Made by a program: the position numbers and the translations under genes
The notes under the pieces: generated by a model
The model's input: the letters and a program-made list of their open reading frames with translations, nothing else
Told to the model about the DNA's origin: nothing
Database searches by the model: none
From: a virus
Virus record (IMG/VR): IMGVR_UViG_3300030329_003698
Span: 13,183 to 77,182 of that record
Reading direction: 5' to 3' (one strand)
DNA: 64,000 bases
Part shown: positions 1 to 64,000 of the stretch, piece after piece
Position numbering within the stretch: position 1 is the first letter of the stretch
Layout: every line of letters begins with the position of its first letter

Positions 1-88
1 TGGTAGATTAAATTTCTACAAAAGTTAAATTTTGTCTTTTGAAAACTTTCCTGATGTGGTTCGGATAGTCTGGAACTTTTGAGGGCCA

Positions 89-628
89 GTGAAAATGGAA
101 ACTAAGATAACCCTAAACCCAGCAGAGCAACTACTCTGCAAGATGATCGCTTCCGAGAGACACAAAACTGCTCGAAGCGCTGGAGTTAGGAATAGCAGAG
201 TGGGCGATCAGTCCGACGAAGAGACTGACCTTGAAGGCGTTGCTGCGGAGTTAGCATTTGCCAAGTTTTACGGCCAATATCCAACCGGTGTTTTTGATAT
301 TGGGGCTAGATCATCAAAAAAAGGAGAGGACAAGACTGGCGATATAACAATCAATGGTTTTATTGTTGATGTTAAAGCCACGACATATTCCAGCGGAAGA
401 CTCATAGCCGCTGAATGGAAGGACCATTCTCATATTGACTTCTACGCTCTTGTCGTAGGGGTGTTTCCAAAATATGAGATTAAAGGTGTTATGTCTACAG
501 AAGAACTTATCCAGCCAGACAGGCTTAACTATCTTCCCCGTGGCAGAAACAAAGTTTATCAAGCAACACAACCCGAACTAACATTTCCTGAAGAGTTGGA
601 GAATAAAAATGTTACACATTCAATTTAA
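89..628 (+). CDS. Hypothetical protein, possible PD-(D/E)xK nuclease fold
   Basis: E..(G)D...DVK pattern (AAELAFAK...GDITINGFIVDVKAT). Confidence 0.45.
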   Translation: MKMETKITLNPAEQLLCKMIASERHKTARSAGVRNSRVGDQSDEETDLEGVAAELAFAKFYGQYPTGVFDIGARSSKKGEDKTGDITINGFIVDVKATTYSSGRLIAAEWKDHSHIDFYALVVGVFPKYEIKGVMSTEELIQPDRLNYLPRGRNKVYQATQPELTFPEELENKNVTHSI

Positions 629-1850
629 CAGACGTGACTTCATGAAGGTTGGCGCTGTTGGCGCTGGTCTATCTGCTATGGGCTTGTCAGATGCTCACGC
701 AGACTCAATGCCCATTAACGACAAGTCTGTTATCTGGGTTTGGTTGGGTGGTGGCGCGACACAAGTTGAAACCTTCGATCCGAAGCCTATGGCTCCTGAA
801 GGCATCAAGGCTGCAAATGGATCTATAATGACTAGGGGAGATTTTCTCATTGGTGCAGACTTTATGAGATTGTCAACCATAGCGGACAAGATCTCTGTTG
901 TGCGATCATTCAGCCACAAAAATGCCAGCCACAGAACTGGTACACATTGGGTTATGACCGGACATAATTCAACTGACAATACTCCCCAATCCATGCAGCA
1001 AGAGCCGTCCTATGGTTCGATTCTGTCTTCCCTGTACGGGGCGAATCACCCCCTCTCAGGGATGCCAAGCTACGTCAGGGTCAACGGGATCAGCTTCGAC
1101 GGTCCAGCGTGGCTGGGGAGCCAATACAAGCCCTACGAAGCCAAAGGAGAGGGCGTTGACAACCTCAAATCTCGGATCGAAGGAGACCGGTTTGTCGAAC
1201 GTAAAGATTTAGTAGGTAGCTTCGACAAGCTCAAGCTAACTAACGATCTTGAAACTTGGGGAGACCTAAGAAAACAATCGTATAGCCTCATCTTAGGAAA
1301 GGCTAGCGAAGCGTTTGATCTAAAAAATGAGCCAGAACGAACTCGAAAAAGGTATGGAGATGTTGGGATAGCAAAACAACTACTTCTTGCTCGTAGACTC
1401 GTTGAGAACGGTACTAAGTTTGTAACACTGCATTACGGTGGCTGGGATATGCACAGCAACATCTCAAAGTCCTTACACAACAGAGTCCCTCCGCTTGACC
1501 ACGCTCTGACTACGTTGATAAACGATCTCGAAGCAAAGGGGATGACCAAGGATGTACTTCTTGTTGTTACCGGCGAGTTTGGTCGTACTTATCGTATTAA
1601 TAAAAATGGTGGACGAGATCATTGGCCACAACTTAGCCCGCTTATGTTTAGCGGTGGCGACTTTGATATGGGTAGAGCAATTGGTGAATCCACATCCAAG
1701 GCTGAAAGACCTAAGACAGACGCTTTTGGTCCAATGGATGTAACAGCCACACTATTCAGTCACTTTGGTATTGATCCACAAATTCAAAAGACCGACTTTG
1801 CCGGTAGGCCCAGATACTTCGTTGACGAAAAAGCAAGGGTTATTCTATGA
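609..1850 (+). CDS. DUF1501 domain protein with Tat signal peptide
   Basis: RRDFMKVG twin-arginine leader; WLGGGATQVETFDPKP, LLLARRLVENG, GGWDMH, GEFGRT, GRDHWP motifs typical of DUF1501. Confidence 0.9.
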   Translation: MLHIQFNRRDFMKVGAVGAGLSAMGLSDAHADSMPINDKSVIWVWLGGGATQVETFDPKPMAPEGIKAANGSIMTRGDFLIGADFMRLSTIADKISVVRSFSHKNASHRTGTHWVMTGHNSTDNTPQSMQQEPSYGSILSSLYGANHPLSGMPSYVRVNGISFDGPAWLGSQYKPYEAKGEGVDNLKSRIEGDRFVERKDLVGSFDKLKLTNDLETWGDLRKQSYSLILGKASEAFDLKNEPERTRKRYGDVGIAKQLLLARRLVENGTKFVTLHYGGWDMHSNISKSLHNRVPPLDHALTTLINDLEAKGMTKDVLLVVTGEFGRTYRINKNGGRDHWPQLSPLMFSGGDFDMGRAIGESTSKAERPKTDAFGPMDVTATLFSHFGIDPQIQKTDFAGRPRYFVDEKARVIL

Positions 1851-2173
1851 TAACATTTACAGACGCAGCAGTAGACAAGCTAAAAGAGTTCAGCCAAGAC
1901 CATCCAACCGCATTGCTCAGAGTCGGTGTGATGGGTGGCGGCTGTAGCGGCTTTGAATACAAGATGGGGTTTATTGAACAAGAAGAAGTTGACGACAAAA
2001 CATTCAGCAAGCACAAGCAGGGTGAATTGGATTTTGTGGTTGACAAAAAAAGCGAGCCGTTTATTCAAGGCTGCACTGTTGATTGGATTGAGGATCTTAT
2101 GCAAAGGGGATTTAAATTTGATAACCCAAATTCTCAAAGATCCTGCGGGTGTGGAAAGAGCTTTAGTGTATGA
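1847..2173 (+). CDS. iscA: Fe-S cluster carrier, HesB/IscA/ErpA family
   Basis: GGGCSGFEY and CGCGKSF motifs. Confidence 0.92.
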   Translation: MITFTDAAVDKLKEFSQDHPTALLRVGVMGGGCSGFEYKMGFIEQEEVDDKTFSKHKQGELDFVVDKKSEPFIQGCTVDWIEDLMQRGFKFDNPNSQRSCGCGKSFSV

Positions 2174-3051
2174 ACCCACTGAAGTGGTATGTCTCTAAAT
2201 TTCCAGAGGCGTTATACCCTTGTTCTAGCGAAAATCAACAAGAGTACGCTAAAAAAGTTATACTCGGCAAACAAAAGATGTCTGAGTCTACCGCTGTAAT
2301 ATGCGGTATAGCTAGAGATATATCACAAAACATCATAGCTACTATATCTAGGATCGAATGTCTGGGAGAAATGTTTGATGATTATAGAGTAGTTATATAT
2401 GAAAACGATTCCGTTGATGGGACCGACATAATTTTCAAAGAATGGGAAGAGTCTAACTACAAAATAAAAATCATCAGTGAAAAACTTGGCGATAAAAAAC
2501 ATGAATCCAGCACCAACACTGACAGGCTTATAGCTTTAGCCAATTATAGAAACAAGTATTTAACAGAGATATTTAGTAGAACTAGACAACCAGATTATAT
2601 TATAGTTACAGACTTAGACCTTAAAGGCGGGTGGAGTTACGAAGGGATATGCAACAGCTTTGGCTATGATCATTGGAGTGTAATGGGTTCCAATGGTTTA
2701 TTATATGGTTTATCTGAATCTTCTAAGGATGAAGACGGAAATCCTATAATGACCAGAGTTTATTATGATTCTTTAGCTTTCAGAAGAACAGGACATCCAC
2801 ATCCACATATAAGCTCTGAAATTAATGCGTTGTATTACAACAGAGGCGAAGAACCCCTCAAAGTCGAATCGTGCTTTGGAGGGGTGGCTTTATATAAACA
2901 CGAAGCATTCAAACACGGGGCGAGATACTCTGGCCCAGACTGCGACCACGTTGAACTACACAGGAACATGATAGACTTTGGGATACACGACATATATTTA
3001 AACCCCAGCCAAATAGTATTGTACTCTGACGTTAAATACACACAGGTTTAA
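2170..3051 (+). CDS. Glycosyltransferase, CAP59/GT69-like (GT-A)
   Basis: YENDSVDGT, RLIALANYRNKYL, DLD, SCFGGVALYK, CDHVELH, IYLNP. Confidence 0.7.
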   Translation: MNPLKWYVSKFPEALYPCSSENQQEYAKKVILGKQKMSESTAVICGIARDISQNIIATISRIECLGEMFDDYRVVIYENDSVDGTDIIFKEWEESNYKIKIISEKLGDKKHESSTNTDRLIALANYRNKYLTEIFSRTRQPDYIIVTDLDLKGGWSYEGICNSFGYDHWSVMGSNGLLYGLSESSKDEDGNPIMTRVYYDSLAFRRTGHPHPHISSEINALYYNRGEEPLKVESCFGGVALYKHEAFKHGARYSGPDCDHVELHRNMIDFGIHDIYLNPSQIVLYSDVKYTQV

Positions 3052-3054
3052 ATT

Positions 3055-4581
3055 ATGGATTATCTCAAAAACAAAAGATGGGATAACATAGCCCAAACAA
3101 CAAATGATGTAGAACTAAAAGAGACTATGGTTGCTGGTCATGGCGAATCAGAAGTCTTGCCACATACAAAATTAGACCTCTTGGTTTCAAAAACAAAGAA
3201 ATACAAGATTTTAGATTTCGGTTGTGGAACAGGGAGAAACTTAAAATACTTGAGAGACATCTCGACAGAGCTTCACGCCTACGATCTCCCGTCTATGATT
3301 GAGAGATGTAAAGAACTAACCCCAGAGAAGCCAGATCTATTAACCGGTGATTGGTCTGTAATACAAAACAATCGCTATGATATGATTGTTGCTATTTTTA
3401 CATTTCAATTTATAGAAGATGCCGATTATATAAGAAAATTTCTTGAAGATATGTCTAAGATCACGTCAATCTTGTACGTGATAACTAGATGTTATATCGA
3501 CTCACCTCAACGTGAAAATCTTGCAAAAATAATACAGGAAGACCCTAACTTTGAAATAGTCTTAGAGGGGTGTAGCATAGAAACTTTTGCTAAAGAAGTC
3601 TATCCAAGTGACGCTCACGCTGAGTTTATATGCAGGTCCAAAGCCGACCAAAGACACGTTAACCAGATAATAGAACTTAATCTGAAGTCTCCATTCTATG
3701 AATTTGATCCAGACTATCCATTTATATATAAATCTTATGCCGAAACAGTAAAAGATATAAAACGCTGGTCTGATTCGATTCCAGAAATTAGCGCCGTGGT
3801 TGGGATTCCTAGAAGCGGATCTTTTATTGCGGCTATAATTTCTGAGTATAGGAATATTCCGCTATTCACTATGGACGGCATACTTAATGATGGCATATGT
3901 TGGAGGCCCAGCATATCAAGACCTATAAACAGACCAAACGGCCCAGTATTTGTTGTAGACGATACATGCTGGAGCGGATCTTCTCTCAAGAGAACCAAGG
4001 CATATTTAAAAAATAAGGGTGATTATATTTATGGATCTCTATACATAAAAGATGATCGACAAAACGACGTTGATTATTTTTATGGTATTCTTCCAACTGT
4101 ATATCACACGTTTGAATGGAGCCTCCTAAGAGACCCCCAGTGCGGCTCTTATATATGTGATTTAGATGGAGTGTTTTGTCCAGACCACGACAAATCCACG
4201 ATTAAAGATGGAAGCAAAGAATATATAGAACACTTAAAAACAGTCAACCCTTCTCGTTATACTCCCCAATTCCCAGTCATGAAGATTTGCACAGCTAGAC
4301 TTGAAAAATACAGAAGCATTACTGAGGACTGGCTGTCGGTACATAAGATTAGATACAAAGAGCTAATCATGAGTCCATACAACTCCGAAGAGGAGAGGCT
4401 TGAAAAAGAGGGATTTGGAAAATGGAAGGCTGAACACTATCTTGGTACACCAGAGGCATCTCTGTTTGTAGAAAGCGAACACTCACAAGCTATTGATATC
4501 TACAATATGACACAGAGGCCGGTGTTCTGCATGGACACAATGACTCTTTACGGAGGATTAACTATAGATGTCTCTGATTGA
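3055..4581 (+). CDS. SAM methyltransferase + phosphoribosyltransferase + HAD-like fusion
   Basis: LDFGCGTG; GIPRSG and VVDDTCWSGSS; DLDGV and CTAR. Confidence 0.7.
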   Translation: MDYLKNKRWDNIAQTTNDVELKETMVAGHGESEVLPHTKLDLLVSKTKKYKILDFGCGTGRNLKYLRDISTELHAYDLPSMIERCKELTPEKPDLLTGDWSVIQNNRYDMIVAIFTFQFIEDADYIRKFLEDMSKITSILYVITRCYIDSPQRENLAKIIQEDPNFEIVLEGCSIETFAKEVYPSDAHAEFICRSKADQRHVNQIIELNLKSPFYEFDPDYPFIYKSYAETVKDIKRWSDSIPEISAVVGIPRSGSFIAAIISEYRNIPLFTMDGILNDGICWRPSISRPINRPNGPVFVVDDTCWSGSSLKRTKAYLKNKGDYIYGSLYIKDDRQNDVDYFYGILPTVYHTFEWSLLRDPQCGSYICDLDGVFCPDHDKSTIKDGSKEYIEHLKTVNPSRYTPQFPVMKICTARLEKYRSITEDWLSVHKIRYKELIMSPYNSEEERLEKEGFGKWKAEHYLGTPEASLFVESEHSQAIDIYNMTQRPVFCMDTMTLYGGLTIDVSD

Positions 4582-5530
4582 TAAACAAGACATGATTAAC
4601 TGTAAGTCTTGGATGAGTCTGGCTGACTGTAATTATGAGCTAGACTTCAAAGAAGGTGAAGTTCCAGAATCCTGCGTGGTGTATTGCAACATCGAGCATG
4701 TAAAAGGATTCTTTGAGGCTTGCAAACAAACCGACAATAAGTATGTATTGATAAGTGGTTTCAGCGACTTTGGTTTGGCTCACCAAGAAGAACATCCCGT
4801 GTCTGCGGATATGCTTAAATGGATACCGTTTATAGAATCTGACATAGCTAAAACTTTGAAATATGACTCACTAAAGATAGCACCAAGATGCGATCTAGAC
4901 AATTGTGATATCAACGACAGATATTCAGTAAAATGCTATAGCTTTACGCATTCTACATTTAACGAAATACCAAAGAACATCATCAAATGGTTTGTTGTTA
5001 ATCCTATGATTATGAAGAACAACATCCAAGGGATACCAATAGGCGTTGGAAAACACTCTACAGACGCGATAACATCAACAGAGATTCCCCCACATAAGAC
5101 GGGGTGGCTATATATTAACTGGCAAAACTACACAACAGAGAGAGTACACCTAAAACAGTACTTTGAAAACAACAATTGGGACTGGACTACAGTTCACGCC
5201 TCCCCAGACAGAAGTCTTGAACAATATTATGCAGACTTGGCAAGACATAGGTTTGTAGCATGCCCACCGGGAAACGGAATAGATTGCTATAGAGTGCTGG
5301 AGGCTATATATTTAGGTTGTATACCAATAATGGAAACAAGCCCAACATCCAAATACCTCAATGGCCTTCCAATTATAACCATAGATCATTGGGGACAGAT
5401 CAACTCTTTAGACACCCTAAAGAGAATGCATGACCATATTTACGCGACAGAAAACAGCTACACCCTAGAAAAATCAAGACTATCTTTTTGGGAATCCAAA
5501 GTAAGGGAGACGTTTAATGAAGTTTTCTAA
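4568..5530 (+). CDS. Exostosin/GT47-like glycosyltransferase
   Basis: FVACPPGNGIDCYRVLEAIYLGCIP motif. Confidence 0.7.
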   Translation: MSLIDKQDMINCKSWMSLADCNYELDFKEGEVPESCVVYCNIEHVKGFFEACKQTDNKYVLISGFSDFGLAHQEEHPVSADMLKWIPFIESDIAKTLKYDSLKIAPRCDLDNCDINDRYSVKCYSFTHSTFNEIPKNIIKWFVVNPMIMKNNIQGIPIGVGKHSTDAITSTEIPPHKTGWLYINWQNYTTERVHLKQYFENNNWDWTTVHASPDRSLEQYYADLARHRFVACPPGNGIDCYRVLEAIYLGCIPIMETSPTSKYLNGLPIITIDHWGQINSLDTLKRMHDHIYATENSYTLEKSRLSFWESKVRETFNEVF

Positions 5531-5762
5531 CACATCAACTATGATAGCGTATAATTACTTTATGTCTTCCAACATAGGATCAACCCACAACATAAACCAA
5601 TTAAAAAAGCACATGAGGTTGTTAAAAGCAGAATCAAAAAATACACACCCATTCATATCATCTTGTACACACCACATGATAAACAACATAGATTGGGATT
5701 TCATAGAAAGCGAACTAATTAATGCCCAACAAACCAATAAACTTAATAACCCCAATCAATAG
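5517..5762 (+). CDS. Hypothetical protein
   Basis: 81-aa ORF overlapping both neighbours in operon fashion. Confidence 0.45.
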   Translation: MKFSNTSTMIAYNYFMSSNIGSTHNINQLKKHMRLLKAESKNTHPFISSCTHHMINNIDWDFIESELINAQQTNKLNNPNQ

Positions 5763-6801
5763 TCTGGGGTATGGCGTAGCCGGTCTAAATATTCTCCTAG
5801 AATTAAACAAGATAGCGAATGTGGGTCTCTGGCCTCTAGGAGAACCCGACGTTGACCGCAGGCACTTTCCTGTGCTAAAAGAGTGTATACAAAACACAGA
5901 GATGCCTGATTTTGACGCGCCTTGTCTAAGAATCTGGCATCAACACGACATGAGTCAGTTTGTTGGTTCTGGTCTCAAGGTAGGTTTTCCCATCTTTGAG
6001 TTAGATACTTTTACCGACGCAGAAAAACACCACCTATCACATCTCGACAAGATCTTTGTCTGCTCAGAATGGGCAAAAGAGGTTGTCCTTCAAAATATCC
6101 CCTCTTTTAACAAGTCAGATATCTCCGTCATCCCTCTTGGGGTTGACAGGGGTGTGTTTGAATATAGTTATAACCAAAGAGAAGAAACGATATTTTTTAA
6201 TTGTGGAAAGTGGGAGGTTAGAAAAGGTCACGACTTTCTGATAGAAGCTTTTCTTGAGGCTTTCACACCGGAAGATAACGTAGAGTTATGGATGATGTGT
6301 GAAAACCCCTTCTACAGCGAAGAAGAAAACATGGCTTGGAGCAACAAGTACAAACAGTCCGCTTTGGGAGACAAGATTAGAATAATTCCTAGACAAACCA
6401 GCCAAAAAGATGTGTATAATATAATGCGGCAGGCTGATTGCGGAGTGTTCCCCAGCAGAGCAGAAGGTTGGAACTTGGAGTTGCTTGAGTTGATGTCTTG
6501 TGGTAAACATGTAATTGCAACTGACTATTCTGGTCACACCCAATTTTGCAGCAAAGAAAACTGTCTGTTGATAAACATAGAAGAAAAGGAAGAGGCTGTG
6601 GATGGCAAATGGTTTTTTGGACAGGGTAAATGGGCGAAGCTGACTGAGAAACAGCTACGACAGACCGCCTACTACATGTCCGCAATCCATAGAGCAAAGA
6701 GCAGAGGAAGTTTAGATCCAAACATCAATTGTATAGAAACAGCCGAGAAATTTTCTTGGCAAAACACAGCAAGGGAGATTCTCAATGCCATCTCCGAATA
6801 G
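5722..6801 (+). CDS. GT-B (GT4-type) glycosyltransferase
   Basis: GKWEVRKG and PSRAEGWNLELLELMSCG (E-x7-E). Confidence 0.85.
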   Translation: MPNKPINLITPINSLGYGVAGLNILLELNKIANVGLWPLGEPDVDRRHFPVLKECIQNTEMPDFDAPCLRIWHQHDMSQFVGSGLKVGFPIFELDTFTDAEKHHLSHLDKIFVCSEWAKEVVLQNIPSFNKSDISVIPLGVDRGVFEYSYNQREETIFFNCGKWEVRKGHDFLIEAFLEAFTPEDNVELWMMCENPFYSEEENMAWSNKYKQSALGDKIRIIPRQTSQKDVYNIMRQADCGVFPSRAEGWNLELLELMSCGKHVIATDYSGHTQFCSKENCLLINIEEKEEAVDGKWFFGQGKWAKLTEKQLRQTAYYMSAIHRAKSRGSLDPNINCIETAEKFSWQNTAREILNAISE

Positions 6802-7087
6802 CGGCAAATCTAAAGCTGCCTACGAGTACGAAGACCCTAAGACTGGAGAGCTTTTTTACTATTCCAGAAAGGGTGTATACAGAAAGAACGGAAGAACTTT
6901 AGTATTTAAAAAAAGAACAAGAGGAGAAGCTATGCCTGATCACATTTTAGACAAAGCTGCACAATCCTACGCCGACAAGAAGGCTGGATATCCCCCCAAC
7001 TGCAACGAGGGGTATGTTGCGAAAGATGGAAAATGTGTTCCGGTCGACGAAGATGAAGCTGGCTATAAGAACAAAAAGAAAAAGTAA
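6785..7087 (+). CDS. Small basic hypothetical protein with C-terminal C-x10-C motif
   Basis: YPPNCNEGYVAKDGKCVP; possible internal start at 6932 after GGAG. Confidence 0.6.
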   Translation: MPSPNSGKSKAAYEYEDPKTGELFYYSRKGVYRKNGRTLVFKKRTRGEAMPDHILDKAAQSYADKKAGYPPNCNEGYVAKDGKCVPVDEDEAGYKNKKKK

Positions 7088-7090
7088 CAA

Positions 7091-7924
7091 ATGATATCTA
7101 CTATCATCTTTTCTAAAGATCGCGCTTGCCAACTAGACCTACTACTAGGTAGCATAGCCAAGAATTGCCCACACCTTTTCGATCTGACTATTATTTACAG
7201 TACCTCCAACGAGACATTTCAGCGTGGGTATGATAAATTAAAGTCGAAATACTGGGAAATTAATTGGGTTAGACAACAAACACCCCCTTCAGACTTTAGA
7301 GAGATTACATTGTCTCAGATAGATAAAGCTGGAGACTATCTCTGCTTTTTCGTAGATGATAATATAATCTATAGAAAACTTGATTGTAAAGAACAAGATG
7401 TAAAAGAGGTATTTAATTGTGGTTATGATTTGTGTTGTTTGTCGCTTAGGCTTGGAACCAACACCCTAATTCAAAACGAATATACAGGAACGGAAAGTCC
7501 AACACCAGCAGAAGTTGCTCTGTTTAACGACAAATACATCATATGGAGTTGGGAAAATCTCCCAGAACACACAAACTTTGCCTACCCTTTTTCTGTGGAT
7601 GGACACATATACAAAAAACAAACCGTTCTGGACATTGTAGATTATGACTTTGACACACCAAACGGTTTTGAGGGGAGAGGAAAAAGAGACGGGATGCCTA
7701 AGTTCATGTCCTGCCCTATAGAAAGTGTGGTTGTCAACAGCCCCGTCAACCTCGTTGGCTCATCACAAAATAGCGCAGGTCTGAAATATGGAGTCTCGCT
7801 GGAAGAACTGAACGATATGTTTTTATCAGGACGCGCCATAGATTTGGATTCTATGGACTTCTCTAATGTGAGAGGATGTCATCAAGAGATTGAATATAAA
7901 TTTACTGGAGAAGTAACATGCTAG
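7091..7924 (+). CDS. Putative GT-A glycosyltransferase
   Basis: IIFSKDRACQLDLLL start, FFVDDN, YPFSVDGHIY; glycan gene context. Confidence 0.55.
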   Translation: MISTIIFSKDRACQLDLLLGSIAKNCPHLFDLTIIYSTSNETFQRGYDKLKSKYWEINWVRQQTPPSDFREITLSQIDKAGDYLCFFVDDNIIYRKLDCKEQDVKEVFNCGYDLCCLSLRLGTNTLIQNEYTGTESPTPAEVALFNDKYIIWSWENLPEHTNFAYPFSVDGHIYKKQTVLDIVDYDFDTPNGFEGRGKRDGMPKFMSCPIESVVVNSPVNLVGSSQNSAGLKYGVSLEELNDMFLSGRAIDLDSMDFSNVRGCHQEIEYKFTGEVTC

Positions 7925-8130
7925 ACTTTGTTAAAAAACATTACCTATGTCTTGGAATCGGAATGGGCATTGGCTACTGCCTACACTTCTGTCCGATTCT
8001 ATGTAACTGCGCTGGCAAGTGTCCTGTCGCTGGTGGCGAAAAGACCGCCTGCGCCTGTGATGGCTGTGCTTGCGATGTATGTAAATGTGATGATGGTGGT
8101 TGCAATTGCGGGGCGTGTCTCGTAAAATAA
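7918..8130 (+). CDS. Cysteine-rich, metallothionein-like small protein with hydrophobic N-terminus
   Basis: 15 Cys in 70 aa, repeated CxC motifs; GGAG SD upstream. Confidence 0.65.
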   Translation: MLDFVKKHYLCLGIGMGIGYCLHFCPILCNCAGKCPVAGGEKTACACDGCACDVCKCDDGGCNCGACLVK

Positions 8131-8169
8131 CCGCTAAGATTTAACGTAAGAACTAAAGGAAGGATAACG

Positions 8170-8379
8170 ATGAGTCCGACAATGAAGGCTGCTAGAGAAC
8201 ATTTTCACGCCAAGGCTGCGGAGGCTAGAGTAAGACTTGACCTGTATTCCCACCACCCACTAGCGGTTGGGGATCATTCCAACGTGGTTGAAGAAGTTAT
8301 CAATGCGACACAGGACTACGAAAGCGCCGTAAGCTGTATCGAAATTCTAGATGCGGTGGCTGGCGAAAACGCGGTGTAA
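8170..8379 (+). CDS. Small helical phage hypothetical protein
   Basis: AAGGA SD; HPLAVGDH motif. Confidence 0.6.
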   Translation: MSPTMKAAREHFHAKAAEARVRLDLYSHHPLAVGDHSNVVEEVINATQDYESAVSCIEILDAVAGENAV

Positions 8380-8768
8380 TGCTAAGATACAAAGTCAGAG
8401 TTCATTTAGGTATTTTTTGCACCACCCTTAGAAATCAACAAGAATACAAAATGCTTGTTGATGAAAATGGCGGTATACCTAGTGAGCTACTCTACGGCCC
8501 ACATGAAGTTGGCGATGCTCTTAGGAAGATCAGCAACAAGTATCTTTCTGTTGATGCAGACTGGCTAGATATAAGGTTTTCCAACATAGCAAATAGAGAT
8601 GTGGGGGACGACCGAGAACTACACATTAACTATGGTGTTGCAATCCCCGAAGATCTACACTTAAAGTCTGGCAAGTGGGTCAGCCTAGAAGAATGCTTAA
8701 AGGAACATGTGTATGTAGATAAAAATTATCATGAAATCCTATCTAACTTAAGCCTTATGATGATATGA
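8379..8768 (+). CDS. Hypothetical protein, possibly degenerate Nudix-like
   Basis: Coupled ORF; no intact Nudix box. Confidence 0.5.
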   Translation: MLRYKVRVHLGIFCTTLRNQQEYKMLVDENGGIPSELLYGPHEVGDALRKISNKYLSVDADWLDIRFSNIANRDVGDDRELHINYGVAIPEDLHLKSGKWVSLEECLKEHVYVDKNYHEILSNLSLMMI

Positions 8769-9115
8769 ATGACTACGTAGACCCACCTATTCCAGAGAAT
8801 ATAAACTGCTCCATGTCTTTTTATGTAGATGACGAAGACAATATTTGGGTGTCGGCAGAATGGACAGAGACCGAAGAAGGCTTAGACAAGTTTGCTGAGT
8901 TTATGTTTAAACTTAACTCTGGGCTAATGCTTTCTGACAGTCTAGGATTTCTAAAAGAAGAGTGCTACTCCCAAGGAAAGATTGATACATACAAAAGGTT
9001 TATGTTAAAATTAAACGATCTGTATGATGACGTGATACAAGAAGGCCACAAAGACGCAAAAGCCAAAGAGCGTCCGGTGGTCAGACCTACCAAAGTTAAA
9101 AACCTTGGCTACTAA
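8765..9115 (+). CDS. Hypothetical protein
   Basis: ATGA-overlap coupled ORF. Confidence 0.6.
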   Translation: MNDYVDPPIPENINCSMSFYVDDEDNIWVSAEWTETEEGLDKFAEFMFKLNSGLMLSDSLGFLKEECYSQGKIDTYKRFMLKLNDLYDDVIQEGHKDAKAKERPVVRPTKVKNLGY

Positions 9116-9124
9116 GAGGTTATA

Positions 9125-9778
9125 ATGCATAGAAAAACTGTAGCTTGGGAAAAATGGGAAGAGGACGCTCCTGATAGTCATATAGATGTAACAAACTTTT
9201 CCCCAGAGGTTAACACTTCTAGTACAGAGTTTAGCCCATCAGAGGAAATGCCGTCAGAATTTTATGATTTGAGTAGTGTTTTTGAAAGCATTCCAAAGAT
9301 GGTCAACACTCCTATGGGGTGGTTTCAAATAAACGACAAGATGTCCCCAAGCAATCAGTTTGACTGCTGGATAGGTCATGCTAATTTTGATATCACGCCT
9401 TCTGTAAGAGATGCTTTAGAGGAAATAGCAGGAGTTGAAGTTCTTGTCATATTGACTAGATATAGATTTTTCATTGGCATAGGAAGAATGTTTAACTTCA
9501 GAGATGTCAGAGTCACAATTGAAAAGGAAATTCTCAGCGACGGCTACTCTGGGCCGGAAGGAGAGATAGACTCTTCACACGCCACAGAACTGGTCGAAGA
9601 AATCAAACAGTCTTTAGTGGGCTATAACCACTGGGCAATCTTCGTATTTCCAAACGGAGAAGTTGATTACATCAGCGCAGACAACCCTGAAGATAAACAC
9701 TACAAAGACACGCTTGCCCTTTACAGAAATGCCAAAATAATAACTGGAGGCTTGTTAATAAAATCAGATGACAAGTAG
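9125..9778 (+). CDS. Hypothetical protein
   Basis: 217-aa ORF with GAGG SD. Confidence 0.7.
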   Translation: MHRKTVAWEKWEEDAPDSHIDVTNFSPEVNTSSTEFSPSEEMPSEFYDLSSVFESIPKMVNTPMGWFQINDKMSPSNQFDCWIGHANFDITPSVRDALEEIAGVEVLVILTRYRFFIGIGRMFNFRDVRVTIEKEILSDGYSGPEGEIDSSHATELVEEIKQSLVGYNHWAIFVFPNGEVDYISADNPEDKHYKDTLALYRNAKIITGGLLIKSDDK

Positions 9779-9798
9779 ATTATATTAATGGAGAAGGA

Positions 9799-10299
9799 AT
9801 GAAGGAGAAGGAAATAAACAACGAGGACTTTTTAGAGGCTTTAAAAGATATTAACAACTTAAAAATAATGAACAAGGTTTGCAGCTTTTATCAAAACATT
9901 TTGTCACAAGACGAATTGCACAGGTGTAAATTATTGGCATTATGGAAGGCGATGTGCAAATTTGACCCCTCCTGTGGAAAAAAGTTTACTTCTTATCTTT
10001 ACAATAGCGTAAAGTGGGAGTGTCAAAAAGAATTATATTGCGTTAATAAATATAGAAGAGGATCTTCATATAGCGATTCTCTGTTCGAGTGTTTCGACAG
10101 ATACGATACAGATATAATAGACGCCATAGAAAAGCTTCCAAATAAACTCAGCAAAGTTATAAAGCAGAAGTTTTTTGACAGCATGACGATGGAAGAGATT
10201 GGCTTAAAAAATCATTACAGTAGGGAGACCGCTAGACGAAATGTTAAAAGAGGTTTGGAAAAACTGAAAGAAATATGCAAATCGAGTTGGCGTGTGTAG
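9799..10299 (+). CDS. Sigma-70 family RNA polymerase sigma factor (regions 2 and 4)
   Basis: LWKAMCKFDPSCGKKFTSY (region 2); MTMEEIG..SRETARR HTH. Confidence 0.85.
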   Translation: MKEKEINNEDFLEALKDINNLKIMNKVCSFYQNILSQDELHRCKLLALWKAMCKFDPSCGKKFTSYLYNSVKWECQKELYCVNKYRRGSSYSDSLFECFDRYDTDIIDAIEKLPNKLSKVIKQKFFDSMTMEEIGLKNHYSRETARRNVKRGLEKLKEICKSSWRV

Positions 10300-10922
10300 A
10301 CAGAACAAGTAAGCACGATCTGATACTGGAAACTATTTTTTTAGCTTCAGACGAAAGGGTCTCGTGTGTTGCGCTACCATCAAGCTTCCTTGGTATGGTG
10401 GACTCAGACTTTAAAGATCACGCAACCTTCTCATCCGTAATAGATTTTCCTTACGGAATAAGCGATACATCTGTAAGGCTTCACGAAATCATTCTGTCTG
10501 TCAGGAGGTCTGCTTCTATAATAGATTTGGTACTAAACCCAAACTACATAGAAAATGGCGACTGGAAAAACATAAGAAAAGATATCAGATCTTGTCTTGC
10601 CATCTGCAATGAAAACAGCGTGGAGCTTAGACCTGTAATAGAGTACAGGTTATTCGACCAAAAGACTATAATTGAAACTTGCAGACTTCTATATGACTTA
10701 GGAGTCTACTCTATCGTAACTTCAACAGGGGCTATGGTAGACGACATTTCTGATAACGCGATCATATCCCACCAAATAACCTCAAAATCCGGTCTAAATG
10801 TAACAGCCTGTTCAAATATCTTCAAGCCAGATCAGATTTCCATATTCGAGTATATTGGCGTCCAAGGAATAAGAGTTCCCTCCCTTAAAACAGCGCAGAT
10901 TCTTCTTGATAATGGTGTATAA
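10275..10922 (+). CDS. DeoC-like TIM-barrel protein, catalytic lysines absent
   Basis: VIDFPYG, IDLV, VIE and TSTG motifs of DeoC; the KTSTG lysine is replaced by V. Confidence 0.75.
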   Translation: MQIELACVDRTSKHDLILETIFLASDERVSCVALPSSFLGMVDSDFKDHATFSSVIDFPYGISDTSVRLHEIILSVRRSASIIDLVLNPNYIENGDWKNIRKDIRSCLAICNENSVELRPVIEYRLFDQKTIIETCRLLYDLGVYSIVTSTGAMVDDISDNAIISHQITSKSGLNVTACSNIFKPDQISIFEYIGVQGIRVPSLKTAQILLDNGV

Positions 10923-10925
10923 TAT
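10915..10925 (+). promoter_or_regulatory. GTGTATAATAT putative phage promoter
   Basis: Contains TATAAT; identical 11-mer at 20164 and 6412; precedes an intergenic gap. Confidence 0.55.
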
Positions 10926-10992
10926 ACTAGGATTGGACTTTTATTAATCAGGACAAATAGGATGATAGCCATGCACAGAAAGGTGTTTTACA

Positions 10993-11562
10993 ATGGCTAC
11001 AACTACAGTATCAGGTACAGGCACAAAGAACAATGGTGGAACTGTTCTAGGTGTCACTTCTCAAACCACCACAACGGCAGGCTCTCCTGTAACAAGAACT
11101 CTTCAAGTAAGCGACCTTGCTGTTTCTGAAACTCCAGATATTGGTTATGGAGCCAAGATTGTTGCTCTAACTGGTAGCAAGTGGAAGCCCGGAGTTCAGA
11201 CCGCCAAGGGTTCTGGCACTCTGGCTTACCAACCCACAGCCGACGATCCTCAGTTCTTGATTCGTGGCCATTCTTCCAAGATCAACAACGTTGCCTCAAC
11301 CCTGTTGACCTTCCCCGGAAGCGAAACTGGCGAGCGCGTTGCCATTCACGATTTGTCTGAAACTGAACGAATTCACATTACTAGCATCAATTACGTCACC
11401 GGTATCGCAACCGATGGTGGAAATGCTGGCGACAATGTTTCGTTCAACGCCGATAACGCTGCCACACCTACTCGTGCAGTTCCCGGCGAATTCACCATTC
11501 TGGAAGACTTTGTTACGTTTACGAACAACAACAAAGACTATCCCGCCAAGACTGGTGGCTAA
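10993..11562 (+). CDS. Thr/Gly-rich protein, possible virion structural protein
   Basis: Composition; AAGG SD; flanked by candidate promoter and terminator. Confidence 0.6.
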   Translation: MATTTVSGTGTKNNGGTVLGVTSQTTTTAGSPVTRTLQVSDLAVSETPDIGYGAKIVALTGSKWKPGVQTAKGSGTLAYQPTADDPQFLIRGHSSKINNVASTLLTFPGSETGERVAIHDLSETERIHITSINYVTGIATDGGNAGDNVSFNADNAATPTRAVPGEFTILEDFVTFTNNNKDYPAKTGG

Positions 11563-11586
11563 TCAGACCTTGATATGCCTTTAACC

Positions 11587-11624
11587 GGAGGGGTCGGCGG
11601 TCAACAACCTCGACCCCTCCTTTT
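11587..11624 (+). terminator. Rho-independent terminator
   Basis: GGAGGGGTCG/CGACCCCTCC 10-bp perfect stem followed by TTTT. Confidence 0.85.
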
Positions 11625-11638
11625 ACCTTGGAGATAAC

Positions 11639-11959
11639 ATGGAGTCAACTCTTTTTTCAGCCCCGTCGTTGGCGGCAATAGTTGCTATAGTCATGGGTCT
11701 AGGAAAGGTTATTGAAATACTTATATTAAAATCAGTACCACAAAAATCCGTACTGATGGATGACGAAAGAGCGTGGATGCAACATACTTATAAGGTTATA
11801 TCAAAGCAGGATGCTGATGGAACTCCTTTGGTTTATGTCCCAAGAAGTTGGGCAGAAACTCAAAAAGAGATGCAACACATCATGACACAAATCGTGAATG
11901 ATCAAAGAAGGATCGCTGATATATTAGATAGAATAGAAAAAAAATTAGAGAACGATTAA
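11639..11959 (+). CDS. Single-TM membrane protein, holin-like
   Basis: N-terminal hydrophobic helix and C-terminal coiled coil (RIADILDRIEKKLE). Confidence 0.5.
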   Translation: MESTLFSAPSLAAIVAIVMGLGKVIEILILKSVPQKSVLMDDERAWMQHTYKVISKQDADGTPLVYVPRSWAETQKEMQHIMTQIVNDQRRIADILDRIEKKLEND

Positions 11960-12550
11960 ATGTTATTAGTCCCCTACCGCGAAGCAATGTCCCAAATTCA
12001 AGAGGCAGATGTTTTACTGTTTCGCGGTGAGGGGCTAGTTTCTTGGCTGATTAAAAGATATGGCAGCGGAGTTCACAGCCACGCTGCAATGGCGCACTGG
12101 GATGACGATGATCTACAGTGTGTAGAGTTTAGAGAGTTTAAAGGTGGGAGAGCCGTGTCTATGAAATCGCAGGTGGAAACCCACCCCGACAACATAGATG
12201 TTTTTAGAGCGGCTAACTATCTTGAGTTTGAAAATGTTGGACACAGATTAACAAAAGATGTGGCTAACGAAATAACAGATGTCATGGGAGGCATCACAGG
12301 CTTGCCATACGGATGGGCAAACTTTTGGAAATTAGGGAAACACTATTTGCCATTTTGCAGGCTGGCAGAACAAAACATGAAAGACAACGACCCCACCAAT
12401 GTGTTTGTTTGTAGTACAGCCGTAGCCTACGCTTACAGACAGGCGTACATAGACCCTGTACCATATCTTGCCGATTCTGCGGTTACTCCTGCGGATCTTG
12501 CGAGGTCTTGTCTTTTCAAATATAAATTTACCATCAAAAAAGACTGGTAA
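11960..12550 (+). CDS. Permuted papain-like (YiiX/YebB, NlpC/P60) amidase
   Basis: ADVLLFRG, SHAAM (His), GLPY, FVCST (Cys), TPADL. Confidence 0.8.
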   Translation: MLLVPYREAMSQIQEADVLLFRGEGLVSWLIKRYGSGVHSHAAMAHWDDDDLQCVEFREFKGGRAVSMKSQVETHPDNIDVFRAANYLEFENVGHRLTKDVANEITDVMGGITGLPYGWANFWKLGKHYLPFCRLAEQNMKDNDPTNVFVCSTAVAYAYRQAYIDPVPYLADSAVTPADLARSCLFKYKFTIKKDW

Positions 12551-12650
12551 ATGCAACTTCAGGATTTAGGGACTGTATTTTTAGGATTTGTAATTTCAAT
12601 TATATTTTAGGCGCTACGACGAAGGTCAAGAGCGATTGAGGAACACAACC

Positions 12651-14615
12651 ATGAAAAAGCTTCTATTCTTAGCGGCTCTATTTCTTGGAGTCGCACTCAA
12701 TACAGCTACAGCGAATGCTCAACGTCTCACCATAGACCAGTCGCTAGAAGCTGTTTGCAGAGTGAACACCAGCAGTGGTCGCGGAAGCGGCACAGTTTTT
12801 GCGGAAGATGAAGAGAATTACTACATTATGACTAATGGTCATGTAGTTGGGAGATCATCAAGAGGAACAGTTGAGTTTTTTCAAGATGGTTATAAGTCTT
12901 CCAACATACCATTCAAGACAGAATACACTGCTTACAAAGATGGCACGGCATTAGACTTAGCAGTTCTATCTGTCAAAAAACAGTTTTTTGGAAGATACCC
13001 TCCCAGAGTAATTCCGCTAGCTCCTCGTGGGACAAAAATTAAAGCTAACGATTTAGTTCAAGCTGGAGGTTGTCCATCAGCACAATGGGCCTGCGCTTGG
13101 AAAGGGAGAGTTCTAAGAAACGCTGGAGCAGTCATAAGCTTTAATGCCGCCCCAATAGGTGGTCAATCAGGAAGCGGAGTACTTATCGTTATTAAAGACG
13201 AGAAAGGCGAAGAACAAACTCGTATCGGCATCCTCTTAGCTTGGAGAGTAGGAGACGGAGCCTACACCGATGACGGCCCAACAGATTATGGTGCTGGTCT
13301 ATCTTTAAAACAAATCTATGCAATTTTAGATGGAAACGGCCAAGGACATCCAATTGAAACATCTTACAAAATTATTTCTGATGTCCCTAAACAGGCCAAG
13401 CCAGAAAGACTTAGTAAGATTTGCCCAAACTGTGGAAAAAAGATTGAAGACCATGTTATCATCCCCAAGGACGGCGGTCTTATGAGAACGGAAAAGGGAG
13501 AGTTTATGTTCTGCCCTGAGCTTAAGTTTGCAGATGGAGGCATTGCAGACACGGCTCGATATTACAAGGGGATAAAAGTTGGAGAGCTATACGATGGAAA
13601 CGGTCTGTTTCCTTGGTGTCCTCTCAACCCGTGTCCTCCTCCCAATCGACCTCAACCACCACAACCCGGACCTCAGCCGCCAAATGGCGGGGGAAATGGG
13701 GGCGGCGGCGGATTTAACCCTTGGCCGGGACGACCAGATCCCGACAATGGTGGACCCACAGATCCTCCCAGCAACGATTTTGAAAAAGAGAAACAACAGT
13801 ATCTTGACAAAATTGCCGAACTTCAAGAAAAGCTTACTAATTTAGAAGCTCTATCTGAAAGCCTAAAGGCCGAATTGTCTGGCACTACTGGAAACTTACA
13901 AAAATCTCAGGATGAAATTAGTGGTCTCAGAGATCTTCTTGGTAGAGTTGAAGGTGAAAAAACTAATTTACAGATTAGAATTACAGAATTAATTAATACA
14001 CTTCAACAAAAAGAGGATCTCTTAGATAATTCAGGACATTACCTAGACGAAGCTACCGGGGGAAATGGAAACACCGTAGAGAACGTTAGTTTTACCCTCG
14101 GTGGAGCTAGCTTGGGAATGCTTGCATTAAAGTATGGTGTCCCCTTTCTACTTAGGAGGAGAAGAAAAAAGAAAAAAGAGGATGACGAAAACGACGATGA
14201 TGGGTATGATATTGATAGGAAACCACCGTCCGACGACGGTTGCGGAGACCACGTACAAAAGCATGTTCATGAACATCAACACTACGGTATTCCAGATTGT
14301 GGACCCGTGAGACCATCAGAACATCCAGAAGAGTACGTTATGGATAGACGAGATCTTCCCAGAGGAAGAAGCGTAGACGAGATGCCTAACGATTTTCTCC
14401 CTTACGGATTAAGGACAACACCAGTATCGACCCCCGGACTAGCACCACAATTGCCACATGTACCATTTGGTTCAAGGAAGTCTATTGGCTCAGAGCAGAT
14501 TATGACTACTCTGGGAGAATTGGTAAACGAGTACGGAGACGATCACACTATGACCGCTTTTCAGATTGACACTTTGTTACGACAAAGACTTAAGAAGAAG
14601 TATAATATCGAGTAA
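12651..14615 (+). CDS. Membrane-anchored trypsin-like serine protease
   Basis: Signal peptide; TNGH, DLAVL, GQSGSG triad; Pro/Gly linker, coiled coil, TM followed by RRRRKKKK. Confidence 0.85.
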   Translation: MKKLLFLAALFLGVALNTATANAQRLTIDQSLEAVCRVNTSSGRGSGTVFAEDEENYYIMTNGHVVGRSSRGTVEFFQDGYKSSNIPFKTEYTAYKDGTALDLAVLSVKKQFFGRYPPRVIPLAPRGTKIKANDLVQAGGCPSAQWACAWKGRVLRNAGAVISFNAAPIGGQSGSGVLIVIKDEKGEEQTRIGILLAWRVGDGAYTDDGPTDYGAGLSLKQIYAILDGNGQGHPIETSYKIISDVPKQAKPERLSKICPNCGKKIEDHVIIPKDGGLMRTEKGEFMFCPELKFADGGIADTARYYKGIKVGELYDGNGLFPWCPLNPCPPPNRPQPPQPGPQPPNGGGNGGGGGFNPWPGRPDPDNGGPTDPPSNDFEKEKQQYLDKIAELQEKLTNLEALSESLKAELSGTTGNLQKSQDEISGLRDLLGRVEGEKTNLQIRITELINTLQQKEDLLDNSGHYLDEATGGNGNTVENVSFTLGGASLGMLALKYGVPFLLRRRRKKKKEDDENDDDGYDIDRKPPSDDGCGDHVQKHVHEHQHYGIPDCGPVRPSEHPEEYVMDRRDLPRGRSVDEMPNDFLPYGLRTTPVSTPGLAPQLPHVPFGSRKSIGSEQIMTTLGELVNEYGDDHTMTAFQIDTLLRQRLKKKYNIE

Positions 14616-14627
14616 AGGAGATATAAT

Positions 14628-15419
14628 ATGTCTGATAATTTATCAACCCCTACCCACGACGCAATCATCCCTTATATGTTTGAGGGTGTAAAGTGGGCTA
14701 TCCCCAATGTAGGGGACAACAAAGAGACTCACAACCTAGCTCTAGGCCGGTTGTTTGACAAGATTGGCGAGCATCTACAGGCGTTTTCTGTTAGAACAGA
14801 CTGCTTCGTTCCCGGTCCCCCAACACTTGGGGCCGTGAAGCATTTTCACAATATGTTTGTTCGTCTAAACGATCTTATTGATGTTAACACTAAGAGAGAT
14901 AATGTGGAGCGTCTTGAAGCTCACCATATTACGCACGAGCGTAGAGCATTCAAGGTCTACCCCATTAGATATTTTGATGTCAAGAATGACTACTGCCGTC
15001 GATGGATCGAGCTTTGCTTGCAAGCTATGAGCAATATTGTTCAGCTTAGTGAGAACACTTGGTCAAACGACTGGAGTGAGTCTACCGCCATTGAAATCAA
15101 AAAACTATTCCGTGAGGCGTATCGCCTAATGTGTGTAGAACTCTTTAGAGTTCCTTATGCCGACGCTGAAAAAGTTTTTGATAACAACACCCCGTTCTTC
15201 TTGACATCAGAACATTTTTCTGGTTATGATGTCTCTCACATTCCCACTATCGAATGGATTAAACATCCGGCTCTCGGTAGTGAGTTTACAGAAGACGAAC
15301 TTAGACCTATTTCCACCAACAATGTTCCAGTCGCTCCCGGCGTTGTCGAGAATGATGGAAACTCTCCCCAGCGCGAACTCGAAAGACGTATGCAGGGTGG
15401 TGGCGAAGTGGTCAACTAG
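14628..15419 (+). CDS. Hypothetical alpha-helical protein
   Basis: Strong AAGGAG SD; 263-aa ORF. Confidence 0.75.
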   Translation: MSDNLSTPTHDAIIPYMFEGVKWAIPNVGDNKETHNLALGRLFDKIGEHLQAFSVRTDCFVPGPPTLGAVKHFHNMFVRLNDLIDVNTKRDNVERLEAHHITHERRAFKVYPIRYFDVKNDYCRRWIELCLQAMSNIVQLSENTWSNDWSESTAIEIKKLFREAYRLMCVELFRVPYADAEKVFDNNTPFFLTSEHFSGYDVSHIPTIEWIKHPALGSEFTEDELRPISTNNVPVAPGVVENDGNSPQRELERRMQGGGEVVN

Positions 15420-15456
15420 CCGCTAATTACACTAGGATATAAAAGGAAGGATTCCG

Positions 15457-16404
15457 ATGAAGAGGACTATTTGTATCGCTGCGTTTTTTGTAGCTTTGTT
15501 TGCTACCGCTGCAAACGCACAGGACAACGCACTCTATCAACATCTGCAAGACGTTTCTGTTACCGTAAAGGCGTCAGGTGGGGAAGGCTCTGGCATTATC
15601 GTAACACGAGAAGTCGAAGTCTCCCCAAACGTCAAGCAGAAGGTCAATTTTGTTTGGACTGCGGCTCATGTTGTAGACGGCCTTAGATCAGCTAGGGTTG
15701 TCATTAAAAATGGAAAACCTACAACAGTCGTAGAGTTTAAGGACGCTCAAATTGTTAAAGAATTAGTAGAGGATGGTCGCAGGGTTGGCGAATTCAAGAT
15801 GGAAGCCAAAGTAATCAAATACTCCGACGCTGAAAACGGAGAAGACTTGGCTCTCTTGATGGTTAGGAAGAAGGGGTTTATTGATAAGACCACTACTTTC
15901 TACAAAGATTCTGGCAAGCCAGTCGCTATTGGTACTGAGCTATATCATGTTGGCTCTCTACTAGGCCAAGTTGGAAGTAACTCGATGACGCGAGGCATTT
16001 GCTCTCAAGTTGGTAGAGTTCTTGATCTTGGCACTGGGGATGGAGTAGTCTTCGACCAAACAACAGTAACAGCATTTCCCGGTTCTAGTGGTGGTGGAGT
16101 ATTCCTTAGCGAACGTAGCAAGGAAAAAGCCGGTCAATATGTGGGAATGCTTGTTCGTGGTGCTGGGGAAACTTTCAATCTGATTGTCCCCGTAAGGCGA
16201 ATGAGGTCTTATGCAAAGAAAGAGGGGGTTTTGTGGGCCATTGACACAAATATCAAGGTTCCCACCATTCAAGATATCTCATCTTTGTCAGCAGAAGGCC
16301 CGAAGGCGCAGCAAACGCCCGGAACCAAAGCCACTAAAGACGCTGTTAAATTTCCCGTTCTTCCACTAAGAAGTGGTGAAAAAAATGAGATCAAGAGGAA
16401 GTAA
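15457..16404 (+). CDS. Exported trypsin-like serine protease
   Basis: Signal peptide ending ANA-Q; TAAH, DLALL, PGSSGGG. Confidence 0.88.
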   Translation: MKRTICIAAFFVALFATAANAQDNALYQHLQDVSVTVKASGGEGSGIIVTREVEVSPNVKQKVNFVWTAAHVVDGLRSARVVIKNGKPTTVVEFKDAQIVKELVEDGRRVGEFKMEAKVIKYSDAENGEDLALLMVRKKGFIDKTTTFYKDSGKPVAIGTELYHVGSLLGQVGSNSMTRGICSQVGRVLDLGTGDGVVFDQTTVTAFPGSSGGGVFLSERSKEKAGQYVGMLVRGAGETFNLIVPVRRMRSYAKKEGVLWAIDTNIKVPTIQDISSLSAEGPKAQQTPGTKATKDAVKFPVLPLRSGEKNEIKRK

Positions 16405-16717
16405 TTTAGTATTGGCGTTTTTAGCTTGCACCATAGCGAACATAGGTTTAACATTATACTATTTTGAGTATATACCAAAAAGACAAGTTGAACAAACAAC
16501 ATCCCCCAAATCGCTAGTCGACACGACTGTTTTAGCCGCTGGCATAGAGAGCGCTAACAGACAAGGTGTTATGAGGGATACAGTTATACTTCAACAAGTC
16601 TTGAAGGTTCAACACCAGCTTGATATGCACAAGACCCAAAGAATTGCTATGTGTCCAAGTTGTTCAGGTGGGTCTACCCATACGAAGTTTAACTACACCA
16701 AGGATGATATTCAATGA
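16385..16717 (+). CDS. Single-TM membrane protein with CxxC
   Basis: Hydrophobic helix LVLAFLACTIANIGLTLYYF; CPSC. Confidence 0.6.
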   Translation: MRSRGSNLVLAFLACTIANIGLTLYYFEYIPKRQVEQTTSPKSLVDTTVLAAGIESANRQGVMRDTVILQQVLKVQHQLDMHKTQRIAMCPSCSGGSTHTKFNYTKDDIQ

Positions 16718-16753
16718 AATGGATTTCGTATACTTTTTTATCGGAGAAAAGAG

Positions 16754-16927
16754 ATGTCTGACAAGCTCGCTGTTCTATTTAAGTCCCGAAGATTTTGGGT
16801 CGCGGTCGCTGGAGTTGTCATAACGACAACCAATATTTTTGGCTTAGACCTAAACCCTGACCAAGTCCAGAACATCGTCGTCATCGGCGGCGCTTGGATT
16901 GTTGGCGACAGTCTAAGGACTACGTAA
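16754..16927 (+). CDS. 57-aa two-TM holin-like protein (not in ORF track)
   Basis: MSDKLAVLFKSRRFWVAVAGVV...IVVIGGAWIVGDSLRTT; GGAG SD; KSRxFW start is common in small phage holins. Confidence 0.65.
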   Translation: MSDKLAVLFKSRRFWVAVAGVVITTTNIFGLDLNPDQVQNIVVIGGAWIVGDSLRTT

Positions 16928-16937
16928 GGATTTTATA

Positions 16938-17900
16938 ATGGGCATAGATGCCGACAGTAGGATTTTGGTAACAGGCGGAAAAGGATTTCTTGGAAGGGTC
17001 GTCTGTGAGAAGCTTAAAGCTGTTGGTTACAATAGAGTGATAGACCTTCCGGGTTCTCGCGCGCCAATGTCTCTTGACCTGACTAGGCACGTAGATGTAG
17101 CACATTTATTCAACTATCATAAGCCTGACATAGTAGTGCATTTAGCTGCTAGGGTTGGTGGTATTGGAGCGAACAAAGAGAACCCCGGAAGGTTTTTTTA
17201 CGACAACATGGCTATGGGGCTTCATCTGATAGAAGAAGCAAGAAAGAACAATTGTGAAAAGTTTTTATTAACTAGCACAGTTTGCTCTTACCCAAAATTC
17301 ACTCCGGTTCCATTTAAAGAATCTGATATATGGGATGGGTATCCAGAAGAAACAAACGCTCCATACGGCATAGCAAAAAAAGCTCTCATGGAGATGCTTC
17401 AGGCTTACAGAAACCAATATGGGTTTAACGGAATAACTCTCATTCCAGTTAACATGTATGGCCCCGGAGATAATTTTGATCCAAACAGCAGCCACGTTAT
17501 ACCTGCCCTGATACTCAAATTCAAAAAGGCTGTAGCGAATGGCGAAAAAGAGGTTGTTGTTTGGGGTACTGGAAGCGCAAGTCGAGAATTCTTATATGTA
17601 GATGATTGCGCTGACGCAATTGTCGCGGCTCTAGAAAAGTATGAAGAGCCTTACCCTGTCAATATAGGGACAGGCCAAGAAGTCACCATTAAAGATTTAG
17701 CCACTATGATTGCAGAGATCTGTGGTTTTGGGGGAGAAATTGTCTGGGACTCGTCTAAACCAGACGGTCAACCAAGAAGATGCCTCGACACACAAATGGC
17801 AAAATCATATTTTGGCTTTGAAGCTTCTATGGATCTAAGACAAGGACTTATAAACACCGTGAAGTGGTTCGATGAAAGTAATATTCTCAACAGTTATTAG
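16938..17900 (+). CDS. fcl: GDP-L-fucose synthase
   Basis: TGGKGFLG, HLAARVGGIGAN, YGIAK, NMYGPGDNF, WGTGSASREFLYVDD, KPDGQPRR. Confidence 0.92.
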   Translation: MGIDADSRILVTGGKGFLGRVVCEKLKAVGYNRVIDLPGSRAPMSLDLTRHVDVAHLFNYHKPDIVVHLAARVGGIGANKENPGRFFYDNMAMGLHLIEEARKNNCEKFLLTSTVCSYPKFTPVPFKESDIWDGYPEETNAPYGIAKKALMEMLQAYRNQYGFNGITLIPVNMYGPGDNFDPNSSHVIPALILKFKKAVANGEKEVVVWGTGSASREFLYVDDCADAIVAALEKYEEPYPVNIGTGQEVTIKDLATMIAEICGFGGEIVWDSSKPDGQPRRCLDTQMAKSYFGFEASMDLRQGLINTVKWFDESNILNSY

Positions 17901-18783
17901 AGCAGCCAAACAAGGCGATGTTCACGGCGGGTTGTATGTTGTAGATCTATTCAACAATGTACCCTTGGTACACATTCCCTATGAAAAAGCTTTCGTAAAC
18001 GACAACGAGCGTGGGGGAGAGAGAGGTCTAAGGGGCGTTATTGTTTTAGATGACAGAGTGATAGTTGCTGACGCCAACGGTCTATTAGAATTAGACAAAG
18101 AAACGCTACAAATAACAAAAGTCCTGCAAGACAGAAACATCTTTAAATCTGTACATGAAATTTGTTATTACGATAAAAGCATATGGGTTACTTCAACCGG
18201 ATACGACGCGATAGTCAGGGTTGGCTTGGACCTGCAAGTTTTAGAGTTCTGGGAGATCTTGGGCGAAAGCAAAGAAGATCATAAGCTGTTTACAGGAAAG
18301 CAACAGATAGATCCCAGCAAAGCTAGCGAAGATGACAAATACCACATCAACTCAATATCATCTTTCAATGGAAGGCTTGTATTCTCGGGCCTGATAACCC
18401 CGCTGTATGATTTTCATACAATGGAAGTCGTAAGTCCAATGCCCACTATAAATGGAGTAAAAAGCTTTCAACATAATTTCTATGAATACGAAGACTGCAC
18501 ATTAATTAACATGACCAGTCTTAAACACGTTGGAATAATAAAAGACGGACAGGAAATCTTTATTCCAGTGCCTGCTACAAACCTAGCCCACTTTTCTGTG
18601 GATAAGATAGCAGAAAATAACTGGAATAGAGGGTTGACTAGACATCAAAATCTTGCTATAATAGGGTCTTCTCCCGCAAGATTGATGGTGTTGGATATGG
18701 ATACTGGACAGTTCGTACACCACGTCCAGTTGGAAAAAGATGTCAGACACGCAATCCACGGTTTAGAAATTTTAGAGGTGTAA
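17872..18783 (+). CDS. Beta-propeller-like protein, paralog of 61946..62968
   Basis: SVIR/TVIR..GD.HGGLY and GG(E/D)RGLRG shared with the paralog. Confidence 0.65.
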   Translation: MKVIFSTVIRAAKQGDVHGGLYVVDLFNNVPLVHIPYEKAFVNDNERGGERGLRGVIVLDDRVIVADANGLLELDKETLQITKVLQDRNIFKSVHEICYYDKSIWVTSTGYDAIVRVGLDLQVLEFWEILGESKEDHKLFTGKQQIDPSKASEDDKYHINSISSFNGRLVFSGLITPLYDFHTMEVVSPMPTINGVKSFQHNFYEYEDCTLINMTSLKHVGIIKDGQEIFIPVPATNLAHFSVDKIAENNWNRGLTRHQNLAIIGSSPARLMVLDMDTGQFVHHVQLEKDVRHAIHGLEILEV

Positions 18784-18785
18784 AA

Positions 18786-19262
18786 ATGCAACGCAGAGAG
18801 TTTTTAAAAATTGGCGCGATGGCTGCGGCAACCGTTCCATTTATTAGTGCTGATACTTCAGAGGCCGCCGATGTTCAAATCTTTGTGCGAAACATCGAAC
18901 ATTCCATAGACACTCATAGACTTAATAAATCGGCACATTTATATATTAATCAGTTTTATCATCCAAGCCCAATGATTTGGGTGTGGACTCCTCATGGCTG
19001 GACTGTCCAAGCTCAACCAGTCTATTATAGAAGCAACCTAAGCTTCCAAGGACATCTACAGGGCTATCACCAATTAGTCCAACGAAGAGACAATATCAAA
19101 CAGATTACAATACACGACGCTGACTGTATTTATATACTAGAAGATGGAACTATTAAAGTTTACGACAGAAAAAAGAGGGCGGTTACTTCATCTTCGGTAA
19201 TTCCTAACTACGCCGCCGGTCTTGGGAGGATAGATGCACACTACAGAAGTAGATCTAGGTAG
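18786..19262 (+). CDS. Tat-signal hypothetical protein
   Basis: MQRREFLKIGAMAAATVP twin-arginine leader. Confidence 0.7.
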   Translation: MQRREFLKIGAMAAATVPFISADTSEAADVQIFVRNIEHSIDTHRLNKSAHLYINQFYHPSPMIWVWTPHGWTVQAQPVYYRSNLSFQGHLQGYHQLVQRRDNIKQITIHDADCIYILEDGTIKVYDRKKRAVTSSSVIPNYAAGLGRIDAHYRSRSR

Positions 19263-19605
19263 CTGGGACAAACCAGTAAACCGGATAGTAGACCATTTTG
19301 GATTTCAAGGTGGGAAAAAACAGACTTTACTAAAAGACGTAGCTCTGTTTAAAAACCTTGAGTCCAAATATGGTCGCTTCGGATTCAACGGAATCACAAG
19401 AATCTTAGAGATCAACAAGAGTGATGTAAACTCTCTATCTGTTGCAGCAAAAATTCTAGGATTCCGAGGAGAATATAAAGTGTGCAAACCGGATAATGTG
19501 GGTAGAGTGTCTGACAAAGAGTTTGACATCTGCATCGTAAGAAAACAAAACCACGTCAATTTAGCAAAGACTATTGATGCTACATACCTTTTAAGAGCAT
19601 TCTAA
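19234..19605 (+). CDS. Hypothetical protein
   Basis: GGAG SD, 123-aa ORF. Confidence 0.6.
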   Translation: MHTTEVDLGSWDKPVNRIVDHFGFQGGKKQTLLKDVALFKNLESKYGRFGFNGITRILEINKSDVNSLSVAAKILGFRGEYKVCKPDNVGRVSDKEFDICIVRKQNHVNLAKTIDATYLLRAF

Positions 19606-19606
19606 C

Positions 19607-19714
19607 ATGGGCAAAACAGTACGCAAACAAACCAAAAAAGAAAAACGTCAGCAAAAGCTTAAGAGACAAGCAAGGCAGAAAAGACGTGTTGCAGAACCGG
19701 CCAAATTGGGATGA
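19607..19714 (+). CDS. 35-aa Lys/Arg-rich peptide (not in ORF track)
   Basis: MGKTVRKQTKKEKRQQKLKRQARQKRRVAEPAKLG fills the gap between coupled genes. Confidence 0.45.
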   Translation: MGKTVRKQTKKEKRQQKLKRQARQKRRVAEPAKLG

Positions 19715-20171
19715 GTACTTTTTGGGTATGGCACATTATGTGTCTATCCGAAGTCACGACTCACAGACTAAAGTTGGATGTGTAATAGTAGGCAGCCCTA
19801 ATGTTGTTGTTGGGGTTGGATACAATGGCTTTTGTACAAATGTAAAAGAGGATGGTCTCCCTACCACCAGACCTGAAAAATACCCTTTTATTGTACACGC
19901 AGAAGCTAACGCATTAGCCAACTTAGTTGTCAGGCAGATTGTTGATTACAAGGCATATATAACACACATGCCTTGCGCCAACTGCGCAAAGCTGCTATGG
20001 CAGAGTGGTGTTTATACGTGGTTTGTTCCAAAAGGCTCAAAAGCGCATGGAGAAAAAGAAGAAGACAGGATTGTCTATTCACATCTAATGGAAAACGGAC
20101 TGTCGATATCGTATATGGATTTTAATGATAAGTCTTTTTTTGCAGAATATTTGCCTCACGATAGTGTATAA
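19686..20171 (+). CDS. dCMP deaminase
   Basis: RPNWDEYF, VGC, GYNG, HAEANA, PCANC. Confidence 0.92.
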   Translation: MLQNRPNWDEYFLGMAHYVSIRSHDSQTKVGCVIVGSPNVVVGVGYNGFCTNVKEDGLPTTRPEKYPFIVHAEANALANLVVRQIVDYKAYITHMPCANCAKLLWQSGVYTWFVPKGSKAHGEKEEDRIVYSHLMENGLSISYMDFNDKSFFAEYLPHDSV

Positions 20172-20174
20172 TAT
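20164..20174 (+). promoter_or_regulatory. GTGTATAATAT putative phage promoter
   Basis: Same 11-mer as at 10915; upstream of a structured intergenic region. Confidence 0.55.
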
Positions 20175-20179
20175 GTTAT

Positions 20180-20330
20180 GGTTGGGATATAAATAGCCCA
20201 CTCCTTTTTAAAGGCTGGAGCTAGAGCGGCACTTTCTCAACCTGCCATTGAGCAGTTACGCATTAAATTCATCTTATAGTGTCAACATTGGTATAGCGTG
20301 TGTAACTTTTCTTTAGGTGTCGCTCTTTTA
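20180..20330 (+). ncRNA. Candidate structured ncRNA or leader
   Basis: Nested stems 20223-20233/20316-20326 and 20254-20263/20298-20307; hairpin 20236-20252; short U-run at end. Confidence 0.5.
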
Positions 20331-20337
20331 ACATACA

Positions 20338-20775
20338 ATGGCAACAAGAATATTTCATAATGGCCCTCCTTTGAGGATGAGGAAAACAGTCATGCAAGAG
20401 CCTCCCAAGGGAATAACCACTGACTGCAAAGTTGTACGGGTCGTTGACGGAGATACGGTAGATATAGAGATCACAAGAACCCTCCGTATCAGGCTTCTTG
20501 ATTGCTGGGCGCCAGAAACTCGCTCTTCAGATCCTAATGAAAAAGCTAAAGGTTATGACTCTAAGAAATATTTGCACAACCTTTTAAACGAAAAGTTTTA
20601 CAACGATCTGGCAGCTAGAAAATCTAAACAGGTGACCCTTTTCATACCGGCTGACGAAAAAGGCGAAATAAAAGACAACTTCACCTTTAGTAGAGTCCTC
20701 GGCAGATTGTTTGTCGACGGGCAAGATGTTTCTGAGTTAATGGTTAAGGCCGGAAAGGCTACAGAAAAAAAATGA
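20338..20775 (+). CDS. Thermonuclease (SNase family); likely start 20392
   Basis: VVRVVDGDTV, IRLLDCWAPET, FSRVLG, MVKAGKA. Confidence 0.88.
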   Translation: MATRIFHNGPPLRMRKTVMQEPPKGITTDCKVVRVVDGDTVDIEITRTLRIRLLDCWAPETRSSDPNEKAKGYDSKKYLHNLLNEKFYNDLAARKSKQVTLFIPADEKGEIKDNFTFSRVLGRLFVDGQDVSELMVKAGKATEKK

Positions 20776-20933
20776 ACCTCAAAGGAATAAAAAGCGACAA
20801 ACCATACACAATGCGGCTAGCCGATGGAAGAGAAAAATCTTTCGGAACCGGTTACGATTTATGGAAGTGGTACAATAAGTATCGCTCTCAAGGACAAATA
20901 AAAAATAGGCGCAAAAAGGCAAAGACAAATTAA
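20772..20933 (+). CDS. 53-aa basic hypothetical protein (not in ORF track)
   Basis: ATGA overlap with the nuclease; ends just before the RNR start. Confidence 0.5.
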   Translation: MNLKGIKSDKPYTMRLADGREKSFGTGYDLWKWYNKYRSQGQIKNRRKKAKTN

Positions 20934-20935
20934 TA

Positions 20936-23119
20936 ATGTCTGTAAAAGAATTAGAAGGCTACACTTTTGTTTCTAAATACGCACGATGGATACCAGAAAA
21001 GAAGAGAAGGGAGACTTGGAAAGAATCAGTTGATCGCGTCAAAGGGATGATGCTTGAATCTTATCCAGATGCTAAAGAAGATATTGAGTGGGCTTACGAC
21101 ATGATGCACAAAAAGAGAGTCTTAGGCTCTCAAAGGGCTTTACAATTTGGTGGATCACCCATCCTAAAGCACAACGCCCGTGTTTATAATTGTATCGCGT
21201 CATTCATAGATCGTCCAAGATTCTTTCAAGAGTGCATGTATCTTCTCTTATGTGGTTGTGGAACAGGGTTCTCTGTCCAGAAACACCATGTGGACAAACT
21301 TCCTAAGATTGTTCACAAGAAAGAGGGCAGCAAGAAATTCACCATCCCAGACACAATAGAGGGGTGGTCTGATGCTGTTGGAGTTTTAGTCAGTAGCTAC
21401 CTAGAAAACTCTGGCTTGTTTCCAGAGTATGAAGGAAAGAGTGTAACCTTTGATTACTCCGAGATCAGACCAGCAGGCTCCTTCCTAAGCTCAAGCTCTG
21501 GAAAAGCCCCCGGTCCAGAACCTCTGAAAAAAGCCCTAACTAACATCAAGAAGGTTTTAGACAAGGCGATGAAGGATGGTCTTTTTTCAAATAGAAAGCT
21601 GAGACCTATAGATGTCTACGATGTTGTTATGCATGCTGCTGATGCTGTTATTTCTGGCGGGGTACGTCGAAGTGCTACGATTTGCCTTTTTTCGGCAGAC
21701 GACCAAGAAATGGCATTGGCCAAGACTGGCAATTGGTTTCATGATAATCCTCAACGTGGTCGCTCTAATAATTCTGCTCTCTTGCTCAGGGGTGAAACCA
21801 CTGCTGAACAATTCTCCTCTTTGATGAAGTCTGTCAGAGAGTTTGGAGAGCCGGGGTTTGTGTGGTCGGATTCAACAGAGTTTGTCGTCAACCCGTGTGT
21901 GGAAATTGGGCTATATCCTGTAGACGAAGAGACAGGAGAAACAGGGTGGCAAGCGTGCAATCTAAGCACAATTAACTGTGCAAAAATAAAAAACAAGGAA
22001 GACTTTCTGGAGTCTTGCAAAGCTGCTTCCATTATTGGAACTCTGCAAGCTGGTTTCACTGATCTCCCCTATCTTGGGGAAACCACCGAAAGAATACTAC
22101 GCAGAGAAGCCCTCCTTGGTGTGTCCATGACAGGAATCATGGAGCAACACGAGATATGTTTAAACCCGGATATCCAAAAGGAAGGAGCTAGATTTGTCAA
22201 GTCGGTCAACAAAGAAACAGCTAAAAAGATCGGAATCAGTCAGGCTTCCAGAACGACTTGTGTTAAGCCTGAAGGTACTGCTAGTTGCATCCTCGGCACT
22301 AGTTCTGGGATTCATCCTCATCACGCCAAGCGTTACATCAGGCGGGTCCAAGCCAACAAAATGGAAAACATCTACCAGCACTTTAAAAAAGAAAACCCCC
22401 GTGCCTGTGAAGAGTCGGTATGGTCTGCCAATGATTCTGATGATGTTGTCTCTTTTTGTATAGAAGTTCCAGACGGTTCAAAACTAAAGAACCAAGTTGG
22501 AGCCATAGGTCTTTTGGGGTTTGTAAAAAGCACTCAGCAAAACTGGGTAATGGTTGGCAAAACAGATTCTTTATGCGTTCAGCCATATTTGCAGCACAAT
22601 GTTTCTAATACCATCAACGTCAAGCCTGAAGAGTGGGAACAGGTAGAAAAGTTTATATATAAGAATCGCAAATATTTCTGTGGTGTTTCCCTGCTTCCTC
22701 TTAGCGGCGACAAGGATTACCCACAAGCTCCGTTCACGACAGTGTATCTTCCCAGTGAAATGGTGTCGCACTACGGTGACGGCGCCATGTTTGTTAGTGG
22801 ACTTATAGAAGTTGCACTTAATTTATGGGAAGATAATTTATGGGCGGCTTGTGATTCATTACTAGGGCTTGGTAAAAAAATAAAAGGTAATGGAAAACAA
22901 GAGTGGGCAGACAGATGTCAGCGCTTTGCCAACAAATATATGAAAGGCGATATAAAAAGGCTGACGTACTGTATGAAGGATGTTTATAACTGGAAGGAGT
23001 GGGTGGATATCAAGAGATCTTACAAGTCTGTAGATTACACCCTGTGTATAGAAGAGCAGGACAACACAAAACCCGAGCAGGAATTAGCCTGTGCAGGAGG
23101 TGTCTGTGAAATTATTTAA
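20936..23119 (+). CDS. nrdJ: Class II (B12-dependent) ribonucleoside-triphosphate reductase, monomeric RTPR type
   Basis: GCGTGFSV, GGVRRSA, NPCVEI, TCVKPEGT, C-terminal CAGGVC. Confidence 0.88.
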   Translation: MSVKELEGYTFVSKYARWIPEKKRRETWKESVDRVKGMMLESYPDAKEDIEWAYDMMHKKRVLGSQRALQFGGSPILKHNARVYNCIASFIDRPRFFQECMYLLLCGCGTGFSVQKHHVDKLPKIVHKKEGSKKFTIPDTIEGWSDAVGVLVSSYLENSGLFPEYEGKSVTFDYSEIRPAGSFLSSSSGKAPGPEPLKKALTNIKKVLDKAMKDGLFSNRKLRPIDVYDVVMHAADAVISGGVRRSATICLFSADDQEMALAKTGNWFHDNPQRGRSNNSALLLRGETTAEQFSSLMKSVREFGEPGFVWSDSTEFVVNPCVEIGLYPVDEETGETGWQACNLSTINCAKIKNKEDFLESCKAASIIGTLQAGFTDLPYLGETTERILRREALLGVSMTGIMEQHEICLNPDIQKEGARFVKSVNKETAKKIGISQASRTTCVKPEGTASCILGTSSGIHPHHAKRYIRRVQANKMENIYQHFKKENPRACEESVWSANDSDDVVSFCIEVPDGSKLKNQVGAIGLLGFVKSTQQNWVMVGKTDSLCVQPYLQHNVSNTINVKPEEWEQVEKFIYKNRKYFCGVSLLPLSGDKDYPQAPFTTVYLPSEMVSHYGDGAMFVSGLIEVALNLWEDNLWAACDSLLGLGKKIKGNGKQEWADRCQRFANKYMKGDIKRLTYCMKDVYNWKEWVDIKRSYKSVDYTLCIEEQDNTKPEQELACAGGVCEII

Positions 23120-23135
23120 CTGGACAGGAGAAAAC

Positions 23136-23576
23136 ATGGGAGGAAATCCAGAGGTGGGTTCAATTGAAGTTCAAAAACTTAGGCCAACGGCAAAGCTTCC
23201 TTCAAAGGCCCATAACACAGACGCTGGCTTTGATCTGTACGCAGACAGAGCCTACGACATTGAGGTGGGTCGTACAATACTCATCTCCACCGGCATCTCA
23301 ATGGCAATCCCAAGAGGCTATGCAGGAATGATCTGGGACAGGTCTTCCATGGGAGTAAAGGGGTTGCACAGATTTGCTGGGGTTATTGACTCGGATTACA
23401 GAGGCGAAATTAAAGTGTGTATACACAATGCCTCTGGAGACCATTATAAAATAGCCGAAGGCGATAAAGTGGCGCAGCTTGTTATACAATCCGTGCCATC
23501 ATTTTTCTTGAGACAAGTGGATACATTGGAGGAAACAGAACGTGGTAACAAAGGGTTTGGTAGTTCTGGCAAATAG
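23136..23576 (+). CDS. dut: Trimeric dUTPase
   Basis: AGFDL, RSS, GVIDSDYRGE, RGNKGFGSSG; AGGAG SD before ATG 23136. Confidence 0.95.
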   Translation: MGGNPEVGSIEVQKLRPTAKLPSKAHNTDAGFDLYADRAYDIEVGRTILISTGISMAIPRGYAGMIWDRSSMGVKGLHRFAGVIDSDYRGEIKVCIHNASGDHYKIAEGDKVAQLVIQSVPSFFLRQVDTLEETERGNKGFGSSGK

Positions 23577-23587
23577 AAAAAACACCT

Positions 23588-24226
23588 ATGAAAAGAGGTC
23601 CAAAGAGATCACTAAAACCAAAAACCCCAAATCAGGCTGAATATATTAGAGCGATATCGGAAAATGATATTACATTTTGCGAAGGTCCAGCGGGGTCTGG
23701 TAAAACTAGCGTAGCTGTAGGATTGGCTTGCCAATATCTAAAAGAGGGAAGGGTTCAAAAGATTATAATAACTAGACCGGTTGTTGAGTCTGGAAGAACA
23801 GGGTTGGGATTTTTACCGGGAAGCTTTAAAGAAAAGATACACCCATATCTTGTTCCTGTACTAGAAGAAATGAAACTATATCTGACAGAAGCGCAGGTAA
23901 AAAAGTTTCTTGATGATAATACTATAGAAATCGTTCCATTAGAATATATGAGAGGTAGAAACTTTCATAATTGTTTTATGATTTTGGATGAAGCTCAGAA
24001 CACAACGCATGAGCAAATCAAAATGTTCATAACTCGTATAGGTAGAAAGTCTAAAGCGGTTGTGAACGGGGATATAGAACAGAGCGACCTACCTCCCAAT
24101 GCTAGAGGGGCTTTGGAAAATTGCTTAGACAAGTTAGAAGACACTAATTTGGTTGGAATAGTAGAATTGACAGAAGATGATATTGTTAGAAATAGAATTA
24201 TATCTGCAATATTATCCAGATTATAA
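23588..24226 (+). CDS. phoH: PhoH-like ATPase
   Basis: GPAGSGKT, TRPVVE, LGFLPG, YMRGR, LDEAQN, GDIEQSD. Confidence 0.95.
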   Translation: MKRGPKRSLKPKTPNQAEYIRAISENDITFCEGPAGSGKTSVAVGLACQYLKEGRVQKIIITRPVVESGRTGLGFLPGSFKEKIHPYLVPVLEEMKLYLTEAQVKKFLDDNTIEIVPLEYMRGRNFHNCFMILDEAQNTTHEQIKMFITRIGRKSKAVVNGDIEQSDLPPNARGALENCLDKLEDTNLVGIVELTEDDIVRNRIISAILSRL

Positions 24227-24300
<74 letters not shown>

Positions 24301-24346
24301 CGTGCATCTACGTCCTCTGGACGGTATGATATAGAGGAGAAGAAAG

Positions 24347-24754
24347 ATGGAAGATCCGTTAAAGAGATTAATAGTAGACTGCGACGGAGTTATAGCTGAT
24401 AAAAACCACGGTGGCGATTATTCTAAAGCTGGCCCCCTACAACACGGTATAGACCAAGTTAATAAGCTCTATGACATGGGCTATACTATTGTTCTGTATA
24501 CTGCGAGATACGGAGATAGGGAAAAAGGTAATATACATCGTCAGTACGAGCGTGGCTATAGAGAGTGGACCGATTGGCTAGAAACACACGGGGTGAAATA
24601 CCACCATGCTTATATGGGAAAGCCCGCTGGTGTAATTTATATAGATGACAAGGCCGCCAGAGTTCGTGGAGACGACCAGTCTGGATGGTCTGAAGTATGG
24701 AAAGAAGTGTCTGACTTAGAAGGAAAAGATAGATACGGAAATCCGACCCAATGA
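24347..24754 (+). CDS. HAD-family (capsule-biosynthesis-type) phosphatase
   Basis: DCDGVI, YTAR, GKP, IDDKA. Confidence 0.85.
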   Translation: MEDPLKRLIVDCDGVIADKNHGGDYSKAGPLQHGIDQVNKLYDMGYTIVLYTARYGDREKGNIHRQYERGYREWTDWLETHGVKYHHAYMGKPAGVIYIDDKAARVRGDDQSGWSEVWKEVSDLEGKDRYGNPTQ

Positions 24755-25083
24755 GTTTTGCCAAACTGTTTCATAAATATGCTTACCCCTTTGCTTTTGC
24801 ACAGCTATGGATTTTTATTGGCGTGGCTTCTGCTGCTGATCTTTATATCTCTATCAAAACACGGGAATATCTATACGAAATGGAGATGAATCCCATTGGC
24901 AGATTCTTAATAGAGGCCGATGATGGAGATGTAGCCCTGTTTATGGGAATCAAGTGTGCTGGAACAGTTATAGCTTTAGGTATACTGATTTTGCTATACC
25001 ACTTTAAAAGAAGATGGGCTTGGTATTCTGTTTATTCTCTGACATTTATGCAGCTTGGTGTTTTAGCCATGTTGGGAAGCTAG
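24751..25083 (+). CDS. Multi-TM membrane protein (DUF5658-like)
   Basis: Three hydrophobic helices; D..., EMNP and K motifs. Confidence 0.6.
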   Translation: MSFAKLFHKYAYPFAFAQLWIFIGVASAADLYISIKTREYLYEMEMNPIGRFLIEADDGDVALFMGIKCAGTVIALGILILLYHFKRRWAWYSVYSLTFMQLGVLAMLGS

Positions 25084-25085
25084 CC

Positions 25086-25358
25086 ATGTTTAGTTTTTGG
25101 AAAACCCAAAAGAAACTAAAAAACAAAAAGTATATACAGCAGACTCTAGCTGGAAAACCTTTTAGAATTTTTGGCATAGAACAACTACAGCAAATTAAAG
25201 ATATTGCACAGACTAGCAACATGATAGGTGGCAACGTAGTATTCACATTGTCAGACAACTTGGAAAATGTTAGAAATGTTTGTGAGCAGATCTGCGAAAA
25301 CAAAGACAACAACAAGGCGTTACAAGAGATTATATCCGACTTAGAAAAGATGTTGTAA
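25086..25358 (+). CDS. Hypothetical protein
   Basis: Coupled ORF. Confidence 0.55.
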   Translation: MFSFWKTQKKLKNKKYIQQTLAGKPFRIFGIEQLQQIKDIAQTSNMIGGNVVFTLSDNLENVRNVCEQICENKDNNKALQEIISDLEKML

Positions 25359-25732
25359 TGCCTACATACCAGTACCAATGTGACAACTGCGACCACTATT
25401 TTGAAATAGTCCAGTCGATGAAGGATAAAAAAAAGAAGACGTGTCCAGAATGCAAAAAGCCAAAGCTCAAAAGGCTTCTAGGCCAGCCGATGATTTTTGT
25501 AAAAGGCGAGCCAAGCACGATTGGGCATTGGGCTGAGAGAAACACAGAAAAGATGGGCAGGTACGAGCTAGGGGATAGAACAGGACAGCAAAAAGAGGCA
25601 AACGAAAAAGCCAAAAAACAACCTTCTGAAAAACAGCCTTGGTATAAAAAACATCAGACGGCTTCCAATTCAGAAGTTTCAAAGATGAGCGAGTCGCAGA
25701 AGCAGCGGTATATTAAAGATGGGAAGAAATAA
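25358..25732 (+). CDS. FmdB-family zinc-ribbon protein
   Basis: MPTYQYQCDNC...CPEC. Confidence 0.85.
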   Translation: MPTYQYQCDNCDHYFEIVQSMKDKKKKTCPECKKPKLKRLLGQPMIFVKGEPSTIGHWAERNTEKMGRYELGDRTGQQKEANEKAKKQPSEKQPWYKKHQTASNSEVSKMSESQKQRYIKDGKK

Positions 25733-25956
25733 TGGCAAAAGGTGAAGCTCCTCATAAAGCTCTAGTAAGAATGACCATTAGTGTACACGAGGTCTTGAAA
25801 AACGGAGAGTGTTCTGGTACAGTGATGCCTCTAGAAGAATTGCAGAAGTATGGATTCAATAGTGATACAATCTCGGTAATGGTTAATGGTAGAGACAAAT
25901 ATGATTGTCTCAAGAGACTAATGAACAAGATAAGAGAGTTTCACGACGGAGATTAG
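25732..25956 (+). CDS. Hypothetical protein
   Basis: Coupled ORF. Confidence 0.55.
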   Translation: MAKGEAPHKALVRMTISVHEVLKNGECSGTVMPLEELQKYGFNSDTISVMVNGRDKYDCLKRLMNKIREFHDGD

Positions 25957-25958
25957 TT

Positions 25959-26261
25959 ATGGACTTTTTTGAAAAAGAGAAGCCCCGTAAAGAGAACGCA
26001 GAACCGCCGCCAGAACTTGTTGAAACTTTGTTTGACTGTATTAATTGCGGAAGACTCCTTCTCAAAACACTAAAAGCAAAATCAGTAGATTCCACCACTA
26101 AAGTCAGAGCATACTGTAGTGAGTGTCAGGAGTTCAGTTTTGCCAAAGATGTTTCTGGAGCTTTTTTTGTTGCTCCAGCAGAGGGTATTAAAATAATAAA
26201 CGCAGAAACATCCAAAGACAATAAAATACACACAATATATACGGAGGCTCATGATGTCTAG
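25959..26261 (+). CDS. Zn-ribbon hypothetical protein
   Basis: CINC...CSEC; GGAG SD. Confidence 0.6.
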   Translation: MDFFEKEKPRKENAEPPPELVETLFDCINCGRLLLKTLKAKSVDSTTKVRAYCSECQEFSFAKDVSGAFFVAPAEGIKIINAETSKDNKIHTIYTEAHDV

Positions 26262-26610
26262 ACATGAGAATGAGCAAATAGATTTTAAAGCTCCTGATGC
26301 GTGGGACTCTTTGGCTTCTGGCTTTACCAAAGAGGGGGAAGACTGCGACGTAGATAATCTAAAATGCTATGCAAAAAAGGTGTACAAGTGGAGGGGCGAC
26401 GAAAGCTCAACAATCTATTATTTAAAGTTTGCCAGAGGGCGGATTTTCGACCCTTGGGGAACATTCGCTGGTAGAGAACGGTCTGCTGATCTGGAATGGA
26501 AGAAAGTTTCTTCTGGGGTCTTTGAACAATACCACAAGTATCTGTGTAATAGAAATAGCAGACATCTAACACAGGCTGAAAGGATAATCATAGATGCCAA
26601 CCAAAAATAA
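26251..26610 (+). CDS. Hypothetical protein
   Basis: GGAGG SD; coupled. Confidence 0.65.
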   Translation: MMSRHENEQIDFKAPDAWDSLASGFTKEGEDCDVDNLKCYAKKVYKWRGDESSTIYYLKFARGRIFDPWGTFAGRERSADLEWKKVSSGVFEQYHKYLCNRNSRHLTQAERIIIDANQK

Positions 26611-26929
26611 AGGACCGTTGACAAAAGTAGAAAAGTTCTACATAGAAAACAACAAGGATTTCCCAGCAAAGAAAATTGCTGAAGATCTAGGTAGATCCAC
26701 CAAAGCGGTATCAAAACACCTTGACTCTGTTGAGAAAGAGAGAGTTGGCAGTGTTGCAAAAAGCAAAGATGAAACTCCTGACACAAACTCGGCGGGAGAA
26801 TTGATGAGTAGAAATGAAAAATATGGTGTAACTGTGATGAACGAGTCAGCGTCAATGGCTGGCGAGTCATCGAAAGGTCCAAAGAATAATTTTAATCCAA
26901 ACATCATGTATAAGATAAAGGACGATTAA
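26594..26929 (+). CDS. HTH-containing protein
   Basis: PAKKIAEDLGRSTKAVSKHL helix-turn-helix. Confidence 0.65.
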   Translation: MPTKNKGPLTKVEKFYIENNKDFPAKKIAEDLGRSTKAVSKHLDSVEKERVGSVAKSKDETPDTNSAGELMSRNEKYGVTVMNESASMAGESSKGPKNNFNPNIMYKIKDD

Positions 26930-27405
26930 TGGCTTACGTTTGTACTGCGCCTGATCTACACACGGCCCAACTGGTAGAGGCAGGCACAATATGGATGGCA
27001 GAACTGTCAAACGGAGAAACTGTATATCAGGACGATGGCAGAAAAGATGTTGAACCAGAAAGTGCTTGGATTAGACTTGGGATGTACTGCAAGGATAACA
27101 ACGTCCATATAACTTGCTTTACAATCCAAAACGGAACAAACACCGTTCAAATCAAAGAAGACGCCGATGGTTACTTCTTTTGCAAAGGGGCTGGAGGCTT
27201 CCTGTTTACATCAGACGGCGAGACATATCAGTCGTATATAATCGGAACTTTGAACGATGGTCTTTTGCGGGTTCACACATACAATGTACCAGAATTAACT
27301 CTACATCTTTCTGAGAATAGAGATCCGGCAGAAGCCGGGGAGTGTTTGATAACAAAACAAGGTGTATTAAGTGGCGAAAAACAGAAGCGAGAAGAGCAGG
27401 TATAA
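26929..27405 (+). CDS. Hypothetical protein
   Basis: Coupled ORF. Confidence 0.65.
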   Translation: MAYVCTAPDLHTAQLVEAGTIWMAELSNGETVYQDDGRKDVEPESAWIRLGMYCKDNNVHITCFTIQNGTNTVQIKEDADGYFFCKGAGGFLFTSDGETYQSYIIGTLNDGLLRVHTYNVPELTLHLSENRDPAEAGECLITKQGVLSGEKQKREEQV

Positions 27406-27811
27406 ATCACCTTCAACCGGAGAATATTGCACAGCGGCACAGTACATAGCGGAATTGATGTGTCAGAGAATGGCCGAAAAGGAAAACAAAGGATCTCTGG
27501 CTTACAAGTTCTGGAATACAGACAAGTGGAAAAACGCTTACAAACACCAGTTGGTGCTTGCTAATAGGCTGGTGAAAAAACACGATGAGAGGGCTATTAT
27601 AAAAGCCTTACAAAGTAATCGTGGTCGCAATATATTCTCACTTAGATTCCCCAAGCTTGAACAAATGATCAATCAAGCTGAGAAGGAGATAAAAAAGCTG
27701 GATGAAAAGGCCGACGTAATAAAACACGAAGAAAACAGAACACATGTAAAAAGAAAGCGGTTCGGGAAAGAGAGCGAACTGTCAAAGCTAAGGAAGCTAG
27801 ACGATGAATGA
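27371..27811 (+). CDS. Hypothetical basic protein
   Basis: ORF overlapping the recA start. Confidence 0.65.
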   Translation: MAKNRSEKSRYKSPSTGEYCTAAQYIAELMCQRMAEKENKGSLAYKFWNTDKWKNAYKHQLVLANRLVKKHDERAIIKALQSNRGRNIFSLRFPKLEQMINQAEKEIKKLDEKADVIKHEENRTHVKRKRFGKESELSKLRKLDDE

Positions 27812-28838
27812 ATATTACGAAAAGGTAGAGAAGGATATAATTAAAAAGTATGGCGAGATCATGATCGATTCTAATCTTGTCATAGAAGAAGATATTTTTA
27901 CTATCCCTGTTAGCCCTGCAATAGATATTGGGTTGAATGGAGGAATCCCAGAAGGTAGCTGGGTCATTCTGTCTGGCGCGCCAAAATGTGGAAAGACCAC
28001 GACAGCCTTGCAGATAGCCGCCAACTGTCAAACTGAAGAAGCTGGTGGCAGAATGGTTTACTATTTGAACGCCGAGGGTAGGTTTAAAAAGATGAACCTA
28101 AGTGGCGTAGAGGGGTTAAATCCCGATAAATTAAAAGTAATACAATCCACCCAAGGCAACATCTTAACAGCAGAAGACTTTTTGACTATTGCTACAAACA
28201 TTATTAAAGATCATCCGGGCTGCGTAGTCATAATAGACTCCGCTTCCGCCCTGTCTCCAGAAAAGGAGATGCTCAACGAGATTAATGGTCAAACCAGAGC
28301 AGGCACTCCCAAGCTGTTGTCCTCTTTTTGCAAACAAATGGGGACCGTTGTTCCTATCCAAAACACCATCATTATTATTATTCAACACCTGATAGCTAAC
28401 ACCAGTGGTTATGGAAAAGCTTATATTGAAGACGGTGGTCAGAAAATCAAATACCAGTCTGACATCAAGCTAAGAGCCAAGGGTGTAAAAAGATGGAATG
28501 TTGGAAACTCTGATACACCAATTGGCCAGATAGTTTCTTGGGCCGTGGAACACTCGGCCTTGGGACCACCGGGAGCAGTGGTGGATAGCTATTTGAGATA
28601 TGGAAAAGGAATTGATAGTGTTTATGAGTGGATCAACTTGGCGGCAGATTTTGGTCTGATCTCCAAGGCTGGAGCTTGGTTTAAATGCAACTTCATGGAA
28701 AACCACGAGGAAGAAGCCAAGGCTATGGAGTTTGACCCTACTACTAAATTTCAGGGTCAAGAAAAGTTGTACAAGTTTCTACAAGAAAATCCTAAGCTTC
28801 TAGAGTTGTTAGAAGCTGATATTAAGTCCATGCTATGA
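27804..28838 (+). CDS. recA: RecA/UvsX-like recombinase
   Basis: GGIPEG, GAPKCGKTT Walker A, IIDSASAL, GG..IKY, KAGAWF. Confidence 0.9.
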   Translation: MNEYYEKVEKDIIKKYGEIMIDSNLVIEEDIFTIPVSPAIDIGLNGGIPEGSWVILSGAPKCGKTTTALQIAANCQTEEAGGRMVYYLNAEGRFKKMNLSGVEGLNPDKLKVIQSTQGNILTAEDFLTIATNIIKDHPGCVVIIDSASALSPEKEMLNEINGQTRAGTPKLLSSFCKQMGTVVPIQNTIIIIIQHLIANTSGYGKAYIEDGGQKIKYQSDIKLRAKGVKRWNVGNSDTPIGQIVSWAVEHSALGPPGAVVDSYLRYGKGIDSVYEWINLAADFGLISKAGAWFKCNFMENHEEEAKAMEFDPTTKFQGQEKLYKFLQENPKLLELLEADIKSML

Positions 28839-29236
28839 AAGTAACAGGGCTAGATGGTAAAACATATACGTGGAACTTGACTAATCATGTTCCTTACAAG
28901 GATGACGATAGGCCACGCTCAAAACACCATATACGAGCAAGATCTCTCTTGACTGGAGAGTTTCCCTACGATAGAATCTTGGAAGAGGTCTCCCTGCCGG
29001 GGTGCGGGCTGTTCGCAGACTTCTATATTCCAAAGAGAAAACTAATGGTTGAAGTTCATGGATCTCAACATTATGAGTTTAACTCCTTCTTCTATAAGAG
29101 TAAAGCTGACTTTTACAAGGCTCAGGCTAGAGACAGAAAAAAGATTAACTGGGCAGATCTGAACGGTATAACATACGTAGAACTTCCATACACAGAGAGT
29201 GATGATGAGTGGAGACAAAGAATTCTCAACAGCTAA
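28835..29236 (+). CDS. Vsr/DUF559-like endonuclease
   Basis: EEV...ADFYIP...VEVHGSQHY...RDRKK. Confidence 0.75.
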   Translation: MKVTGLDGKTYTWNLTNHVPYKDDDRPRSKHHIRARSLLTGEFPYDRILEEVSLPGCGLFADFYIPKRKLMVEVHGSQHYEFNSFFYKSKADFYKAQARDRKKINWADLNGITYVELPYTESDDEWRQRILNS

Positions 29237-29705
29237 GGAAAACCTTGCTCACTTTGAAAAGCTTATTGATTCATATCTGACCAAACAGGGAATCCACAAC
29301 ATACAGTACAACGAGGAAGCCCTCAAAATACTAAACATGAAGACTTTCGAGCTAAAGGCTTTAACCAGCATAGAATGCGGAGAGCTATCCTTCGCCCTTT
29401 CACAGTACGCACTATATGTTCAGCAGCAACTCAACGAACAAACCACAAGAGTAAACTGGGCAAAAAGTAAGATCAGGAGCATGGTCGCCAAGAATTCTGG
29501 AAGTTTTGATCGTTACACAAAGTACGAGGAAAAGGAAGGTTTTGTGGTTCAGAACAATGAATACGCCGCCAAGCTCAACGACATACTTTGCTACGCCCAA
29601 GCAGTTTTAGACAGACTTTCTTACATGGCTGGCAGAATACAGTCTTTAAGTGCGACTCTTACAGAACTACAAAGAAGTAAGAGGAGAGTAGATAATGTCA
29701 ATTAA
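29199..29705 (+). CDS. Helical protein, possible UvsY-like recombination mediator
   Basis: All-helical/coiled-coil character; next to recA (context inference). Confidence 0.45.
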   Translation: MMMSGDKEFSTAKENLAHFEKLIDSYLTKQGIHNIQYNEEALKILNMKTFELKALTSIECGELSFALSQYALYVQQQLNEQTTRVNWAKSKIRSMVAKNSGSFDRYTKYEEKEGFVVQNNEYAAKLNDILCYAQAVLDRLSYMAGRIQSLSATLTELQRSKRRVDNVN

Positions 29706-30186
29706 TAAAAGATGGCTTGAATCTTTAATAGACTTCCAAAACGCAGTTAGACGAGGTGTTATAAGTGGAGATATTGAGTTGGTCAAACAGGCTTGGGAAG
29801 AATTCACAGGCGAGACAATAGTAGATGAAGAGAAGGCTTTAGACGAGGAACCTGAAGAAAGGACTGAGAGAGACAATCAAAAAGAAGAAGAGTCCTTTGA
29901 GATGCCAAAGGTAGAGAAAAAGAAGGGAAAACAAAGGCTGGCCAGTAAACAACAAATAAATACTGAGTCCGCAAGAGAGAATGAATTTTCAGATGACGGA
30001 ACTCTGGGTTTAGATGAGGCTGGGGCGGATATAATTAATGATTCTGCCAAACCCCCAACAAAGAGAACAAGAACCCCAGCCAAAACCCCCATAGACGCGA
30101 TGTGCTATGTCTGTGGAAGACCAGAAAAAGTGCATCCTTCACAATATCGAGAACATTACAGGTGCAGCAATTGCTGTAGAGGTTAG
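29695..30186 (+). CDS. Hypothetical protein with C-terminal Zn finger
   Basis: CYVC...CSNC. Confidence 0.65.
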   Translation: MSINKRWLESLIDFQNAVRRGVISGDIELVKQAWEEFTGETIVDEEKALDEEPEERTERDNQKEEESFEMPKVEKKKGKQRLASKQQINTESARENEFSDDGTLGLDEAGADIINDSAKPPTKRTRTPAKTPIDAMCYVCGRPEKVHPSQYREHYRCSNCCRG

Positions 30187-30189
30187 GGT

Positions 30190-31650
30190 ATGCAAAACAT
30201 TCTCAACGACGCAGCGGCGGAAAGGGCTGTGTTGTCGGGGTTATGTCAATATGGTTCTCAGGCTTTTGTAGATGTAGACGACGTAATAACGTCAACCTCA
30301 TTTGTTCACGAATCAAATCAGGCGATATACAAATGTCTTTGCAAGTCTCTGGAACACAGCGACCAAATTGATTTATCTTCGATACTTTCCGCTGCTACAG
30401 AATTAAACTTACACGAAGCTCTCAACGACAAGAAGGAGCTAGAGTACTTAAGATCTATATTCAACTTCCCTATACATCTTGAAAATGTTCGCAAACACGC
30501 TATCAAGATTAGGAAGTTAGAATTTGCCAGACAGATACAAAAACAAGTAAAGCAAATCTACACAGATGTCTCCGAAATATCAGGAGATGAGACGGTAGAT
30601 GAAATTCTGTCTTTGGCTGAAAACCCAATATTTGAACTCTCCAACACTGTTAATAGTGGAAAGTCTGATAAGCCGGTATCGCTTGGAGAAGACGTAGAAG
30701 AGTACATACAACACCTTTTGGACAACCCCATGCAAATGATGGGGATTCCTAGTGGCTTTGGCAGGTATGACACCGCTATTGGGGGTGGCTTCAGAAGAAA
30801 ATGTGTGGACCTGATAGCCGCCAGACCCAAGGTTGGCAAGAGTATGTTTGCTGACAATGTGGCGATGTATATCGCTTCAGAGCTAAACATACCCGTCTTA
30901 ATGCTTGACACAGAGATGTCCAAGGAAGACCACCTCAACAGGATACTCGCTGGCCTGAGTGGTATGGATATCAACTACATAGCGACTGGAAAATTTTCTA
31001 ACAGCGCCATAGACACCGAGAAGCTTGAGAGAGCGTCTGAAAAGCTCAAGAACATTCCATACGAGTACATAAGTATCGCTGGAAAGTCCTTTGAGGAAAC
31101 CCTTTCTGTCATGCGTCGTTGGATAGCCCAGACTGTTGGCTTTGATGAAAACGGCAGAACAAACGACTGCATGATCATATACGACTATTTGAAACTGATG
31201 ACATCCGACAGTATCAGTTCTAGTCTACAAGAATTCCAAGTTCTTGGTTTTCAAATCACCTCTTTACACAACTTCTGTGTTCAGTACGACTGCCCCTGTC
31301 TCTCCTTTGTGCAGCTAAACAGGGACGGCATCACCAAAGAATCAACAGATGTGGTCAGCGGGTCTGACCGACTTATCTGGCTGTGTACAAGCTTCTCCAT
31401 ATTCAAAAACAAATCAGAAGAAGAGGTGGCAGAAGACGGCCCAGAAAACGGGAATAGGAAGCTAGTCCCTCTTGTGGCTAGGCATGGGTCTGGCCTCTCT
31501 GATGGCGATTACATCAATGTGAAAATGAGAGGAGAGGTTGGAAAAATTGAAGAAGGTGTAACCAGAAACGAGTTGAAAAAATCATCAAGAAAAAATGACA
31601 CCGGTTATGTTGTAGACGAAGAAACAGATGAAGACAAGCCCCCATTCTAA
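30190..31650 (+). CDS. dnaB: Replicative DNA helicase
   Basis: AERAVL, AARPKVGKS, TEM, YDYLKL, QLNR. Confidence 0.93.
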   Translation: MQNILNDAAAERAVLSGLCQYGSQAFVDVDDVITSTSFVHESNQAIYKCLCKSLEHSDQIDLSSILSAATELNLHEALNDKKELEYLRSIFNFPIHLENVRKHAIKIRKLEFARQIQKQVKQIYTDVSEISGDETVDEILSLAENPIFELSNTVNSGKSDKPVSLGEDVEEYIQHLLDNPMQMMGIPSGFGRYDTAIGGGFRRKCVDLIAARPKVGKSMFADNVAMYIASELNIPVLMLDTEMSKEDHLNRILAGLSGMDINYIATGKFSNSAIDTEKLERASEKLKNIPYEYISIAGKSFEETLSVMRRWIAQTVGFDENGRTNDCMIIYDYLKLMTSDSISSSLQEFQVLGFQITSLHNFCVQYDCPCLSFVQLNRDGITKESTDVVSGSDRLIWLCTSFSIFKNKSEEEVAEDGPENGNRKLVPLVARHGSGLSDGDYINVKMRGEVGKIEEGVTRNELKKSSRKNDTGYVVDEETDEDKPPF

Positions 31651-32674
31651 CAGAAACGCAATCAAAATGCTCTCCTCAAAATTGATGGAGAGGATCACAG
31701 ACCTCTTAGACTATTTTGAAATAGATCATGAGGTTTACGATAATAGAATAGCGTTTGCATGCCCAATTCATGGTGGAGATAACCCCAATGGTCTTACCAT
31801 ATTCACCACGGGCGACCACTCAGTCGGCAATTGGAAATGCTGGACGCATCAATGCGAACAGGAATACAAACAGGATATATTAGGGTTTGTTCAAGGTGTG
31901 TTGTCTTTACAATCTGAAGAAGATGTCGGGTTTGGACACACCTTAAGGTTCGTCGATAATTTTCTAGGGTCTCCTTCAACCGAAAATCTACCAGAGACTG
32001 ACAGCAAACAAGATTTTGTAGACCTTGCCAATAAAATCTTTTACAAAGAAGTTAAGCAAAAATCCGGTATCAGCCGCGAAGAGATAAAAAGCAGAATAGA
32101 AATCCCGGCTCAGTATTATGTTAACAGGGGATTCTTGCCAGAAACATTAAAAAAGTTTGACGTAGGATTATGTACAGCGCGGGGCAAACCAATGAGCGGC
32201 AGGGTCGTGGTTCCTGTCTATGACGATGATAAGGATCGTATGATAGGGTGCGTTGGAAGGTCGGTGAGTGACACCCTCAACCCAAAGTGGCTAAACAGCA
32301 AGGGCTTCAATTCAGGGGCTTCTTTGTATAATTATTGGCACGCAAAAGACCATATTTCGGAAACCAACACGGTCGTTTTGGTAGAAGGTCAAGGAGATGT
32401 GTGGAGATTGGACGAGGCTGGTATATATAATGTAGTGGGTATGTTTGGCTGTTCTCTAGGCGAGCAACAGCGAATCATTCTAGAACGATCTGGCGCGTTA
32501 AATCTAGTCGTCATGACAGACGCTGACGAGGCTGGCCAGAAAGCAAAAGAAAAAATTTTTCAACAGTGCGACAGAATGTACAACATTCAATTCGTTGATC
32601 TTCCACAAAAAGACGTGGGAGACATGAGCGTGGAAGAAATAAATAATTATATTAAACCGCAATTAGGAATCTAG
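31628..32674 (+). CDS. dnaG: DNA primase (CHC2 zinc finger + TOPRIM)
   Basis: CPIH...C..C, KWLNS, VEGQGD, DADEAG, KDVGD. Confidence 0.9.
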   Translation: MKTSPHSNRNAIKMLSSKLMERITDLLDYFEIDHEVYDNRIAFACPIHGGDNPNGLTIFTTGDHSVGNWKCWTHQCEQEYKQDILGFVQGVLSLQSEEDVGFGHTLRFVDNFLGSPSTENLPETDSKQDFVDLANKIFYKEVKQKSGISREEIKSRIEIPAQYYVNRGFLPETLKKFDVGLCTARGKPMSGRVVVPVYDDDKDRMIGCVGRSVSDTLNPKWLNSKGFNSGASLYNYWHAKDHISETNTVVLVEGQGDVWRLDEAGIYNVVGMFGCSLGEQQRIILERSGALNLVVMTDADEAGQKAKEKIFQQCDRMYNIQFVDLPQKDVGDMSVEEINNYIKPQLGI

Positions 32675-32854
32675 ATGTCCAGACTTGATATGAGGTTAGG
32701 ATTTAGCTATAGGGCTACTGCCCATTTGTGTACTTGGGCTGCATTGATTTTTTCTGTTCTAGATGGCTTTCAGCCTTCCCACTTTACTGAAGTATGCCTA
32801 TGGGCGTCTATCACTTTTTTTGTGCTTGATAAACCAGCAAGGCTTATAAAATGA
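32675..32854 (+). CDS. 59-aa membrane protein (not in ORF track)
   Basis: Starts directly after the primase stop, ATGA overlap with the next gene, two hydrophobic segments. Confidence 0.5.
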   Translation: MSRLDMRLGFSYRATAHLCTWAALIFSVLDGFQPSHFTEVCLWASITFFVLDKPARLIK

Positions 32855-33573
32855 CTCAAAAAATTCTAGCTATCAGTGGACACAAAAGGGCGGGCAAGAC
32901 AACGTGCATTAACTTTCTACATGGTTATGAATTACAGAGAAATCAAGTAATTGAAAAGTTCTCTTTGGATGAGAGGGGCAAGCTGTTAGTCAACGCCGTT
33001 TTCATGGACGAAAAAGGTCAAGAGGTTCAGCAAATGGGTAGGCTGGACCTAGACAACAGGGAGCCAAGGTTTGTTAAGTATTGTTCTTCCAATGTCTGGC
33101 CCTATGTCAAGTCATATAATTTTGCAGACTCTCTCAAATCAATTGCTATCAACTTTTTTGGGTTAACCTATGAACAGTGTTATGGGTCTGAGAAAGACAA
33201 AAATAGCCCCTCTCCAATAAAAGATTATACAGCCAGAGAGTTTCTACAATACTTTGGAACAGATGTTTGTCGCTCTTTAAAAGAAGATGTATGGGTGGAT
33301 TTTTGTATTAACCAAATCCAGTCAGAACAAAGTTCTCTAGCTCTTGTTGGTGACTGCCGGTTTCCAGACGAGGTGGAAGCCATCCAGAACGCTGGTGGCA
33401 AGGTCATACGCCTCACAAGAACGCCACACGAAGATTCTCACGCAAGTGAGGTGGCCTTGGATACCTACGACGGGTTTGACGCTATGATTGACAACGAGGA
33501 CATGACCGTTGAAGAGCAATCAAAAGAGTTACTAGAAATAATGAAGGGTTGGGGGTGGCTGGAGTCGATATGA
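32851..33573 (+). CDS. Deoxynucleoside monophosphate kinase
   Basis: [35 protein letters not shown]. Confidence 0.9.
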
Positions 33574-34202
33574 AAGTTAAGCTTATTTCTATTACTCCTG
33601 ACGCAGAAAAAACCATCGGATACTGCGCCAGAGTTAGCAACCCTAAGAATCAAGACAACCCAGACGTAGCTGGGCTGTTGAAGTTTTGCATCAAACATGG
33701 CCACTGGTCTATATTTGAGATGGCTAACATGGTGGTTGAAATTAACACCACCAGAGGAATAGCCGCTCAGATTTTAAGACACAGAAGTTTTTCATTTCAA
33801 GAGTTCAGCCAGAGATACGCAAAAGCACAAGGGTTTGAATATGTCAAGCCAAGAAGACAAGACAACAAGAACAGGCAAAACTCTTTTGACGATTTGTCTG
33901 AAGACGATAGAACTTGGTTTGAATATACACATCAAAGAATTCAAGACGCAACAAGCGCATTTTACGAAGAAGCCCTAGAAAGAGGTATAGCCAAAGAAAC
34001 CGCTAGGTTCATGTTGCCGCTTAGTACCAAGACGCGCATGTATATGAATGGAACAGTTAGAAGCTGGATTCATTACATAAAACTGCGAACAGATCCATCA
34101 ACTCAGAAAGAGCATCAGGACATTGCAAATGAAATCAAGGGCATCTTTAGGGAAGAACTTCCTGTCATATCAGAAGCCTTGGAGTGGAATGAATGCTCGT
34201 AG
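33570..34202 (+). CDS. thyX: Flavin-dependent thymidylate synthase
   Basis: [33 protein letters not shown]. Confidence 0.95.
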
Positions 34203-35215
34203 CTTATATACGAAGCTCATCATATAATAGTTATGATTACTGTCAACAACAGTATTATATAAATTATGTTTTGGGGTTTCCGTCAACATCAGGCAAAAAA
34301 GCCCAACAGGGAACCATCGTCCACAAGGTGATGGAGTGTCTGTCCGCTTGCAAGAAAAGACTACAAAATCTCCCCGAGTCTAGTTTGATGAGCGTGACAG
34401 ATGACGCGCTTGGAAGAATCACATTCACCCACAGCAAACTATACTCAGATGAATTTGTTGATAAATTAGTGGATAAAAGTTTTGAACATTATACTTCTAA
34501 TTGCGTCCATGATTATACAGATAAAGAAGAGAGGGAGTGTCGCAAATGGACGTGGATGGGTCTACATTACAATGACGGCCAATTTGATCCTAGAAACAGA
34601 ACCATTGTAGACACAGAACCACACTTTGACATCGAGATAGATGAACCTTGGGCAGAGTATGACTACACCCTTGATGATGGGACAAGACTAAAAGGTAAAT
34701 TAGCCATCAAGGGGACTATAGATCTAGTTACCGAGGTGGAAAACGGGGTCATAGAAGTTGTAGATTGGAAGACTGGAAGAAGAATTAATTGGGCCACAGG
34801 TGAAGAAAAAGACTATAATAAACTAGAGACTGACCCACAACTGCTTCTCTACTATTATGCTATATCAAAGCTATACCCTGATTACGATCAGGCTATAATG
34901 ACCATTTTCTATATCAAAGACGGAGGACCATTCTCACTGTGCTATGACGATGGGGCTAAAGAGTTATTTCTTAATATGCTAAGAAAGAGATTCAACCAAA
35001 TAAAAAATAACAAATCCCCAATGTTATTGTCTCAGAACCAATCGCACTGGAAGTGTACTAAACTTTGCGATTACTATAAGAACAACTGGGAAGGTACGGA
35101 TACTAATATTTGTAAATATGTACAACAACATATTAAGCAAAACGGTATCGAAAGGACAACGCAAGATTGTACCAAACCAGACTTTAACATAGGGTATTAT
35201 GATGCTCCCGGTTAA
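34193..35215 (+). CDS. PD-(D/E)xK (AddB/Cas4-like) exonuclease
   Basis: GTIVH, GTIDL, VVDWKTG, QLLLY; one N-terminal and three C-terminal Cys. Confidence 0.85.
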
Positions 35216-36146
35216 ATATTTTAACAATAAAGAGATCGCGGAACTACTCTCAGTTCCAGAGTGTGTAGAGCTTGTAGAAGACCTTTTTCTAAATTTTGAC
35301 GACACCCAGATGCCGCCCAAAGTATACATGAATGTTCCCAACGGGGACTTCAGGGCTATGCCAGCGGTTGTGGGCAAAACGGCGGGAATTAAGTGGGCTG
35401 GACTCAACATCAAGGAAGAGGGCAAGATCAACATCTTTGCTATGGTGATGATCAATGATATTGAAACTGGAGACCTGCTAGCAGTTTTAGACGCAGAAAC
35501 ACTTACGGCTATTAGAACGGCGGCTGTGACAGGTGTTGCTACTAGACACATGTCTCCGTCTTATGCCAAAACAGCGGCATTCATAGGTTGTGGACATCAG
35601 ACGCTCAGACAAATTCGGGCGGTAGCGCATGTCAGAGATATAGAAACTATAAAGCTTTTTGACCTGAGTGAAGATAGAGCAAACTCGGTAAAAGAAGCCC
35701 TTCAGTATAAAGACAACTATTATCAGTCGCAGGGAATTGCGGTAGAGGTTTGTGAAAGCCTAGAACAATGTTTGTGGGATTCTGATATTGTTACGACTTT
35801 AACACCATCACGAACACCTTTTATAAAATATAAAGATTTAAAACCTATAGTTCATATTAATGCCGTTGGCGCTGACGCAGAGGGAAAAAGAGAATTGCAC
35901 TCCTGCGTCCTTGAAAATGTTGATATGGTCTCCTACGATGAGTGGGTCCAGTGTTCCCATTCTGGAGAGATACAATACGCCAAGAAAAGCAAAATCTCAC
36001 AGATATGGTCGCCATTATCAGAAATAGTGCAAGGAAGAGTTGAAAAAAGTGGCGCGTTGAGGACTCTGTTTGACGCCACAGGGCTTGCTATAGAAGACGT
36101 TGCCACAGCCCGATATATCTACGAAAAGTTTAACAGGAAAAAATAA
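35199..36146 (+). CDS. Ornithine cyclodeaminase/mu-crystallin family
   Basis: MPA, LTAIRTAA, GCGHQ, HINAVGAD..GKRE, FDATGLAIED. Confidence 0.92.
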   Translation: MMLPVKYFNNKEIAELLSVPECVELVEDLFLNFDDTQMPPKVYMNVPNGDFRAMPAVVGKTAGIKWAGLNIKEEGKINIFAMVMINDIETGDLLAVLDAETLTAIRTAAVTGVATRHMSPSYAKTAAFIGCGHQTLRQIRAVAHVRDIETIKLFDLSEDRANSVKEALQYKDNYYQSQGIAVEVCESLEQCLWDSDIVTTLTPSRTPFIKYKDLKPIVHINAVGADAEGKRELHSCVLENVDMVSYDEWVQCSHSGEIQYAKKSKISQIWSPLSEIVQGRVEKSGALRTLFDATGLAIEDVATARYIYEKFNRKK

Positions 36147-36184
36147 CCTAATCGGTTAGGATCTTGATCGTATAGGAAGCTAAA

Positions 36185-38101
36185 ATGCCTATCTGGACAC
36201 CGTTGCATCTACACACTCACTACAGTTTGCTCGACGGACTTTCAAAACCCGCTCAGGTTGCTGCGCGTTGCGAAGAACTTGGGTATGACTCATGCGCCTT
36301 AACAGACCATGGGACAATTTCAGGGTCCATCTCTTTTGTTAGAGCTATGAAAGAGAAAAACATAAAGCCTATTTTGGGTTGTGAGTTCTATCTATGTGAT
36401 CAAGACCCTTGTATTAAAGATAAAACAAACAGACGGCTTAGTCATCTAGTAGTGTTGGCTAAGAATTTTGAAGGATGGAAAAAATTAATAGAGGCCACGT
36501 CAGCTAGCAACGACGAAGAGGTCTTTTACCACAAGCCTCGTCTAGACCTGAACACCTTGGCAGAATACTGTGATGGCAACCTGATAAGTTTTTCGGGCCA
36601 TCTTGGTAGTCAACTTGCAGATATCATCTTTTCAGATGCCAGATCTGCCTATGGAGCTAAAACATACGAAGAAGCAAAATCGTTCGTGGACCCGGACTGG
36701 GTTAGCAAAACTACCCAGCTTGCTGAGAAATACCGCGAGATATTTGGCAAGGATAATTTCTTCCTTGAGATACAACTTATTGACCAAGATATGGCTCCGG
36801 CACAGAGGATTACAGCAGAGGGGCTAAGATATGTAAGTAAGTTAACAGGAATACCCTGTGTAGCTACAGCAGACTCTCATTACCCATCCTCAGAGGATGC
36901 AGCCGATCAGCGCGTTCTACTTTGTTCGTCTCTCAGAACTACGCTAAAAAAAGTCAGCGAGAAGATGAACAACGACGAGGAGATAGGTCTTGGCGGATTC
37001 TTTCGCTCTAACAAATACCACATTCCCACACAAGAAGAAATAGCTGCTATAAATTCCGAGGCTGAGATAGCCAACACCAGAAGAATCAGTGATATGTGCG
37101 AGTCTTATGAAGTCTTGGGAAAACCAATGCTTCCTAAGTTCGACTGTCCTGATGGAATGGGTGAATATGAATATCTAACGCAACTGTGTAGACATGGTTG
37201 GGTGGACAGGCTAGCGTCTCTTGGAAAGGTTGATGACCAGAACAAGAGCAACGAATATTCCGAAAGGATCAAGAAAGAGCTTTCTGTGATAAAAGAGGCA
37301 GACCTCTCTGGATACTTTCTTATCGTCCAAGATATCGTTAACCATGTTAGGCAAGAAAACTGGTTGCCGGGGCCGGGAAGAGGGTCGGCGGCAGGTTGTC
37401 TTATTTCCTATCTGATTGGTATAACAGAAGTAGACCCCATACAGTATAATTTAATTTTTGAGAGATTTTATAACGCTGGTCGGAACACAGAGGGTCATGT
37501 ATCCTTGCCTGATATTGATATCGACGTTCCCACAACAAAGCGGGAACAAGTAATAGAATATATGCGGGTAAAATACGGAAGAGAAAAAGTCGGCCAGATG
37601 GTAACTTTTGGGCGTATGCAGGGTAGAACTTCTATCAAAGAGGTTCTTAGGGTTCACGATGCTTGTAGCTACGACGAGATGAATGAGATAACAAGGAACA
37701 TCCCTTCCGAAGCTGAGATTTCTGACCAGCTACAAGAAATGGACGATCCCTCAATTATTAGATGGGCATTAATGAACACGCCAGACCAATTAAAAGATTG
37801 GTGTAGACTTGAGGATGACGGCACAATTACTGGCGAACTAGGCAAGCTTTTTGAACAAGCTATCAGACTAGAAGGAACATACAAATCTCAGGGCAAGCAT
37901 GCAGCAGGGGTTGTGATCGGCTCTGAGAAACTCAACGAGGTGTGTCCGATGGTCAGAGAAAAAAGAGGACACGAGAAGATTGCGGGATTGGAAATGCAAG
38001 ACTTAGAAGCAATGGGTCATGTAAAGTTTGATGTTCTGGGCATTAGTTTTTTGGACAAAATCATGGGAGTATCTAACCAACTAGACAGTGGAAAAATATA
38101 A
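36185..38101 (+). CDS. dnaE: DNA polymerase III alpha, N-terminal part (PHP, palm, thumb)
   Basis: HLHTHYSLLDG, TDHG, GRGSAAG, FERFYN, PDIDID, KHAAGVV, KFDVLG, then stop. Confidence 0.93.
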   Translation: MPIWTPLHLHTHYSLLDGLSKPAQVAARCEELGYDSCALTDHGTISGSISFVRAMKEKNIKPILGCEFYLCDQDPCIKDKTNRRLSHLVVLAKNFEGWKKLIEATSASNDEEVFYHKPRLDLNTLAEYCDGNLISFSGHLGSQLADIIFSDARSAYGAKTYEEAKSFVDPDWVSKTTQLAEKYREIFGKDNFFLEIQLIDQDMAPAQRITAEGLRYVSKLTGIPCVATADSHYPSSEDAADQRVLLCSSLRTTLKKVSEKMNNDEEIGLGGFFRSNKYHIPTQEEIAAINSEAEIANTRRISDMCESYEVLGKPMLPKFDCPDGMGEYEYLTQLCRHGWVDRLASLGKVDDQNKSNEYSERIKKELSVIKEADLSGYFLIVQDIVNHVRQENWLPGPGRGSAAGCLISYLIGITEVDPIQYNLIFERFYNAGRNTEGHVSLPDIDIDVPTTKREQVIEYMRVKYGREKVGQMVTFGRMQGRTSIKEVLRVHDACSYDEMNEITRNIPSEAEISDQLQEMDDPSIIRWALMNTPDQLKDWCRLEDDGTITGELGKLFEQAIRLEGTYKSQGKHAAGVVIGSEKLNEVCPMVREKRGHEKIAGLEMQDLEAMGHVKFDVLGISFLDKIMGVSNQLDSGKI

Positions 38102-38331
38102 TGGATGAAATCGCAGAGCTTTACAAGACAGTATTAATAGATGGCTCATCTGTGGAATGTCAAAAACTTTCCCTTTGCTGTCTTAACGACTACTATCCTA
38201 GATTTAAAACTTTAAAATACCAAGTAGATTGTGACGACTACAGACTAAAGTTTTCACAAATATATGATGGACCTCAACTTGGTCAAGCTATAAGTAAATA
38301 TCTAGAGATAAAAAGAAAGCTGTATAAATGA
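38101..38331 (+). CDS. Hypothetical protein
   Basis: TAATG-coupled to dnaE-N. Confidence 0.6.
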   Translation: MDEIAELYKTVLIDGSSVECQKLSLCCLNDYYPRFKTLKYQVDCDDYRLKFSQIYDGPQLGQAISKYLEIKRKLYK

Positions 38332-38852
38332 GGCTAGACCACATAGCTTACAGAGTTGCCGACAGAAAAGAGGCTGCCAGCTTTCTAAACTCAATACTTG
38401 AGTATAAGGTTGGAACTGAGTTTGATATCGTTTTTGACGATGGGTCAAAGGCTGAATGCATTGCAATGATCCCTAGAGAAAAAATGGACAATGTCCCACC
38501 AATAGAAGCCGGGGGATTTCGACATCTTGCTCCAGAAATATTCATATCGGACGGGGACGAGAATTCAATTGTTGGTCAGTGGGTTGCCGAAAGAGGTGGT
38601 GTTGGAGGGGTTCACCATTTTGCATACCAAGTGTTTGGAATAGATCGGGTAGTAAAAGATTGGCGAGAAAAAGGCGTAGAATTTCTCACAGAAGACGTAA
38701 TCGACTGTCCTGAAGACGACCTAAAACAAATCTTCACAAAACCCCTTGCACAATTGGGCGGGGTGATCATAGAACTCATAGAGCGGGGCCAAAAGGGTTT
38801 CTGCCAAAACTCAGTAAAAAATCTAATGGAATCTACTAAGGAAGCAAAATGA
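38328..38852 (+). CDS. VOC-fold protein resembling the HPPD C-terminal catalytic domain
   Basis: LDHIAY, GVHHFAY, GVEFL, LKQIFTKP, IELIER, GF. Confidence 0.8.
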   Translation: MRLDHIAYRVADRKEAASFLNSILEYKVGTEFDIVFDDGSKAECIAMIPREKMDNVPPIEAGGFRHLAPEIFISDGDENSIVGQWVAERGGVGGVHHFAYQVFGIDRVVKDWREKGVEFLTEDVIDCPEDDLKQIFTKPLAQLGGVIIELIERGQKGFCQNSVKNLMESTKEAK

Positions 38853-40339
38853 CGACTTATCAAATCGCCAAAGGCATGCATTACATCAACGGTGAGTTTG
38901 TAGAAGGAAACGAAGAAAGTTTATTCGACAGTATTAACCCAGCAACAGGGAGAATCATTGGGTCTTTTCCCCAAGCTACATCAGCAGAGATTTCTTCAGC
39001 GTACAACGCTGCCAAGTCCGCTTTTCCAGAGTGGAGAAACTTAAGTAGATTTCAACGCGGCGATTATTTTCTCAGGGTGGCAGAACTTCTAGAAAACAAC
39101 AAGGAAGATATCGCCGCTATTATTAGCCAAGAAACAGGAAAAGTTTTCAACGAGTCTATTGCAGAGGTCAACGAGGCTTTGCACATGGCTCAATACGCTT
39201 TTAGCACAGGAAGAATGCCTTATGGAGAAGCAATCGCGTCTGAGCTACCTGAAAAAGACGCTTTTATGCTCAGGAAGCCCAAGGGTGTTGTTGCTATTGT
39301 TGCTCCTTTTAACTTTCCTTTCGCTATTGGAGGCTTCTGGTGTGCTGCACCGGCTCTTGTCGAAGGTAATACTGTCGTTCTAAAGCCCAGCGAAGACGTT
39401 GCGTGGGTTGGGCAAATTATTGCGGAGCTATACAAAGAGGCTGGTTTTCCTCCGGGTGTGTTTAACATGGTTCACGGAGATGGAGAGGTTGGCGATAAAT
39501 TGATCCATGAAGATGTAGACCACATTTGCTTTACCGGAAGCGCCGATGTAGGAATGCATGTTCGTAAAGTGTGTGCTGAAAGCTGGCACAAAACTTGTTC
39601 TTGTGAAATGGGAAGTAAATCAGCAGTAATTATCCATGAAGACGCTAATTATGACCTCGCAATGGCAGCATGCCTTGCCAGCGCTTTCAAACTATCTGGT
39701 CAACGTTGCGTGTCTGCTGGCCGGATGATTGTCCACCGATCTCTATACGACAGATTCGCAAAAGATTTTGCTTCTCTTGCTGCTAACGCCGTAACAGGAG
39801 ATCCGTTTGACGACAACACATTTTATGGAAGTCTAATTAATGAACCCCAACTCCAAAGGGTTGAAGGGTTTAACAAAATGGTAGAAGAAGATCCAGAAGC
39901 AGAAGTGCTGTTGATGGGAGAACGCTTGGAGGGCGACGGTTTATTCTTGACGCCCACTGTCTACAAGACTGAGTGGAGAGATGTCCCTTATCTCAAGCAG
40001 GAGGTATTTGGACCTCATGTCTCTATTATTCCTTACGACACAGTAGATGATGCTATTCGCATTTACAATGATACGGACTATGGACTTTCACTAGGAGTAG
40101 TAACGGAGAACTTTAAAATTGCCAGACGTATCCGTAATGAATGTGATTTTGGTCTTGGTTATTGGAACGGCGGGAGCATTGCTGCTGAGAGCCATCTGGG
40201 ATTCGGAGGAGTGAAGAAGTCTGGAAACGGACAACCTAGCGCAGCCCGAACCTTCAGATCTGTTACCCACGAAGTAGCTTGGACTGTAAACCATGGTGAT
40301 TCATTAAACTTCCCACAAGGCATGAACACCGGTAGCTGA
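38849..40339 (+). CDS. NAD(P)-dependent aldehyde dehydrogenase (semialdehyde dehydrogenase candidate)
   Basis: PFNFP, KPSE, FTGS, EMGSK, GQRC, EVFGP, FGGVKKSG. Confidence 0.93.
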   Translation: MTTYQIAKGMHYINGEFVEGNEESLFDSINPATGRIIGSFPQATSAEISSAYNAAKSAFPEWRNLSRFQRGDYFLRVAELLENNKEDIAAIISQETGKVFNESIAEVNEALHMAQYAFSTGRMPYGEAIASELPEKDAFMLRKPKGVVAIVAPFNFPFAIGGFWCAAPALVEGNTVVLKPSEDVAWVGQIIAELYKEAGFPPGVFNMVHGDGEVGDKLIHEDVDHICFTGSADVGMHVRKVCAESWHKTCSCEMGSKSAVIIHEDANYDLAMAACLASAFKLSGQRCVSAGRMIVHRSLYDRFAKDFASLAANAVTGDPFDDNTFYGSLINEPQLQRVEGFNKMVEEDPEAEVLLMGERLEGDGLFLTPTVYKTEWRDVPYLKQEVFGPHVSIIPYDTVDDAIRIYNDTDYGLSLGVVTENFKIARRIRNECDFGLGYWNGGSIAAESHLGFGGVKKSGNGQPSAARTFRSVTHEVAWTVNHGDSLNFPQGMNTGS

Positions 40340-41139
40340 TGACTGAAATACTAGTATGTAAGCCAACATATTTTGGTATAGAATATGAAATAAACCCTTG
40401 GATGAGCATGAATAAAGATGCTGATCCAGAGTTTGCGATGTTTCAATGGGATCGTATGTGCGACCGTCTCAAAAAGGCGGGTGCTAGGATTAGGTACATC
40501 GAACCGCAGCGTGGTTTACCAGACATGGTATTCACAGCTAATGCTGGCTTAGTTTACAAAAACACTGTAATTCTATCAAACTTTAGACACCAAGAACGAC
40601 GAGAAGAAAAAAAACTCTTTAAAGAATGGTTCTTGCGAAATGGGTACAGGGTTGTCGAACTTCCAGAAAGCGTATGTTTTGAGGGAGAAGGAGACGCTCT
40701 TTTTTTTAAGGGTGTGCTGTTTATGGGTTCTGGCTTCAGAACTGACCCAGACGCACATTCGATAATAGGCCGAGCGCTTGATATAGATGTTGTTAGCTGT
40801 GAATTAGTTGACCCAAGGTTCTATCACCTAGACACCTGTTTTCTTCCTTTAAAAGATAGAATTGTTTATTACAGAGATGCGTTTTCTAAGTTCAGTCAAC
40901 ATATAATGATACAAAAGCTGATAGAGATTGGTTACAATAGTGGGACTTTGGATGTCTTAAACGTACACGAGGACCAAGCTAAAGAGTTTATTTGTAACAG
41001 CATTGAGATAGACGAAACTGTTGTAACTCCTACAGATATGTTTTCTCTATCATTTTCTGGTAAAAAGACGCTGGTTAGCAATATGTCAGAATTTATGAAA
41101 TCTGGAGGAGCCGTAAAATGTCTAACTCTCAGACTATAG
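40339..41139 (+). CDS. Amidinotransferase superfamily, ArgZ/Rv2323c-like arginine dihydrolase or DDAH
   Basis: YEINPWM, PDMVFTAN, FEGEGD, FYHLDTC, GGAVKC. Confidence 0.88.
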   Translation: MTEILVCKPTYFGIEYEINPWMSMNKDADPEFAMFQWDRMCDRLKKAGARIRYIEPQRGLPDMVFTANAGLVYKNTVILSNFRHQERREEKKLFKEWFLRNGYRVVELPESVCFEGEGDALFFKGVLFMGSGFRTDPDAHSIIGRALDIDVVSCELVDPRFYHLDTCFLPLKDRIVYYRDAFSKFSQHIMIQKLIEIGYNSGTLDVLNVHEDQAKEFICNSIEIDETVVTPTDMFSLSFSGKKTLVSNMSEFMKSGGAVKCLTLRL

Positions 41140-42326
41140 ACACTTTACAAAAATACATCCTTGTTGACGGATTTCATATTGTAGTAGACACAAGGAGGAG
41201 TGTCGGTAGCTGGATTGTCGATGTAGACATGGGCAATAGATATTTGGACTGCTACTCTCAATTTGCCAGCCAAGCACTGGGCTGGAAAGACCCAGCTATG
41301 ATATCCGCACAAAGGGAGATGGGTCGGGTTGGCATGACAAAGATTGCCAACAGTGATATGTACTCAGAAGAATACGCAAGGTTTGTTGAAAGTTTTGCGT
41401 CCATCACTCCTGATTTTGAACATTACTTTTTTATTGACGGTGGAGCTTTAGCAGTAGAGAACGCGCTAAAAGCCGCGTTTGATTGGAAGGCTCAAAAACT
41501 GGGGTACAGCCACACTGTTGATATCAACAATCTAGACATCTTCCATCTCAAGAATGCATTTCACGGGCGAACAGGATACACCCTTTCTCTCACCAATACA
41601 ACCCCCGAAAAGACCGCGCTTTTTCCCAAGTTTAGATGGACTACCGTAGAGCCTGATTGGGAAGATATTGAACGCCGTATGCATAAAGAGGTTGCTGCCA
41701 TCATCGTGGAACCGATCCAAGGTGAAGGTGGAGACAACCATTTTCCTACAGAGTTTTTCCAGAACCTTAGACGCATAGCAAACGAACACGATTGCCTTCT
41801 TATATTTGATGAAGTGCAAACAGGTATGGGGCTGACCGGAAAGATGTGGGCTTATGAACATTTCGATGTTGTCCCAGACATGATGTGCTTCGGCAAGAAA
41901 ACTCAAGTGTGTGGAGTCTGTTCCACAAACAGGATAGACGAGGTAGAGAGCAATGTCTTCAGTACTTCCGGTCGTGTTAATTCTACTTGGGGTGGCAATA
42001 TTGTGGATATGGTTAGATCTAGATACATAATAGATGCTATTCAACAACGAGATTTAGTAGAAAACGCATCGAAAGTTGGCCAAGATCTTCTTAGGCAGTT
42101 GAGAAAACTTCCAGTAATAGACAATGTTCGTGGTAGAGGTCTTATGATTGCGTTTGACTTGCCGGATGAGCAAACGCGAGACGGGATGATGTCACTTCTA
42201 CAAGAGAACATGCTTGCTCTTAAGTCTGGCAATCGTTCAATTAGACTAAGACCACCGCTGACATTTTCTTTTGAGGATGCGGAGTCGGCAAAGAACTTCA
42301 TCTATGAGGCCATTACAAAACTATGA
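41118..42326 (+). CDS. lat: L-lysine 6-aminotransferase (class III PLP)
   Basis: ILVDG..VVD..RS.GS N-terminus, GALAVENALKAAFDWK, AFHGRTGY, EPIQGEGG, DEVQTG, FGKK, STWGG. Confidence 0.9.
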   Translation: MSNSQTIDTLQKYILVDGFHIVVDTRRSVGSWIVDVDMGNRYLDCYSQFASQALGWKDPAMISAQREMGRVGMTKIANSDMYSEEYARFVESFASITPDFEHYFFIDGGALAVENALKAAFDWKAQKLGYSHTVDINNLDIFHLKNAFHGRTGYTLSLTNTTPEKTALFPKFRWTTVEPDWEDIERRMHKEVAAIIVEPIQGEGGDNHFPTEFFQNLRRIANEHDCLLIFDEVQTGMGLTGKMWAYEHFDVVPDMMCFGKKTQVCGVCSTNRIDEVESNVFSTSGRVNSTWGGNIVDMVRSRYIIDAIQQRDLVENASKVGQDLLRQLRKLPVIDNVRGRGLMIAFDLPDEQTRDGMMSLLQENMLALKSGNRSIRLRPPLTFSFEDAESAKNFIYEAITKL

Positions 42327-43162
42327 AAATAAGAAACGTAGGAATAGTAGGGCAGGGCTTTGTTGGGACGGCTTTAAGAGAAGTGTTCTCGTGTTACAAC
42401 AAAGTGTATACTTATGATAAAGCTCATAAAGATCTCTCCACGCATAAAGGAATATCCGATCTATCATACTCTTGTGATGTGATTTTTGTTTGCGTTCCAA
42501 CGCCAATGAAGCCAGACGGATCATGCGACACATCAATTGTTGAGACGGTTTGTTTAGATGCTTGCAAAACCGGAAGACAAAATATCATTGTCATCAAGTC
42601 TACGGTTCCTCCGGGGACCACCAAAAAAATCAACGAAAAATGCATTGATTCCCAAGTAGTCTTTAACCCTGAGTTTCTTCTGGAAAGAAACGCCACTGAA
42701 GACTTTCGTAATACCAGTCGTGTTATTCTAGGTGGGCCAAGGCCAGCTACGACTAGACTAAGATCATTCTACGCAAACGTTTTCCCCAAAGCCTCCATTG
42801 TAAAGACAGACTCAACTATAGCGGAGTACGTGAAATATCTCACCAATTGCTTCTTATCTGTGAAGGTTTCCCTAGCCAACGAAATCTCGTCGATGTGCAA
42901 GGAGGACGGGGTTGACTACGACAAGGTGATCGAATATGCTATACACGACAACAGATTGGGGGATTCTCACTGGTCGGTTCCCGGCCCGGACGGCAATCTG
43001 GGATTTGGAGGGAGTTGTTTTCCAAAAGATCTCAACGCTTTAATACAACACGCAATAAATGCTGGCGTACCTCCAAACACTATGATCGGCGCTTGGAATA
43101 CCAATCTAACAGTAAGACCACAAAAAGACTGGGAACAGCTTAAAGGAAGGGCTGTACAATGA
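42323..43162 (+). CDS. UDP-glucose/GDP-mannose dehydrogenase family, lacking the C-terminal domain
   Basis: GQGFVG, CVPTP, KSTVPPGT, NPEFL, FGGSCFPKD. Confidence 0.85.
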   Translation: MKIRNVGIVGQGFVGTALREVFSCYNKVYTYDKAHKDLSTHKGISDLSYSCDVIFVCVPTPMKPDGSCDTSIVETVCLDACKTGRQNIIVIKSTVPPGTTKKINEKCIDSQVVFNPEFLLERNATEDFRNTSRVILGGPRPATTRLRSFYANVFPKASIVKTDSTIAEYVKYLTNCFLSVKVSLANEISSMCKEDGVDYDKVIEYAIHDNRLGDSHWSVPGPDGNLGFGGSCFPKDLNALIQHAINAGVPPNTMIGAWNTNLTVRPQKDWEQLKGRAVQ

Positions 43163-44229
43163 GAGCAGCTATAATTGGCGTGGGAAACATGGGTCAAGCT
43201 GTAGCTTGGTCTATGGATGAACTTGGCTTTGATTTAACGCTTGTTGACTCTTCGGAAAAAGCTCTCGAAGAGTGTAACCAGCTTTTACAAAAACCCGCTA
43301 ACCTACAACATAGTTATACTCTAGGGCTTGGCAATCCAGACGTAGTTATATCTTGTCTTCCGTACAGCGAAAACACTTTACTAGCACAGTACTGCATCAA
43401 AAACAGACTAAGGTATTGTGATCTTGGCGGAAACGTAAAAATCAGCGAAGACATCAACGAATTCGCCAGTAGATCCGCTAAAGCCCCAATTATGACTGAC
43501 CTCGGCCTTGCTCCGGGTTTTGTTAACATTGTTCTTGAAGAGTTTTTCAGACAGGCGTCGGAAGCGGAAGACCAACTGAAGACTCCAGAAAATGTCAATG
43601 TTATGGTTGGTGGTATCCCTCAAAGCCGAGTACCATCAGATTATTTTAATTATAACTGCACTTGGTCTGTGGACGGCTTGATCAACGAATATACGGAAGA
43701 CTGCATCCTTGTTCAGAACGGGGTAAAGATTGTATCTCCACCACTCCTTGGTTTAGTAAAACTAATGACAAAAAATCTTGGAGAACTAGAAGCCTTTTAC
43801 ACAAGCGGTGGGTCTGCCCATAGCGTAAATAGAATGATAGAGCTTGGGGTTTCTAATTTTTCATACAGGACATTACGCTGGCCGGGACACCACTGGACCA
43901 TAAATCTACTGATCAATAAATGCGATCTAAATAAAGATCAGCTTAAGCACATATTTACAAAAAACTGTAGCACACCAACAAATGATGACTGTGTTGCTAT
44001 TTATATGAGTGTGGATGACAAGATTCAAGAGATGGTCATATATCCACAAAGAGGGTTTACAGCCATGCAAGTTGGCACTGGATACTCAGCCGCAGTAGTA
44101 GCCTCTCTACTTGCGAGGGGAGACTTCGACGACAAGAAGACTGTAAAATATGAAGACATAAATTTTGAAACTTTTACTGAAGTTCTAGACAAACTTGTAA
44201 GCACAGAGAACGATAATGAATTACAATGA
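43159..44229 (+). CDS. Saccharopine dehydrogenase / lysine 6-dehydrogenase family
   Basis: GVGNMG, DLGG, GLAPG, WSVDGLINEY, EAFYTSGG, RTLRWPGH. Confidence 0.88.
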   Translation: MRAAIIGVGNMGQAVAWSMDELGFDLTLVDSSEKALEECNQLLQKPANLQHSYTLGLGNPDVVISCLPYSENTLLAQYCIKNRLRYCDLGGNVKISEDINEFASRSAKAPIMTDLGLAPGFVNIVLEEFFRQASEAEDQLKTPENVNVMVGGIPQSRVPSDYFNYNCTWSVDGLINEYTEDCILVQNGVKIVSPPLLGLVKLMTKNLGELEAFYTSGGSAHSVNRMIELGVSNFSYRTLRWPGHHWTINLLINKCDLNKDQLKHIFTKNCSTPTNDDCVAIYMSVDDKIQEMVIYPQRGFTAMQVGTGYSAAVVASLLARGDFDDKKTVKYEDINFETFTEVLDKLVSTENDNELQ

Positions 44230-44896
44230 TATTTGCGTTTTCGATTTTGAGACCGGGAGTAGAAACCCACACACAACACAGCCAATACAAGTGGCTGCTG
44301 TAATGATTCATGGCAGAAAACTGACCATACAACCAGACGGATATTTCGAATCTCTTATAAAACCAATGGGAGATGAAAAAGCTGTGGCCGCTGGTGTGGA
44401 CCCGCTAGAAGACGAGGCTCTTCAAATAAACGGCAAGACCAGAGCAGAGCTTTCAAAAGCTCCACACGCCAAAACTGTGTGGGAAAGATTTGCAAACTTT
44501 GTAAACAAGTTTAACTACAAAGGGGGTTCTTGGACCGCCCCCATAGCCGCTGGTCACAATATAGACAATTTCGATATGATTATTGCCGAAAGACTATGCA
44601 AATCATACGGACCAATAGATAAGAAGAGGAATGTTCAGGCCGTCTTTCATCCAATCCATAGGCTAGACTTGATGAGAGAGGTTTGGATGTGGACAGAAAA
44701 TAACAAAGACATCAGAAGTATAAGCATGGACTCTATTAGAGACTGGCTTGGTATGTCTAAAGAAAATGCCCACGACGCCCTACAAGATGTAAAAGACACC
44801 GCCGCTGTATTGATTAAGTTTATGAAACTTTATCGTCATTACGCACCCAAGGTTAAGTTTGAAAAGGCTTTTGCCAATGACGGATTACCGGTTTGA
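44216..44896 (+). CDS. DEDDh 3'-5' exonuclease (DnaQ/epsilon-like)
   Basis: FDFETG, GHNIDNFD, HDALQD. Confidence 0.9.
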   Translation: MNYNDICVFDFETGSRNPHTTQPIQVAAVMIHGRKLTIQPDGYFESLIKPMGDEKAVAAGVDPLEDEALQINGKTRAELSKAPHAKTVWERFANFVNKFNYKGGSWTAPIAAGHNIDNFDMIIAERLCKSYGPIDKKRNVQAVFHPIHRLDLMREVWMWTENNKDIRSISMDSIRDWLGMSKENAHDALQDVKDTAAVLIKFMKLYRHYAPKVKFEKAFANDGLPV

Positions 44897-46550
44897 TTGC
44901 GGTTGTAGCTTCTCTGTTAAAGATCCGAAGCACCCTATTACTCTATCCCAAACGGGTTTGCCATCTGTAGACTTTAAAATAAGAGAGTCTCCATATGATT
45001 GTAGAATGACTTGGGACTTAATCAAGGAAGGGAAAACAAAAGGTGTATTTCAACTTGAAAGTAATTTAGGAAAATCTTGGGCAAAAAGGATTCGCCCAAA
45101 CAACATCGAAGAATTAGCCGCTCTAACGGCCTTGATCAGACCCGGATGCCTCAAGGCAATCATTGACGGCAAGTCGATGACTCAGAGGTACGTCGACAGA
45201 AAGAATGGCACAGAGGAGTTAACGTACTTACACGACTCCCTAGAGCCAATATTGGAGTCCACGCAAGGGGTTCTGGTATACCAAGAGCAGAGCATGCAGA
45301 TAGCGCAAGTTATCGCGGGTTTTGATCTTCAACAAGCCGACTCTTTAAGAAAGGCTATTGGTAAGAAAAACGCCAGCTTGATGTCAGAGGTAAAGGATTC
45401 TTTTTTAGACGGGGCCGACAGCAAAGGACTCGTTACTAGAGAAATTGCGGAAGAAATTTTTGGGTGGATTGAGAAATCCAACAGGTACGCTTTCAATAAA
45501 AGCCACGCCGTTTCTTATGCCATTTGTGGATACTGGTCAGCTTACGCTAAAGCTCATTTCCCAATTAATTTCTACTGTAACTACCTCTATTTTGCTGACG
45601 GAAAACAAGATACACAATCCGAGATCAGAGAGGTTGTGAGTGACGCTAGAATTCACGGCGTTGAGATAGCCGCACCCTCCATAGTCAATATGAACCACAA
45701 ATTTAATATAAACAATAGGATTATACACTTTGGGTTTAATGACATTAAGTCTGTCGGGGCAAAGCAGGTTGAAAAGCTGGTCTCTACAATTTCTGAGATC
45801 GAAGAATTTCTAGAAAAGCCTGTTGTGGATTGGTCTTGGTATCAATTCCTGATAAATGCCTCTCACAAGATTAATAGTAAAGTTTGCAACGCCCTAGCGT
45901 CTGTTGGGGCGTTTTCTTGTTTTGGTATCTCCCGAAACAGAATGATCTACGAGATTGATGTTTGGTCCAAGCTAACGGACAAAGAAAGAGCTTGGATAAT
46001 AGAACGGCAAAAGAGTTGGGACGAGATAATACCAGCTTTGACAGAACTGTCTCCTACCAAAAAAATGGGTGGCGGAACGTTTAATGGTACAAGAAGCGAG
46101 ATTGTCAGAAGTCTTGTTTTGATGCTGGAAGACCCGCCATACTCTCTTGACGATTCTCCAAGCTGGTCTTCTAGGGTTGAAAAAGAATATCTCGGAATAC
46201 CCATTAGTTATTCTGAAGTTGATTCCTGTGACACCAGTGCGGCCACCGCCACTTGCAAAGAGTTTTTCGATGGAATCAAAGGTGATGTCACCTTGGCTGT
46301 CCAGATTATAGACCTGAAAGAATATAAATTAAAAAAGGGTCAAAATAAGGGCAGGAATATGGCTTTTCTTACGGTTGAAGATGGTACAGGATCTATTGAT
46401 AATGTGACAGTCTTTTGTGATGATTGGGAAAAACACAACACAACTTTATACGAAGGAAACACCGTTTTGTTGTACGGAGGTCGCTCAGACAGATCGCAAG
46501 CCAACAGAGGAAACGACGGTTTTGTTGTCAAAAAAGTTGTGCAAATCTGA
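44877..46550 (+). CDS. dnaE: DNA polymerase III alpha, C-terminal part (fingers, HhH, OB)
   Basis: GVFQLES, ALIRPG, GVLVYQEQ, LRKAIGKK, YAFNKSHA, IKSVG, MAFLTVED. Confidence 0.93.
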   Translation: MTDYRFDCGCSFSVKDPKHPITLSQTGLPSVDFKIRESPYDCRMTWDLIKEGKTKGVFQLESNLGKSWAKRIRPNNIEELAALTALIRPGCLKAIIDGKSMTQRYVDRKNGTEELTYLHDSLEPILESTQGVLVYQEQSMQIAQVIAGFDLQQADSLRKAIGKKNASLMSEVKDSFLDGADSKGLVTREIAEEIFGWIEKSNRYAFNKSHAVSYAICGYWSAYAKAHFPINFYCNYLYFADGKQDTQSEIREVVSDARIHGVEIAAPSIVNMNHKFNINNRIIHFGFNDIKSVGAKQVEKLVSTISEIEEFLEKPVVDWSWYQFLINASHKINSKVCNALASVGAFSCFGISRNRMIYEIDVWSKLTDKERAWIIERQKSWDEIIPALTELSPTKKMGGGTFNGTRSEIVRSLVLMLEDPPYSLDDSPSWSSRVEKEYLGIPISYSEVDSCDTSAATATCKEFFDGIKGDVTLAVQIIDLKEYKLKKGQNKGRNMAFLTVEDGTGSIDNVTVFCDDWEKHNTTLYEGNTVLLYGGRSDRSQANRGNDGFVVKKVVQI

Positions 46551-46577
46551 ACAACAGATGGTACTTTAGATAGGCGA

Positions 46578-47102
46578 ATGGAAGAGAGAATCATAAAATT
46601 TCTGAAAGACCACCACTACATGGTCAAGGTCTTTCACGCCGAGGAAAACGGTTGTAGCGCATATTTTCCATCTAGATACGTAATTGATCCAGATGTGAAC
46701 GAAAATATTTGTGTATACACTTTACAAAACGACGACACAAGACCGGGAATACATTACTATTCAACAGAACTAAACTATACAAGTTTTGTAGAGTGTCCTA
46801 TATATGCGGCCCGAATAGTAATATTCCAAGACATTTTAATGAAGACTGAGAGACTCGGATTATCAACCAAGTTCATTAGCTACTTTGACGAAAACGACAA
46901 CGAGCTAGAGGACGCAACGTTTGTTGATCTAATTGCACCCCCAGAAGACCCAAAAGAAGTAAAGTTAGAGGAAAAGTTGGCAGAAATATTCTATGAAGCA
47001 TATCCAACTTTTTCAAAAGAATTTCAAGAACTAGCAGAACAGTATGGTGTAGCTAAAGGCTACGAACTAATTAACCTAGCTTTCGTTATGGAAGGACTCT
47101 AA
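46578..47102 (+). CDS. Hypothetical acidic protein
   Basis: 174-aa ORF. Confidence 0.65.
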   Translation: MEERIIKFLKDHHYMVKVFHAEENGCSAYFPSRYVIDPDVNENICVYTLQNDDTRPGIHYYSTELNYTSFVECPIYAARIVIFQDILMKTERLGLSTKFISYFDENDNELEDATFVDLIAPPEDPKEVKLEEKLAEIFYEAYPTFSKEFQELAEQYGVAKGYELINLAFVMEGL

Positions 47103-47106
47103 TCTG

Positions 47107-47505
47107 ATGTCGATGAACAATTGCAATTTTATTGGTCGTCTTGTTGCCGATCCCGAACTAAACGACGTTAATGACACAAGCGTCGTGAGGTTTACTCTGG
47201 CTATCAACGAATACCGAAAGTCCAGAGACGGCGAAAAGAACAAGAACGTCAGTTATCTAGATTTTGAAGCTTGGGACACAGGAGCGACCACAATTGGCAA
47301 GCATTGTCGCAAGGGCGATGAAATTGCTGTATTGGCTTCTGCTCGTCAGGACAAGTGGACTGACAAGGAGGGCAACCGTCGCTCAAAGGTCAAGTTTAGA
47401 GTGAACAAGTTCAAGTTGTTTAATTATAACAATAACAATAACAACGACAGGCAAAAGGAAGAGACTCAAAAAGTAGCTGTTGCGGAGAGCGATGCCCCGT
47501 TCTAA
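47107..47505 (+). CDS. ssb: Single-stranded DNA-binding protein
   Basis: IGRLVADPEL, FTLAIN, AW, KGD, C-terminal DAPF. Confidence 0.93.
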   Translation: MSMNNCNFIGRLVADPELNDVNDTSVVRFTLAINEYRKSRDGEKNKNVSYLDFEAWDTGATTIGKHCRKGDEIAVLASARQDKWTDKEGNRRSKVKFRVNKFKLFNYNNNNNNDRQKEETQKVAVAESDAPF

Positions 47506-48007
47506 GAATTCAAATAAAGACTCTAAAGAGACAAAAGAGCTTGAGGAACAGCTAGTCCATACTCATTATGGATTGGTTGTTTCTCAGGCTCTTCGTTTTT
47601 CTAACAACAGGAGTTATATAGAAGATTACATACAGGTGGGATTGATAGGTCTGTTAAAGGCTATCAGAAATTACGATTCAGAAAAAAGTAAATTTTCAAC
47701 CTTCGCTACCGTTTGCATAAGAAACGAAATATTTAGATATACAAGAAAAAATAAGCCAAAGACAATCCCTGTAGACGCAAAAATCAAAAATGTTATAAAC
47801 AGGACCGACGACTGGTACGTTCCTGTAGAGGGAATATGGGAGTACATCCCAGACAGCTTGACTGAAAAAGAAAGGCTGGTGTTGCAAATGAAGTTTGAAA
47901 ACTACACACATAAAGAAATAGCAGATACAATATGTTGCTCAAAAGGAAGAGTAAAAAACATCCTTAAAAAAATCATATCCTTATTGCAAAGAGCCAATGG
48001 CGAATAG
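47492..48007 (+). CDS. Sigma-70 family RNA polymerase sigma factor
   Basis: EDYIQVGLIGLLKAIRNYD..KSKFSTFA; YTHKEIA HTH. Confidence 0.9.
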   Translation: MPRSKNSNKDSKETKELEEQLVHTHYGLVVSQALRFSNNRSYIEDYIQVGLIGLLKAIRNYDSEKSKFSTFATVCIRNEIFRYTRKNKPKTIPVDAKIKNVINRTDDWYVPVEGIWEYIPDSLTEKERLVLQMKFENYTHKEIADTICCSKGRVKNILKKIISLLQRANGE

Positions 48008-49676
48008 AAAAAAAAGAATCCTCTTGTGCAACGAGGCTTCATTCCTAAATACTGGTTATGCTACTTATGGCCGAGAGGTCATGAAAAGATGGCATGCGTC
48101 CGGTAAATACGATGTAGCAGAGCTATCTGTCTATGCTCATCCGGCAGACGAGAGACTTAATGAAATACCGTGGCCTACATATCCAAACTCTCCGCTACCA
48201 AACAATTCAGAAGCATTCAACGAGTACCACTCCATCCCAACCAACCAATTTGGAGAATGGAGATTTGAGGATGTCTGCTTAGACTTTAAACCTGATATCG
48301 TGGTAGATATCAGAGACTTCTGGATGCTGGAGTTTGAAGAGAGGTCGCCTTTTAGAGATCTGTTTTATTGGTTCATCATGCCCACCGTTGACGCAGAAGG
48401 GCAAAACGAGCAATGGTTGGCAACCTACGCAAACGCTGACGTAGTCTTCACATATTCAGACTTTGCTGGCGAGACACTAAAACAAGAAAGCGGAGGGTGT
48501 ATCAACTATGTTGGCACTGCTCCACCTTCAGCGGACTCAGTATATCGACCGGCAGAAGATAGAGATGAACACAAAAAGCGCCTTGGTCTGAAACCAGAAA
48601 CAAAGATCATCGGCACGGTGATGCGCAACCAGCGTAGAAAACTGTTCCCAGACCTATTCGAAACCTTTAGAAAGTTCCTAGATCTCACCGACAACCCAAA
48701 CATCTTTCTATATTGCCATACAAGCTACCCTGATGTTGGGTGGGATCTCCCAAAGCTGATAAAGAAGTTCGGCTTGGCCAGCAGGTTGTTATTCACCTAT
48801 GTATGCGAAGAATGTAACTGGTGTTTTCCTTCGTTTTTTGTTGACTCTATCACAAGTTGTTCGAGGTGCGGTGGCCATAAGTGTGGTTTGTCGAACGTTA
48901 ACAGAGGGGTTTCTACAGAATACCTTGCTGACATCATGAACACGTTTGACCTGTATATACAGTACGCCAACAGCGAAGGGTTTGGTTTGCCGCAAGTGGA
49001 GGCGGCGGCCTGCGGAGTACCAGTCATGTCTGTTGACTACTCTGCTATGAGTAGCGCTGTTAGAAAAATAAATGGCACACCTATCCAGCTAAAGACAAAA
49101 TATCTAGAACTGGAAACGGGATGTTATAGGGCCATACCAGACAATGATTACACCGTTGAGAAACTGGTTGAATTCTTCAAACTAAGCAAAGAAGAGCAGC
49201 ACGCCTTGGGGGACAACTCTAGAAAGGGTTTTGAGGAAAATTATTCCTATGACAAAACTGCTGAAATTTGGGAGAGAGAGTTTGACAACGCCCCCATAAG
49301 AGAGGGGATCTGGGATTCCCCACCCAAGCTACATAATCCGTCTACGGAGATTCCTAAAAATTTAACAAACAAAGAGATTGCCAAGTGGTTGATAGTAAAT
49401 GTCCTTGGCGATCCTTCTAAGCTGGATAGCTACATGGAGGCTAGGCTAACCAGAGACCTGAACTACGGAGTCTTTATAGAAGGTACTGGTAGCCTGTATT
49501 TTAACGAAGATTGCTATGCTTACAACAAACCCTCGTTTCAGAAATTTGACGTTCAAGAGGCTTACAACCAGCTAGCCGGAATGAGAGGAAAAATTAACTA
49601 CTGGGAGCAAAGAAGGCTTGGTCAAATTCAAGCTCCCAGACCGAAATGGATGCCCAACAATGTTCCCAGTATTTAA
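47997..49676 (+). CDS. GT-B (GT4-type) glycosyltransferase with Zn-ribbon insertion
   Basis: TGYATY, RNQRRK, EGFGLPQVEAAACG; CEEC...CSRC insert. Confidence 0.85.
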   Translation: MANRKKRILLCNEASFLNTGYATYGREVMKRWHASGKYDVAELSVYAHPADERLNEIPWPTYPNSPLPNNSEAFNEYHSIPTNQFGEWRFEDVCLDFKPDIVVDIRDFWMLEFEERSPFRDLFYWFIMPTVDAEGQNEQWLATYANADVVFTYSDFAGETLKQESGGCINYVGTAPPSADSVYRPAEDRDEHKKRLGLKPETKIIGTVMRNQRRKLFPDLFETFRKFLDLTDNPNIFLYCHTSYPDVGWDLPKLIKKFGLASRLLFTYVCEECNWCFPSFFVDSITSCSRCGGHKCGLSNVNRGVSTEYLADIMNTFDLYIQYANSEGFGLPQVEAAACGVPVMSVDYSAMSSAVRKINGTPIQLKTKYLELETGCYRAIPDNDYTVEKLVEFFKLSKEEQHALGDNSRKGFEENYSYDKTAEIWEREFDNAPIREGIWDSPPKLHNPSTEIPKNLTNKEIAKWLIVNVLGDPSKLDSYMEARLTRDLNYGVFIEGTGSLYFNEDCYAYNKPSFQKFDVQEAYNQLAGMRGKINYWEQRRLGQIQAPRPKWMPNNVPSI

Positions 49677-49944
49677 AAACAGAGCCGGATTTGAAATAAC
49701 GTTCAATAATGAGGTTACAGTCTTTGTAGAATGGGATTCTTCCAGTGGTAACCTTGCCTCTGCGAGAGCTTCTCACTCTAAAGCTGGAGATTTACACGTC
49801 ACAAGTTTTGAGAAAAAGTACACGGAAGGCAACTACACTATTAAAGATTTGTCGCCTGAAGAGCTTCTTAAATTTTTGAACAAGTCTTGCAGCATGCGTT
49901 TTACAGAAGAGGGCGAACAGTGCGTAGCCTTTTTTGACTTTTAA
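49660..49944 (+). CDS. Hypothetical protein
   Basis: Coupled ORF. Confidence 0.55.
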   Translation: MFPVFKNRAGFEITFNNEVTVFVEWDSSSGNLASARASHSKAGDLHVTSFEKKYTEGNYTIKDLSPEELLKFLNKSCSMRFTEEGEQCVAFFDF

Positions 49945-49957
49945 ATAGATAGAAGAA

Positions 49958-51088
49958 ATGAAAGTATTATTTATAGGCTGTTATAGAGATGGTACTGGCT
50001 GGGCAAAAGCAGCCGGTGACTATATTCTGGCAATGGATGCCGCCGGAATAGATGTGGTGTGCAGACCTTTGAAGTTGAATGATAACAATATGCGAATCCA
50101 TCCTAGATTGATGGAGTTAGAACAAAAAAGTCTTCGTGGTAGCGACATCTGTATTCAAAACCTTCTACCACACCACATGGATTACAATGGCTTGTTTGAT
50201 AAAAACATAGCGCTTTATTTTACAGAAACCGATAGGTTTACGGAATCAACTTGGGCCAACAAAATCAATTTGATGGATGAGGCTTGGGTTGCTTGCAGCC
50301 AAATGGTGGAAGCCTCAGAGAGAAGCGGGGTTAATGTACCTATAAAGGTTATCCCATGTGCGTCAGATGAAAACAAATATATGACGCCCAGACCAAAGCT
50401 ACAGATACCAGAACTACAAGAAAAATTCTCCTTCTACTTTATTGGCGACAGTACAAGAAGAAAAAACCTTGTGGCCTTACTAAAAGCCTACCACCTAGAA
50501 TTTGAGACGCACGAACAAGTCGCCCTTGTGGTAAAAACCACCAAGTATGGAGAACACCCAGACCAGACTCTAGAAAACCTTAAAAATATCTGCAACACGG
50601 TGAAGGCTAACCTCAAGCTGTACCCTTCATTGGACAAATATAATTATGAACTATTAATCACTGAACACATATCTGAAGAAGAATTGAATAGCTTGCATGC
50701 CTCTTGCCACTGCTTTGTCATGCCTAGTTTCGGAGAAGCTTGGTGTATACCCGCCTTTGATGCCATGGGGTTTGGCAGCACGCCTATTTGCTCAGACGTG
50801 GGTGGCCCGAGAGACTTCTTACAAGACGCAGGTTTTTTGATTGAGTGTACCGAAGAACCAGTCTTTGGTATGACAGATACGTTTTCAGACATATATGTGG
50901 GTCGTGAAAACTGGTGGAGCATCAATATTAATTCTCTCAGGAAGAAGATGAGAGAAGTGTACGAATTGTGGAAAGATAACGGGACAGAGTACGCCGACTT
51001 GCAGGATAGAGGCTTGCAGAGAGCCAAAGAGTATTCCTATGAGAAGGTCGGACAAATGATCAAGCGGGAGCTAGAGAATGCCAGTTAA
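49958..51088 (+). CDS. GT-B (GT4-type) glycosyltransferase
   Basis: RRKN, PSFGEAWCIPAFDAM. Confidence 0.85.
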   Translation: MKVLFIGCYRDGTGWAKAAGDYILAMDAAGIDVVCRPLKLNDNNMRIHPRLMELEQKSLRGSDICIQNLLPHHMDYNGLFDKNIALYFTETDRFTESTWANKINLMDEAWVACSQMVEASERSGVNVPIKVIPCASDENKYMTPRPKLQIPELQEKFSFYFIGDSTRRKNLVALLKAYHLEFETHEQVALVVKTTKYGEHPDQTLENLKNICNTVKANLKLYPSLDKYNYELLITEHISEEELNSLHASCHCFVMPSFGEAWCIPAFDAMGFGSTPICSDVGGPRDFLQDAGFLIECTEEPVFGMTDTFSDIYVGRENWWSININSLRKKMREVYELWKDNGTEYADLQDRGLQRAKEYSYEKVGQMIKRELENAS

Positions 51089-52076
51089 TCCAGTCTCTTC
51101 TATTACAAGAGCGGCTACTAGGTCTCCAGACGAACCGCTAAATGTTCTAACCTTCGTGACACACGAAAGATATGAACCCAACCTCTGTAGAACGAACCAC
51201 AACTTCTACGCTATCACTGGACAGGGAATAAGAAACTGGAACACCCAATACGCACCCATTCCAAAAAACTACCATATATTGGATGGGCGGCTTGAAGAAG
51301 AACAAGTCCCAGTTCATTTGGATATAGACGTTGTTCTTTGTCAAAATGTAATGGCTCATTACCCACTCGCTCACCAGTTTGCCCAAATGCACCGGCTACC
51401 GTTGGTTAACCTGTGGCATCTACTACCCCCTACAGACTGGAGCAAAGAAGAGTTCGACTACTTCACCAGTCTAGATGCAGATGTCGATGTGTTTATTTCT
51501 GAATACAACAAGGAAGTATGGAACAAACCCAACGGGAAGGTGATATATCATGGTATGGATACAGACTTCTGGAAGCCGTCGCAGGTAGAAAGAAAACAAC
51601 AGGCTCTGTCTGTGGTAAACGATTGGATCAACAGAGATTGGTGTTGTGGTTTTAGTATCTGGGATAGAGTAACCCAAAACTTACCAACATACGTTATAGG
51701 CGATACTCCGGGCTTGTCTAAGCCAGCAGAATCTCTTGAAGAATTGAGAGACTCTTATTGTGAATCACAGGTGTTTATCAACACATCAACACATTCTCCC
51801 ATACCTTGTTCCTTGCTTGAAGCTATGTCGTGTGGGTGTGCGGTAGTTTCTACTGCAACGTGTCTGATCCCAGAGGTGATAGAAAACGGAGTCAATGGGT
51901 TTTTGTCAAACGACGAAGACGAACTAAGACAGTATACAGTTGACCTTTTGAATGACCCGGAACTCGCGGCTAAAGTGGGTCAGGAAGCCAGAAAGACAAT
52001 TGAAAATATGTTCAACATGGACAGATTTGTCTCAGAGTGGGACGATATATTGAGAGGCGTTGCAGATTATGCATGA
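51078..52076 (+). CDS. GT-B (GT4-type) glycosyltransferase
   Basis: SLLEAMSCGCAVVST, ENGVNGF. Confidence 0.85.
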   Translation: MPVNPVSSITRAATRSPDEPLNVLTFVTHERYEPNLCRTNHNFYAITGQGIRNWNTQYAPIPKNYHILDGRLEEEQVPVHLDIDVVLCQNVMAHYPLAHQFAQMHRLPLVNLWHLLPPTDWSKEEFDYFTSLDADVDVFISEYNKEVWNKPNGKVIYHGMDTDFWKPSQVERKQQALSVVNDWINRDWCCGFSIWDRVTQNLPTYVIGDTPGLSKPAESLEELRDSYCESQVFINTSTHSPIPCSLLEAMSCGCAVVSTATCLIPEVIENGVNGFLSNDEDELRQYTVDLLNDPELAAKVGQEARKTIENMFNMDRFVSEWDDILRGVADYA

Positions 52077-52791
52077 AGATAAAATACATTCTTTGTTGTA
52101 TAAGTTTAGAACATTTGGTATAATCTCTCATTGGATGCCCAACGCAATAGGGTTGTGGCCCAACGAACAAGAGTGCATACTGTGGCTCTCTCTGAATTCT
52201 GACCCTAAAGCAAACTGGATGGAGATAGGGTCTTTTTGTGGGGGTTCAGCAGTTCTTTTATGTCTTGCTAGAAGGCTTGTTGGAGGCCAACCAAGCGTCT
52301 ATTCCGTAGACATGGATTTTGAAGCCTATGGAATGTTTGATAATAATGTGTATAACAAGGGAGGATTTGCTGATCTGTCTAAAAAAATAGAATGTGACAG
52401 CAGCGATCTATCTTCGTATTATAGTGGAGACCCTCTCAGCTTTGTATTTATAGATGGTTTTCATTCTTTCAAACAGGTCGTAAAAGATTTTGAAACTGTG
52501 AAGCCATGGCTAACAAAAGATGCTATTGTTGCTTTTCACGATATATCTCCAGACCTTGAGTCGAGAGTGGAGACAGAGTACGACTACGAAGAGCTTTTTC
52601 AGAGAGAAGACGAAGACTTTATGCTGGATGAAGCTGTAGCATATATATTACAAAACAACGACGATTTCCAGTTAATGGATATTCCCGTCAAAAAACAAAT
52701 TAGACACTTTGAGGAAACTGGTAGACGATCTTGGGTGAGAGGAAAAACCAGCCCCTTCAACGCCGTTGGCGCAATCAGGAGAATAGGATGA
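52069..52791 (+). CDS. Class I SAM methyltransferase (Methyltransf_24-like)
   Basis: EIGSFCGGS, FIDGFH, FHD. Confidence 0.85.
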   Translation: MHEDKIHSLLYKFRTFGIISHWMPNAIGLWPNEQECILWLSLNSDPKANWMEIGSFCGGSAVLLCLARRLVGGQPSVYSVDMDFEAYGMFDNNVYNKGGFADLSKKIECDSSDLSSYYSGDPLSFVFIDGFHSFKQVVKDFETVKPWLTKDAIVAFHDISPDLESRVETEYDYEELFQREDEDFMLDEAVAYILQNNDDFQLMDIPVKKQIRHFEETGRRSWVRGKTSPFNAVGAIRRIG

Positions 52792-53258
52792 AAGTTAATC
52801 TAATGTGGGGTCAAGGACACCCTCTATCTGGATATCTAAACGTAGACCCTCACACATACGGTGTAGAAGGGGTAAACACCGGAGATGTGACAGATCTAGA
52901 TGGTTATGTAAATGACTCTGAGGCAACAGAAATATTAGCATTGGATATCATAGATTTTTTGCCACTGGACATTGCCGGAAAGGCTATTCATAACTGGGTT
53001 CAAAAATTGAGGCACGGGGGAAGGATCGTCGTTGGAGGAACAGACGTGGCTCTTGTCTGTATGATGTTCAACAAGAAGGAGATGGATCTTACAGAATTTA
53101 ATAAGATCATGCACGGCGAACAGACCGCAGGTTGGGACTTTAAAGCCAGTCACCTTAGCATAAAAGAGCTTGCAGAATTACTAGAGGGTCTTGGGCTGAA
53201 GATCTTAAAAAAGAGGCACTCTAAATTCAAAATGTCGGTGGAGGCACAGAGACCATGA
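52788..53258 (+). CDS. Methyltransferase-like protein (degenerate)
   Basis: GYLNVD, LRHGG; resembles small glycan-cluster MTases. Confidence 0.55.
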   Translation: MKVNLMWGQGHPLSGYLNVDPHTYGVEGVNTGDVTDLDGYVNDSEATEILALDIIDFLPLDIAGKAIHNWVQKLRHGGRIVVGGTDVALVCMMFNKKEMDLTEFNKIMHGEQTAGWDFKASHLSIKELAELLEGLGLKILKKRHSKFKMSVEAQRP

Positions 53259-54049
53259 CCAACGAAAAAGAAAAAGTAATCATGTCCTGCAAAGGATGTG
53301 TGTTCGCAAACAAAATCGGTATCACTCAGGTGGGGTGTGATCTAAATAATATAGAAACATTTAGGGATTCTGGAACCAACGTTGTTGAAGGATACGACGA
53401 TGACGAGGAGTTCTACATCATCGAAAGATTGTGTCAATTTTACAGAGATGAAAACTGGTCTAAAAATGTTTCAGACCCCAAACAACAAGTGGAAAAAGAA
53501 GTAGAGATTTCCTGCGGATTTATTATACTTCACGAATATGGAAAACCTTTGGATGACATAAAGGATACATTCAAGGGGATACAACAACAAGAAGTGGCTC
53601 CGAGATATGTGACCCTTGTTGTATCAAAAAAAGAAGACAACCCCTTCAACATAAGGCATGTATGCCACGAGCATTTTGATTACCCAAACGTAGAAAAAAA
53701 CATACCATTTAATATTGTAACAATGCTTAACTTAGATGCCACAGATCTAGAAATGGTAGATGAAGCTTTTGAAAAATCTCTAAATGGATACTACGTTATT
53801 TTTAGATCTGGGCAAAAAATTCCTCAGAACCTTACAGCTAAACTGAACGAATCCGTAAACACAAAACTAGATCAACTCAGTATGGTCAGAGCCAAGGATG
53901 ATAAAATGAATGGGTTGACCGTACAGTGTGTGGTTCACAAGTTCTTGGCAGGAAACAGGACTCTTCCTCTGGAAGAGAAGATTGAAATATTCGCAGAGGA
54001 AACAAAGAGAACCTCTTTCATAAAAGACTGGGATGAAGTATATGGATAA
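53255..54049 (+). CDS. Hypothetical protein with Cys-rich N-terminus
   Basis: CKGCVF...GC...C. Confidence 0.6.
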   Translation: MTNEKEKVIMSCKGCVFANKIGITQVGCDLNNIETFRDSGTNVVEGYDDDEEFYIIERLCQFYRDENWSKNVSDPKQQVEKEVEISCGFIILHEYGKPLDDIKDTFKGIQQQEVAPRYVTLVVSKKEDNPFNIRHVCHEHFDYPNVEKNIPFNIVTMLNLDATDLEMVDEAFEKSLNGYYVIFRSGQKIPQNLTAKLNESVNTKLDQLSMVRAKDDKMNGLTVQCVVHKFLAGNRTLPLEEKIEIFAEETKRTSFIKDWDEVYG

Positions 54050-54863
54050 CCTCCCGTTAATCACCATTGTTATTGCTAACTATAACTATGGACAATATAT
54101 CAACACAGCTATAGGCAGTGCGCTAAATCAAGATTATCCGGGGCCACTGCAAATCTGTGTTGTTGATGATGGGTCAACTGATGATTCTTGGGAGAAGATT
54201 CAAAATATAGTAGACACAGACACAACAAAAAAGGACGATCTAGAGATAGCAGAAAAGGTTATAGTCCGTCCCGATGGCTGTGAGATTAACGTTATAGCTA
54301 TCAAAAGACCGAATGGTGGAGCCAGCGTGGCTAGGAACACCGCCATCAACTACGCATGGGAAGAGACCAGCGCTTTCGCCATTCTTGACGCAGACGATGA
54401 ATACTATCCTAACAAAGTTTCAAAAATGGTTAGGAAGATGATGGACGACCCATCGAGAATTGGCGTCGTTTATGCAGATTATGAAATCCACGATCACAAC
54501 AGTGGAAAAGTCGTAAGAGAGTTTAAACAGCCATATAATAGAAACGTGCTGATGAACGAGTGTATTGTTCATAGTAATGCGTTGATCAGCAAACGAGCGT
54601 TCTCAGCAGTCAAAGAAGAGAGAGGGTTCTACGACCCCAATCTGCATGGTCCGGGCGGTGGAGAATTTATTGGTTGCGCTGAAGATTACGATCTTTGGAT
54701 AAGGATCAGTGAGCAGTTTATGATAGTGCATATCCCAGAATCACTAGCTGTGGCCAACATAACTGGATTAAATCAAACAACGAATGTCAATCCTGAAGTG
54801 TTTAGTAAGAACTGGCATTACATAATGTCGAAAGTTAAAAACAGACTTAATGCCCAAAAATAA
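54033..54863 (+). CDS. GT2 glycosyltransferase
   Basis: VDDGSTD, ARN, LDADD, EDYDLW. Confidence 0.92.
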   Translation: MKYMDNLPLITIVIANYNYGQYINTAIGSALNQDYPGPLQICVVDDGSTDDSWEKIQNIVDTDTTKKDDLEIAEKVIVRPDGCEINVIAIKRPNGGASVARNTAINYAWEETSAFAILDADDEYYPNKVSKMVRKMMDDPSRIGVVYADYEIHDHNSGKVVREFKQPYNRNVLMNECIVHSNALISKRAFSAVKEERGFYDPNLHGPGGGEFIGCAEDYDLWIRISEQFMIVHIPESLAVANITGLNQTTNVNPEVFSKNWHYIMSKVKNRLNAQK

Positions 54864-55587
54864 TTCTAGATTTACAGTTCCAGCAAAGAAAACTGCGTCT
54901 GGAACAGCAAAACATGATAAGCTTACTGTTATCATACCTGTGGCGGGAATGGGACACAGGATGAAATCGTATGGCCCGAAGTGTCTATTCCCAACCTCTA
55001 AAAACAGAACAATCATTGAACGATTGATTGGTAATGTAAAAAAAGTTTTTCCTTACTCTGAGATAATTGTCGTAGTGGGCTTCGAGGCAAATAAAATAAT
55101 TAGCACTCTACCATCTCATGTAAGGGTAGTAGAAAACCAACTATACGAAGAAACAAATATTGTAGAAAGTCTCAGGCTTGCTCTAAACAACTCGGTGCAT
55201 GATAATATATTAATTATCCACGGAGATCTAATCTTTAATGTATATACCTTACACGGTATAACTTCCGATAGCTCATGCGCCATTGTTGATACCAAAGATA
55301 GATTTGGAAAAAACGAAATAGGCGTCAATATTTTTGAAAACAAGATAACAAATTTTTCGTATGGCCTACAAAATAAATGGGCGCAGATAATATATCTAAC
55401 AGGACATGAGCTTGAGATATTTAAGAGCCTTTGTTCTGAGAGAGACAAAAATAAGATGTATATGTTTGAAATACTAAACATGGTTATAGATAAAAACGGA
55501 TTAATAGAAGCAAGAGAACCAAAAGGTATGCAAATACTAGAAGTGGATTCTCTTAAAGATCTTCCAAATTGGGGAAAATCTGTATGA
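54850..55587 (+). CDS. Nucleotidyltransferase (LicC/NTP_transf-like)
   Basis: AGMGHRM...PKCL, VVGF, GD. Confidence 0.85.
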   Translation: MPKNNSRFTVPAKKTASGTAKHDKLTVIIPVAGMGHRMKSYGPKCLFPTSKNRTIIERLIGNVKKVFPYSEIIVVVGFEANKIISTLPSHVRVVENQLYEETNIVESLRLALNNSVHDNILIIHGDLIFNVYTLHGITSDSSCAIVDTKDRFGKNEIGVNIFENKITNFSYGLQNKWAQIIYLTGHELEIFKSLCSERDKNKMYMFEILNMVIDKNGLIEAREPKGMQILEVDSLKDLPNWGKSV

Positions 55588-56645
55588 AGATAATGATTTC
55601 AAGCGACGGCCCACACGCCCACTTCTTCATAAGAACAGGATGGGCTAGAGTTCTCTCTGCTCTGGGACACAATGTACAACTTTGGGATATCCAAGAAAAG
55701 AATCCGTTCGACGCTTTTGACGAGTTTGAACCGGACATGTTCTTTGGGCAAACATACAATCTTAATAACTCCCTTTTCAAATGTATAAAAGAACGCCCAC
55801 ACCTCAAAGTCATGATGAAGGCTGCGGATTGGGGCGATATGCAAAAGGAAATAGACCCAGAAAAGTACGGAGTTTTGTTTGCCACCGAAGATGAAAAAAA
55901 ATTAGTCGAAGCTCTCAAAGAGCAGACCGGAAAACCAGACTTCTTGCACATCTATTATCCAGAGTCCTGTGTTGATTCTACGCACAACGGATGGAAAGAG
56001 GCGGGATGCAGGACTGTGTCGGTGATGAACGGCGCTGATCTCTTTGTGTATGCTGGGGGGAATAGAAAGCCGCAGTATGAATGCGATGTATCTTTTGTTG
56101 GCGGGTATTGGCCATACAAAGCCCAAAATATGGATAAGTATCTGATGCCATTGACACATCCTGTTGGCAAATACAATGTTAAATTTTTTGGAAACCAAGG
56201 GTGGCCCGGATGTCATTACATGGGGTGGATTCCAGACGAAGAAGTCAAACACCTGATGAAGTCCTCAAAAATCTGTCCAAACATCAGCGAACCACACGCA
56301 ACAGAATTTGGTTTTGATGTAAACGAAAGAACTTTCAAAATATTAGCCAACGAGTGTTTTTGCATCTCAGATTATGTTGAATCGATGGCAAAGGAAGTGT
56401 ACACAAACGACGAAGTTGTTTTTGCCAAAACACCAGAAGAGTTTCACGAACTCGTACACCACTTTGTTAAATATCCAGACGAAAGAATCCCCTATATGAA
56501 AAGGGGATACCAAACCGTGATGAATAATCACACATACTTCCATAGGGTGTCAAAAATGCTTGAGGAATTTGACATGCCGGAGGAAGCAGAGAGATGCTTA
56601 GATATGTATGCGAAAGTTAAGCCAGAGATAGGCGTGGTAGCTTGA
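55584..56645 (+). CDS. CgeB-like glycosyltransferase
   Basis: DVSFVGG, NERTFKI, HTYFHR. Confidence 0.8.
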   Translation: MKIMISSDGPHAHFFIRTGWARVLSALGHNVQLWDIQEKNPFDAFDEFEPDMFFGQTYNLNNSLFKCIKERPHLKVMMKAADWGDMQKEIDPEKYGVLFATEDEKKLVEALKEQTGKPDFLHIYYPESCVDSTHNGWKEAGCRTVSVMNGADLFVYAGGNRKPQYECDVSFVGGYWPYKAQNMDKYLMPLTHPVGKYNVKFFGNQGWPGCHYMGWIPDEEVKHLMKSSKICPNISEPHATEFGFDVNERTFKILANECFCISDYVESMAKEVYTNDEVVFAKTPEEFHELVHHFVKYPDERIPYMKRGYQTVMNNHTYFHRVSKMLEEFDMPEEAERCLDMYAKVKPEIGVVA

Positions 56646-57382
56646 ATTTTACATTCGGTATAGTTACATATAGTGGACACGATGGCAAAGATAACGTTGT
56701 CAAAGTCAACAATATTATTGACGCTATTGAAAGCGAAAACATACCTGAATATGAAATAATTGTTGTTGGAGATTTTGCGTGGCAGAGAAAAAACACGCGG
56801 GTAATCAAGTTTGACGAGACGGTGAAAAAGGGTTGGATAACTCGCAAAAAAAATATCATTACAGAAGAAGCCAAGAATGACATTGTGGTCTACACACACG
56901 ATTACATTGCGCCAGTGAAAGGATTTTACAAAGGCTGGCTAAAGTTTGGAGAGGACTGGGACATTGCGATGAACGTGGTATTAAATGGGGATGGAACAAG
57001 GTACAGAGATTGGGTAGTCTTAGATGACCCACTCGTAAAGCCCGGATGGGTTCAACAAGAGCCTTGGTGTCCCCCGGAAGGTAAAATCAGAGAAGGAAGA
57101 TCATTCTTTCCTTCCTATGAATATAAAAACACGCGGCGCATGTATATTTCTGGTGGCTATTGGGTGGCCAAAAAGAAAGTTATGGAAGAAGAACCTCTGG
57201 ACGAGAGTATTGTTTGGGGGCAAGCTGAAGATGTCGAGTGGTCAGACAGAGTTCGTTCAAAGTACAAGTACGTGATGAACACATATTCTGCGGTGCAGCT
57301 AGACCACTACAAAGACCCCATTCTTCCGGTGTTTGATTACAGCATGATGAGTCAACGGTACGCGACGAAAGATCTGGTATGA
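56642..57382 (+). CDS. GT-A glycosyltransferase
   Basis: YEIIVVG, WITRKKN, HDY, EDVEWS. Confidence 0.75.
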   Translation: MNFTFGIVTYSGHDGKDNVVKVNNIIDAIESENIPEYEIIVVGDFAWQRKNTRVIKFDETVKKGWITRKKNIITEEAKNDIVVYTHDYIAPVKGFYKGWLKFGEDWDIAMNVVLNGDGTRYRDWVVLDDPLVKPGWVQQEPWCPPEGKIREGRSFFPSYEYKNTRRMYISGGYWVAKKKVMEEEPLDESIVWGQAEDVEWSDRVRSKYKYVMNTYSAVQLDHYKDPILPVFDYSMMSQRYATKDLV

Positions 57383-58758
57383 TTAAGCTAGTTATTTTTG
57401 ATTTGGATGGTGTTCTAGTAGAAGCTAGAGATATACACTACCACGCCCTAAATAGAGCTTTGGCGTCCATTGACGAACAATACATAGTCCAGAGAGAAGA
57501 GCATCTCTCCACATACGACGGTTTGCCAACACAAAAAAAGCTTGAAATACTGACAAAAGAAAAAGGGCTTCCCGAACAGGCTCATAAAGAGGTGTGGTCG
57601 AGGAAACAGGAGTGTACGGCTGATGTTATCAAAGACACGGTAAAGCCAGAAGACCATTCAGACATTAGTAATACTTTGTCATACCTAAAAGACAGGGGTC
57701 TTAAAGTATATTGTGCATCCAACTCTATAAGAAGTAGCGTAAAATTAATGCTGTTTCACGCAGGATACATAGAGTACATTGATGAATATTTTTCTAATGA
57801 GGACGTAGACAACCCCAAACCTCACGCTGAGATATACCTGCGCTGCATGATAAAGGCTGGTGTTAATCCCAAGGAGACTTTAATAGTAGAAGACTCTCAT
57901 ATTGGCAGAAAAGCAGCCCACGAGTCTGGCGCACATGTTATGGGTGTTAAAGGCTTAGAAGATGTAACTTATCAGAACGTAATACAAGCCATCAAAGACG
58001 CAAACAAAAAGAATGAAGTCAAGTTTCTAAAACCTAAATGGCAGGGTGGGAAGATGAAAGTTCTAATTCCAATGGCCGGGGCTGGTTCAAGATTTGAAAA
58101 AGCTGGGTATACATTTCCTAAACCTCTGATAGAGGTCAACGGAAAACCAATGATCCAGCTTGTGGTTGAAAATATCAATGTAGACGCAGAACACATTTTC
58201 ATAGTCCAAAAGGAACACTATGAAAAGTACAACCTGAAACATTTGTTACACCTAATATCTCCTAGTTGCAAAATTGTACAGGTGGATGGTATGACAGAGG
58301 GGGCGGCGTGTACGACGTTGCTGGCCAAAGAATTTATTGATAACGATGAACCTCTCTTGACAGCAAACTCCGATCAATTTGTAGAATGGGATAGCAACGA
58401 GTTTTTGTACGCCATGCAGGCAGACGGAGTTGACGGAGGTATCCTAACTTTTGATTCTGTTCACCCAAAGTGGAGTTTTGCCAAGGTTGACGAAACCGGA
58501 TTCGTCACCGAGGTCGCAGAAAAGAAACCTATTTCAAACAACGCCACTGTTGGTATCTATTATTGGTCTAAGGGTAGTGATTACGTAAAATATGCGGAGC
58601 AAATGATAGCTAGTAACAGGCGTGTGAACAATGAGTTCTATGTGTGTCCTGTTTTTAACGAAGCTATACAAGACGATAAGAAGATAAGAATTTTCCCAAT
58701 TGAAAAAATGTGGGGCTTGGGAACCCCAGAAGATCTGGACATCTTTCTGAAGAAGTAA
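57379..58758 (+). CDS. HAD phosphatase + sugar-nucleotidyltransferase fusion
   Basis: DLDGV, KP, EDS; PMAGAGSRF, PKPLI, EKKPIS, NEFY, LGTPEDL. Confidence 0.88.
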   Translation: MIKLVIFDLDGVLVEARDIHYHALNRALASIDEQYIVQREEHLSTYDGLPTQKKLEILTKEKGLPEQAHKEVWSRKQECTADVIKDTVKPEDHSDISNTLSYLKDRGLKVYCASNSIRSSVKLMLFHAGYIEYIDEYFSNEDVDNPKPHAEIYLRCMIKAGVNPKETLIVEDSHIGRKAAHESGAHVMGVKGLEDVTYQNVIQAIKDANKKNEVKFLKPKWQGGKMKVLIPMAGAGSRFEKAGYTFPKPLIEVNGKPMIQLVVENINVDAEHIFIVQKEHYEKYNLKHLLHLISPSCKIVQVDGMTEGAACTTLLAKEFIDNDEPLLTANSDQFVEWDSNEFLYAMQADGVDGGILTFDSVHPKWSFAKVDETGFVTEVAEKKPISNNATVGIYYWSKGSDYVKYAEQMIASNRRVNNEFYVCPVFNEAIQDDKKIRIFPIEKMWGLGTPEDLDIFLKK

Positions 58759-58759
58759 A

Positions 58760-59200
58760 ATGAAGTTTATATCACATCGCGGAAATCTGGCAGGTGCTGA
58801 TCCGGGCAAAGAGAACAGACCTTCTTATATCAAGGAGGCTATGAGGGCTGGTTATGATGTTGAGATAGATGTCTGGTTTTTTAACGGGGCTTGGTTCTTG
58901 GGACACGACGACCCAACCCACGCTATCGAACTAGACTTTTTAATGAACAACAAGCTGCTTTGTCACGCCAAAAACTTAGCCGCCCTTGATAAGATGCTAG
59001 TCCACACAAACATACATTGTTTTTGGCATCAGGAAGACCATTACAGCATCACAAGCAATGGCTATATAGTCAGCTACCCCGGATATGACACGACCAAAAA
59101 GACAATCTGTATGAAACCAGAACTGGTATCTGAAGAGTCAGTTAACGACTGCTACGCCATTTGTTCTGACTATATTCAAAAATGGGGGGCAAATGTCTGA
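58760..59200 (+). CDS. Small glycerophosphodiester phosphodiesterase-like protein
   Basis: SHRGN, EN, DVEIDV, LGHD, ICSD. Confidence 0.8.
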   Translation: MKFISHRGNLAGADPGKENRPSYIKEAMRAGYDVEIDVWFFNGAWFLGHDDPTHAIELDFLMNNKLLCHAKNLAALDKMLVHTNIHCFWHQEDHYSITSNGYIVSYPGYDTTKKTICMKPELVSEESVNDCYAICSDYIQKWGANV

Positions 59201-60149
59201 AATCTGCATCACCTTTCTTCAACATAGAAGAAATTTTATAGACCTGTTTATGCATTTTGTAAACAGGATCAAGCCAGAGAACAAAAAGCTTCTCAGCATC
59301 AACTTTATGATGACCGACAATCTAGATCTAAGTGGTCTGGAAACGGACATTCCATATAAACTGATGTACTTCAGTGGTAGAAGGCCGACCAACAACTATA
59401 AGGCCAAGATGTGGGCTATGCTGGAGGAAGACTGTAAGTACACAGTGAAGTTCGACGAAGATATCATTATGAGCAATCATGTCTGGGACTACATGATTGA
59501 GAACAGAGAGCTTCTATACACAGACCCAGAACTCCTTCTTCTGACACCGGTAGTCAATATAGGGGTTCCCACCTGCGATATGTTCATCGAAGACTTTTGC
59601 TCAGAGAAAAAAAAGAACGAGTTGCATTCTATTTTTCTAAGACAGGACATGCAAAAGACTGCTGGAGATACTTGGGGTATTGCTGATAATGAATTTGTAA
59701 CACTCAACCAACACACGGTCGGAGCCTCTGAGTGGAATCCAGATGCCTATTGGGAATCTGTAAAAGGGCTAAACACAGAACTAAAAGGAATTCATCCTGT
59801 CAGGGTGGATTTTGAATCCCAAAGACAACTAGCTAATGTGGTTATTGAAAATCTGCCAGAGTTCTTGAGGCCAAGAGAATATAGTATTGACAAAACGGAT
59901 AAACCTTATTTATGTAATGACGCCTGCATAATGCGAACAGACGTATATAAGGACGTAAATAAATTTAGAGAATTTCTACCTTATGACGAAATTCCTATAA
60001 ACGACTATAAAAGAGAAAAAGGGCTTCGCTTTGGATTTATTAGGAATGGGCTAGCATTGCACACTCTGTATGGATATGTGTCTTATGATGATGAAGACCG
60101 TATGGAAATGGAGAACGAAATTTATAGATCAATAAAACAGGCGGTATAA
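59193..60149 (+). CDS. Putative GT-A glycosyltransferase
   Basis: VKFDEDI DxD motif; glycan island context. Confidence 0.55.
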   Translation: MSEICITFLQHRRNFIDLFMHFVNRIKPENKKLLSINFMMTDNLDLSGLETDIPYKLMYFSGRRPTNNYKAKMWAMLEEDCKYTVKFDEDIIMSNHVWDYMIENRELLYTDPELLLLTPVVNIGVPTCDMFIEDFCSEKKKNELHSIFLRQDMQKTAGDTWGIADNEFVTLNQHTVGASEWNPDAYWESVKGLNTELKGIHPVRVDFESQRQLANVVIENLPEFLRPREYSIDKTDKPYLCNDACIMRTDVYKDVNKFREFLPYDEIPINDYKREKGLRFGFIRNGLALHTLYGYVSYDDEDRMEMENEIYRSIKQAV

Positions 60150-60258
60150 AACATGCATGCTAGCGGAGTAAGGAGGGTTATAGAAAACATGTACCCTCTA
60201 CCACACATAGAGTATCACAAAAACGAACCTAAAATTTTCATACACAAGGAAAAAGAAA

Positions 60259-61017
60259 ATGAGGACTCTGAAAGAGATAGCTCTGGACACTCCAGAACAG
60301 ACGATGCTTGAGCCACACGCAGCACACTACTGCGAAGTGTATGATCAATTTTTTAATGCTATAAGAGAAGCCAAAGTCAGATTTTTATTGATAGGTATCG
60401 GCAAAGGCGGCTGTTTAAAGATGTGGAAAGAATACTTTCCGAAGGCTGAAATCTTTGCCATGGATATTCGTCCAGAGTGCAAGGACTTTGAAGAAGAGGG
60501 GGTAGAGATCCATATCGGAGATCAAGGAGACTCTGATTTTATCAGCGCGTTCCTCCAAGATACTGGTGGTAATTTTGATGTCATCATTGATGACGGTGGC
60601 AAGCAGATGTATCAACAGATTAACTCCCTCTTGCTCCTGTGGAATTCAGTAAACCCAGAGGGGGTTTATGTAATAGAGGACACACATACTTCATATTGGC
60701 CCCATTTTGGCGGAAGTATTCATGGACCAAACATGAAAGTTCAAACCCAAGGCCAACACCAAGTTACCACTATAGATCTGGTTAAGGCTTTGGTAGACAA
60801 CCTACACGCGATCCATACAACAAGACCAACCATGTGGAGTGAAGATTACACTGATTACTTTGCTTTGAAGGAGTCAGAAGACCCTTATGCTGACGCGCCA
60901 GTAGTTGAGCCAGTCGATGGAATCAATGATAGCTTGGAATCAATGCATCTTTACGATTCTCTAGTTGTCTTGGTACGCAGCGGGGAAACAGGAGAAATAA
61001 GAGACGTAAATAGATGA
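60259..61017 (+). CDS. Sugar O-methyltransferase-like (TylE/MycE C-domain-like)
   Basis: IGIGKGG, WKEYFP, GDQ, IIDDGG, YVIED. Confidence 0.8.
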   Translation: MRTLKEIALDTPEQTMLEPHAAHYCEVYDQFFNAIREAKVRFLLIGIGKGGCLKMWKEYFPKAEIFAMDIRPECKDFEEEGVEIHIGDQGDSDFISAFLQDTGGNFDVIIDDGGKQMYQQINSLLLLWNSVNPEGVYVIEDTHTSYWPHFGGSIHGPNMKVQTQGQHQVTTIDLVKALVDNLHAIHTTRPTMWSEDYTDYFALKESEDPYADAPVVEPVDGINDSLESMHLYDSLVVLVRSGETGEIRDVNR

Positions 61018-61550
61018 TACTACTTTCAAACAATCTTAGAAATTATATGTCAATACCCGATCACTATGTGATAAGGGTCAACCTCGCATGGACGTTTTCT
61101 CTTGACGACCTAGTAGAAAATCTAAACAGTCACACAAATGACTTTTTTATTGATATACCATCTGGAAGAAGCAAGCCTCCTAGCAATAAGTACAGCCTAG
61201 AGAAGCTGTATCCAATTTTTAGAGAACACGAAAATGTAAAGTACGTAGCCATATCCAACGTTGAAACATCTTCACAGTTAGACAATTGGAGTATCTTCGG
61301 AAAAAGACCAGTCCTTGTGCCAAAGATTGAAAGTATAGCGGGCGTTTTAAATATTGATGAAATCATGTCTTCTATTGACACTGAAAAAATTATCATGATT
61401 GATCACGACGACCTACATACGTCTTTACTAAAAAACGATGTCCCCCCGTCAAAACTTTATAGTGATTATATTGACCCCTTGCTAGAATATTGCGCAGAAA
61501 ATAACGTTATAGCTTTGAGAACCAGAGGTATAGTTTTTAGTGACGAATAG
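61014..61550 (+). CDS. Minimal pyruvate-kinase/HpcH-like barrel protein
   Basis: RVNLAW, PKIESIAGVLNIDEI, IMIDHDDL. Confidence 0.65.
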   Translation: MILLSNNLRNYMSIPDHYVIRVNLAWTFSLDDLVENLNSHTNDFFIDIPSGRSKPPSNKYSLEKLYPIFREHENVKYVAISNVETSSQLDNWSIFGKRPVLVPKIESIAGVLNIDEIMSSIDTEKIIMIDHDDLHTSLLKNDVPPSKLYSDYIDPLLEYCAENNVIALRTRGIVFSDE

Positions 61551-61953
61551 AATCGGGTTCACATGTTCTTGCTTTGACCTCTTTCATGCAGGCCATGTGT
61601 CTATGCTGGAAGAAGCCAAGCAGAATTGTGATCATCTGATAGTCGGGGTTCATTCAGACCCCTCTATTTTTAACCCCAACAAAAACAAACCCGTACAAAG
61701 CCTCATTGAAAGACAGATTCAGGTTAGGGCGTGTAAGTACGTTGACGAAATAATAGTTTATCAAACAGAAGAAGACTTAGAAACAATTTTAAAAACCTTG
61801 CCTATAGATGTTAGATTTTTAGGTCAGGACTATAAGGGTAAACCGTTTACTGGCGAAAGTGTCTGCGCTGCCAAAAATATACAAATATATTATAATAGCA
61901 GGGTGCATGACTTCTCATCGTCAGGGCTAAGAGAAAGAATAAAAAATGAGTAG
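61540..61953 (+). CDS. Glycerol-3-phosphate cytidylyltransferase-like
   Basis: FDLFHAGH, ER, YVDE, SSSGLR. Confidence 0.88.
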   Translation: MTNRIGFTCSCFDLFHAGHVSMLEEAKQNCDHLIVGVHSDPSIFNPNKNKPVQSLIERQIQVRACKYVDEIIVYQTEEDLETILKTLPIDVRFLGQDYKGKPFTGESVCAAKNIQIYYNSRVHDFSSSGLRERIKNE

Positions 61954-62968
61954 CATTCCAAAGATTTTAGTCTCTTCTGTTATAAGATCAACAAACAGAG
62001 GCGATTGTCATGGTGGTCTTTACATAGTTGACATGGAGAAGGGTACATCCGAACAGGTGTTAGATTGGAACTACCCACACATCAGTTGGGATTCTGGTGG
62101 TGGTGATAGGGGTCTCAGAGGTTTACAGTTTTATGATGGAGAGCTATATGCCGCTGGCGCCAGAGCGTTGTTTGTGTTCGACGAAAATTACGAACTGGTC
62201 CGACAATACAGGACCGCCATGCTCTCAGGAACACACGAGACATTTCTGTATTACGACAATCTTCTTTGTGTAGCGAACGCTCACGATTCTATTCTTTCGT
62301 TCAATGTAAAAGAAAAACAATGGGAAGGAGCCATACAGCACATCTTGGGCGGCCCATTAGTTTCTCTGGACCCAGAAACACGCCAAGTCCCAATATTTGA
62401 CGAACAGGGAGAGCCGCTTGTAGACGAAAACGACCCCTCAATGCTCAAATGGAAGATGTTGGACGAATCAGACACTATGCATATCGATAGTGTGTCGGCT
62501 TACAACGACTGGGTGTTTTATGCGGGGTCAACCACCGAACATATCTATGCTTTTAACATAAGAGACTACACGTGTATTCAACAACGACTGGTACACCCAA
62601 ACACACACAATGCTCAACCTTGGAAAGATGGTCTAATTTTCAACAGATCTATTGAGAGTGAGACCTGTTATCAAGTAGAAGGTAATCTTGTGAAGACTTG
62701 GAAAACCCCAATCCATCCAAATTCAATCACCAACTTTAGTCATAACGACCACGCAAGGGTTGGCTACACAAGAGGGATGGTATTGACCAAAGACTATGTT
62801 ATCGTAGGAACATCTCCTGCGGCAATTCATATGTTTTCTATGGATAGCGCATCACCTGTTCAATCAGTCTATCTTACGGACGATGTCAGGAACAGCGTGT
62901 GTTGCATGTGTCCACTAACCGAGCCAGAAGAAGGATTTGTAAATTGGGTACTACCACAGGAACAATAG
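61946..62968 (+). CDS. Beta-propeller-like protein, paralog of 17872..18783
   Basis: Shared HGGLY, RGLRG, HE, HN and RG motifs. Confidence 0.65.
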   Translation: MSSIPKILVSSVIRSTNRGDCHGGLYIVDMEKGTSEQVLDWNYPHISWDSGGGDRGLRGLQFYDGELYAAGARALFVFDENYELVRQYRTAMLSGTHETFLYYDNLLCVANAHDSILSFNVKEKQWEGAIQHILGGPLVSLDPETRQVPIFDEQGEPLVDENDPSMLKWKMLDESDTMHIDSVSAYNDWVFYAGSTTEHIYAFNIRDYTCIQQRLVHPNTHNAQPWKDGLIFNRSIESETCYQVEGNLVKTWKTPIHPNSITNFSHNDHARVGYTRGMVLTKDYVIVGTSPAAIHMFSMDSASPVQSVYLTDDVRNSVCCMCPLTEPEEGFVNWVLPQEQ

Positions 62969-64000
62969 AAAAGTTTTTAGATCTTGGCAAGCAACCCATC
63001 GCCAATGCGTTTATCTCTCCGGGCGAATGTCAGAACGAATACTTCTACGACTTAGAAGTCGGTTTAGATACAGAGACCAAGCTCGTTTCGCATATGAATT
63101 GCGTTGATCCACCCTTGATGTTTAATGACAGCTATGTCTATTATACATCTGGATCAAAAACTATGGTTAAACACTTCAAGGATATTGCAGGATATCTAAA
63201 GGAGAGGTTCCAGCCAAGAAGAGTGTTGGAAATAGGAAGTAATGACGGAACCTTTCTAAAAAACTTCTCTCTTGAAAATACCGTGGCGGTAGAGCCTTGT
63301 GGTAATTTCGCCAGCTACACGAGGGAGATGGGGTATGAAACACACACAGAATTTTGGACACAAGATCTAGCCGTAAAGATAGCTACGGCGGATAGATTTG
63401 ACCTTATTTATTCTGCAAACTGCATCTGTCATATTCCAGATCTTTATGACACCTTCTCTGCAATATATTATGCTCTTTCAGACAAAGGCGTCTTTGTATT
63501 TGAAGATCCTTCTCTGGCCGAGATGTTGGAGAGAAACTCATACGATCAAATTTATGATGAGCATGCCCACATTTTCTCTGTTACGGCTCTAAAAAATGTC
63601 TTGGCAAAAGCAGGGTTAGAAATATTCAGCGTGGACAAAACACAAGTTCACGGCGGGTCAAACAGAATTTATGTGCAGAAAAAGGGAGGTCCACAATATG
63701 AAGACGGAAGTCTTGAAATAGAACTTGAACAAGAAAAATTAGCAAAGATCGACAAGCTGACGACTTATCGTAAGTTTGCCAAGAGAGTTCAAAAATCAAA
63801 GACCAGTCTGGTGGAACTTCTACACGACATCAAGGATGGTGGAAATAAAATTATAAGTTATGGGGCCACTTCCAAATCTACTTCTGTATTTAACTATTGT
63901 GAGATTGGTCCCGATTTGATTGACTATATTACTGACACTACTCCAGACAAGCAGGGTAAACTATCGCCCGGAATGCATATTCCAGTAGTGTCTCCAGAGG
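62944..64000 (+). CDS. NDP-sugar C-methyltransferase (partial, runs off the window; not in ORF track)
   Basis: TTG start; LDLGKQPIAN, LEIGSNDG, YDQIYDEH, HGGSNR, YGATSK, KQGKLSPGMHIP. Confidence 0.9.
   Translation, partial: MGTTTGTIEKFLDLGKQPIANAFISPGECQNEYFYDLEVGLDTETKLVSHMNCVDPPLMFNDSYVYYTSGSKTMVKHFKDIAGYLKERFQPRRVLEIGSNDGTFLKNFSLENTVAVEPCGNFASYTREMGYETHTEFWTQDLAVKIATADRFDLIYSANCICHIPDLYDTFSAIYYALSDKGVFVFEDPSLAEMLERNSYDQIYDEHAHIFSVTALKNVLAKAGLEIFSVDKTQVHGGSNRIYVQKKGGPQYEDGSLEIELEQEKLAKIDKLTTYRKFAKRVQKSKTSLVELLHDIKDGGNKIISYGATSKSTSVFNYCEIGPDLIDYITDTTPDKQGKLSPGMHIPVVSPE

Follow-up and report, generated by a model that had tools for sequence, protein, structure and literature searches.

Why would a phage carry enzymes of amino-acid metabolism inside its DNA polymerase locus? 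We addressed this question in a 64,000-nt stretch (the window) of an uncultured large marine phage, which is known from a 77 kb IMG/VR record with a CheckV completeness of 51%. An initial annotation had described six enzyme genes at positions 35199-44229 as a set for mining nitrogen from lysine and arginine. On balance, our analysis of the sequence leads us to regard these genes as probably belonging to an auxiliary metabolic module that would break down basic amino acids and be expressed within the DNA-polymerase operon.

Phage origin and organization of the locus

Because the record that bears the cassette also encodes RIIA (E 8e-85), RIIB (E 4e-75) and a UvsX-like recombinase and is a member of IMG/VR, it is a phage, which settles the viral origin that had been left for confirmation. 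Chimerism at the cassette junctions was likewise excluded, because these junctions recur in at least five other independent assemblies. As only about half of the genome was recovered, partner genes of the cassette may be missing.

All six enzyme genes were found on the plus strand where they had been reported (Table 1), and profile and PDB matches uphold their identities, although none of the proteins of the block reached an NCBIfam equivalog cut-off in the profile search. Their catalytic or cofactor motifs, previously noted as retained, are intact and invariant across the aligned phage homologues. The genes are indeed embedded in the polymerase operon through overlapping start and stop codons, with an overlap of 1-38 nt at every junction from DnaE-N through DnaE-C. 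The description as tightly overlapping genes therefore applies to this block, but the OCD-family gene is set apart from it by the N-terminal half of DnaE. The block also contains two genes that the initial annotation did not mention, the 76-aa ORF and the short UGDH-like gene.

Table 1. Genes in and around the enzyme block (window coordinates)
Gene product	Position	Strand	Length (aa)	Matches	Remarks
OCD/mu-crystallin-family NAD enzyme	35199..36146	+	315	PF02423, 229 bits	accessory, outside the inserted block
DNA polymerase III alpha, N-terminal half (PHP + palm)	36185..38101	+		PF02811, PF07733	upstream frame of the insertion
Conserved Cys-containing ORF	38101..38331	+	76	ORF list, alignment	overlaps DnaE-N stop and VOC start
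Half-size HPPD/hydroxymandelate-synthase-like VOC protein	38328..38852	+	174	PF13669 (Glyoxalase_4), PF00903, TIGR01263 positions 304-343 (4HPPD C-terminus)	
NAD(P)-dependent aldehyde dehydrogenase (ALDH)	38849..40339	+	496	PF00171, 436 bits	core
Stand-alone ArgZ/AgrE-type arginine dihydrolase homologue (ArgDH), amidinotransferase fold	40339..41139	+	266	NF052232, PDB	core
LAT-family class-III aminotransferase	41118..42326	+	402	TIGR03251, PDB 2cin	core
Short UGDH-like dehydrogenase	42323..43162	+	279	PF03721 + PF00984 only	
Saccharopine-dehydrogenase-family (SacDH, LysDH-like) protein	43159..44229	+	356	PF16653, 73 bits; PF03435, 34 bits	accessory
DEDD 3'-5' exonuclease	44216..44896	+		PF00929	downstream frame of the insertion
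DNA polymerase III alpha, C-terminal half (fingers, HhH, OB)	44859..46550	+		PF17657, PF14579, PF01336	

The DnaE N-half is 54-93% identical to that of relatives, four of which (L006, L010, L027 and L028) show the order DnaE N-half, exonuclease, DnaE C-half. The alignment of the 76-aa ORF, which includes the cassette-less L006, shows a coding-type conservation pattern. Judged by these comparisons, the ORF is part of the polymerase backbone and not of the cassette, the exonuclease ancestrally adjoins the DnaE N-half and this ORF, and the enzyme block has been inserted into a dnaE gene whose split form (N-half, exonuclease, C-half) is ancestral.

Three core enzymes and their proposed consecutive steps

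The catalytic Asn (APFNFP), Glu (CEMGSKS) and Cys (SGQRCVS) of the ALDH are invariant in 15 homologues, and relatives with at least 63% identity occur in at least 120 metagenomic clusters. Its previous assignment to the Pcd type, which accompanies LAT in bacteria, is rejected because the protein scores 275 bits against NF050084, compared to a cut-off of 730; it is about equally far from many ALDH subfamilies. We propose glutamate semialdehyde or aminoadipate semialdehyde as its substrate.

The ArgZ-like protein matches ArgZ/AgrE in the PDB (6jv0/6lrf, E 5e-60), and its residues E115, H163 and C261 align with the ArgZ motifs FEG, FYHLDTC and KCLTL. It scores 254 bits against the arginine dihydrolase model NF052232 (cut-off 450) and is almost as near to the DDAH model NF045659 (228 bits, cut-off 300). 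The LAT-like protein falls just under the cut-off of TIGR03251 (484 versus 520.8 bits) and matches Mycobacterium tuberculosis LAT (2cin) with 372 bits, compared to 164 for the next family. It has equivalents of R170, E243, K300, T330 and R422, the first four of which are invariant in 15 homologues.

The three adjacent core genes can be read as three consecutive steps. The ArgZ-like hydrolase would remove the guanidino group of arginine to yield ornithine, CO2 and 2 NH3; the LAT-like PLP enzyme would act on ornithine, lysine or both and pass their terminal amino group to 2-oxoglutarate, giving glutamate together with glutamate semialdehyde or aminoadipate semialdehyde; and the ALDH would oxidise the semialdehyde to glutamate or 2-aminoadipate, with formation of NAD(P)H. 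Characterised LAT homologues are lysine-selective, so the chain from arginine through ornithine to glutamate requires ornithine activity of the LAT-like enzyme.

The similar DDAH and arginine dihydrolase scores would also suit a role in host takeover or counter-defence. The module would then not harvest nitrogen but deplete the pools of free arginine and lysine, or of a signalling compound that is methylated or carries a guanidino group, and thereby stall translation or growth of the host or a response that depends on arginine. Replication genes surround the block, which in relatives has rIIA as a neighbour (the rII genes of T4 are early genes), and distant amidinotransferase-fold homologues stand alone in cultured phages. 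We nevertheless consider this role improbable, because the first enzyme alone would suffice for depletion, whereas the conserved and translationally coupled aminotransferase and ALDH downstream suggest that the products matter. Moreover, no regulatory or defence-related gene linked to the block was found in the cassette neighbourhoods.

Conservation, mobility and possible expression of the cassette

A fixed order of the genes for ALDH, ArgDH and LAT was observed in 21 IMG/VR contigs. These represent three genomic contexts, with the genes located within the split dnaE, following dnaE-SSB-GT, or next to dCMP deaminase or rIIA. The three genes form the conserved core, usually preceded by the VOC gene, whereas the presence of OCD, SacDH, a SET-like ORF and a class-I aldolase in its surroundings varies. 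The co-conservation envisaged for the whole gene set thus extends to the core and usually the VOC gene, with the LysDH-like and OCD-like genes as accessory members. With dN/dS values of 0.03-0.11, the genes are under strong purifying selection.

In comparison with the relative L003, nucleotide identity is 84-95% for the cassette, 67-78% for the dnaE backbone and 66-69% for the ArgDH allele, a pattern indicating that the cassette is mobile and subject to mosaic allele exchange gene by gene. Such exchange, the variable genes around the core and the demonstrable independence of the short UGDH gene (see below) would also be expected if unrelated auxiliary genes had piled up at a permissive insertion site of mosaic genomes without sharing a pathway. 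This explanation appears quite doubtful to us, since the order of the three core genes and their overlapping junctions are kept across all 21 contigs and in unrelated contexts, and since their chemistries are consecutive. We also considered a captured bacterial operon, which was rejected because the best cellular ArgDH relatives are at most 47% identical and only 1 of 80 has both LAT and ALDH nearby.

In a marine metatranscriptome run, four short contigs were 100% identical to the window, one of which spans the ALDH/ArgDH junction (40277-40493). This is a weak hint that the cassette is expressed, as DNA carry-over in the library is possible.

Accessory genes and a possible biosynthetic role

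The presumed ornithine cyclodeaminase does belong to the OCD/mu-crystallin family, but it scores highest as an archaeal alanine dehydrogenase (AlaDH) and not as OCD, both in NCBIfam (196 bits, cut-off 409) and in the PDB (1omo, 172 bits). It may act as an ornithine cyclodeaminase, a ketimine reductase or an amino-acid dehydrogenase. The gene, with a dN/dS of 0.06-0.08, is present in the cassette-less L006 and missing from L010. The SacDH-like protein, a candidate lysine 6-dehydrogenase judging from its best PDB match PH1688 (3abi, 72 bits, E 4e-19), is encoded in no more than 9 of the 21 contigs with the cassette and is just 34-52% identical. In some lineages, the LysDH-like enzyme could provide an optional second route to the lysine-derived aldehyde, with release of NH3, and the OCD/AlaDH-like enzyme could convert ornithine to proline and NH3 or reduce a ketimine.

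The short UGDH-like protein retains the NAD-binding and central domains, the catalytic Cys and invariant GxGxxG, NPEFL and GGSCFPKD motifs, without the C-terminal UDP-binding domain. Its relatives are encoded on at least 540 IMG/VR stretches, and the stretches of 72 of the 80 best relatives have neither LAT nor an ArgDH match. It is an independent, widespread phage gene and probably a hitch-hiker in the block.

For the VOC protein, a set of 12 homologues shows no variation at H5, H96/H97 and E149, which provide a His/His/Glu set of the HPPD type. The AF2 model of the protein (pLDDT 70) matched methylmalonyl-CoA epimerase (MCE) in Foldseek with E 5e-7 and the C-domains of HMS/HPPD with TMq 0.59-0.63. 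We consider it a candidate Fe(II)-dependent 2-oxoacid oxygenase that, as an optional step, may possibly carry out an O2-dependent decarboxylating hydroxylation of a 2-oxoacid, for instance 2-oxoadipate, which would amount to HglS-type chemistry on a different scaffold. Because the cassette encodes no alpha-transamination, this role needs such an additional step.

The lack of an obvious place for the VOC protein in a simple nitrogen-release scheme gives some weight to a biosynthetic module, which would make a specific small molecule from arginine, ornithine or lysine instead of degrading them. The product, for example proline, pipecolate, 2-aminoadipate or a derivative of the opine or hydroxy-acid type, might act as an osmolyte or piezolyte; alternatively, the many glycosyltransferases of the phage could attach it as a building block to a glycan, the virion or DNA. 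In line with this, glycosyltransferases, nucleotide-sugar enzymes and methyltransferases are numerous in the genome and its relatives, which also encode a GlmS-like amidotransferase and a radical SAM enzyme, the short UGDH-like gene lies within the block, and enzymes of the OCD and saccharopine dehydrogenase families can act reductively. Still, biosynthesis seems unlikely to us: the ALDH of the invariant core would divert the semialdehyde from the P5C or P6C required for proline or pipecolate, the core lacks a reductase for P5C or P6C, OCD and SacDH are dispensable, and the short UGDH is mostly found without the cassette. Neither a ThyA-like hydroxymethylase nor a TGT/DpdA-type DNA-modification enzyme was found in the recovered 77 kb, a weak argument given that the other half of the genome was not recovered.

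Relationship to known systems

The phage dihydrolase resembles the cyanobacterial ArgZ (Sll1336) and AgrE (Alr4995; PDB 6juy, 6jv0, 6lrf) in fold and catalytic motifs, at roughly 45% identity, and in its proposed release of arginine nitrogen. Unlike these 700-aa proteins, it is a single domain lacking the C-terminal LOR/SDH-like/cyclodeaminase part, the phage clade carries its own insertion of ~10 aa, and its coupled partners are a LAT-like aminotransferase and an ALDH rather than PutA. The combination of a LAT-family aminotransferase, with lysine-binding and PLP residues present, and an NAD(P)-dependent ALDH recalls bacterial LAT-Pcd lysine catabolism, as in an operon of a Verrucomicrobiales MAG (L161). 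However, the ALDH of the phage is no orthologue of Pcd (29% identity to the L161 enzyme), the phage LAT has a deletion of ~30 aa, and the arginine dihydrolase gene lies between the two.

The Bacillus RocF-RocD-RocA route converts arginine through ornithine and GSA to glutamate, and the AST pathway is encoded by astCADBE. The phage route would share with both the removal of the guanidino group, class-III omega-transamination and ALDH oxidation of a semialdehyde, but a different enzyme family acts at all three steps: a GME-fold dihydrolase in place of arginase and urease or AstB, a LAT-type in place of an OAT- or AstC-type aminotransferase, and an ALDH that is neither P5CDH nor AstD, with no succinylation.

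The VOC protein keeps the C-terminal signature of HPPD and three invariant candidate metal ligands, and its model superposes on the catalytic domains of HMS/HPPD; these, however, have two domains and about 350-390 aa, whereas the phage protein has one domain and is equally near to methylmalonyl-CoA epimerase. The chemistry of the 2-oxoadipate dioxygenase/decarboxylase HglS (DUF1338) would fit after aminoadipate in lysine catabolism. The Pfam HGLS family produced no match at E <=0.01, and the only link to HglS is a weak lead from a language model (score 0.91, 165 shared features).

The nitrogen-related auxiliary metabolic genes known from marine viruses are single genes, for example those for ammonium transporters, glutamine-related enzymes and polyamine enzymes. 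The cassette shares with them the encoding of host-type metabolic enzymes that presumably ease a nutrient bottleneck, but it differs in being a multi-step amino-acid catabolic route in one translationally coupled block. The initial annotation knew of no such multi-step pathway in a phage, and we found no description of a virus-borne arginine/lysine breakdown module in the searchable literature.

Overall, the nitrogen-mining interpretation retains its gene identities, its operon and a co-conserved core, but not the Pcd-type ALDH or LysDH and OCD as conserved members. If it is correct, the most nitrogen-rich amino acids of the host would be converted to ammonium, glutamate and reducing power during phage replication, and the released nitrogen may feed dNTP synthesis.

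Genomic context of the metabolic genes

The linear IMG/VR virus record comprises 77,182 bp, of which the window covers positions 13183-77182, with a CheckV completeness of approximately 51%, and it is a phage sequence and not an assembly chimera. Besides a phage-type replication module, the window has genes for a UvsX-like recombinase, RNR, ThyX, a dNMP kinase and one tRNA-Arg; RIIA (phrog_612, E 8e-85) and RIIB (phrog_609, E 4e-75) are encoded in the 13 kb upstream. Because no terminase (PF03237) was found in the recovered 77-kb record, which represents about half of the genome, the viral origin rests on RIIA, RIIB and UvsX rather than on structural genes. Gene order and junctions are exactly kept in five IMG/VR contigs from other samples (49-93% protein identity), and DNA sequencing runs from several studies contain the same stretch; the junctions are thus reproduced in independent assemblies. 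A joint from 37347 to 45351 in one run (X3) was regarded as spurious because one of its sides comprises just 24 letters.

No close cultured relative was found: the N-terminal half of DnaE (DnaE-N) reaches 36% identity to its best match, and when 50,697 phage records were searched by megablast with the 11-kb block, none of them matched. In the part of the record upstream of the window (L002, G000:C1), an enoyl-CoA hydratase, a PF10014 2OG-Fe dioxygenase, RIIA and RIIB are located at 265-1215, 1837-2463, 8534-10411 and 11176-12030. A Tat-signal DUF1501 protein (window 609-1850; also L020:2481-3719 in a related contig) is conserved across this phage group and, together with the Planctomycetota and Verrucomicrobiota origin of the nearest cellular hydrolases, hints at a host from the PVC superphylum.

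All window genes are encoded on the plus strand, and all junctions from DnaE-N to the C-terminal half (DnaE-C) overlap by 1 to 38 nt, the 38 nt being shared by the exonuclease and DnaE-C genes. Gene calls and domain matches agree with the six metabolic genes named in the initial annotation, which had passed over two genes, the UGDH-like one and the 76-aa ORF, and had not mentioned that the OCD gene stands apart from the others, with DnaE-N in between. The split of DnaE falls between palm and fingers, and no intein signature was seen. A 227-bp gap 3′ of DnaE-N was considered as a promoter region and ruled out, since the conserved 76-aa ORF fills it. A promoter and terminator scan of positions 32000-48500 yielded counts equal to those of shuffled controls and says nothing on transcription units.

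Genes of the split dnaE locus, in window coordinates
Feature	Position	Strand
DnaB helicase, primase, dNMP kinase, ThyX, PD-(D/E)XK nuclease	5′ of OCD gene, in this order	+
OCD/mu-crystallin protein	35199-36146	+
DnaE N-half, PHP + palm domains	36185-38101	+
76-aa ORF	38101-38331	+
VOC protein	38328-38852	+
ALDH	38849-40339	+
Amidinotransferase-fold hydrolase	40339-41139	+
Class-III aminotransferase (LAT-like)	41118-42326	+
Short UGDH-like dehydrogenase	42323-43162	+
Saccharopine-DH-family protein (SacDH)	43159-44229	+
DEDD exonuclease	44216-44896	+
DnaE C-half, fingers + HhH + OB	44859-46550	+
SSB + sigma factor	3′ of DnaE C-half	+

Three core enzymes of the cassette

The hydrolase has its best match in the ArgZ/AgrE dihydrolase domain (PDB 6jv0/6lrf; phmmer E 5e-60, residues 3-266), and it is predicted from this similarity to convert arginine to ornithine, CO2 and two NH3. 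The catalytic motifs FEG, FYHLDTC and KCLTL are kept, and E115, H163 and C261, which align with these motifs of ArgZ, do not vary among 15 sequences of phage and cellular origin. In a second comparison, H163 was present in 15 of 15 phage homologs, FEG was unmatched in contig L021 and KCLTL in contig L031. The equivalog level was not reached, with 254 bits against the arginine dihydrolase model NF052232 (cut-off 450) and 228 bits against the mycobacterial DDAH model NF045659 (cut-off 300). The nearest cellular hydrolases, mainly from Planctomycetota, Verrucomicrobiota and Chloroflexota, share at most 47% identity, and LAT and ALDH were both found near the cellular hydrolase gene in one of 80 loci, on the opposite strand. 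The trio of ALDH, hydrolase and LAT looks phage-assembled.

The aminotransferase scores 372 bits against LAT of M. tuberculosis, with the next family at 164 bits. Against TIGR03251 it reaches 484.2 bits, just under the cut-off of 520.8, because a deletion of approximately 30 aa splits the match in two. All five of R170, E243, K300, T330 and R422 of M. tuberculosis LAT, which we take to be the PLP lysine and substrate-binding residues, are aligned in the window protein, and the motifs FHGR, QGEGG, FGKKTQ and STWGG are invariant across 15 homologs. A LAT homolog with 55% identity is encoded by an uncultured huge phage of 595 kb (LR756511.1, 504208-505443; L172); it stands alone, the other cassette genes being absent within 10 kb.

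The ALDH matches PF00171 with 436 bits, and its catalytic Asn, Glu and Cys motifs are invariant. The Pcd-type label given previously could not be upheld, since the protein attains just 274.8 bits against the Pcd model NF050084, whose cut-off is 730; it fits no curated ALDH subfamily. A genuine LAT-Pcd operon in a Verrucomicrobiales MAG (L161) scores 552 bits for LAT and 764 bits for Pcd.

Other proteins of the locus

The VOC protein consists of a single 174-aa domain, equivalent to the C-terminal catalytic domain only, and thus lacks the two-domain architecture of HPPD and hydroxymandelate synthase (~350-390 aa). H5, H96/H97 and E149, candidates for a His/His/Glu metal triad, and the HPPD-type C-terminal signature QIFTKP...ELIERG.KGF are invariant. 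A structure model of medium confidence (pLDDT 70) fits methylmalonyl-CoA epimerase as well as it fits the hydroxymandelate synthase/HPPD catalytic domain. The link to HglS comes from an Atlas feature lead (0.91) alone, and HglS/DUF1338 (PF07063) gave no Pfam match in the VOC protein at E ≤ 0.01.

SacDH aligns over residues 1-322 with PDB 3abi (72 bits, E 4e-19), the PH1688 protein that we take to be an L-lysine dehydrogenase. Its N-terminal GxGxxG is present in 8 of 8 homologs, and none of the curated family models matched. For the OCD-family protein, the assignment as ornithine cyclodeaminase proper did not hold: OCD models reach 115-163 bits, all under their cut-offs, and archaeal alanine dehydrogenase scores higher (196 bits; 172 bits for PDB 1omo). 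On these scores, ornithine cyclodeaminase activity would be only one possibility among others.

The short UGDH-like protein matches PF03721 and PF00984 only (profile positions 73-293 of 413) and ends approximately 45 aa past the catalytic Cys, without the C-terminal UDP-binding domain. It has GxGxxG, NPEFL and GGSCFPKD, and the intact GxGxxG at the protein start rules out the N-truncated fragment that the Pfam coordinates had suggested. Short UGDH genes were detected in 540 or more IMG/VR stretches; of the 80 best, 72 lack LAT, and none of these 72 has an ArgDH match. Because it is mostly found without the cassette, UGDH was ruled out as a pathway member; it is a phage gene in its own right and widespread. 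The family of approximately 280 aa (further members at L173-L252) is very common in marine phage contigs and forms hundreds of metagenomic clusters at ≥61% identity, with Rossmann motif and catalytic Cys intact.

Insertion and spread of the cassette

Four distant relatives (L006, L010, L027 and L028) encode DnaE-N, exonuclease and DnaE-C with no further gene in between, apart from the 76-aa ORF in L006. This cassette-less order marks the split polymerase with a proofreading exonuclease gene between its halves as the ancestral state, into which the metabolic block was inserted. The 76-aa ORF contains Cys and sits between DnaE-N and the DEDD exonuclease in cassette-less relatives. When the borders of the insertion were compared for repeats, only short matches at chance level appeared, with no flanking repeat and no homing-endonuclease signature.

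Searching IMG/VR with the hydrolase yielded 107 relatives. The expectation that the genes are co-conserved was borne out in part: all of the 21 closest (49-71% identity) contain ALDH, hydrolase and LAT in the order of the window, usually preceded by the VOC gene, and SacDH is present in only 9 of 21. The OCD gene is confined to the clade of the window and contig L030, plus the cassette-less L006. The cassette lies inside a split dnaE in 5 of these contigs, downstream of dnaE-SSB-glycosyltransferase in 2, and among other genes, including dCMP deaminase, cytidylyltransferase, class-I aldolase and rIIA, in the remaining 14. Wherever dS is unsaturated, dN/dS is 0.03-0.11.

Compared with L003, a cassette-bearing relative, nucleotide identity is 84-95% in the VOC-ALDH and LAT-UGDH segments, 67-78% in the dnaE backbone, 66-69% in the hydrolase and 58-62% in SacDH. 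This pattern points to replacement of the hydrolase and SacDH alleles (40339-41139 and 43159-44229) by recombination among co-circulating phages; on the evidence of such alignments, the cassette is one that moves between related phages, with single alleles swapped.

The HAD-like gene c1 and the DUF2784 gene c2 were rejected as cassette members; they flank the cassette in other phages, and the window has c1 elsewhere and no c2. Three related contigs carry an inserted ORF of 121 aa between ALDH and hydrolase (L024:9639-10004, L025:4188-4553, L026:9639-10004), whose C-terminal end, ...GEELLVDY, resembles by eye the motif of a SET-domain methyltransferase. A complete class-I fructose-bisphosphate aldolase (PF00274, 349 bits) is encoded at L021:1547-2521 and also in L024, L025, L026, L030, L031 and L032, directly between LAT and SacDH in L030 and L032. 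A GlmS-like glutamine amidotransferase, a radical SAM protein and a dCMP deaminase were likewise seen near the cassette in relatives (L021:5317-7101; L018:9413-11131; L018:1779-2231).

In cultured phages, cassette homologs are distant and solitary only. Solitary hydrolase homologs in the range of 34-36% identity are encoded by the Ralstonia jumbo phage RsoM2USA (MG752970.1, 5123-5938) and by the Xanthomonas phage phiXF1 (PP475461.1, 37868-38665), where the protein is annotated as DDAH. The module itself occurs in dozens of IMG/VR contigs, with at least 120 ALDH clusters, and its Tara Oceans sequences derive from surface to mesopelagic fractions.

Proposed pathway and expression

Because the chemistries of the three core neighbors are consecutive, namely loss of the guanidino group, transfer of the omega-amino group onto 2-oxoglutarate and oxidation of the aldehyde, we propose one chain. 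The hydrolase would convert arginine to ornithine, CO2 and two NH3, the LAT-like enzyme would convert ornithine to glutamate semialdehyde with formation of glutamate, and the ALDH would oxidize the semialdehyde to glutamate, completing the simplest chain. Given the LAT-type residues, conversion of lysine via aminoadipate semialdehyde to 2-aminoadipate is equally possible, and the LAT/ALDH pair may serve both ornithine and lysine. The LysDH-like and OCD-like proteins could provide extra side entries that release NH3. An HglS-like oxidative decarboxylation of 2-oxoadipate by the VOC protein is speculative and would need an alpha-transaminase, none of which is encoded in the block.

We regard it as rather improbable that these enzymes form a complete nitrogen-mobilizing route of widespread marine phages, active during replication, in which an ArgZ-type dihydrolase, a promiscuous LAT/ALDH pair and a hitherto unknown single-domain HPPD-like oxygenase in place of HglS would deliver lysine carbon to 2-oxoglutarate and both lysine and three arginine nitrogens to glutamate and ammonium. 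If true, it would represent a new class of viral control over the nitrogen metabolism of ocean hosts.

The location of the cassette in the polymerase operon, or beside early and replication genes elsewhere, suggests expression during replication. Four short contigs from a marine metatranscriptome run are 100% identical to the window, one of them across the ALDH/hydrolase junction; this is a weak hint of cassette expression, as DNA carry-over is possible, and the uncovered parts of the block prove nothing. Use of the released nitrogen for dNTPs is something we infer.

The half of the genome that was recovered yielded no DNA-modification enzymes of the ThyA-like or TGT families. Many glycosyltransferases and methyltransferases are encoded at window positions 47997-58758 and 2170-6801, with a nucleotide-sugar epimerase at 16938-17900 and a HAD-nucleotidyltransferase fusion at 57379-58758, and the phage apparently has an elaborate glycan pathway of its own.

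Discussion

The cassette is an auxiliary metabolic gene block whose enzyme families are known. Its novelty lies in the predicted multi-step arginine/lysine route, in an ArgZ-type enzyme that stands alone, in the ALDH outside curated subfamilies and in the half-size HPPD-like protein. A full-text literature search on the cassette enzymes as viral or auxiliary metabolic genes found no description of such a module, and the matches for arginine dihydrolase in phages were unrelated by title and abstract. The cassette is also a source, for enzymology, of ArgZ, LAT, the half-size HPPD-like protein and the ALDH outside curated subfamilies in compact and diverged form.

Individual genes of host type that relieve nutrient bottlenecks are known from marine viruses. 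A translationally coupled, multi-step route of amino-acid catabolism within a polymerase operon would demonstrate that phages are able to bring in an entire nitrogen-recycling pathway in step with genome replication. Given the abundance of the module, it could matter for the processing of organic nitrogen in infected cells.

Follow-up and report, generated by a model that had tools for sequence, protein, structure and literature searches.

An uncultured marine phage encodes a Pol III α-type polymerase as two separate proteins, DnaE-N and DnaE-C, at positions 36185–46550 of the window, by which we mean the whole 64,000-nucleotide stretch of the IMG/VR virus record IMGVR_UViG_3300030329_003698 that was analysed. 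Pol III α is the textbook single-chain bacterial replicase and, to our knowledge, its only well-known natural split is the one repaired by an intein. As judged by sequence comparison, the split described here is conserved across a large clade of aquatic phages, a point that the initial annotation of this DNA had missed. We consider it likely (a probability of about 0.8) that the replicative polymerase of the phage is a non-covalent assembly of separately translated proteins, formed without splicing. The initial annotation had suggested an intein-free heterodimeric DnaE: while comparative evidence bears out the two proteins, the lack of an intein and the cut in a linker, the physical assembly of the parts, their activity and their co-transcription are what we infer.

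The two halves carry the domains of a C-family polymerase

Both ORFs lie where they had initially been placed (Table 1). DnaE-N is 638 aa long and matches the Pfam families PHP (residues 7–197) and DNA_pol3_alpha (329–619, with the full model); D443 and D445 lie within PDIDID and D616 within KFDVLG, and the protein ends 19 aa past the latter motif, with a stop codon at 38099–38101. This agrees with the earlier description of an N-part comprising PHP, palm and thumb with all three catalytic Asp and ending about 19 aa after KFDVLG. The catalytic Asp residues and nine PHP metal-site positions are invariant (alignment A1). In relatives L071–L081 the PHP domain is shortened by ~120 residues.

DnaE-C matches DNA_pol3_finger (38–189), HHH_6 and an OB fold, with GVFQLES close to its start, and the Pfam matches and ORF positions likewise support a C-part located ~6.8 kb downstream that begins near this motif. 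Aligned relatives favour ATG 44877 over TTG 44859 as the start codon, which puts the start of DnaE-C 20 nt inside the exonuclease gene. Across the clade, the finger motifs do not vary. PHP, palm with the catalytic triad and thumb are thus encoded by one gene, and fingers, HhH (clamp/DNA-binding) and C-terminal OB by the other: all the domains of a C-family DnaE, divided over two polypeptides instead of one. The structure model of DnaE-C (pLDDT 88.5) has a β-hairpin at residues 3–14 of the head. The idea that this extension is a docking or metal-binding element gains from C8, C10 and C42 being invariant in 19 head-bearing relatives, but the head is missing from several sublineages in the alignment and is therefore not a general docking element.

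Aligning both halves to the solved E. coli α, as had been proposed, maps the break. DnaE-N aligns with residues 5–563 (its residue 624 corresponding to 563), and residue 33 of the TTG-initiated form of the C-part aligns with 580 (aligned span 580–899), which puts the break between residues 563 and 580, where palm and fingers meet. In a contiguous sister of 49% identity it corresponds to a position inside an 8-residue linker, in support of the palm/fingers linker originally named as the cut site.

Table 1. Features of the locus (positions in the window).
Position	Strand	Feature	Evidence
34193..35215	+	Nuclease, conserved upstream neighbour of DnaE-N	PHROG 69/1218 'exonuclease'
35199..36146	+	Ornithine cyclodeaminase/alanine dehydrogenase family, cargo upstream of DnaE-N	NCBIfam TIGR02371 (1e-57) and OCD family, both below curated cut-offs
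36185..38101	+	DnaE-N: PHP, palm, thumb, first finger helix; catalytic D443, D445, D616	Pfam, motifs, alignment
38101..38331	+	76-aa microprotein, family A	ORF; start overlaps DnaE-N stop (TAATG)
38328..38852	+	Glyoxalase/VOC-fold protein, cargo	Pfam Glyoxalase_4, Glyoxalase
38849..40339	+	Aldehyde dehydrogenase, cargo	Pfam Aldedh (2e-130); no NCBIfam equivalog at cut-off
40339..41139	+	Arginine dihydrolase/DDAH-like amidinohydrolase, cargo	NCBIfam NF052232 (1e-75; full length, yet below cut-off), Pfam DDAH_eukar
41118..42326	+	Class-III aminotransferase, L-lysine 6-transaminase family, cargo	TIGR03251, 484 bits (cut-off 521)
42323..43162	+	Short NDP-sugar dehydrogenase-like protein without C-terminal domain, cargo	UDPG_MGDP_dh_N (partial), central domain; covers positions 73–293 of 413 of TIGR03026
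43159..44229	+	Saccharopine dehydrogenase-like NAD(P) oxidoreductase, cargo	Pfam Sacchrp_dh_C, Sacchrp_dh_NADP
44216..44896	+	DnaQ-like DEDDh 3'-5' exonuclease	Pfam RNase_T, PHROG 192 'DNA polymerase exonuclease subunit'
44877..46550	+	DnaE-C: 42-aa head with CGC...C, then fingers, HhH, OB	Pfam, alignments, structure model
47107..47505	+	SSB, conserved downstream neighbour of DnaE-C	PHROG 44

The split is conserved and under purifying selection

We fetched 80 related viral loci, about 70 of which have readable junctions (44–82% identity). In all of the latter DnaE-N ends at the same point, 12–25 aa past KFDxLG (33 aa in one outlier), and the gene order on every contig that is long enough is DnaE-N, microprotein (in most cases), DnaQ-like exonuclease, DnaE-C. 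In most loci the exonuclease stop and the DnaE-C start are a few bases apart, and the two genes overlap by 4–20 nt; DnaE-N and exonuclease genes overlap in a few, and the relative reading frames vary between loci. Strong purifying selection acts on DnaE-N, DnaE-C and the exonuclease (dN/dS 0.015–0.034), and several data sources together hold more than 100 protein clusters of 581–693 aa.

The halves always occur together in the loci compared, adjoined by helicase, primase, SSB and exonuclease genes. A counterpart of the upstream nuclease gene is found 5' of DnaE-N in 80 of 80 loci, directly adjacent in most, and an SSB gene follows DnaE-C in most loci, again directly in most relatives; a 174-aa ORF separates the two in the window. 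Neither PolA nor PolB, and a single DnaE palm, were found in five relatives (four at least 94% complete, one with terminal repeats). No PolB was found in the window's own record, a metagenome-assembled contig that is ~51% complete; by analogy with the complete relatives, its phage apparently has no second polymerase.

The closest contiguous DnaE relatives are 43–54% identical and lie on phage-sized contigs. In the syntenic sister L085 the exonuclease gene (44% identical product) directly precedes an unbroken gene for a 1139-aa DnaE; SSB and glycosyltransferase genes come next, in the same order as in the window.

The genes between the halves

The ~6.8 kb gap holds eight ORFs rather than the seven genes first counted: the 76-aa ORF, six metabolic genes and the exonuclease. 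As judged by gene content across the loci, what the gap always contains is the DnaQ-like exonuclease gene, in most cases together with a microprotein gene. The six metabolic genes were added locally: among the 80 loci they are found only in the window and its close relative L002; the same holds for the cargo gene upstream of DnaE-N.

The exonuclease, a protein of its own with 226 aa, is encoded downstream of the palm/thumb part. It has the Exo I (DxE), Exo II (D) and Exo III (Hx4D) motifs of DnaQ/ε-type DEDDh enzymes, with D10, E12, D120, H186 and D191 invariant in 20 sequences (alignment A4). Its gene follows DnaE-N in all loci reaching that far and, on every contig that includes the C-part, lies between the halves. 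The conserved KFEKAFA-like C-terminal tail is a candidate polymerase-docking peptide, presumably akin to that of E. coli ε. In PolC, a DnaQ-like exonuclease domain sits inside the PHP domain of a single-chain C-family polymerase; here, the exonuclease is separate and the PHP domain is uninterrupted. The microprotein model (pLDDT 91.8) has an α-β4-α fold, its dN/dS in relatives is 0.03–0.14, and all of the 201 representative clusters that it matches are small and free-standing. In most loci a 150–240 nt spacer with an unrelated microprotein gene lies between DnaE-N and exonuclease.

In about 20 of the ~70 loci one junction or the other holds additional ORFs; relatives share the split with different inserts, which supports the proposal that the break acts as an insertion site for cargo. 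The nearest cellular homologues of the aminotransferase (46–64%) are scattered over many phyla. The glyoxalase-fold protein also has weak NCBIfam matches to 4HPPD and methylmalonyl-CoA epimerase.

A proposed two-piece polymerase and the alternatives

In the assembly that we propose, DnaE-N would supply PHP, palm with the three catalytic Asp and thumb, and DnaE-C the fingers, HhH/clamp-binding region and OB fold. The active site would be composite, with metal ligands from DnaE-N and nucleotide and template contacts from the DnaE-C fingers. Proofreading would come from the exonuclease encoded between the halves, yielding an α-N/α-C/exonuclease core with no protein or RNA splicing step. That neighbouring genes abut or overlap points to a single operon with translational coupling and roughly equal protein amounts; the overlaps likewise suggest co-transcription of the DnaE block. 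The layout may have arisen in a lineage whose sister keeps the exonuclease directly upstream of a contiguous dnaE, both junctions later accepting other genes, among them, in the window and one close relative, the six of amino-acid catabolism type. A more speculative version, which we put forward tentatively and consider rather doubtful, is that gene order mirrors a four-subunit core (α-N, microprotein, ε-like exonuclease, α-C). The exonuclease and, in most lineages, a fast-evolving microprotein would dock at or near the break, the split would be an adaptation that places the proofreader by the active site non-covalently, PolC-like in trans, and the break would double as a landing pad for cargo.

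Rejoining of the halves by a tiny or atypical split intein, an intron or ribosomal bypassing, yielding a normal single-chain DnaE, is very unlikely. Split-intein DnaE is known from cyanobacteria and metagenomic 'fractured genes' (PMC2677866), and clade relatives carry inteins at other DnaE-C sites, but known intein halves need ~88–105 plus ~36 residues (PMC2677866), and here the residues after the last conserved helix and before the fingers total ~40–55, and only ~20 in some relatives. Pfam and intein scans returned no intein or Hint match in either half, nor in the 40-aa tail and 68-aa head, while the same scan detected an intein in L063 and split-intein halves with a DUF559 endonuclease in L046, all at sites in DnaE-C other than the palm/fingers break. 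Aligned heads and tails have no conserved nucleophile or HN junction, and there is no Rfam family in 35000–47500; the original reading of a break without intein blocks or an intron therefore stands. Moreover, the DNA between the halves codes for conserved proteins under selection, in frames that vary, and none of the independent-sample contigs spanning the junctions joins the halves at the break. Fusion of DnaE-N, exonuclease and DnaE-C by programmed frameshifts or read-through into a PolC-like chain with an internal exonuclease would have PolC as a precedent and could exploit the gene overlaps, yet these resemble ordinary translational coupling, the frames vary by locus, most loci have the microprotein-gene spacer, and 6.1 kb of other genes intervene in the window. 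A search of a 5.8-billion-protein set for longer proteins (397–2000 aa) containing the exonuclease homologue found none, which is weak evidence in the same direction; we rate fusion as slightly less probable still than rejoining.

It is unlikely, if less so, that the pieces are no longer a polymerase and have separate roles, as a PHP nuclease and a clamp- or DNA-binding factor, with host Pol III copying the phage genome. The PHP residues lost in L071–L081 indicate that parts are dispensable, but the catalytic Asp and finger motifs are invariant, dN/dS is ~0.02 on both halves, these always occur together beside replication genes, and complete relatives have no other polymerase. Assembly error had been named as grounds for discarding the split, and the window does come from an incomplete metagenome-assembled contig. 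The same break, however, recurs in ~70 contigs from many samples and in the >100 clusters, purifying selection is strong, and error-free contigs from an independent marine sample cross both junctions (37217–38359 and 44411–45080; run X3). These data refute an assembly or sequencing artefact or a decaying pseudogene, to which we assign a negligible probability.

Relation to known systems

If the two-piece assembly is correct, a large, abundant aquatic phage clade apparently uses an unspliced two-piece Pol III α as its sole polymerase. It would mark a position between palm and fingers where a split is naturally tolerated, of possible use in protein engineering and in dissecting fingers-palm closure, and would offer a compact phage-encoded α/ε system for structural work. 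The locus also illustrates how gene rearrangement and cargo insertion can reshape the operon of an essential enzyme, and the presence of six amino-acid catabolism genes in it would imply their expression alongside replication genes. For annotators, it means that the ~640-aa and ~560-aa 'DnaE fragments' of viromes are not pseudogenes. Our literature search found no publication describing an unspliced palm/fingers split of DnaE; the published systems that come closest are split-intein DnaE, the minimal split Pol III of jumbo phages and the split PolB of PhiKZ.

Single-chain DnaE (Taq 2HPI/3E0D, E. coli 2HNH/5FKU, M. tuberculosis 5LEW) has the same domains, order, Asp triad and PHP metal site, whereas in the phage the coding sequence breaks off after the first finger helix and resumes in a second gene, on the far side of the exonuclease gene, and DnaE-C gains the 42-aa head with three conserved Cys. 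Among split family-B polymerases is gp43A/43B of T4-related Aeromonas phages. The cut site of cyanobacterial DnaE differs from the palm/fingers break. PhiKZ DNAP-N/DNAP-C, also of family B, forms a stable two-polypeptide complex without splicing, as seen by cryo-EM (Basu et al. 2026, PMC13648687), but its family, fold and cut sites are different and it has no nested exonuclease gene. Group 2.2 jumbo phages have a minimal Pol III α whose catalytic module is predicted to be reconstituted, with no splicing step, from a pair of free-standing proteins (Iyer et al. 2021, PMC7824862). It is a nucleotidyltransferase core lacking PHP, HhH and OB; the cut lies within the catalytic module, the two genes are far apart, and a family B polymerase is present as well (PMC7824862). 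The phage polymerase described here is full-length, encoded by neighbouring genes and without PolB, and is thus not of that group.

As cited in PMC2677866 (Wu 1998; Caspi 2003), cyanobacterial DnaE is encoded by two genes at separate loci, each with an intein half, and the product is religated; the phage likewise has two genes, but without intein parts and in one operon-like block. In the 'fractured genes' of marine metagenomes, DnaE and others are interrupted by a split intein, and a stand-alone homing endonuclease gene lies between the two parts (Dassa et al. 2009, PMC2677866), the N-intein being ~88–123 aa from a Cys/Ser and the C-intein ~36 aa ending in His-Asn plus a nucleophile. Adjacent halves, a nested gene and environmental phage-like DNA are shared features. 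In contrast, the phage break has a tail of 19 aa and a head of 42 aa with no Hint/Intein_splicing match, and the conserved nested gene encodes not a homing endonuclease but a DnaQ-type DEDDh proofreading exonuclease. The exact fractured-gene arrangement, with Hint halves and a DUF559 endonuclease, is present in relative L046 elsewhere in DnaE-C. An HNH-like ORF, its motif read by eye, occurs sporadically, in L016 only.

A DnaE encoded by two genes in the phage replication module

The 77-kb IMG/VR viral contig from which the window derives has an estimated completeness of ~51%, and nearly all of the window's genes lie on the + strand. Its replication module contains a DnaE that is real, conserved, intein-free and encoded by two genes, with a gene for a proofreader nested between the halves. 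The initial annotation had read the DnaE as divided into two parts, one with PHP, palm and thumb and the other with fingers, HhH and OB domains, and the ORFs, the Pfam domains and the catalytic motifs confirm this: DnaE-N carries the catalytic aspartates (D443 and D445 in PDIDID, D616 in KFDVLG) and ends 19 residues past KFDVLG. The count of seven genes between the halves is corrected to eight ORFs.

Features of the window, and of related loci in coordinates of their own contigs
Feature	Coordinates	Size	Remarks
ORF	609-1850		no PHROG match
Glycosyltransferase	5722-6801		
Module, in gene order:			
DnaB-like helicase			
Primase			
dNMP kinase	32851-33573		
Thymidylate-synthase homologue	33549-34202		
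Nuclease			
OCD-family gene			
DnaE-N	36185-38101	638 aa	Pfam PHP and whole DNA_pol3_alpha model
Eight ORFs			
DnaE-C	ATG at 44877		Pfam finger, HhH and OB
ORF	46578-47102	174 aa	no Pfam, PHROG or NCBIfam match
SSB			
Sigma factor			
Glycosyltransferases	47997-52076		
Related loci:			
L009, UDG-superfamily gene	6431-6985		Pfam UDG, 1e-32
L010, UDG-superfamily gene	10391-10939		Pfam UDG, 1e-32
L046, inserted genes	12722-15785		between exonuclease and DnaE-C
L046, fractured DnaE-C	15964-18847		broken at FNK|SH
L063, DnaE-C with intein	12751-15018		Pfam Intein_splicing, 1.5e-11
L071, DnaE-N	10001-11572		short PHP domain

Aligned to the solved E. coli alpha subunit, DnaE-N residue 624 corresponds to residue 563, and residue 33 of the TTG form of the C-part to residue 580. 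The break thus falls between 563 and 580; under published domain limits (Lamers 2006) this coincides with the palm/fingers boundary, in support of the proposed cut. The DnaE-C start was assigned from aligned relatives and lies 20 nt within the exonuclease gene. At the end of the exonuclease is a conserved KFEKAFA-like tail (window 44840-44896), and since its codons overlap the DnaE-C start, an 'LKRLLxM' peptide appears conserved upstream of that start in the other frame. Of the relatives, only the closest, L002 and L066, share the ORF between DnaE-C and SSB. A promoter and terminator scan gave the same counts as shuffled sequence.

The thymidylate-synthase homologue, the dNMP kinase and at least four glycosyltransferase genes form a set that brings to mind the hypermodification of phage DNA by hydroxymethyl-pyrimidine formation and glycosylation.

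The split is conserved and under purifying selection

Searching 5.8 billion proteins turned up over 100 clusters with PHP and palm only (581-693 aa, mostly 630-650 aa; 56-92% identical), drawn from ENA, JGI, Tara, NCBI and Logan, and a scan of IMG/VR yielded 80 loci at 44-82% identity. The initial annotation had suggested checking whether relatives share the split with different inserts; the ~70 loci with readable junctions share it, and some carry other genes there. In all of these DnaE-N stops 12-25 residues past KFDxLG (33 in one locus) and is followed by the DnaQ-like exonuclease; in most, the DnaE-C start coincides with the exonuclease stop or lies no more than a few bases away; the relative reading frames vary between loci. 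For moderately diverged pairs, dN/dS of DnaE-N, DnaE-C and the exonuclease is 0.015-0.034, values that are rough given the high dS, yet far below 1. Finally, contigs of another marine sample cross both junctions with zero differences. Because the split recurs in ~70 loci and >100 clusters, is under purifying selection and is spanned by independent contigs, we exclude both an assembly artefact and a pseudogene. Full-text searches of the literature found no description of this split.

Read layouts also produced joints at 37347>45351 and 45374>47254 and three short ones; their sides measure 22-28 nt, and they come from one contig of X3, an independent marine sample, with 90% likeness. We took them for fragments of relatives and rejected a spliced form; all of them fall outside the break.

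In a group of related loci, L071-L081, DnaE-N is missing ~120 PHP residues (query ~110-230 unmatched), and there the DnaQ-like exonuclease may perhaps be the sole proofreader.

How the halves could form a polymerase

Could the two parts be rejoined into a single chain? The initial annotation had called the split intein-free, and this stands: the DnaE-N tail and the DnaE-C head have too few residues to be intein halves, and both their length and their sequence differ among relatives. Neither the two proteins nor the tail and head taken by themselves match a Hint or intein domain in Pfam. The same Pfam library does detect inteins in the DnaE-C of L063 and L046, at sites other than the break, and these cases act as positive controls from within the clade. 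In L063 a full in-frame intein with an HNH-like insert occupies the RPGC site, where L016 carries an in-frame insertion of ~70 aa without intein signal. In L046, DnaE-C itself is fractured: the first piece carries an N-intein at its end (Hint match), then comes a 306-aa ORF for a DUF559/Vsr-like endonuclease, and a ~38-aa C-intein-like segment opens the second piece. Fractured genes have this arrangement, with an endonuclease gene between split-intein halves (Dassa et al. 2009, PMC2677866); the break in the window is not of this kind, nor does it belong with split-intein DnaE. Splicing at the RNA level finds as little support, in agreement with the earlier no-intron claim, as no Rfam family, intron or otherwise, matched within 35000-47500. 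A search of the protein collection for a longer protein containing the nested exonuclease was likewise negative, a weak indication.

We consider it most likely, with a probability of about 0.8, that the DnaE halves assemble non-covalently. The same working mode as in single-chain DnaE is predicted here, but the protein is not one chain. The minimal split Pol III of group 2.2 jumbo phages consists of the core only, has its genes far apart and occurs together with PolB (Iyer et al. 2021, PMC7824862), and the window's split is not of that type. The best functional analogue would be the split family-B polymerase of PhiKZ, which forms a stable 1:1 complex by cryo-EM (Basu et al. 2026, PMC13648687).

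Five relatives were searched whole, four of them ≥94% complete, among these a 243.8-kb genome with terminal repeats. PolA and PolB domains are absent from all five, and a single DnaE palm is present in each, in a frame of ~630-650 aa. Neither PolA, PolB nor a beta clamp was found in the window's own, ~51% complete record. Alignments of the clade show no variation at the catalytic Asp triad, at nine PHP metal-site positions or at the exonuclease's DEDDh residues. A complex prediction with DnaE-N, the exonuclease and the 76-aa microprotein as partner scored 0.01 and gave no answer.

The DnaE-C head and the microprotein

In the 19 sequences that possess the head, C8, C10 and C42 are invariant (19/19), and residues 3-14 form a beta-hairpin in the predicted model. 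Because several sublineages and the contiguous sisters are entirely without it, the head is a lineage-specific addition and no general docking device; the initial annotation had suggested that it might serve in docking.

Most loci have a spacer of 150-240 nt past DnaE-N with a small ORF inside. The window's type, family A (70-80 aa), has a conserved YQV and a C-terminal helix, is under purifying selection and comprises 201 representative clusters, all small and free-standing. Family B (~60 aa) has an SCC motif, and hhalign detects no homology between the two (probability 0.3%). A third type shows a CxxC...CxxC pattern, and some loci are without any small ORF. For family A a confident alpha-beta4-alpha unit is predicted; Foldseek found nothing significant for the model in the PDB, and VIA-align ranked YkuJ best (2ffg_B, Z 6.8), with AP2 and integrase-arm-type DNA-binding domains at Z 3.7-5.5. 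We rejected assigning a function from these similarities, the Z values being within the range of common arrangements.

Origin of the split

Contiguous DnaE proteins of 1124-1152 aa (43-54% identity) occur on phage-sized contigs. While an IMG/VR query with a single contiguous sister protein gave no match, the alignment-based scan did, and in it contiguous forms are a small minority. One such locus, L085, is syntenic to the window and runs from a nuclease through two small ORFs and the exonuclease (44% identical) to a contiguous DnaE, SSB and a glycosyltransferase. On the sister protein, the window's DnaE-N aligns up to residue 628 and DnaE-C from residue 637. The simplest history would be a rearrangement by which the exonuclease gene came to lie in the dnaE linker; a move of the 5' half to a place upstream of the exonuclease gene would be equivalent.

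Cargo genes at the junctions

Six metabolic genes between microprotein and exonuclease, and the OCD-family gene ahead of DnaE-N, are confined to the window and L002. The six encode a VOC-fold protein, ALDH, an arginine dihydrolase/DDAH-like enzyme, a lysine-6-transaminase-family aminotransferase, a truncated NDP-sugar dehydrogenase and a saccharopine-dehydrogenase-like enzyme. The set points to arginine/ornithine/lysine catabolism, with no NCBIfam equivalog cut-off reached. Many different phyla contribute cellular homologues of the aminotransferase, and we therefore call neither host nor donor. Short zero-difference contigs from an RNA run (X7, a marine metatranscriptome; DNA carry-over is possible) fall within 40277-47360, on the arginine dihydrolase-like, aminotransferase, saccharopine-dehydrogenase-like, exonuclease, 46578 ORF and SSB genes.

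Of the cargo insertions observed at the break, the window's is the largest. As ~20 of the ~70 loci carry extra genes at the two junctions, these are tolerated insertion points, and the differing genes agree with the earlier proposal that the split point accepts cargo. In L009 and L010 a UDG-superfamily gene and a ~105-aa ORF separate DnaE-N from the exonuclease; an HNH-like ORF sits at a junction in L016, and the L046 insertion comprises genes for DUF1501, ThyX and DUF1559, the last with an N-terminal methylation motif. Planctomycetota have strongly expanded sets of DUF1501 and DUF1559, and the presence of both in L046 may hint at a host from this phylum.

Follow-up and report, generated by a model that had tools for sequence, protein, structure and literature searches.

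The P0001 gene and its neighbourhood

The window, i.e. the whole stretch of 64,000 nucleotides analysed here, is part of a virus record of 77 kb and carries on the plus strand (38328..38852) a gene for a single-domain VOC protein, P0001, similar to a miniature 4-hydroxyphenylpyruvate dioxygenase (HPPD) or hydroxymandelate synthase (HMS) according to profile, alignment and model evidence. Translation of the window gives 174 stop-free codons at this position. The start of the gene overlaps the stop codon of an ORF of 76 amino acids (38101..38331, +), situated between the N-part of a polymerase and the VOC gene and having no function assigned; in the close relatives L031–L034 and L041 the same position is taken by a 75-residue ORF, which does not cluster with that of the window. 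At its other end the VOC gene overlaps the start (ATGA) of a translationally coupled aldehyde dehydrogenase (ALDH) gene (38849..40339, +; Pfam Aldedh, 435.7 bits).

Further genes for amino acid metabolism are located nearby on the same strand: (i) an arginine dihydrolase-like enzyme of the ArgZ N-domain type (40339..41139; NF052232, 254 bits at a cut-off of 450); (ii) a class III aminotransferase of the LAT (L-lysine 6-transaminase-like) family (41118..42326; TIGR03251, 484.2 bits at a cut-off of 520.8, with 228 bits for the next-best family); (iii) an L-lysine 6-dehydrogenase-like (LysDH-like) enzyme with a saccharopine dehydrogenase fold (43159..44229; Pfam Sacchrp_dh_C and Sacchrp_dh_NADP); (iv) an enzyme of the ornithine cyclodeaminase/mu-crystallin family (35199..36146; PF02423, 228.6 bits), which is an optional part of the set. 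In the PDB, the LysDH-like protein matches 3ABI best, an L-lysine 6-dehydrogenase (PMC10413350), at 4e-19 for the sequence alone and at 1.7e-39 for a profile; AASS (3e-19) and CASDH (3e-4) follow. The last value, compared to 1.7e-39 for LysDH, led to the rejection of a polyamine (carboxyspermidine dehydrogenase) assignment. The phage ALDH reaches no NCBIfam cut-off; its top score is against 2-oxoglutarate-semialdehyde dehydrogenase models (330 bits), HpaE gives 316 bits, and the piperideine-6-carboxylate (P6C) dehydrogenase model gives 275 bits at a cut-off of 730. An arginine directly precedes its catalytic cysteine (GQRCVS), and an anionic aldehyde would therefore be a fitting substrate.

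Across 82 loci, the ALDH gene directly follows the VOC gene on the same strand in 58, and a LysDH-like gene is found near it in 45. Arginine dihydrolase-like and ornithine cyclodeaminase-family genes occur in 12 and 11 loci, respectively, while the VOC gene stands without ALDH in 24, about a quarter of the viral loci. In seven loci, an AdoMetDC-like gene lies before the LysDH-like gene.

Fold and relationship to HPPD and hydroxymandelate synthase

In silico analysis revealed in P0001 the motifs DHIA (residues 4–7), GVHHFA (94–99), GVEFL (116–120), LKQIFTKP (132–139), ELIER (149–153) and GF (157–158), in the order of the HPPD C-terminal domain, as described in the initial annotation. Both Glyoxalase_4 (PF13669, 28.7 bits) and Glyoxalase (PF00903, 23.7 bits) are matched above their Pfam gathering cut-offs of 27 and 20.6, and the AlphaFold2 model (pLDDT 87.5) consists of two beta-alpha-beta-beta-beta modules and a C-terminal helix, which together place the protein in the VOC superfamily. 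A chance ORF can be dismissed because of the Pfam score, the more than 1353 relatives of 160–215 residues with invariant positions, and the confident model. P0001 is predicted to be a homodimer, with an ipSAE of 0.85 (best control 0.00), at least 80% of the contacts shared between runs and a pLDDT of at least 78; this mark was attained in 20 of the 30 pairs with a solved structure and in one of the 23 single chains, and the result may reflect a memory of dimers of the type of methylmalonyl-CoA epimerase (MMCE) and glyoxalase I (GlxI).

The alignment of the P0001 family with two real HPPDs (hhalign probability 98.5%, E 3e-14) covers the protein over its full length, residues 1–174 corresponding to HPPD positions 207–399, which is the C-terminal domain including the tail. 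The structure comparison proposed in the initial annotation ranked HMS first (2r5v; VIA-align Z 17.5, rmsd 2.5, 157 aa) and HglS second, and the query-normalised Foldseek TM values were 0.72–0.75 for HMS/HPPD versus about 0.6 for MMCE. The whole-protein cut-off of TIGR01263 (HPPD/HMS, COG3185) was missed (38.3 bits versus 277), the match being confined to the C-terminal part, where residues 132–170 fall on model positions 304–343 of 353. P0001 does not possess the tandem VOC domains of HPPD and HMS: the N-terminal domain is indeed absent, as noted before, since Met1 opens strand 1 of the catalytic-domain equivalent and the gene upstream is the unrelated 76-residue ORF. In place of that domain a homodimer is predicted.

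The residues that coincide with known metal ligands would form the plausible His/His/Glu triad that had been suggested. The putative first ligand, His5, is placed on strand 1 (DHIAYR; codons of His5 to Arg9 at 38340..38354, +) and aligns with His12 of MMCE and the His of the HPPD DH motif (IDH). The putative second ligand, His97, belongs to the His96–His97 pair of strand 5 (GVHHFA; 38613..38618, +) and corresponds to MMCE His91 and human HPPD His266, and His96 to HPPD Gln265. The putative carboxylate ligand is Glu149, at the beginning of the Glu149 to Arg153 segment of strand 8 (ELIER; 38772..38786, +), aligned with MMCE Glu141 and the Glu of FFEIIQR in HPPD. All 232 unique family members have Arg9, Glu70, His96, His97, Gln134, Glu149 and Arg153, and 99% of them have His5.

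The HPPD-type features include the LKQIFTKP motif (38721..38744, +), with invariant Gln134 and Phe136, which corresponds to LLQIFTKP in HPPDs of human and bacterial origin, and the C-terminal helix (residues 157–170, GFCQNSVKNLMEST; 38796..38837, +), with invariant Cys159. The latter, helical at 160–169 in the model, is aligned to the HPPD tail GFGKGNFKALFEAIE and to the gating helix GFG.GNF..LF, with Cys in place of a Gly and Val in place of a Phe. The QIFT motif and the GF..N..L pattern of the tail are hallmarks of HPPD. Common to P0001 and HPPD/HMS are the QIFTKP motif, the E-x-I-x-R-G strand and a C-terminal helix opening with GF. The differences relate to the Asn at His+4 of HPPD, replaced by the invariant Arg9, to Gln265, replaced by His96, to the GFG of the tail, which is GFC in P0001, and to the ring-stacking Phe, whose position is taken by Val163. 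Neither HPPD nor HglS has a counterpart of three conserved cysteines (44, 127 and 159). Taken together, these data support the view that P0001 corresponds to the catalytic domain of HPPD/HMS in a free-standing form.

The succession of a VOC dioxygenase and a semialdehyde dehydrogenase is also the classical order of meta-cleavage, so that P0001 could be read as a one-domain extradiol ring-cleavage dioxygenase whose ring-fission semialdehyde would be oxidised by the ALDH; the HpaE score and the presence of extradiol enzymes in the fold list (Z 8–9) are in line with this. However, these matches are much weaker than those to HMS and HPPD, the neighbours are enzymes of amino acids and not of aromatic compounds, and the HPPD tail would be left unexplained. 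The PROSITE extradiol signature, which we take to precede the Glu ligand as Y-x2-[DENTA]-P-x-[GP]-x2,3-E, is absent from P0001, residues 136–149 of which are FTKPLAQLGGVIIE, and an extradiol function was rejected. Such a meta-cleavage pair is highly improbable.

Relationship to MMCE and glyoxalase I

By sequence, MMCE is as close to P0001 as HPPD, and in both HMMER and Foldseek its E-values were the best. Both proteins (MMCE: TIGR03081; PDB 1JC4, 6WF6) are of similar size, with one VOC domain and a dimeric form (predicted for P0001), and share the IDH, GxHHxA and xELxE motifs. P0001 differs from MMCE in an insertion of 20 amino acids (residues 49–69) and in the HPPD-type tail and QIFT motif, which MMCE lacks. 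Its score of 37.4 bits stays below the TIGR03081 cut-off of 114.95. Only one of the two MMCE glutamates is retained, since Glu141 of the P. shermanii enzyme aligns with Glu149 and its catalytic base Glu48 with Cys44 (38457..38459, +; 99% conserved). An MMCE function was rejected because of the loss of Glu48.

The similarity to E. coli GloA (hhalign 84%) includes the N-terminal MRL.H...RV and the IELIE motifs and possibly a His/Glu/His/Glu ligand set. His5, His97 and Glu149 fit the glyoxalase I site, and Glu70 (38535..38537, +), at the start of strand 4 (PEIF; 70–76 in the model), is placed either on the canonical second VOC ligand position (Glu56 of GloA, in VIELTYNWG; Gln65 of MMCE) or one residue away. 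GlxI has no HPPD-type tail, P0001 has no glutathione-related gene context, and no GlxI model appeared among its NCBIfam matches at E up to 1. Such a His/Glu/His/Glu set is usual in VOC enzymes that work without O2, and beside a bidentate 2-oxoacid it would offer O2 no vacant site.

These similarities raise the option that P0001 works without O2, as a Lewis-acid enzyme of the glyoxalase I or MMCE type. An enolate would then be stabilised at a His5/Glu70/His97/Glu149 site with Ni, Co, Zn or Mn, and Cys44 or a Glu would serve as the base for proton transfer, whereby a carboxylate-bearing intermediate would be isomerised, epimerised or tautomerised. Glu70 may fill the last of the four canonical ligand positions, and the HH doublet shared with MMCE, the nearly invariant Cys at the position of the MMCE base, the GloA motifs and the leading MMCE E-values all fit this mechanism. 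Against it speak the tail and QIFT motif missing from both GlxI and MMCE, the lost base Glu48, the distant MMCE cut-off, and the structural ranking, in which HMS (Z 17.5) is far above MMCE (13.2) and a GlxI (11.8). In addition, we know of no step in lysine or arginine catabolism that needs such an isomerase. An enzyme of this type is considered rather unlikely.

Relationship to HglS

HglS/YdcJ (DUF1338, PF07063) is a 2-oxoadipate dioxygenase/decarboxylase which converts 2-oxoadipate to 2-hydroxyglutarate. The second-best structural match of P0001 is rice HglS, FLO7 (6w1k; VIA-align Z 13.5, 161 aa). In these alignments residue 1 of the P0001 model starts at FLO7 residue 56 and YdcJ residue 64; judging by the starting points, Arg9 would correspond to FLO7 Arg64 and YdcJ Arg72, and His5 to YdcJ His68. 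The Arg64/Arg72 position is that of the HglS specificity arginine, which holds the far carboxylate of 2-oxoadipate. The His-x3-Arg spacing is also present in E. coli GloA, and Arg9 is not specific to HglS, because GloA contains both MRL.H...RV and IELIE.

Further common features of P0001 and HglS/YdcJ are the VOC-type barrel, the E-x3-R-G strand (the ELIER region, GEIEQRG in YdcJ) and the genomic linkage of each to a P6C/aminoadipate-semialdehyde dehydrogenase. P0001 (174 aa) is much smaller than HglS (about 450 aa) and lacks its helical insertions and mobile 402/403 loop, having the HPPD tail instead. No PF07063 match was found in the Pfam scan, and the hhalign probability was 0.4% against YdcJ alone and 1.3% against a profile of 10 HglS sequences. 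One bacterial operon encodes HglS together with a D2HGDH-like oxidase, a P6CDH-like ALDH, a transaminase and a DAO-type oxidase, which indicates that in cells HglS occupies the kind of neighbourhood seen here for the VOC gene.

Distribution and cellular loci

P0001 is encoded by a marine phage, and its family is frequent in marine viral contigs and scarce in cells. No match was present in PHROGs, and the only deposited phage records matching P0001 are those of two uncultured metagenomic phages. A search for fused or longer forms yielded two singleton long ORFs, neither with an informative extra domain. The family was found in one of 301 Bacteroidota (the seed genome), two of 61 relatives of genome G001 and two of 121 Planctomycetota, and it is too rare in cells for the phyletic pattern of VOC and HglS to be informative. 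HglS is missing from five genomes bearing the VOC gene, which was counted in favour of an HglS-like role; in one genome with the VOC gene, G481, a short gene with an HGLS domain is found as well, which was counted against it. A normal HPPD accompanies the VOC gene in G001 and G002, so the VOC protein is no substitute for HPPD.

Clustering of the neighbours in 27 loci from bacterial assemblies revealed no context conserved across phyla, with two exceptions: the Bacteroidota lysine cluster and an enolase-superfamily neighbour in Gemmataceae/Melainabacteria. In the former (loci L008 and L009, from two genomes) the VOC gene is followed in a row by genes for a P6C dehydrogenase (766.6 bits at a cut-off of 730) and a saccharopine dehydrogenase, whereas in Gemmataceae it follows genes for an arginine dihydrolase and an enolase-superfamily protein. 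The lysine context is supported by the LAT- and LysDH-like neighbours and by the ALDH link, which occurs in phages and, independently, in Bacteroidota. Most likely, P0001 belongs to a gene set that degrades lysine and arginine.

The arginine side of this set leaves room for the same oxidative decarboxylation and hydroxylation with another 2-oxoacid, the enzyme then taking part in the arginine branch or acting on a metabolite of the host. Candidate substrates are 2-oxoglutarate, 2-oxopimelate and an arginine- or ornithine-derived 2-oxoacid. The arginine dihydrolase and ornithine cyclodeaminase-family genes of the window, the Gemmataceae gene order, the top ALDH scores against 2-oxoglutarate-semialdehyde dehydrogenase models and the absence of an ALDH or LysDH-like gene near the VOC gene in about a quarter of the loci are compatible with such a substrate. 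However, no more than 12 of the 82 loci carry the arginine genes, compared to 58 with ALDH and 45 with the LysDH-like gene, and the independent Bacteroidota cluster is specific to lysine. Two inward-facing invariant arginines suit a dicarboxylate and leave the chain length unfixed. A different 2-oxoacid is judged an unlikely substrate.

Proposed function

The best reading of P0001, though a tentative one, is an HglS-like role, i.e. the conversion of 2-oxoadipate to 2-hydroxyglutarate. For the metal, the use of O2, the substrate, the product and the steps supplied by the host we infer the following scheme. P0001 would act as a homodimeric single-domain VOC metalloenzyme, a counterpart of the catalytic domain of HPPD, HMS and HglS, with Fe(II) bound by His5, His97 and Glu149. 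A 2-oxo-dicarboxylate, most probably 2-oxoadipate, would bind to the metal with the oxygens of its 2-oxo group and C1 carboxylate, and its far carboxylate would be gripped by Arg9 and perhaps Arg153. O2 would then drive decarboxylation and hydroxylation beneath the HPPD-type C-terminal helix, giving 2-hydroxyglutarate, as in HglS.

The phage genes would thereby encode a nitrogen-releasing breakdown of lysine, which the VOC enzyme would finish. First, either the LysDH-like enzyme or the LAT-like transaminase would turn lysine into aminoadipate semialdehyde, which the coupled ALDH would oxidise to 2-aminoadipate. A transaminase of the host would then produce 2-oxoadipate, the VOC enzyme would convert this to 2-hydroxyglutarate, and a host dehydrogenase would return the latter to 2-oxoglutarate. 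As previously observed for the window, no aminoadipate transaminase is encoded; the whole 77-kb record contains no class I/II aminotransferase, and 2-aminoadipate transaminase, 2-hydroxyglutarate dehydrogenase, HglS and FAD-linked oxidase were likewise absent from it. The supply of a transaminase by the host, proposed in the initial annotation, agrees with this, and the list of host enzymes would have to be extended by the 2-hydroxyglutarate dehydrogenase.

The suggested equivalence to HglS in the lysine route holds in part: the lysine-related neighbours and the position of Arg9 favour it, while Glu70, the GloA motifs, the lack of detectable HglS sequence homology, the equal closeness of MMCE by sequence, the three conserved cysteines, the enzymes missing from the record, the loci without ALDH and the phage ALDH score below the P6C dehydrogenase cut-off weigh against it. 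An O2-independent reaction would suit the invariant Glu70, the GlxI-like motifs and the three conserved cysteines. The family, spread by viruses, may also have its own chemistry, neither that of an HglS analogue nor that of a glyoxalase or epimerase, based on a His/Glu/His/Glu site, two inward arginines, three cysteines and an HPPD-type lid. Its substrate would be a dicarboxylate or a cyclic imine formed from lysine; one example would be the rearrangement, without O2, of aminoadipate semialdehyde or a piperideine-carboxylate species. If true, which seems improbable, this would represent a new step in amino acid breakdown during infection.

Literature searches on the phage module, on phage-encoded HPPD and on a lysine route in Bacteroidota gave nothing relevant; an auxiliary lysine pathway of this kind in phages was not described in the literature searched. 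If P0001 is a working 2-oxoacid dioxygenase, as in the HglS-like reading, no smaller member of the HPPD/HMS/HglS class would be known, and the protein, a homodimer in which each chain is just the catalytic domain, would be a model for the origin of the two-domain oxygenases. It would also be a second, non-homologous solution to the HglS step of bacteria and plants, and abundant ocean phages would strip both nitrogens from lysine by a near-complete route leading its carbon to 2-oxoglutarate. If the reaction is O2-independent, the protein would mark a new step beside the oxidation of aminoadipate semialdehyde. Either way, the P0001 family is large and conserved.

The VOC gene and its family

Analysis of the 77-kb IMG/VR virus record of which the window is a part (estimated to be about 51% complete) places the gene for P0001, a single-domain VOC protein of 174 residues, on the plus strand at 38328-38852. 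All six motifs that the initial annotation had pointed out are present in the protein, in the order described. The gene is regarded as real because the product lies slightly over the cut-offs of the Pfam VOC models, belongs to a large family (over 1353 relatives, 160-215 residues long, in a collection of 5.8 billion proteins; 79 clusters at 50% identity, E <1e-30), and gives a confident AlphaFold2 model (pLDDT 87.5) that pairs a C-terminal helix with two beta-alpha-beta-beta-beta modules. The surrounding genes are tightly packed; the VOC stop codon overlaps the start of the following aldehyde dehydrogenase (ALDH) gene in ATGA, and a 76-residue ORF with five cysteines (38101-38331) overlaps both the VOC start and the stop of the preceding polymerase gene. 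The closest relatives carry in this position a 75-residue ORF of similar length, the sequences of which do not cluster with the 76-residue ORF.

The ESM Atlas clusters of the family are 89-100% viral, and cellular genomes seldom carry it: the single carrier among 301 Bacteroidota is the seed genome itself, and the family occurs in two of 61 relatives of genome G001 and two of 121 Planctomycetota. No family for P0001 was found in PHROGs, in the deposited-phage collection it matched nothing but two uncultured metagenomic phages, and the literature search returned no published description of the phage module. The C-terminal half (245-349) of P0260, a 352-residue protein, matches the family profile at 2e-21, and P0260 may be a two-domain relative bridging the small family and full-size 4-hydroxyphenylpyruvate dioxygenase (HPPD).

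Similarity to known enzymes

By sequence, P0001 is intermediate between methylmalonyl-CoA epimerase (MMCE) and the C-terminal domain of HPPD. Among NCBIfam models, both far under their cut-offs, MMCE matches the full length of the protein and HPPD (positions 304-343) matches residues 132-170; in phmmer and profile searches of the PDB the E-values of MMCE (1JC4) were close to those of human or rat HPPD. Alignment with hhalign of 232 family members against two real HPPD genes, taken from genomes that also carry the small VOC protein, gave a probability of 98.5% (E 3e-14) and joined residues 1-174 to HPPD positions 207-399, that is, the entire catalytic domain and tail.

The fold comparison proposed in the initial annotation favours a barrel of the type found in hydroxymandelate synthase (HMS), HPPD and HglS, the enzyme converting 2-oxoadipate to 2-hydroxyglutarate. 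This follows from the query-normalised TM values of Foldseek (0.72-0.75 for HMS and HPPD vs about 0.6 for MMCE) and from the ranking of VIA-align, an independent structural search: HMS leads (Z 17.5; 157 residues at rmsd 2.5), ahead of 2-oxoadipate-bound rice HglS (FLO7; Z 13.5 over 161) and of MMCE in third place (Z 13.2). In contrast to these structural searches, hhalign detected no sequence homology between P0001 and HglS, either against YdcJ (E. coli HglS) or against an HglS profile.

Prediction of P0001 in two copies gave an ipSAE of 0.85 against 0.00 for the best control, a mark attained by 20 of the 30 solved pairs and by one of the 23 single chains, with at least 80% contact agreement between runs and pLDDT of at least 78. 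Contacts in the predicted dimer involve helix 1, the loop 140-146 and the outward-facing side of strands 1 and 5. The modelling supports a homodimer, and this result may reflect likeness to solved dimers of the MMCE/GlxI type.

The putative active site

The plausible His/His/Glu metal triad suggested earlier has counterparts in sequence alignments: His5, His97 and Glu149 correspond to MMCE His12, His91 and Glu141, and to HPPD His266 and the Glu of FFEIIQR. Among 232 unique members His97 and Glu149 are invariant and His5 is present in 99%; Gln134 and Phe136 of QIFTKP, Arg153 and the tail GFC..(S/N)V..LM are invariant or nearly so. Extradiol ring cleavage is considered highly improbable. The triad of HglS is His70/His226/Glu294, and its specificity is determined by Arg74 (FLO7 Arg64), which holds the distal carboxylate of 2-oxoadipate (PMC7286885); the E. 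coli YdcJ sequence reads ERH68GAIR72V. Since the structural alignments start with model residue 1 on FLO7 56 and on YdcJ 64, strand 1 would superpose His5 on the metal His and the invariant Arg9 on the specificity Arg; in HPPD this residue is Asn. HglS-like chemistry on a 2-oxoacid other than 2-oxoadipate is regarded as unlikely.

An O2-independent reaction of the glyoxalase or epimerase kind, judged rather unlikely, draws on Glu70. This invariant residue opens strand 4, at or one residue off the canonical second VOC ligand site (occupied by Glu56 in E. coli glyoxalase I, GloA, and by Gln65 in MMCE). In gapless alignments anchored on Ser80/Trp85, the MMCE residue Gln65 falls on Ile71, but conservation points to Glu70 instead. 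With a full His/Glu/His/Glu set of ligands, the metal would have no vacant site for O2 once a 2-oxoacid is bound in bidentate fashion. Furthermore, GloA possesses the N-terminus MRLLHTMLRV, with an arginine of the Arg9 type, as well as IELIE, so that Arg9 and ELIE are not unique to oxygenases. An MMCE-type epimerase is argued against by Cys44 (99% conserved), which stands in for the catalytic base Glu48. The three conserved cysteines of the family (44, 127 and 159), for which neither HPPD nor HglS has an equivalent, count against the HglS-like reading, as does the missing sequence homology to HglS.

Gene neighbourhood in phages

The VOC gene is followed directly by the ALDH gene (38849-40339) and then by genes for an arginine dihydrolase-like enzyme (40339-41139), a LAT-family transaminase (41118-42326; 484 bits vs a cut-off of 520.8), a 279-residue UDP-glucose/GDP-mannose dehydrogenase-like protein (42323-43162) and a saccharopine-dehydrogenase-fold enzyme (43159-44229). 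The 279-residue protein has only the N-terminal and central domains, without the C-terminal one, and its recurrence in 15 related loci indicates that it is not a fresh truncation. An OCD/mu-crystallin enzyme is encoded at 35199-36146. The gene for DNA polymerase III alpha is in two pieces, an N-part (PHP and polymerase core, 36185-38101) and a C-part (fingers, HhH and OB, 44859-46550), with eight genes between them, including an exonuclease located between the saccharopine-dehydrogenase-fold gene and the C-part. The same layout occurs in four other loci (L031, L033, L034 and L041); in L046 and L104 the halves are separated by no more than the VOC gene, an exonuclease and some small ORFs.

The family profile of the 43159-44229 dehydrogenase matches 3ABI, an L-lysine 6-dehydrogenase (LysDH; PMC10413350), at 1.7e-39, AASS at 3e-19 and carboxyspermidine dehydrogenase at 3e-4. 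The window ALDH reaches no NCBIfam cut-off. An Arg precedes its catalytic Cys (GQRCVS), a feature typical of ALDHs acting on anionic aldehydes.

ORFs were clustered over 82 loci (80 related viral loci, the window and L028). The VOC gene is followed by a same-strand ALDH gene in 58, and 45 contain the LysDH-like gene, mostly within a few kilobases downstream; arginine dihydrolase and LAT genes occur in 12 and OCD in 11. L028 was binned into a Pseudomonadales MAG but probably derives from a phage, given the gene order it shares with viral locus L073. Directly upstream of the LysDH-like gene lies a small AdoMet-decarboxylase-fold (pyruvoyl) protein gene in seven viral loci (e.g. L077:8504-8884) and a class I fructose-bisphosphate aldolase gene in eight loci.

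Cellular contexts and the proposed lysine pathway

In two Bacteroidota genomes (L008 and L009) the VOC gene, an ALDH of the L-piperideine-6-carboxylate dehydrogenase type and a 445-residue saccharopine dehydrogenase stand in a row. This ALDH passes the corresponding NCBIfam equivalog (766.6 bits, cut-off 730) and is only 30% identical to the phage enzyme; the trio is an independent instance of the phage arrangement. Together with the LysDH-like and ALDH neighbours in phages, it supports the lysine context claimed in the initial annotation.

Other cellular arrangements were also observed. In the SAR202 locus L002 a GMP-reductase-like gene comes after the VOC gene, an order also seen in viral loci L047-L049. 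Gemmataceae show the order arginine dihydrolase, enolase-superfamily enzyme and VOC gene, and a Melainabacteria MAG has an enolase-superfamily (DgcA-like racemase) gene immediately before the VOC gene (Gemmataceae and Melainabacteria loci L020:5626-8531, L021 and L024:6742-8534).

The most likely function of P0001, tentatively assigned, is the oxidative decarboxylation of 2-oxoadipate in the manner of HglS, carried out by a minimal, dimeric domain of the HPPD type. The lack of an aminoadipate transaminase reported for the window extends to the whole virus record, in which no class I/II transaminase, HglS or FAD-linked oxidase was found. Both the conversion of 2-aminoadipate to 2-oxoadipate and that of 2-hydroxyglutarate to 2-oxoglutarate would need to be supplied by the host or by the missing half of the genome.

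HglS is absent from five VOC-bearing genomes examined; a sixth, the Bacteriovoracaceae MAG G481 (genome of L005), encodes a 278-residue HGLS-domain ORF (L127) and the small VOC gene. A Nucleocytoviricota cluster of 226-residue proteins with an HGLS domain (PF07063) was ESM Atlas match 14 (score 0.91), a lead that giant viruses may encode short HglS forms. In one of eleven sampled HglS neighbourhoods (L139), HglS shares an operon with a LysR regulator, an FAD-linked oxidase resembling D-2-hydroxyglutarate dehydrogenase, an ALDH of the P6CDH-like kind, a class I/II transaminase and a DAO-type oxidase. This operon indicates that in cells HglS can take the place beside the ALDH that is held by the small VOC protein in phages and in L008.
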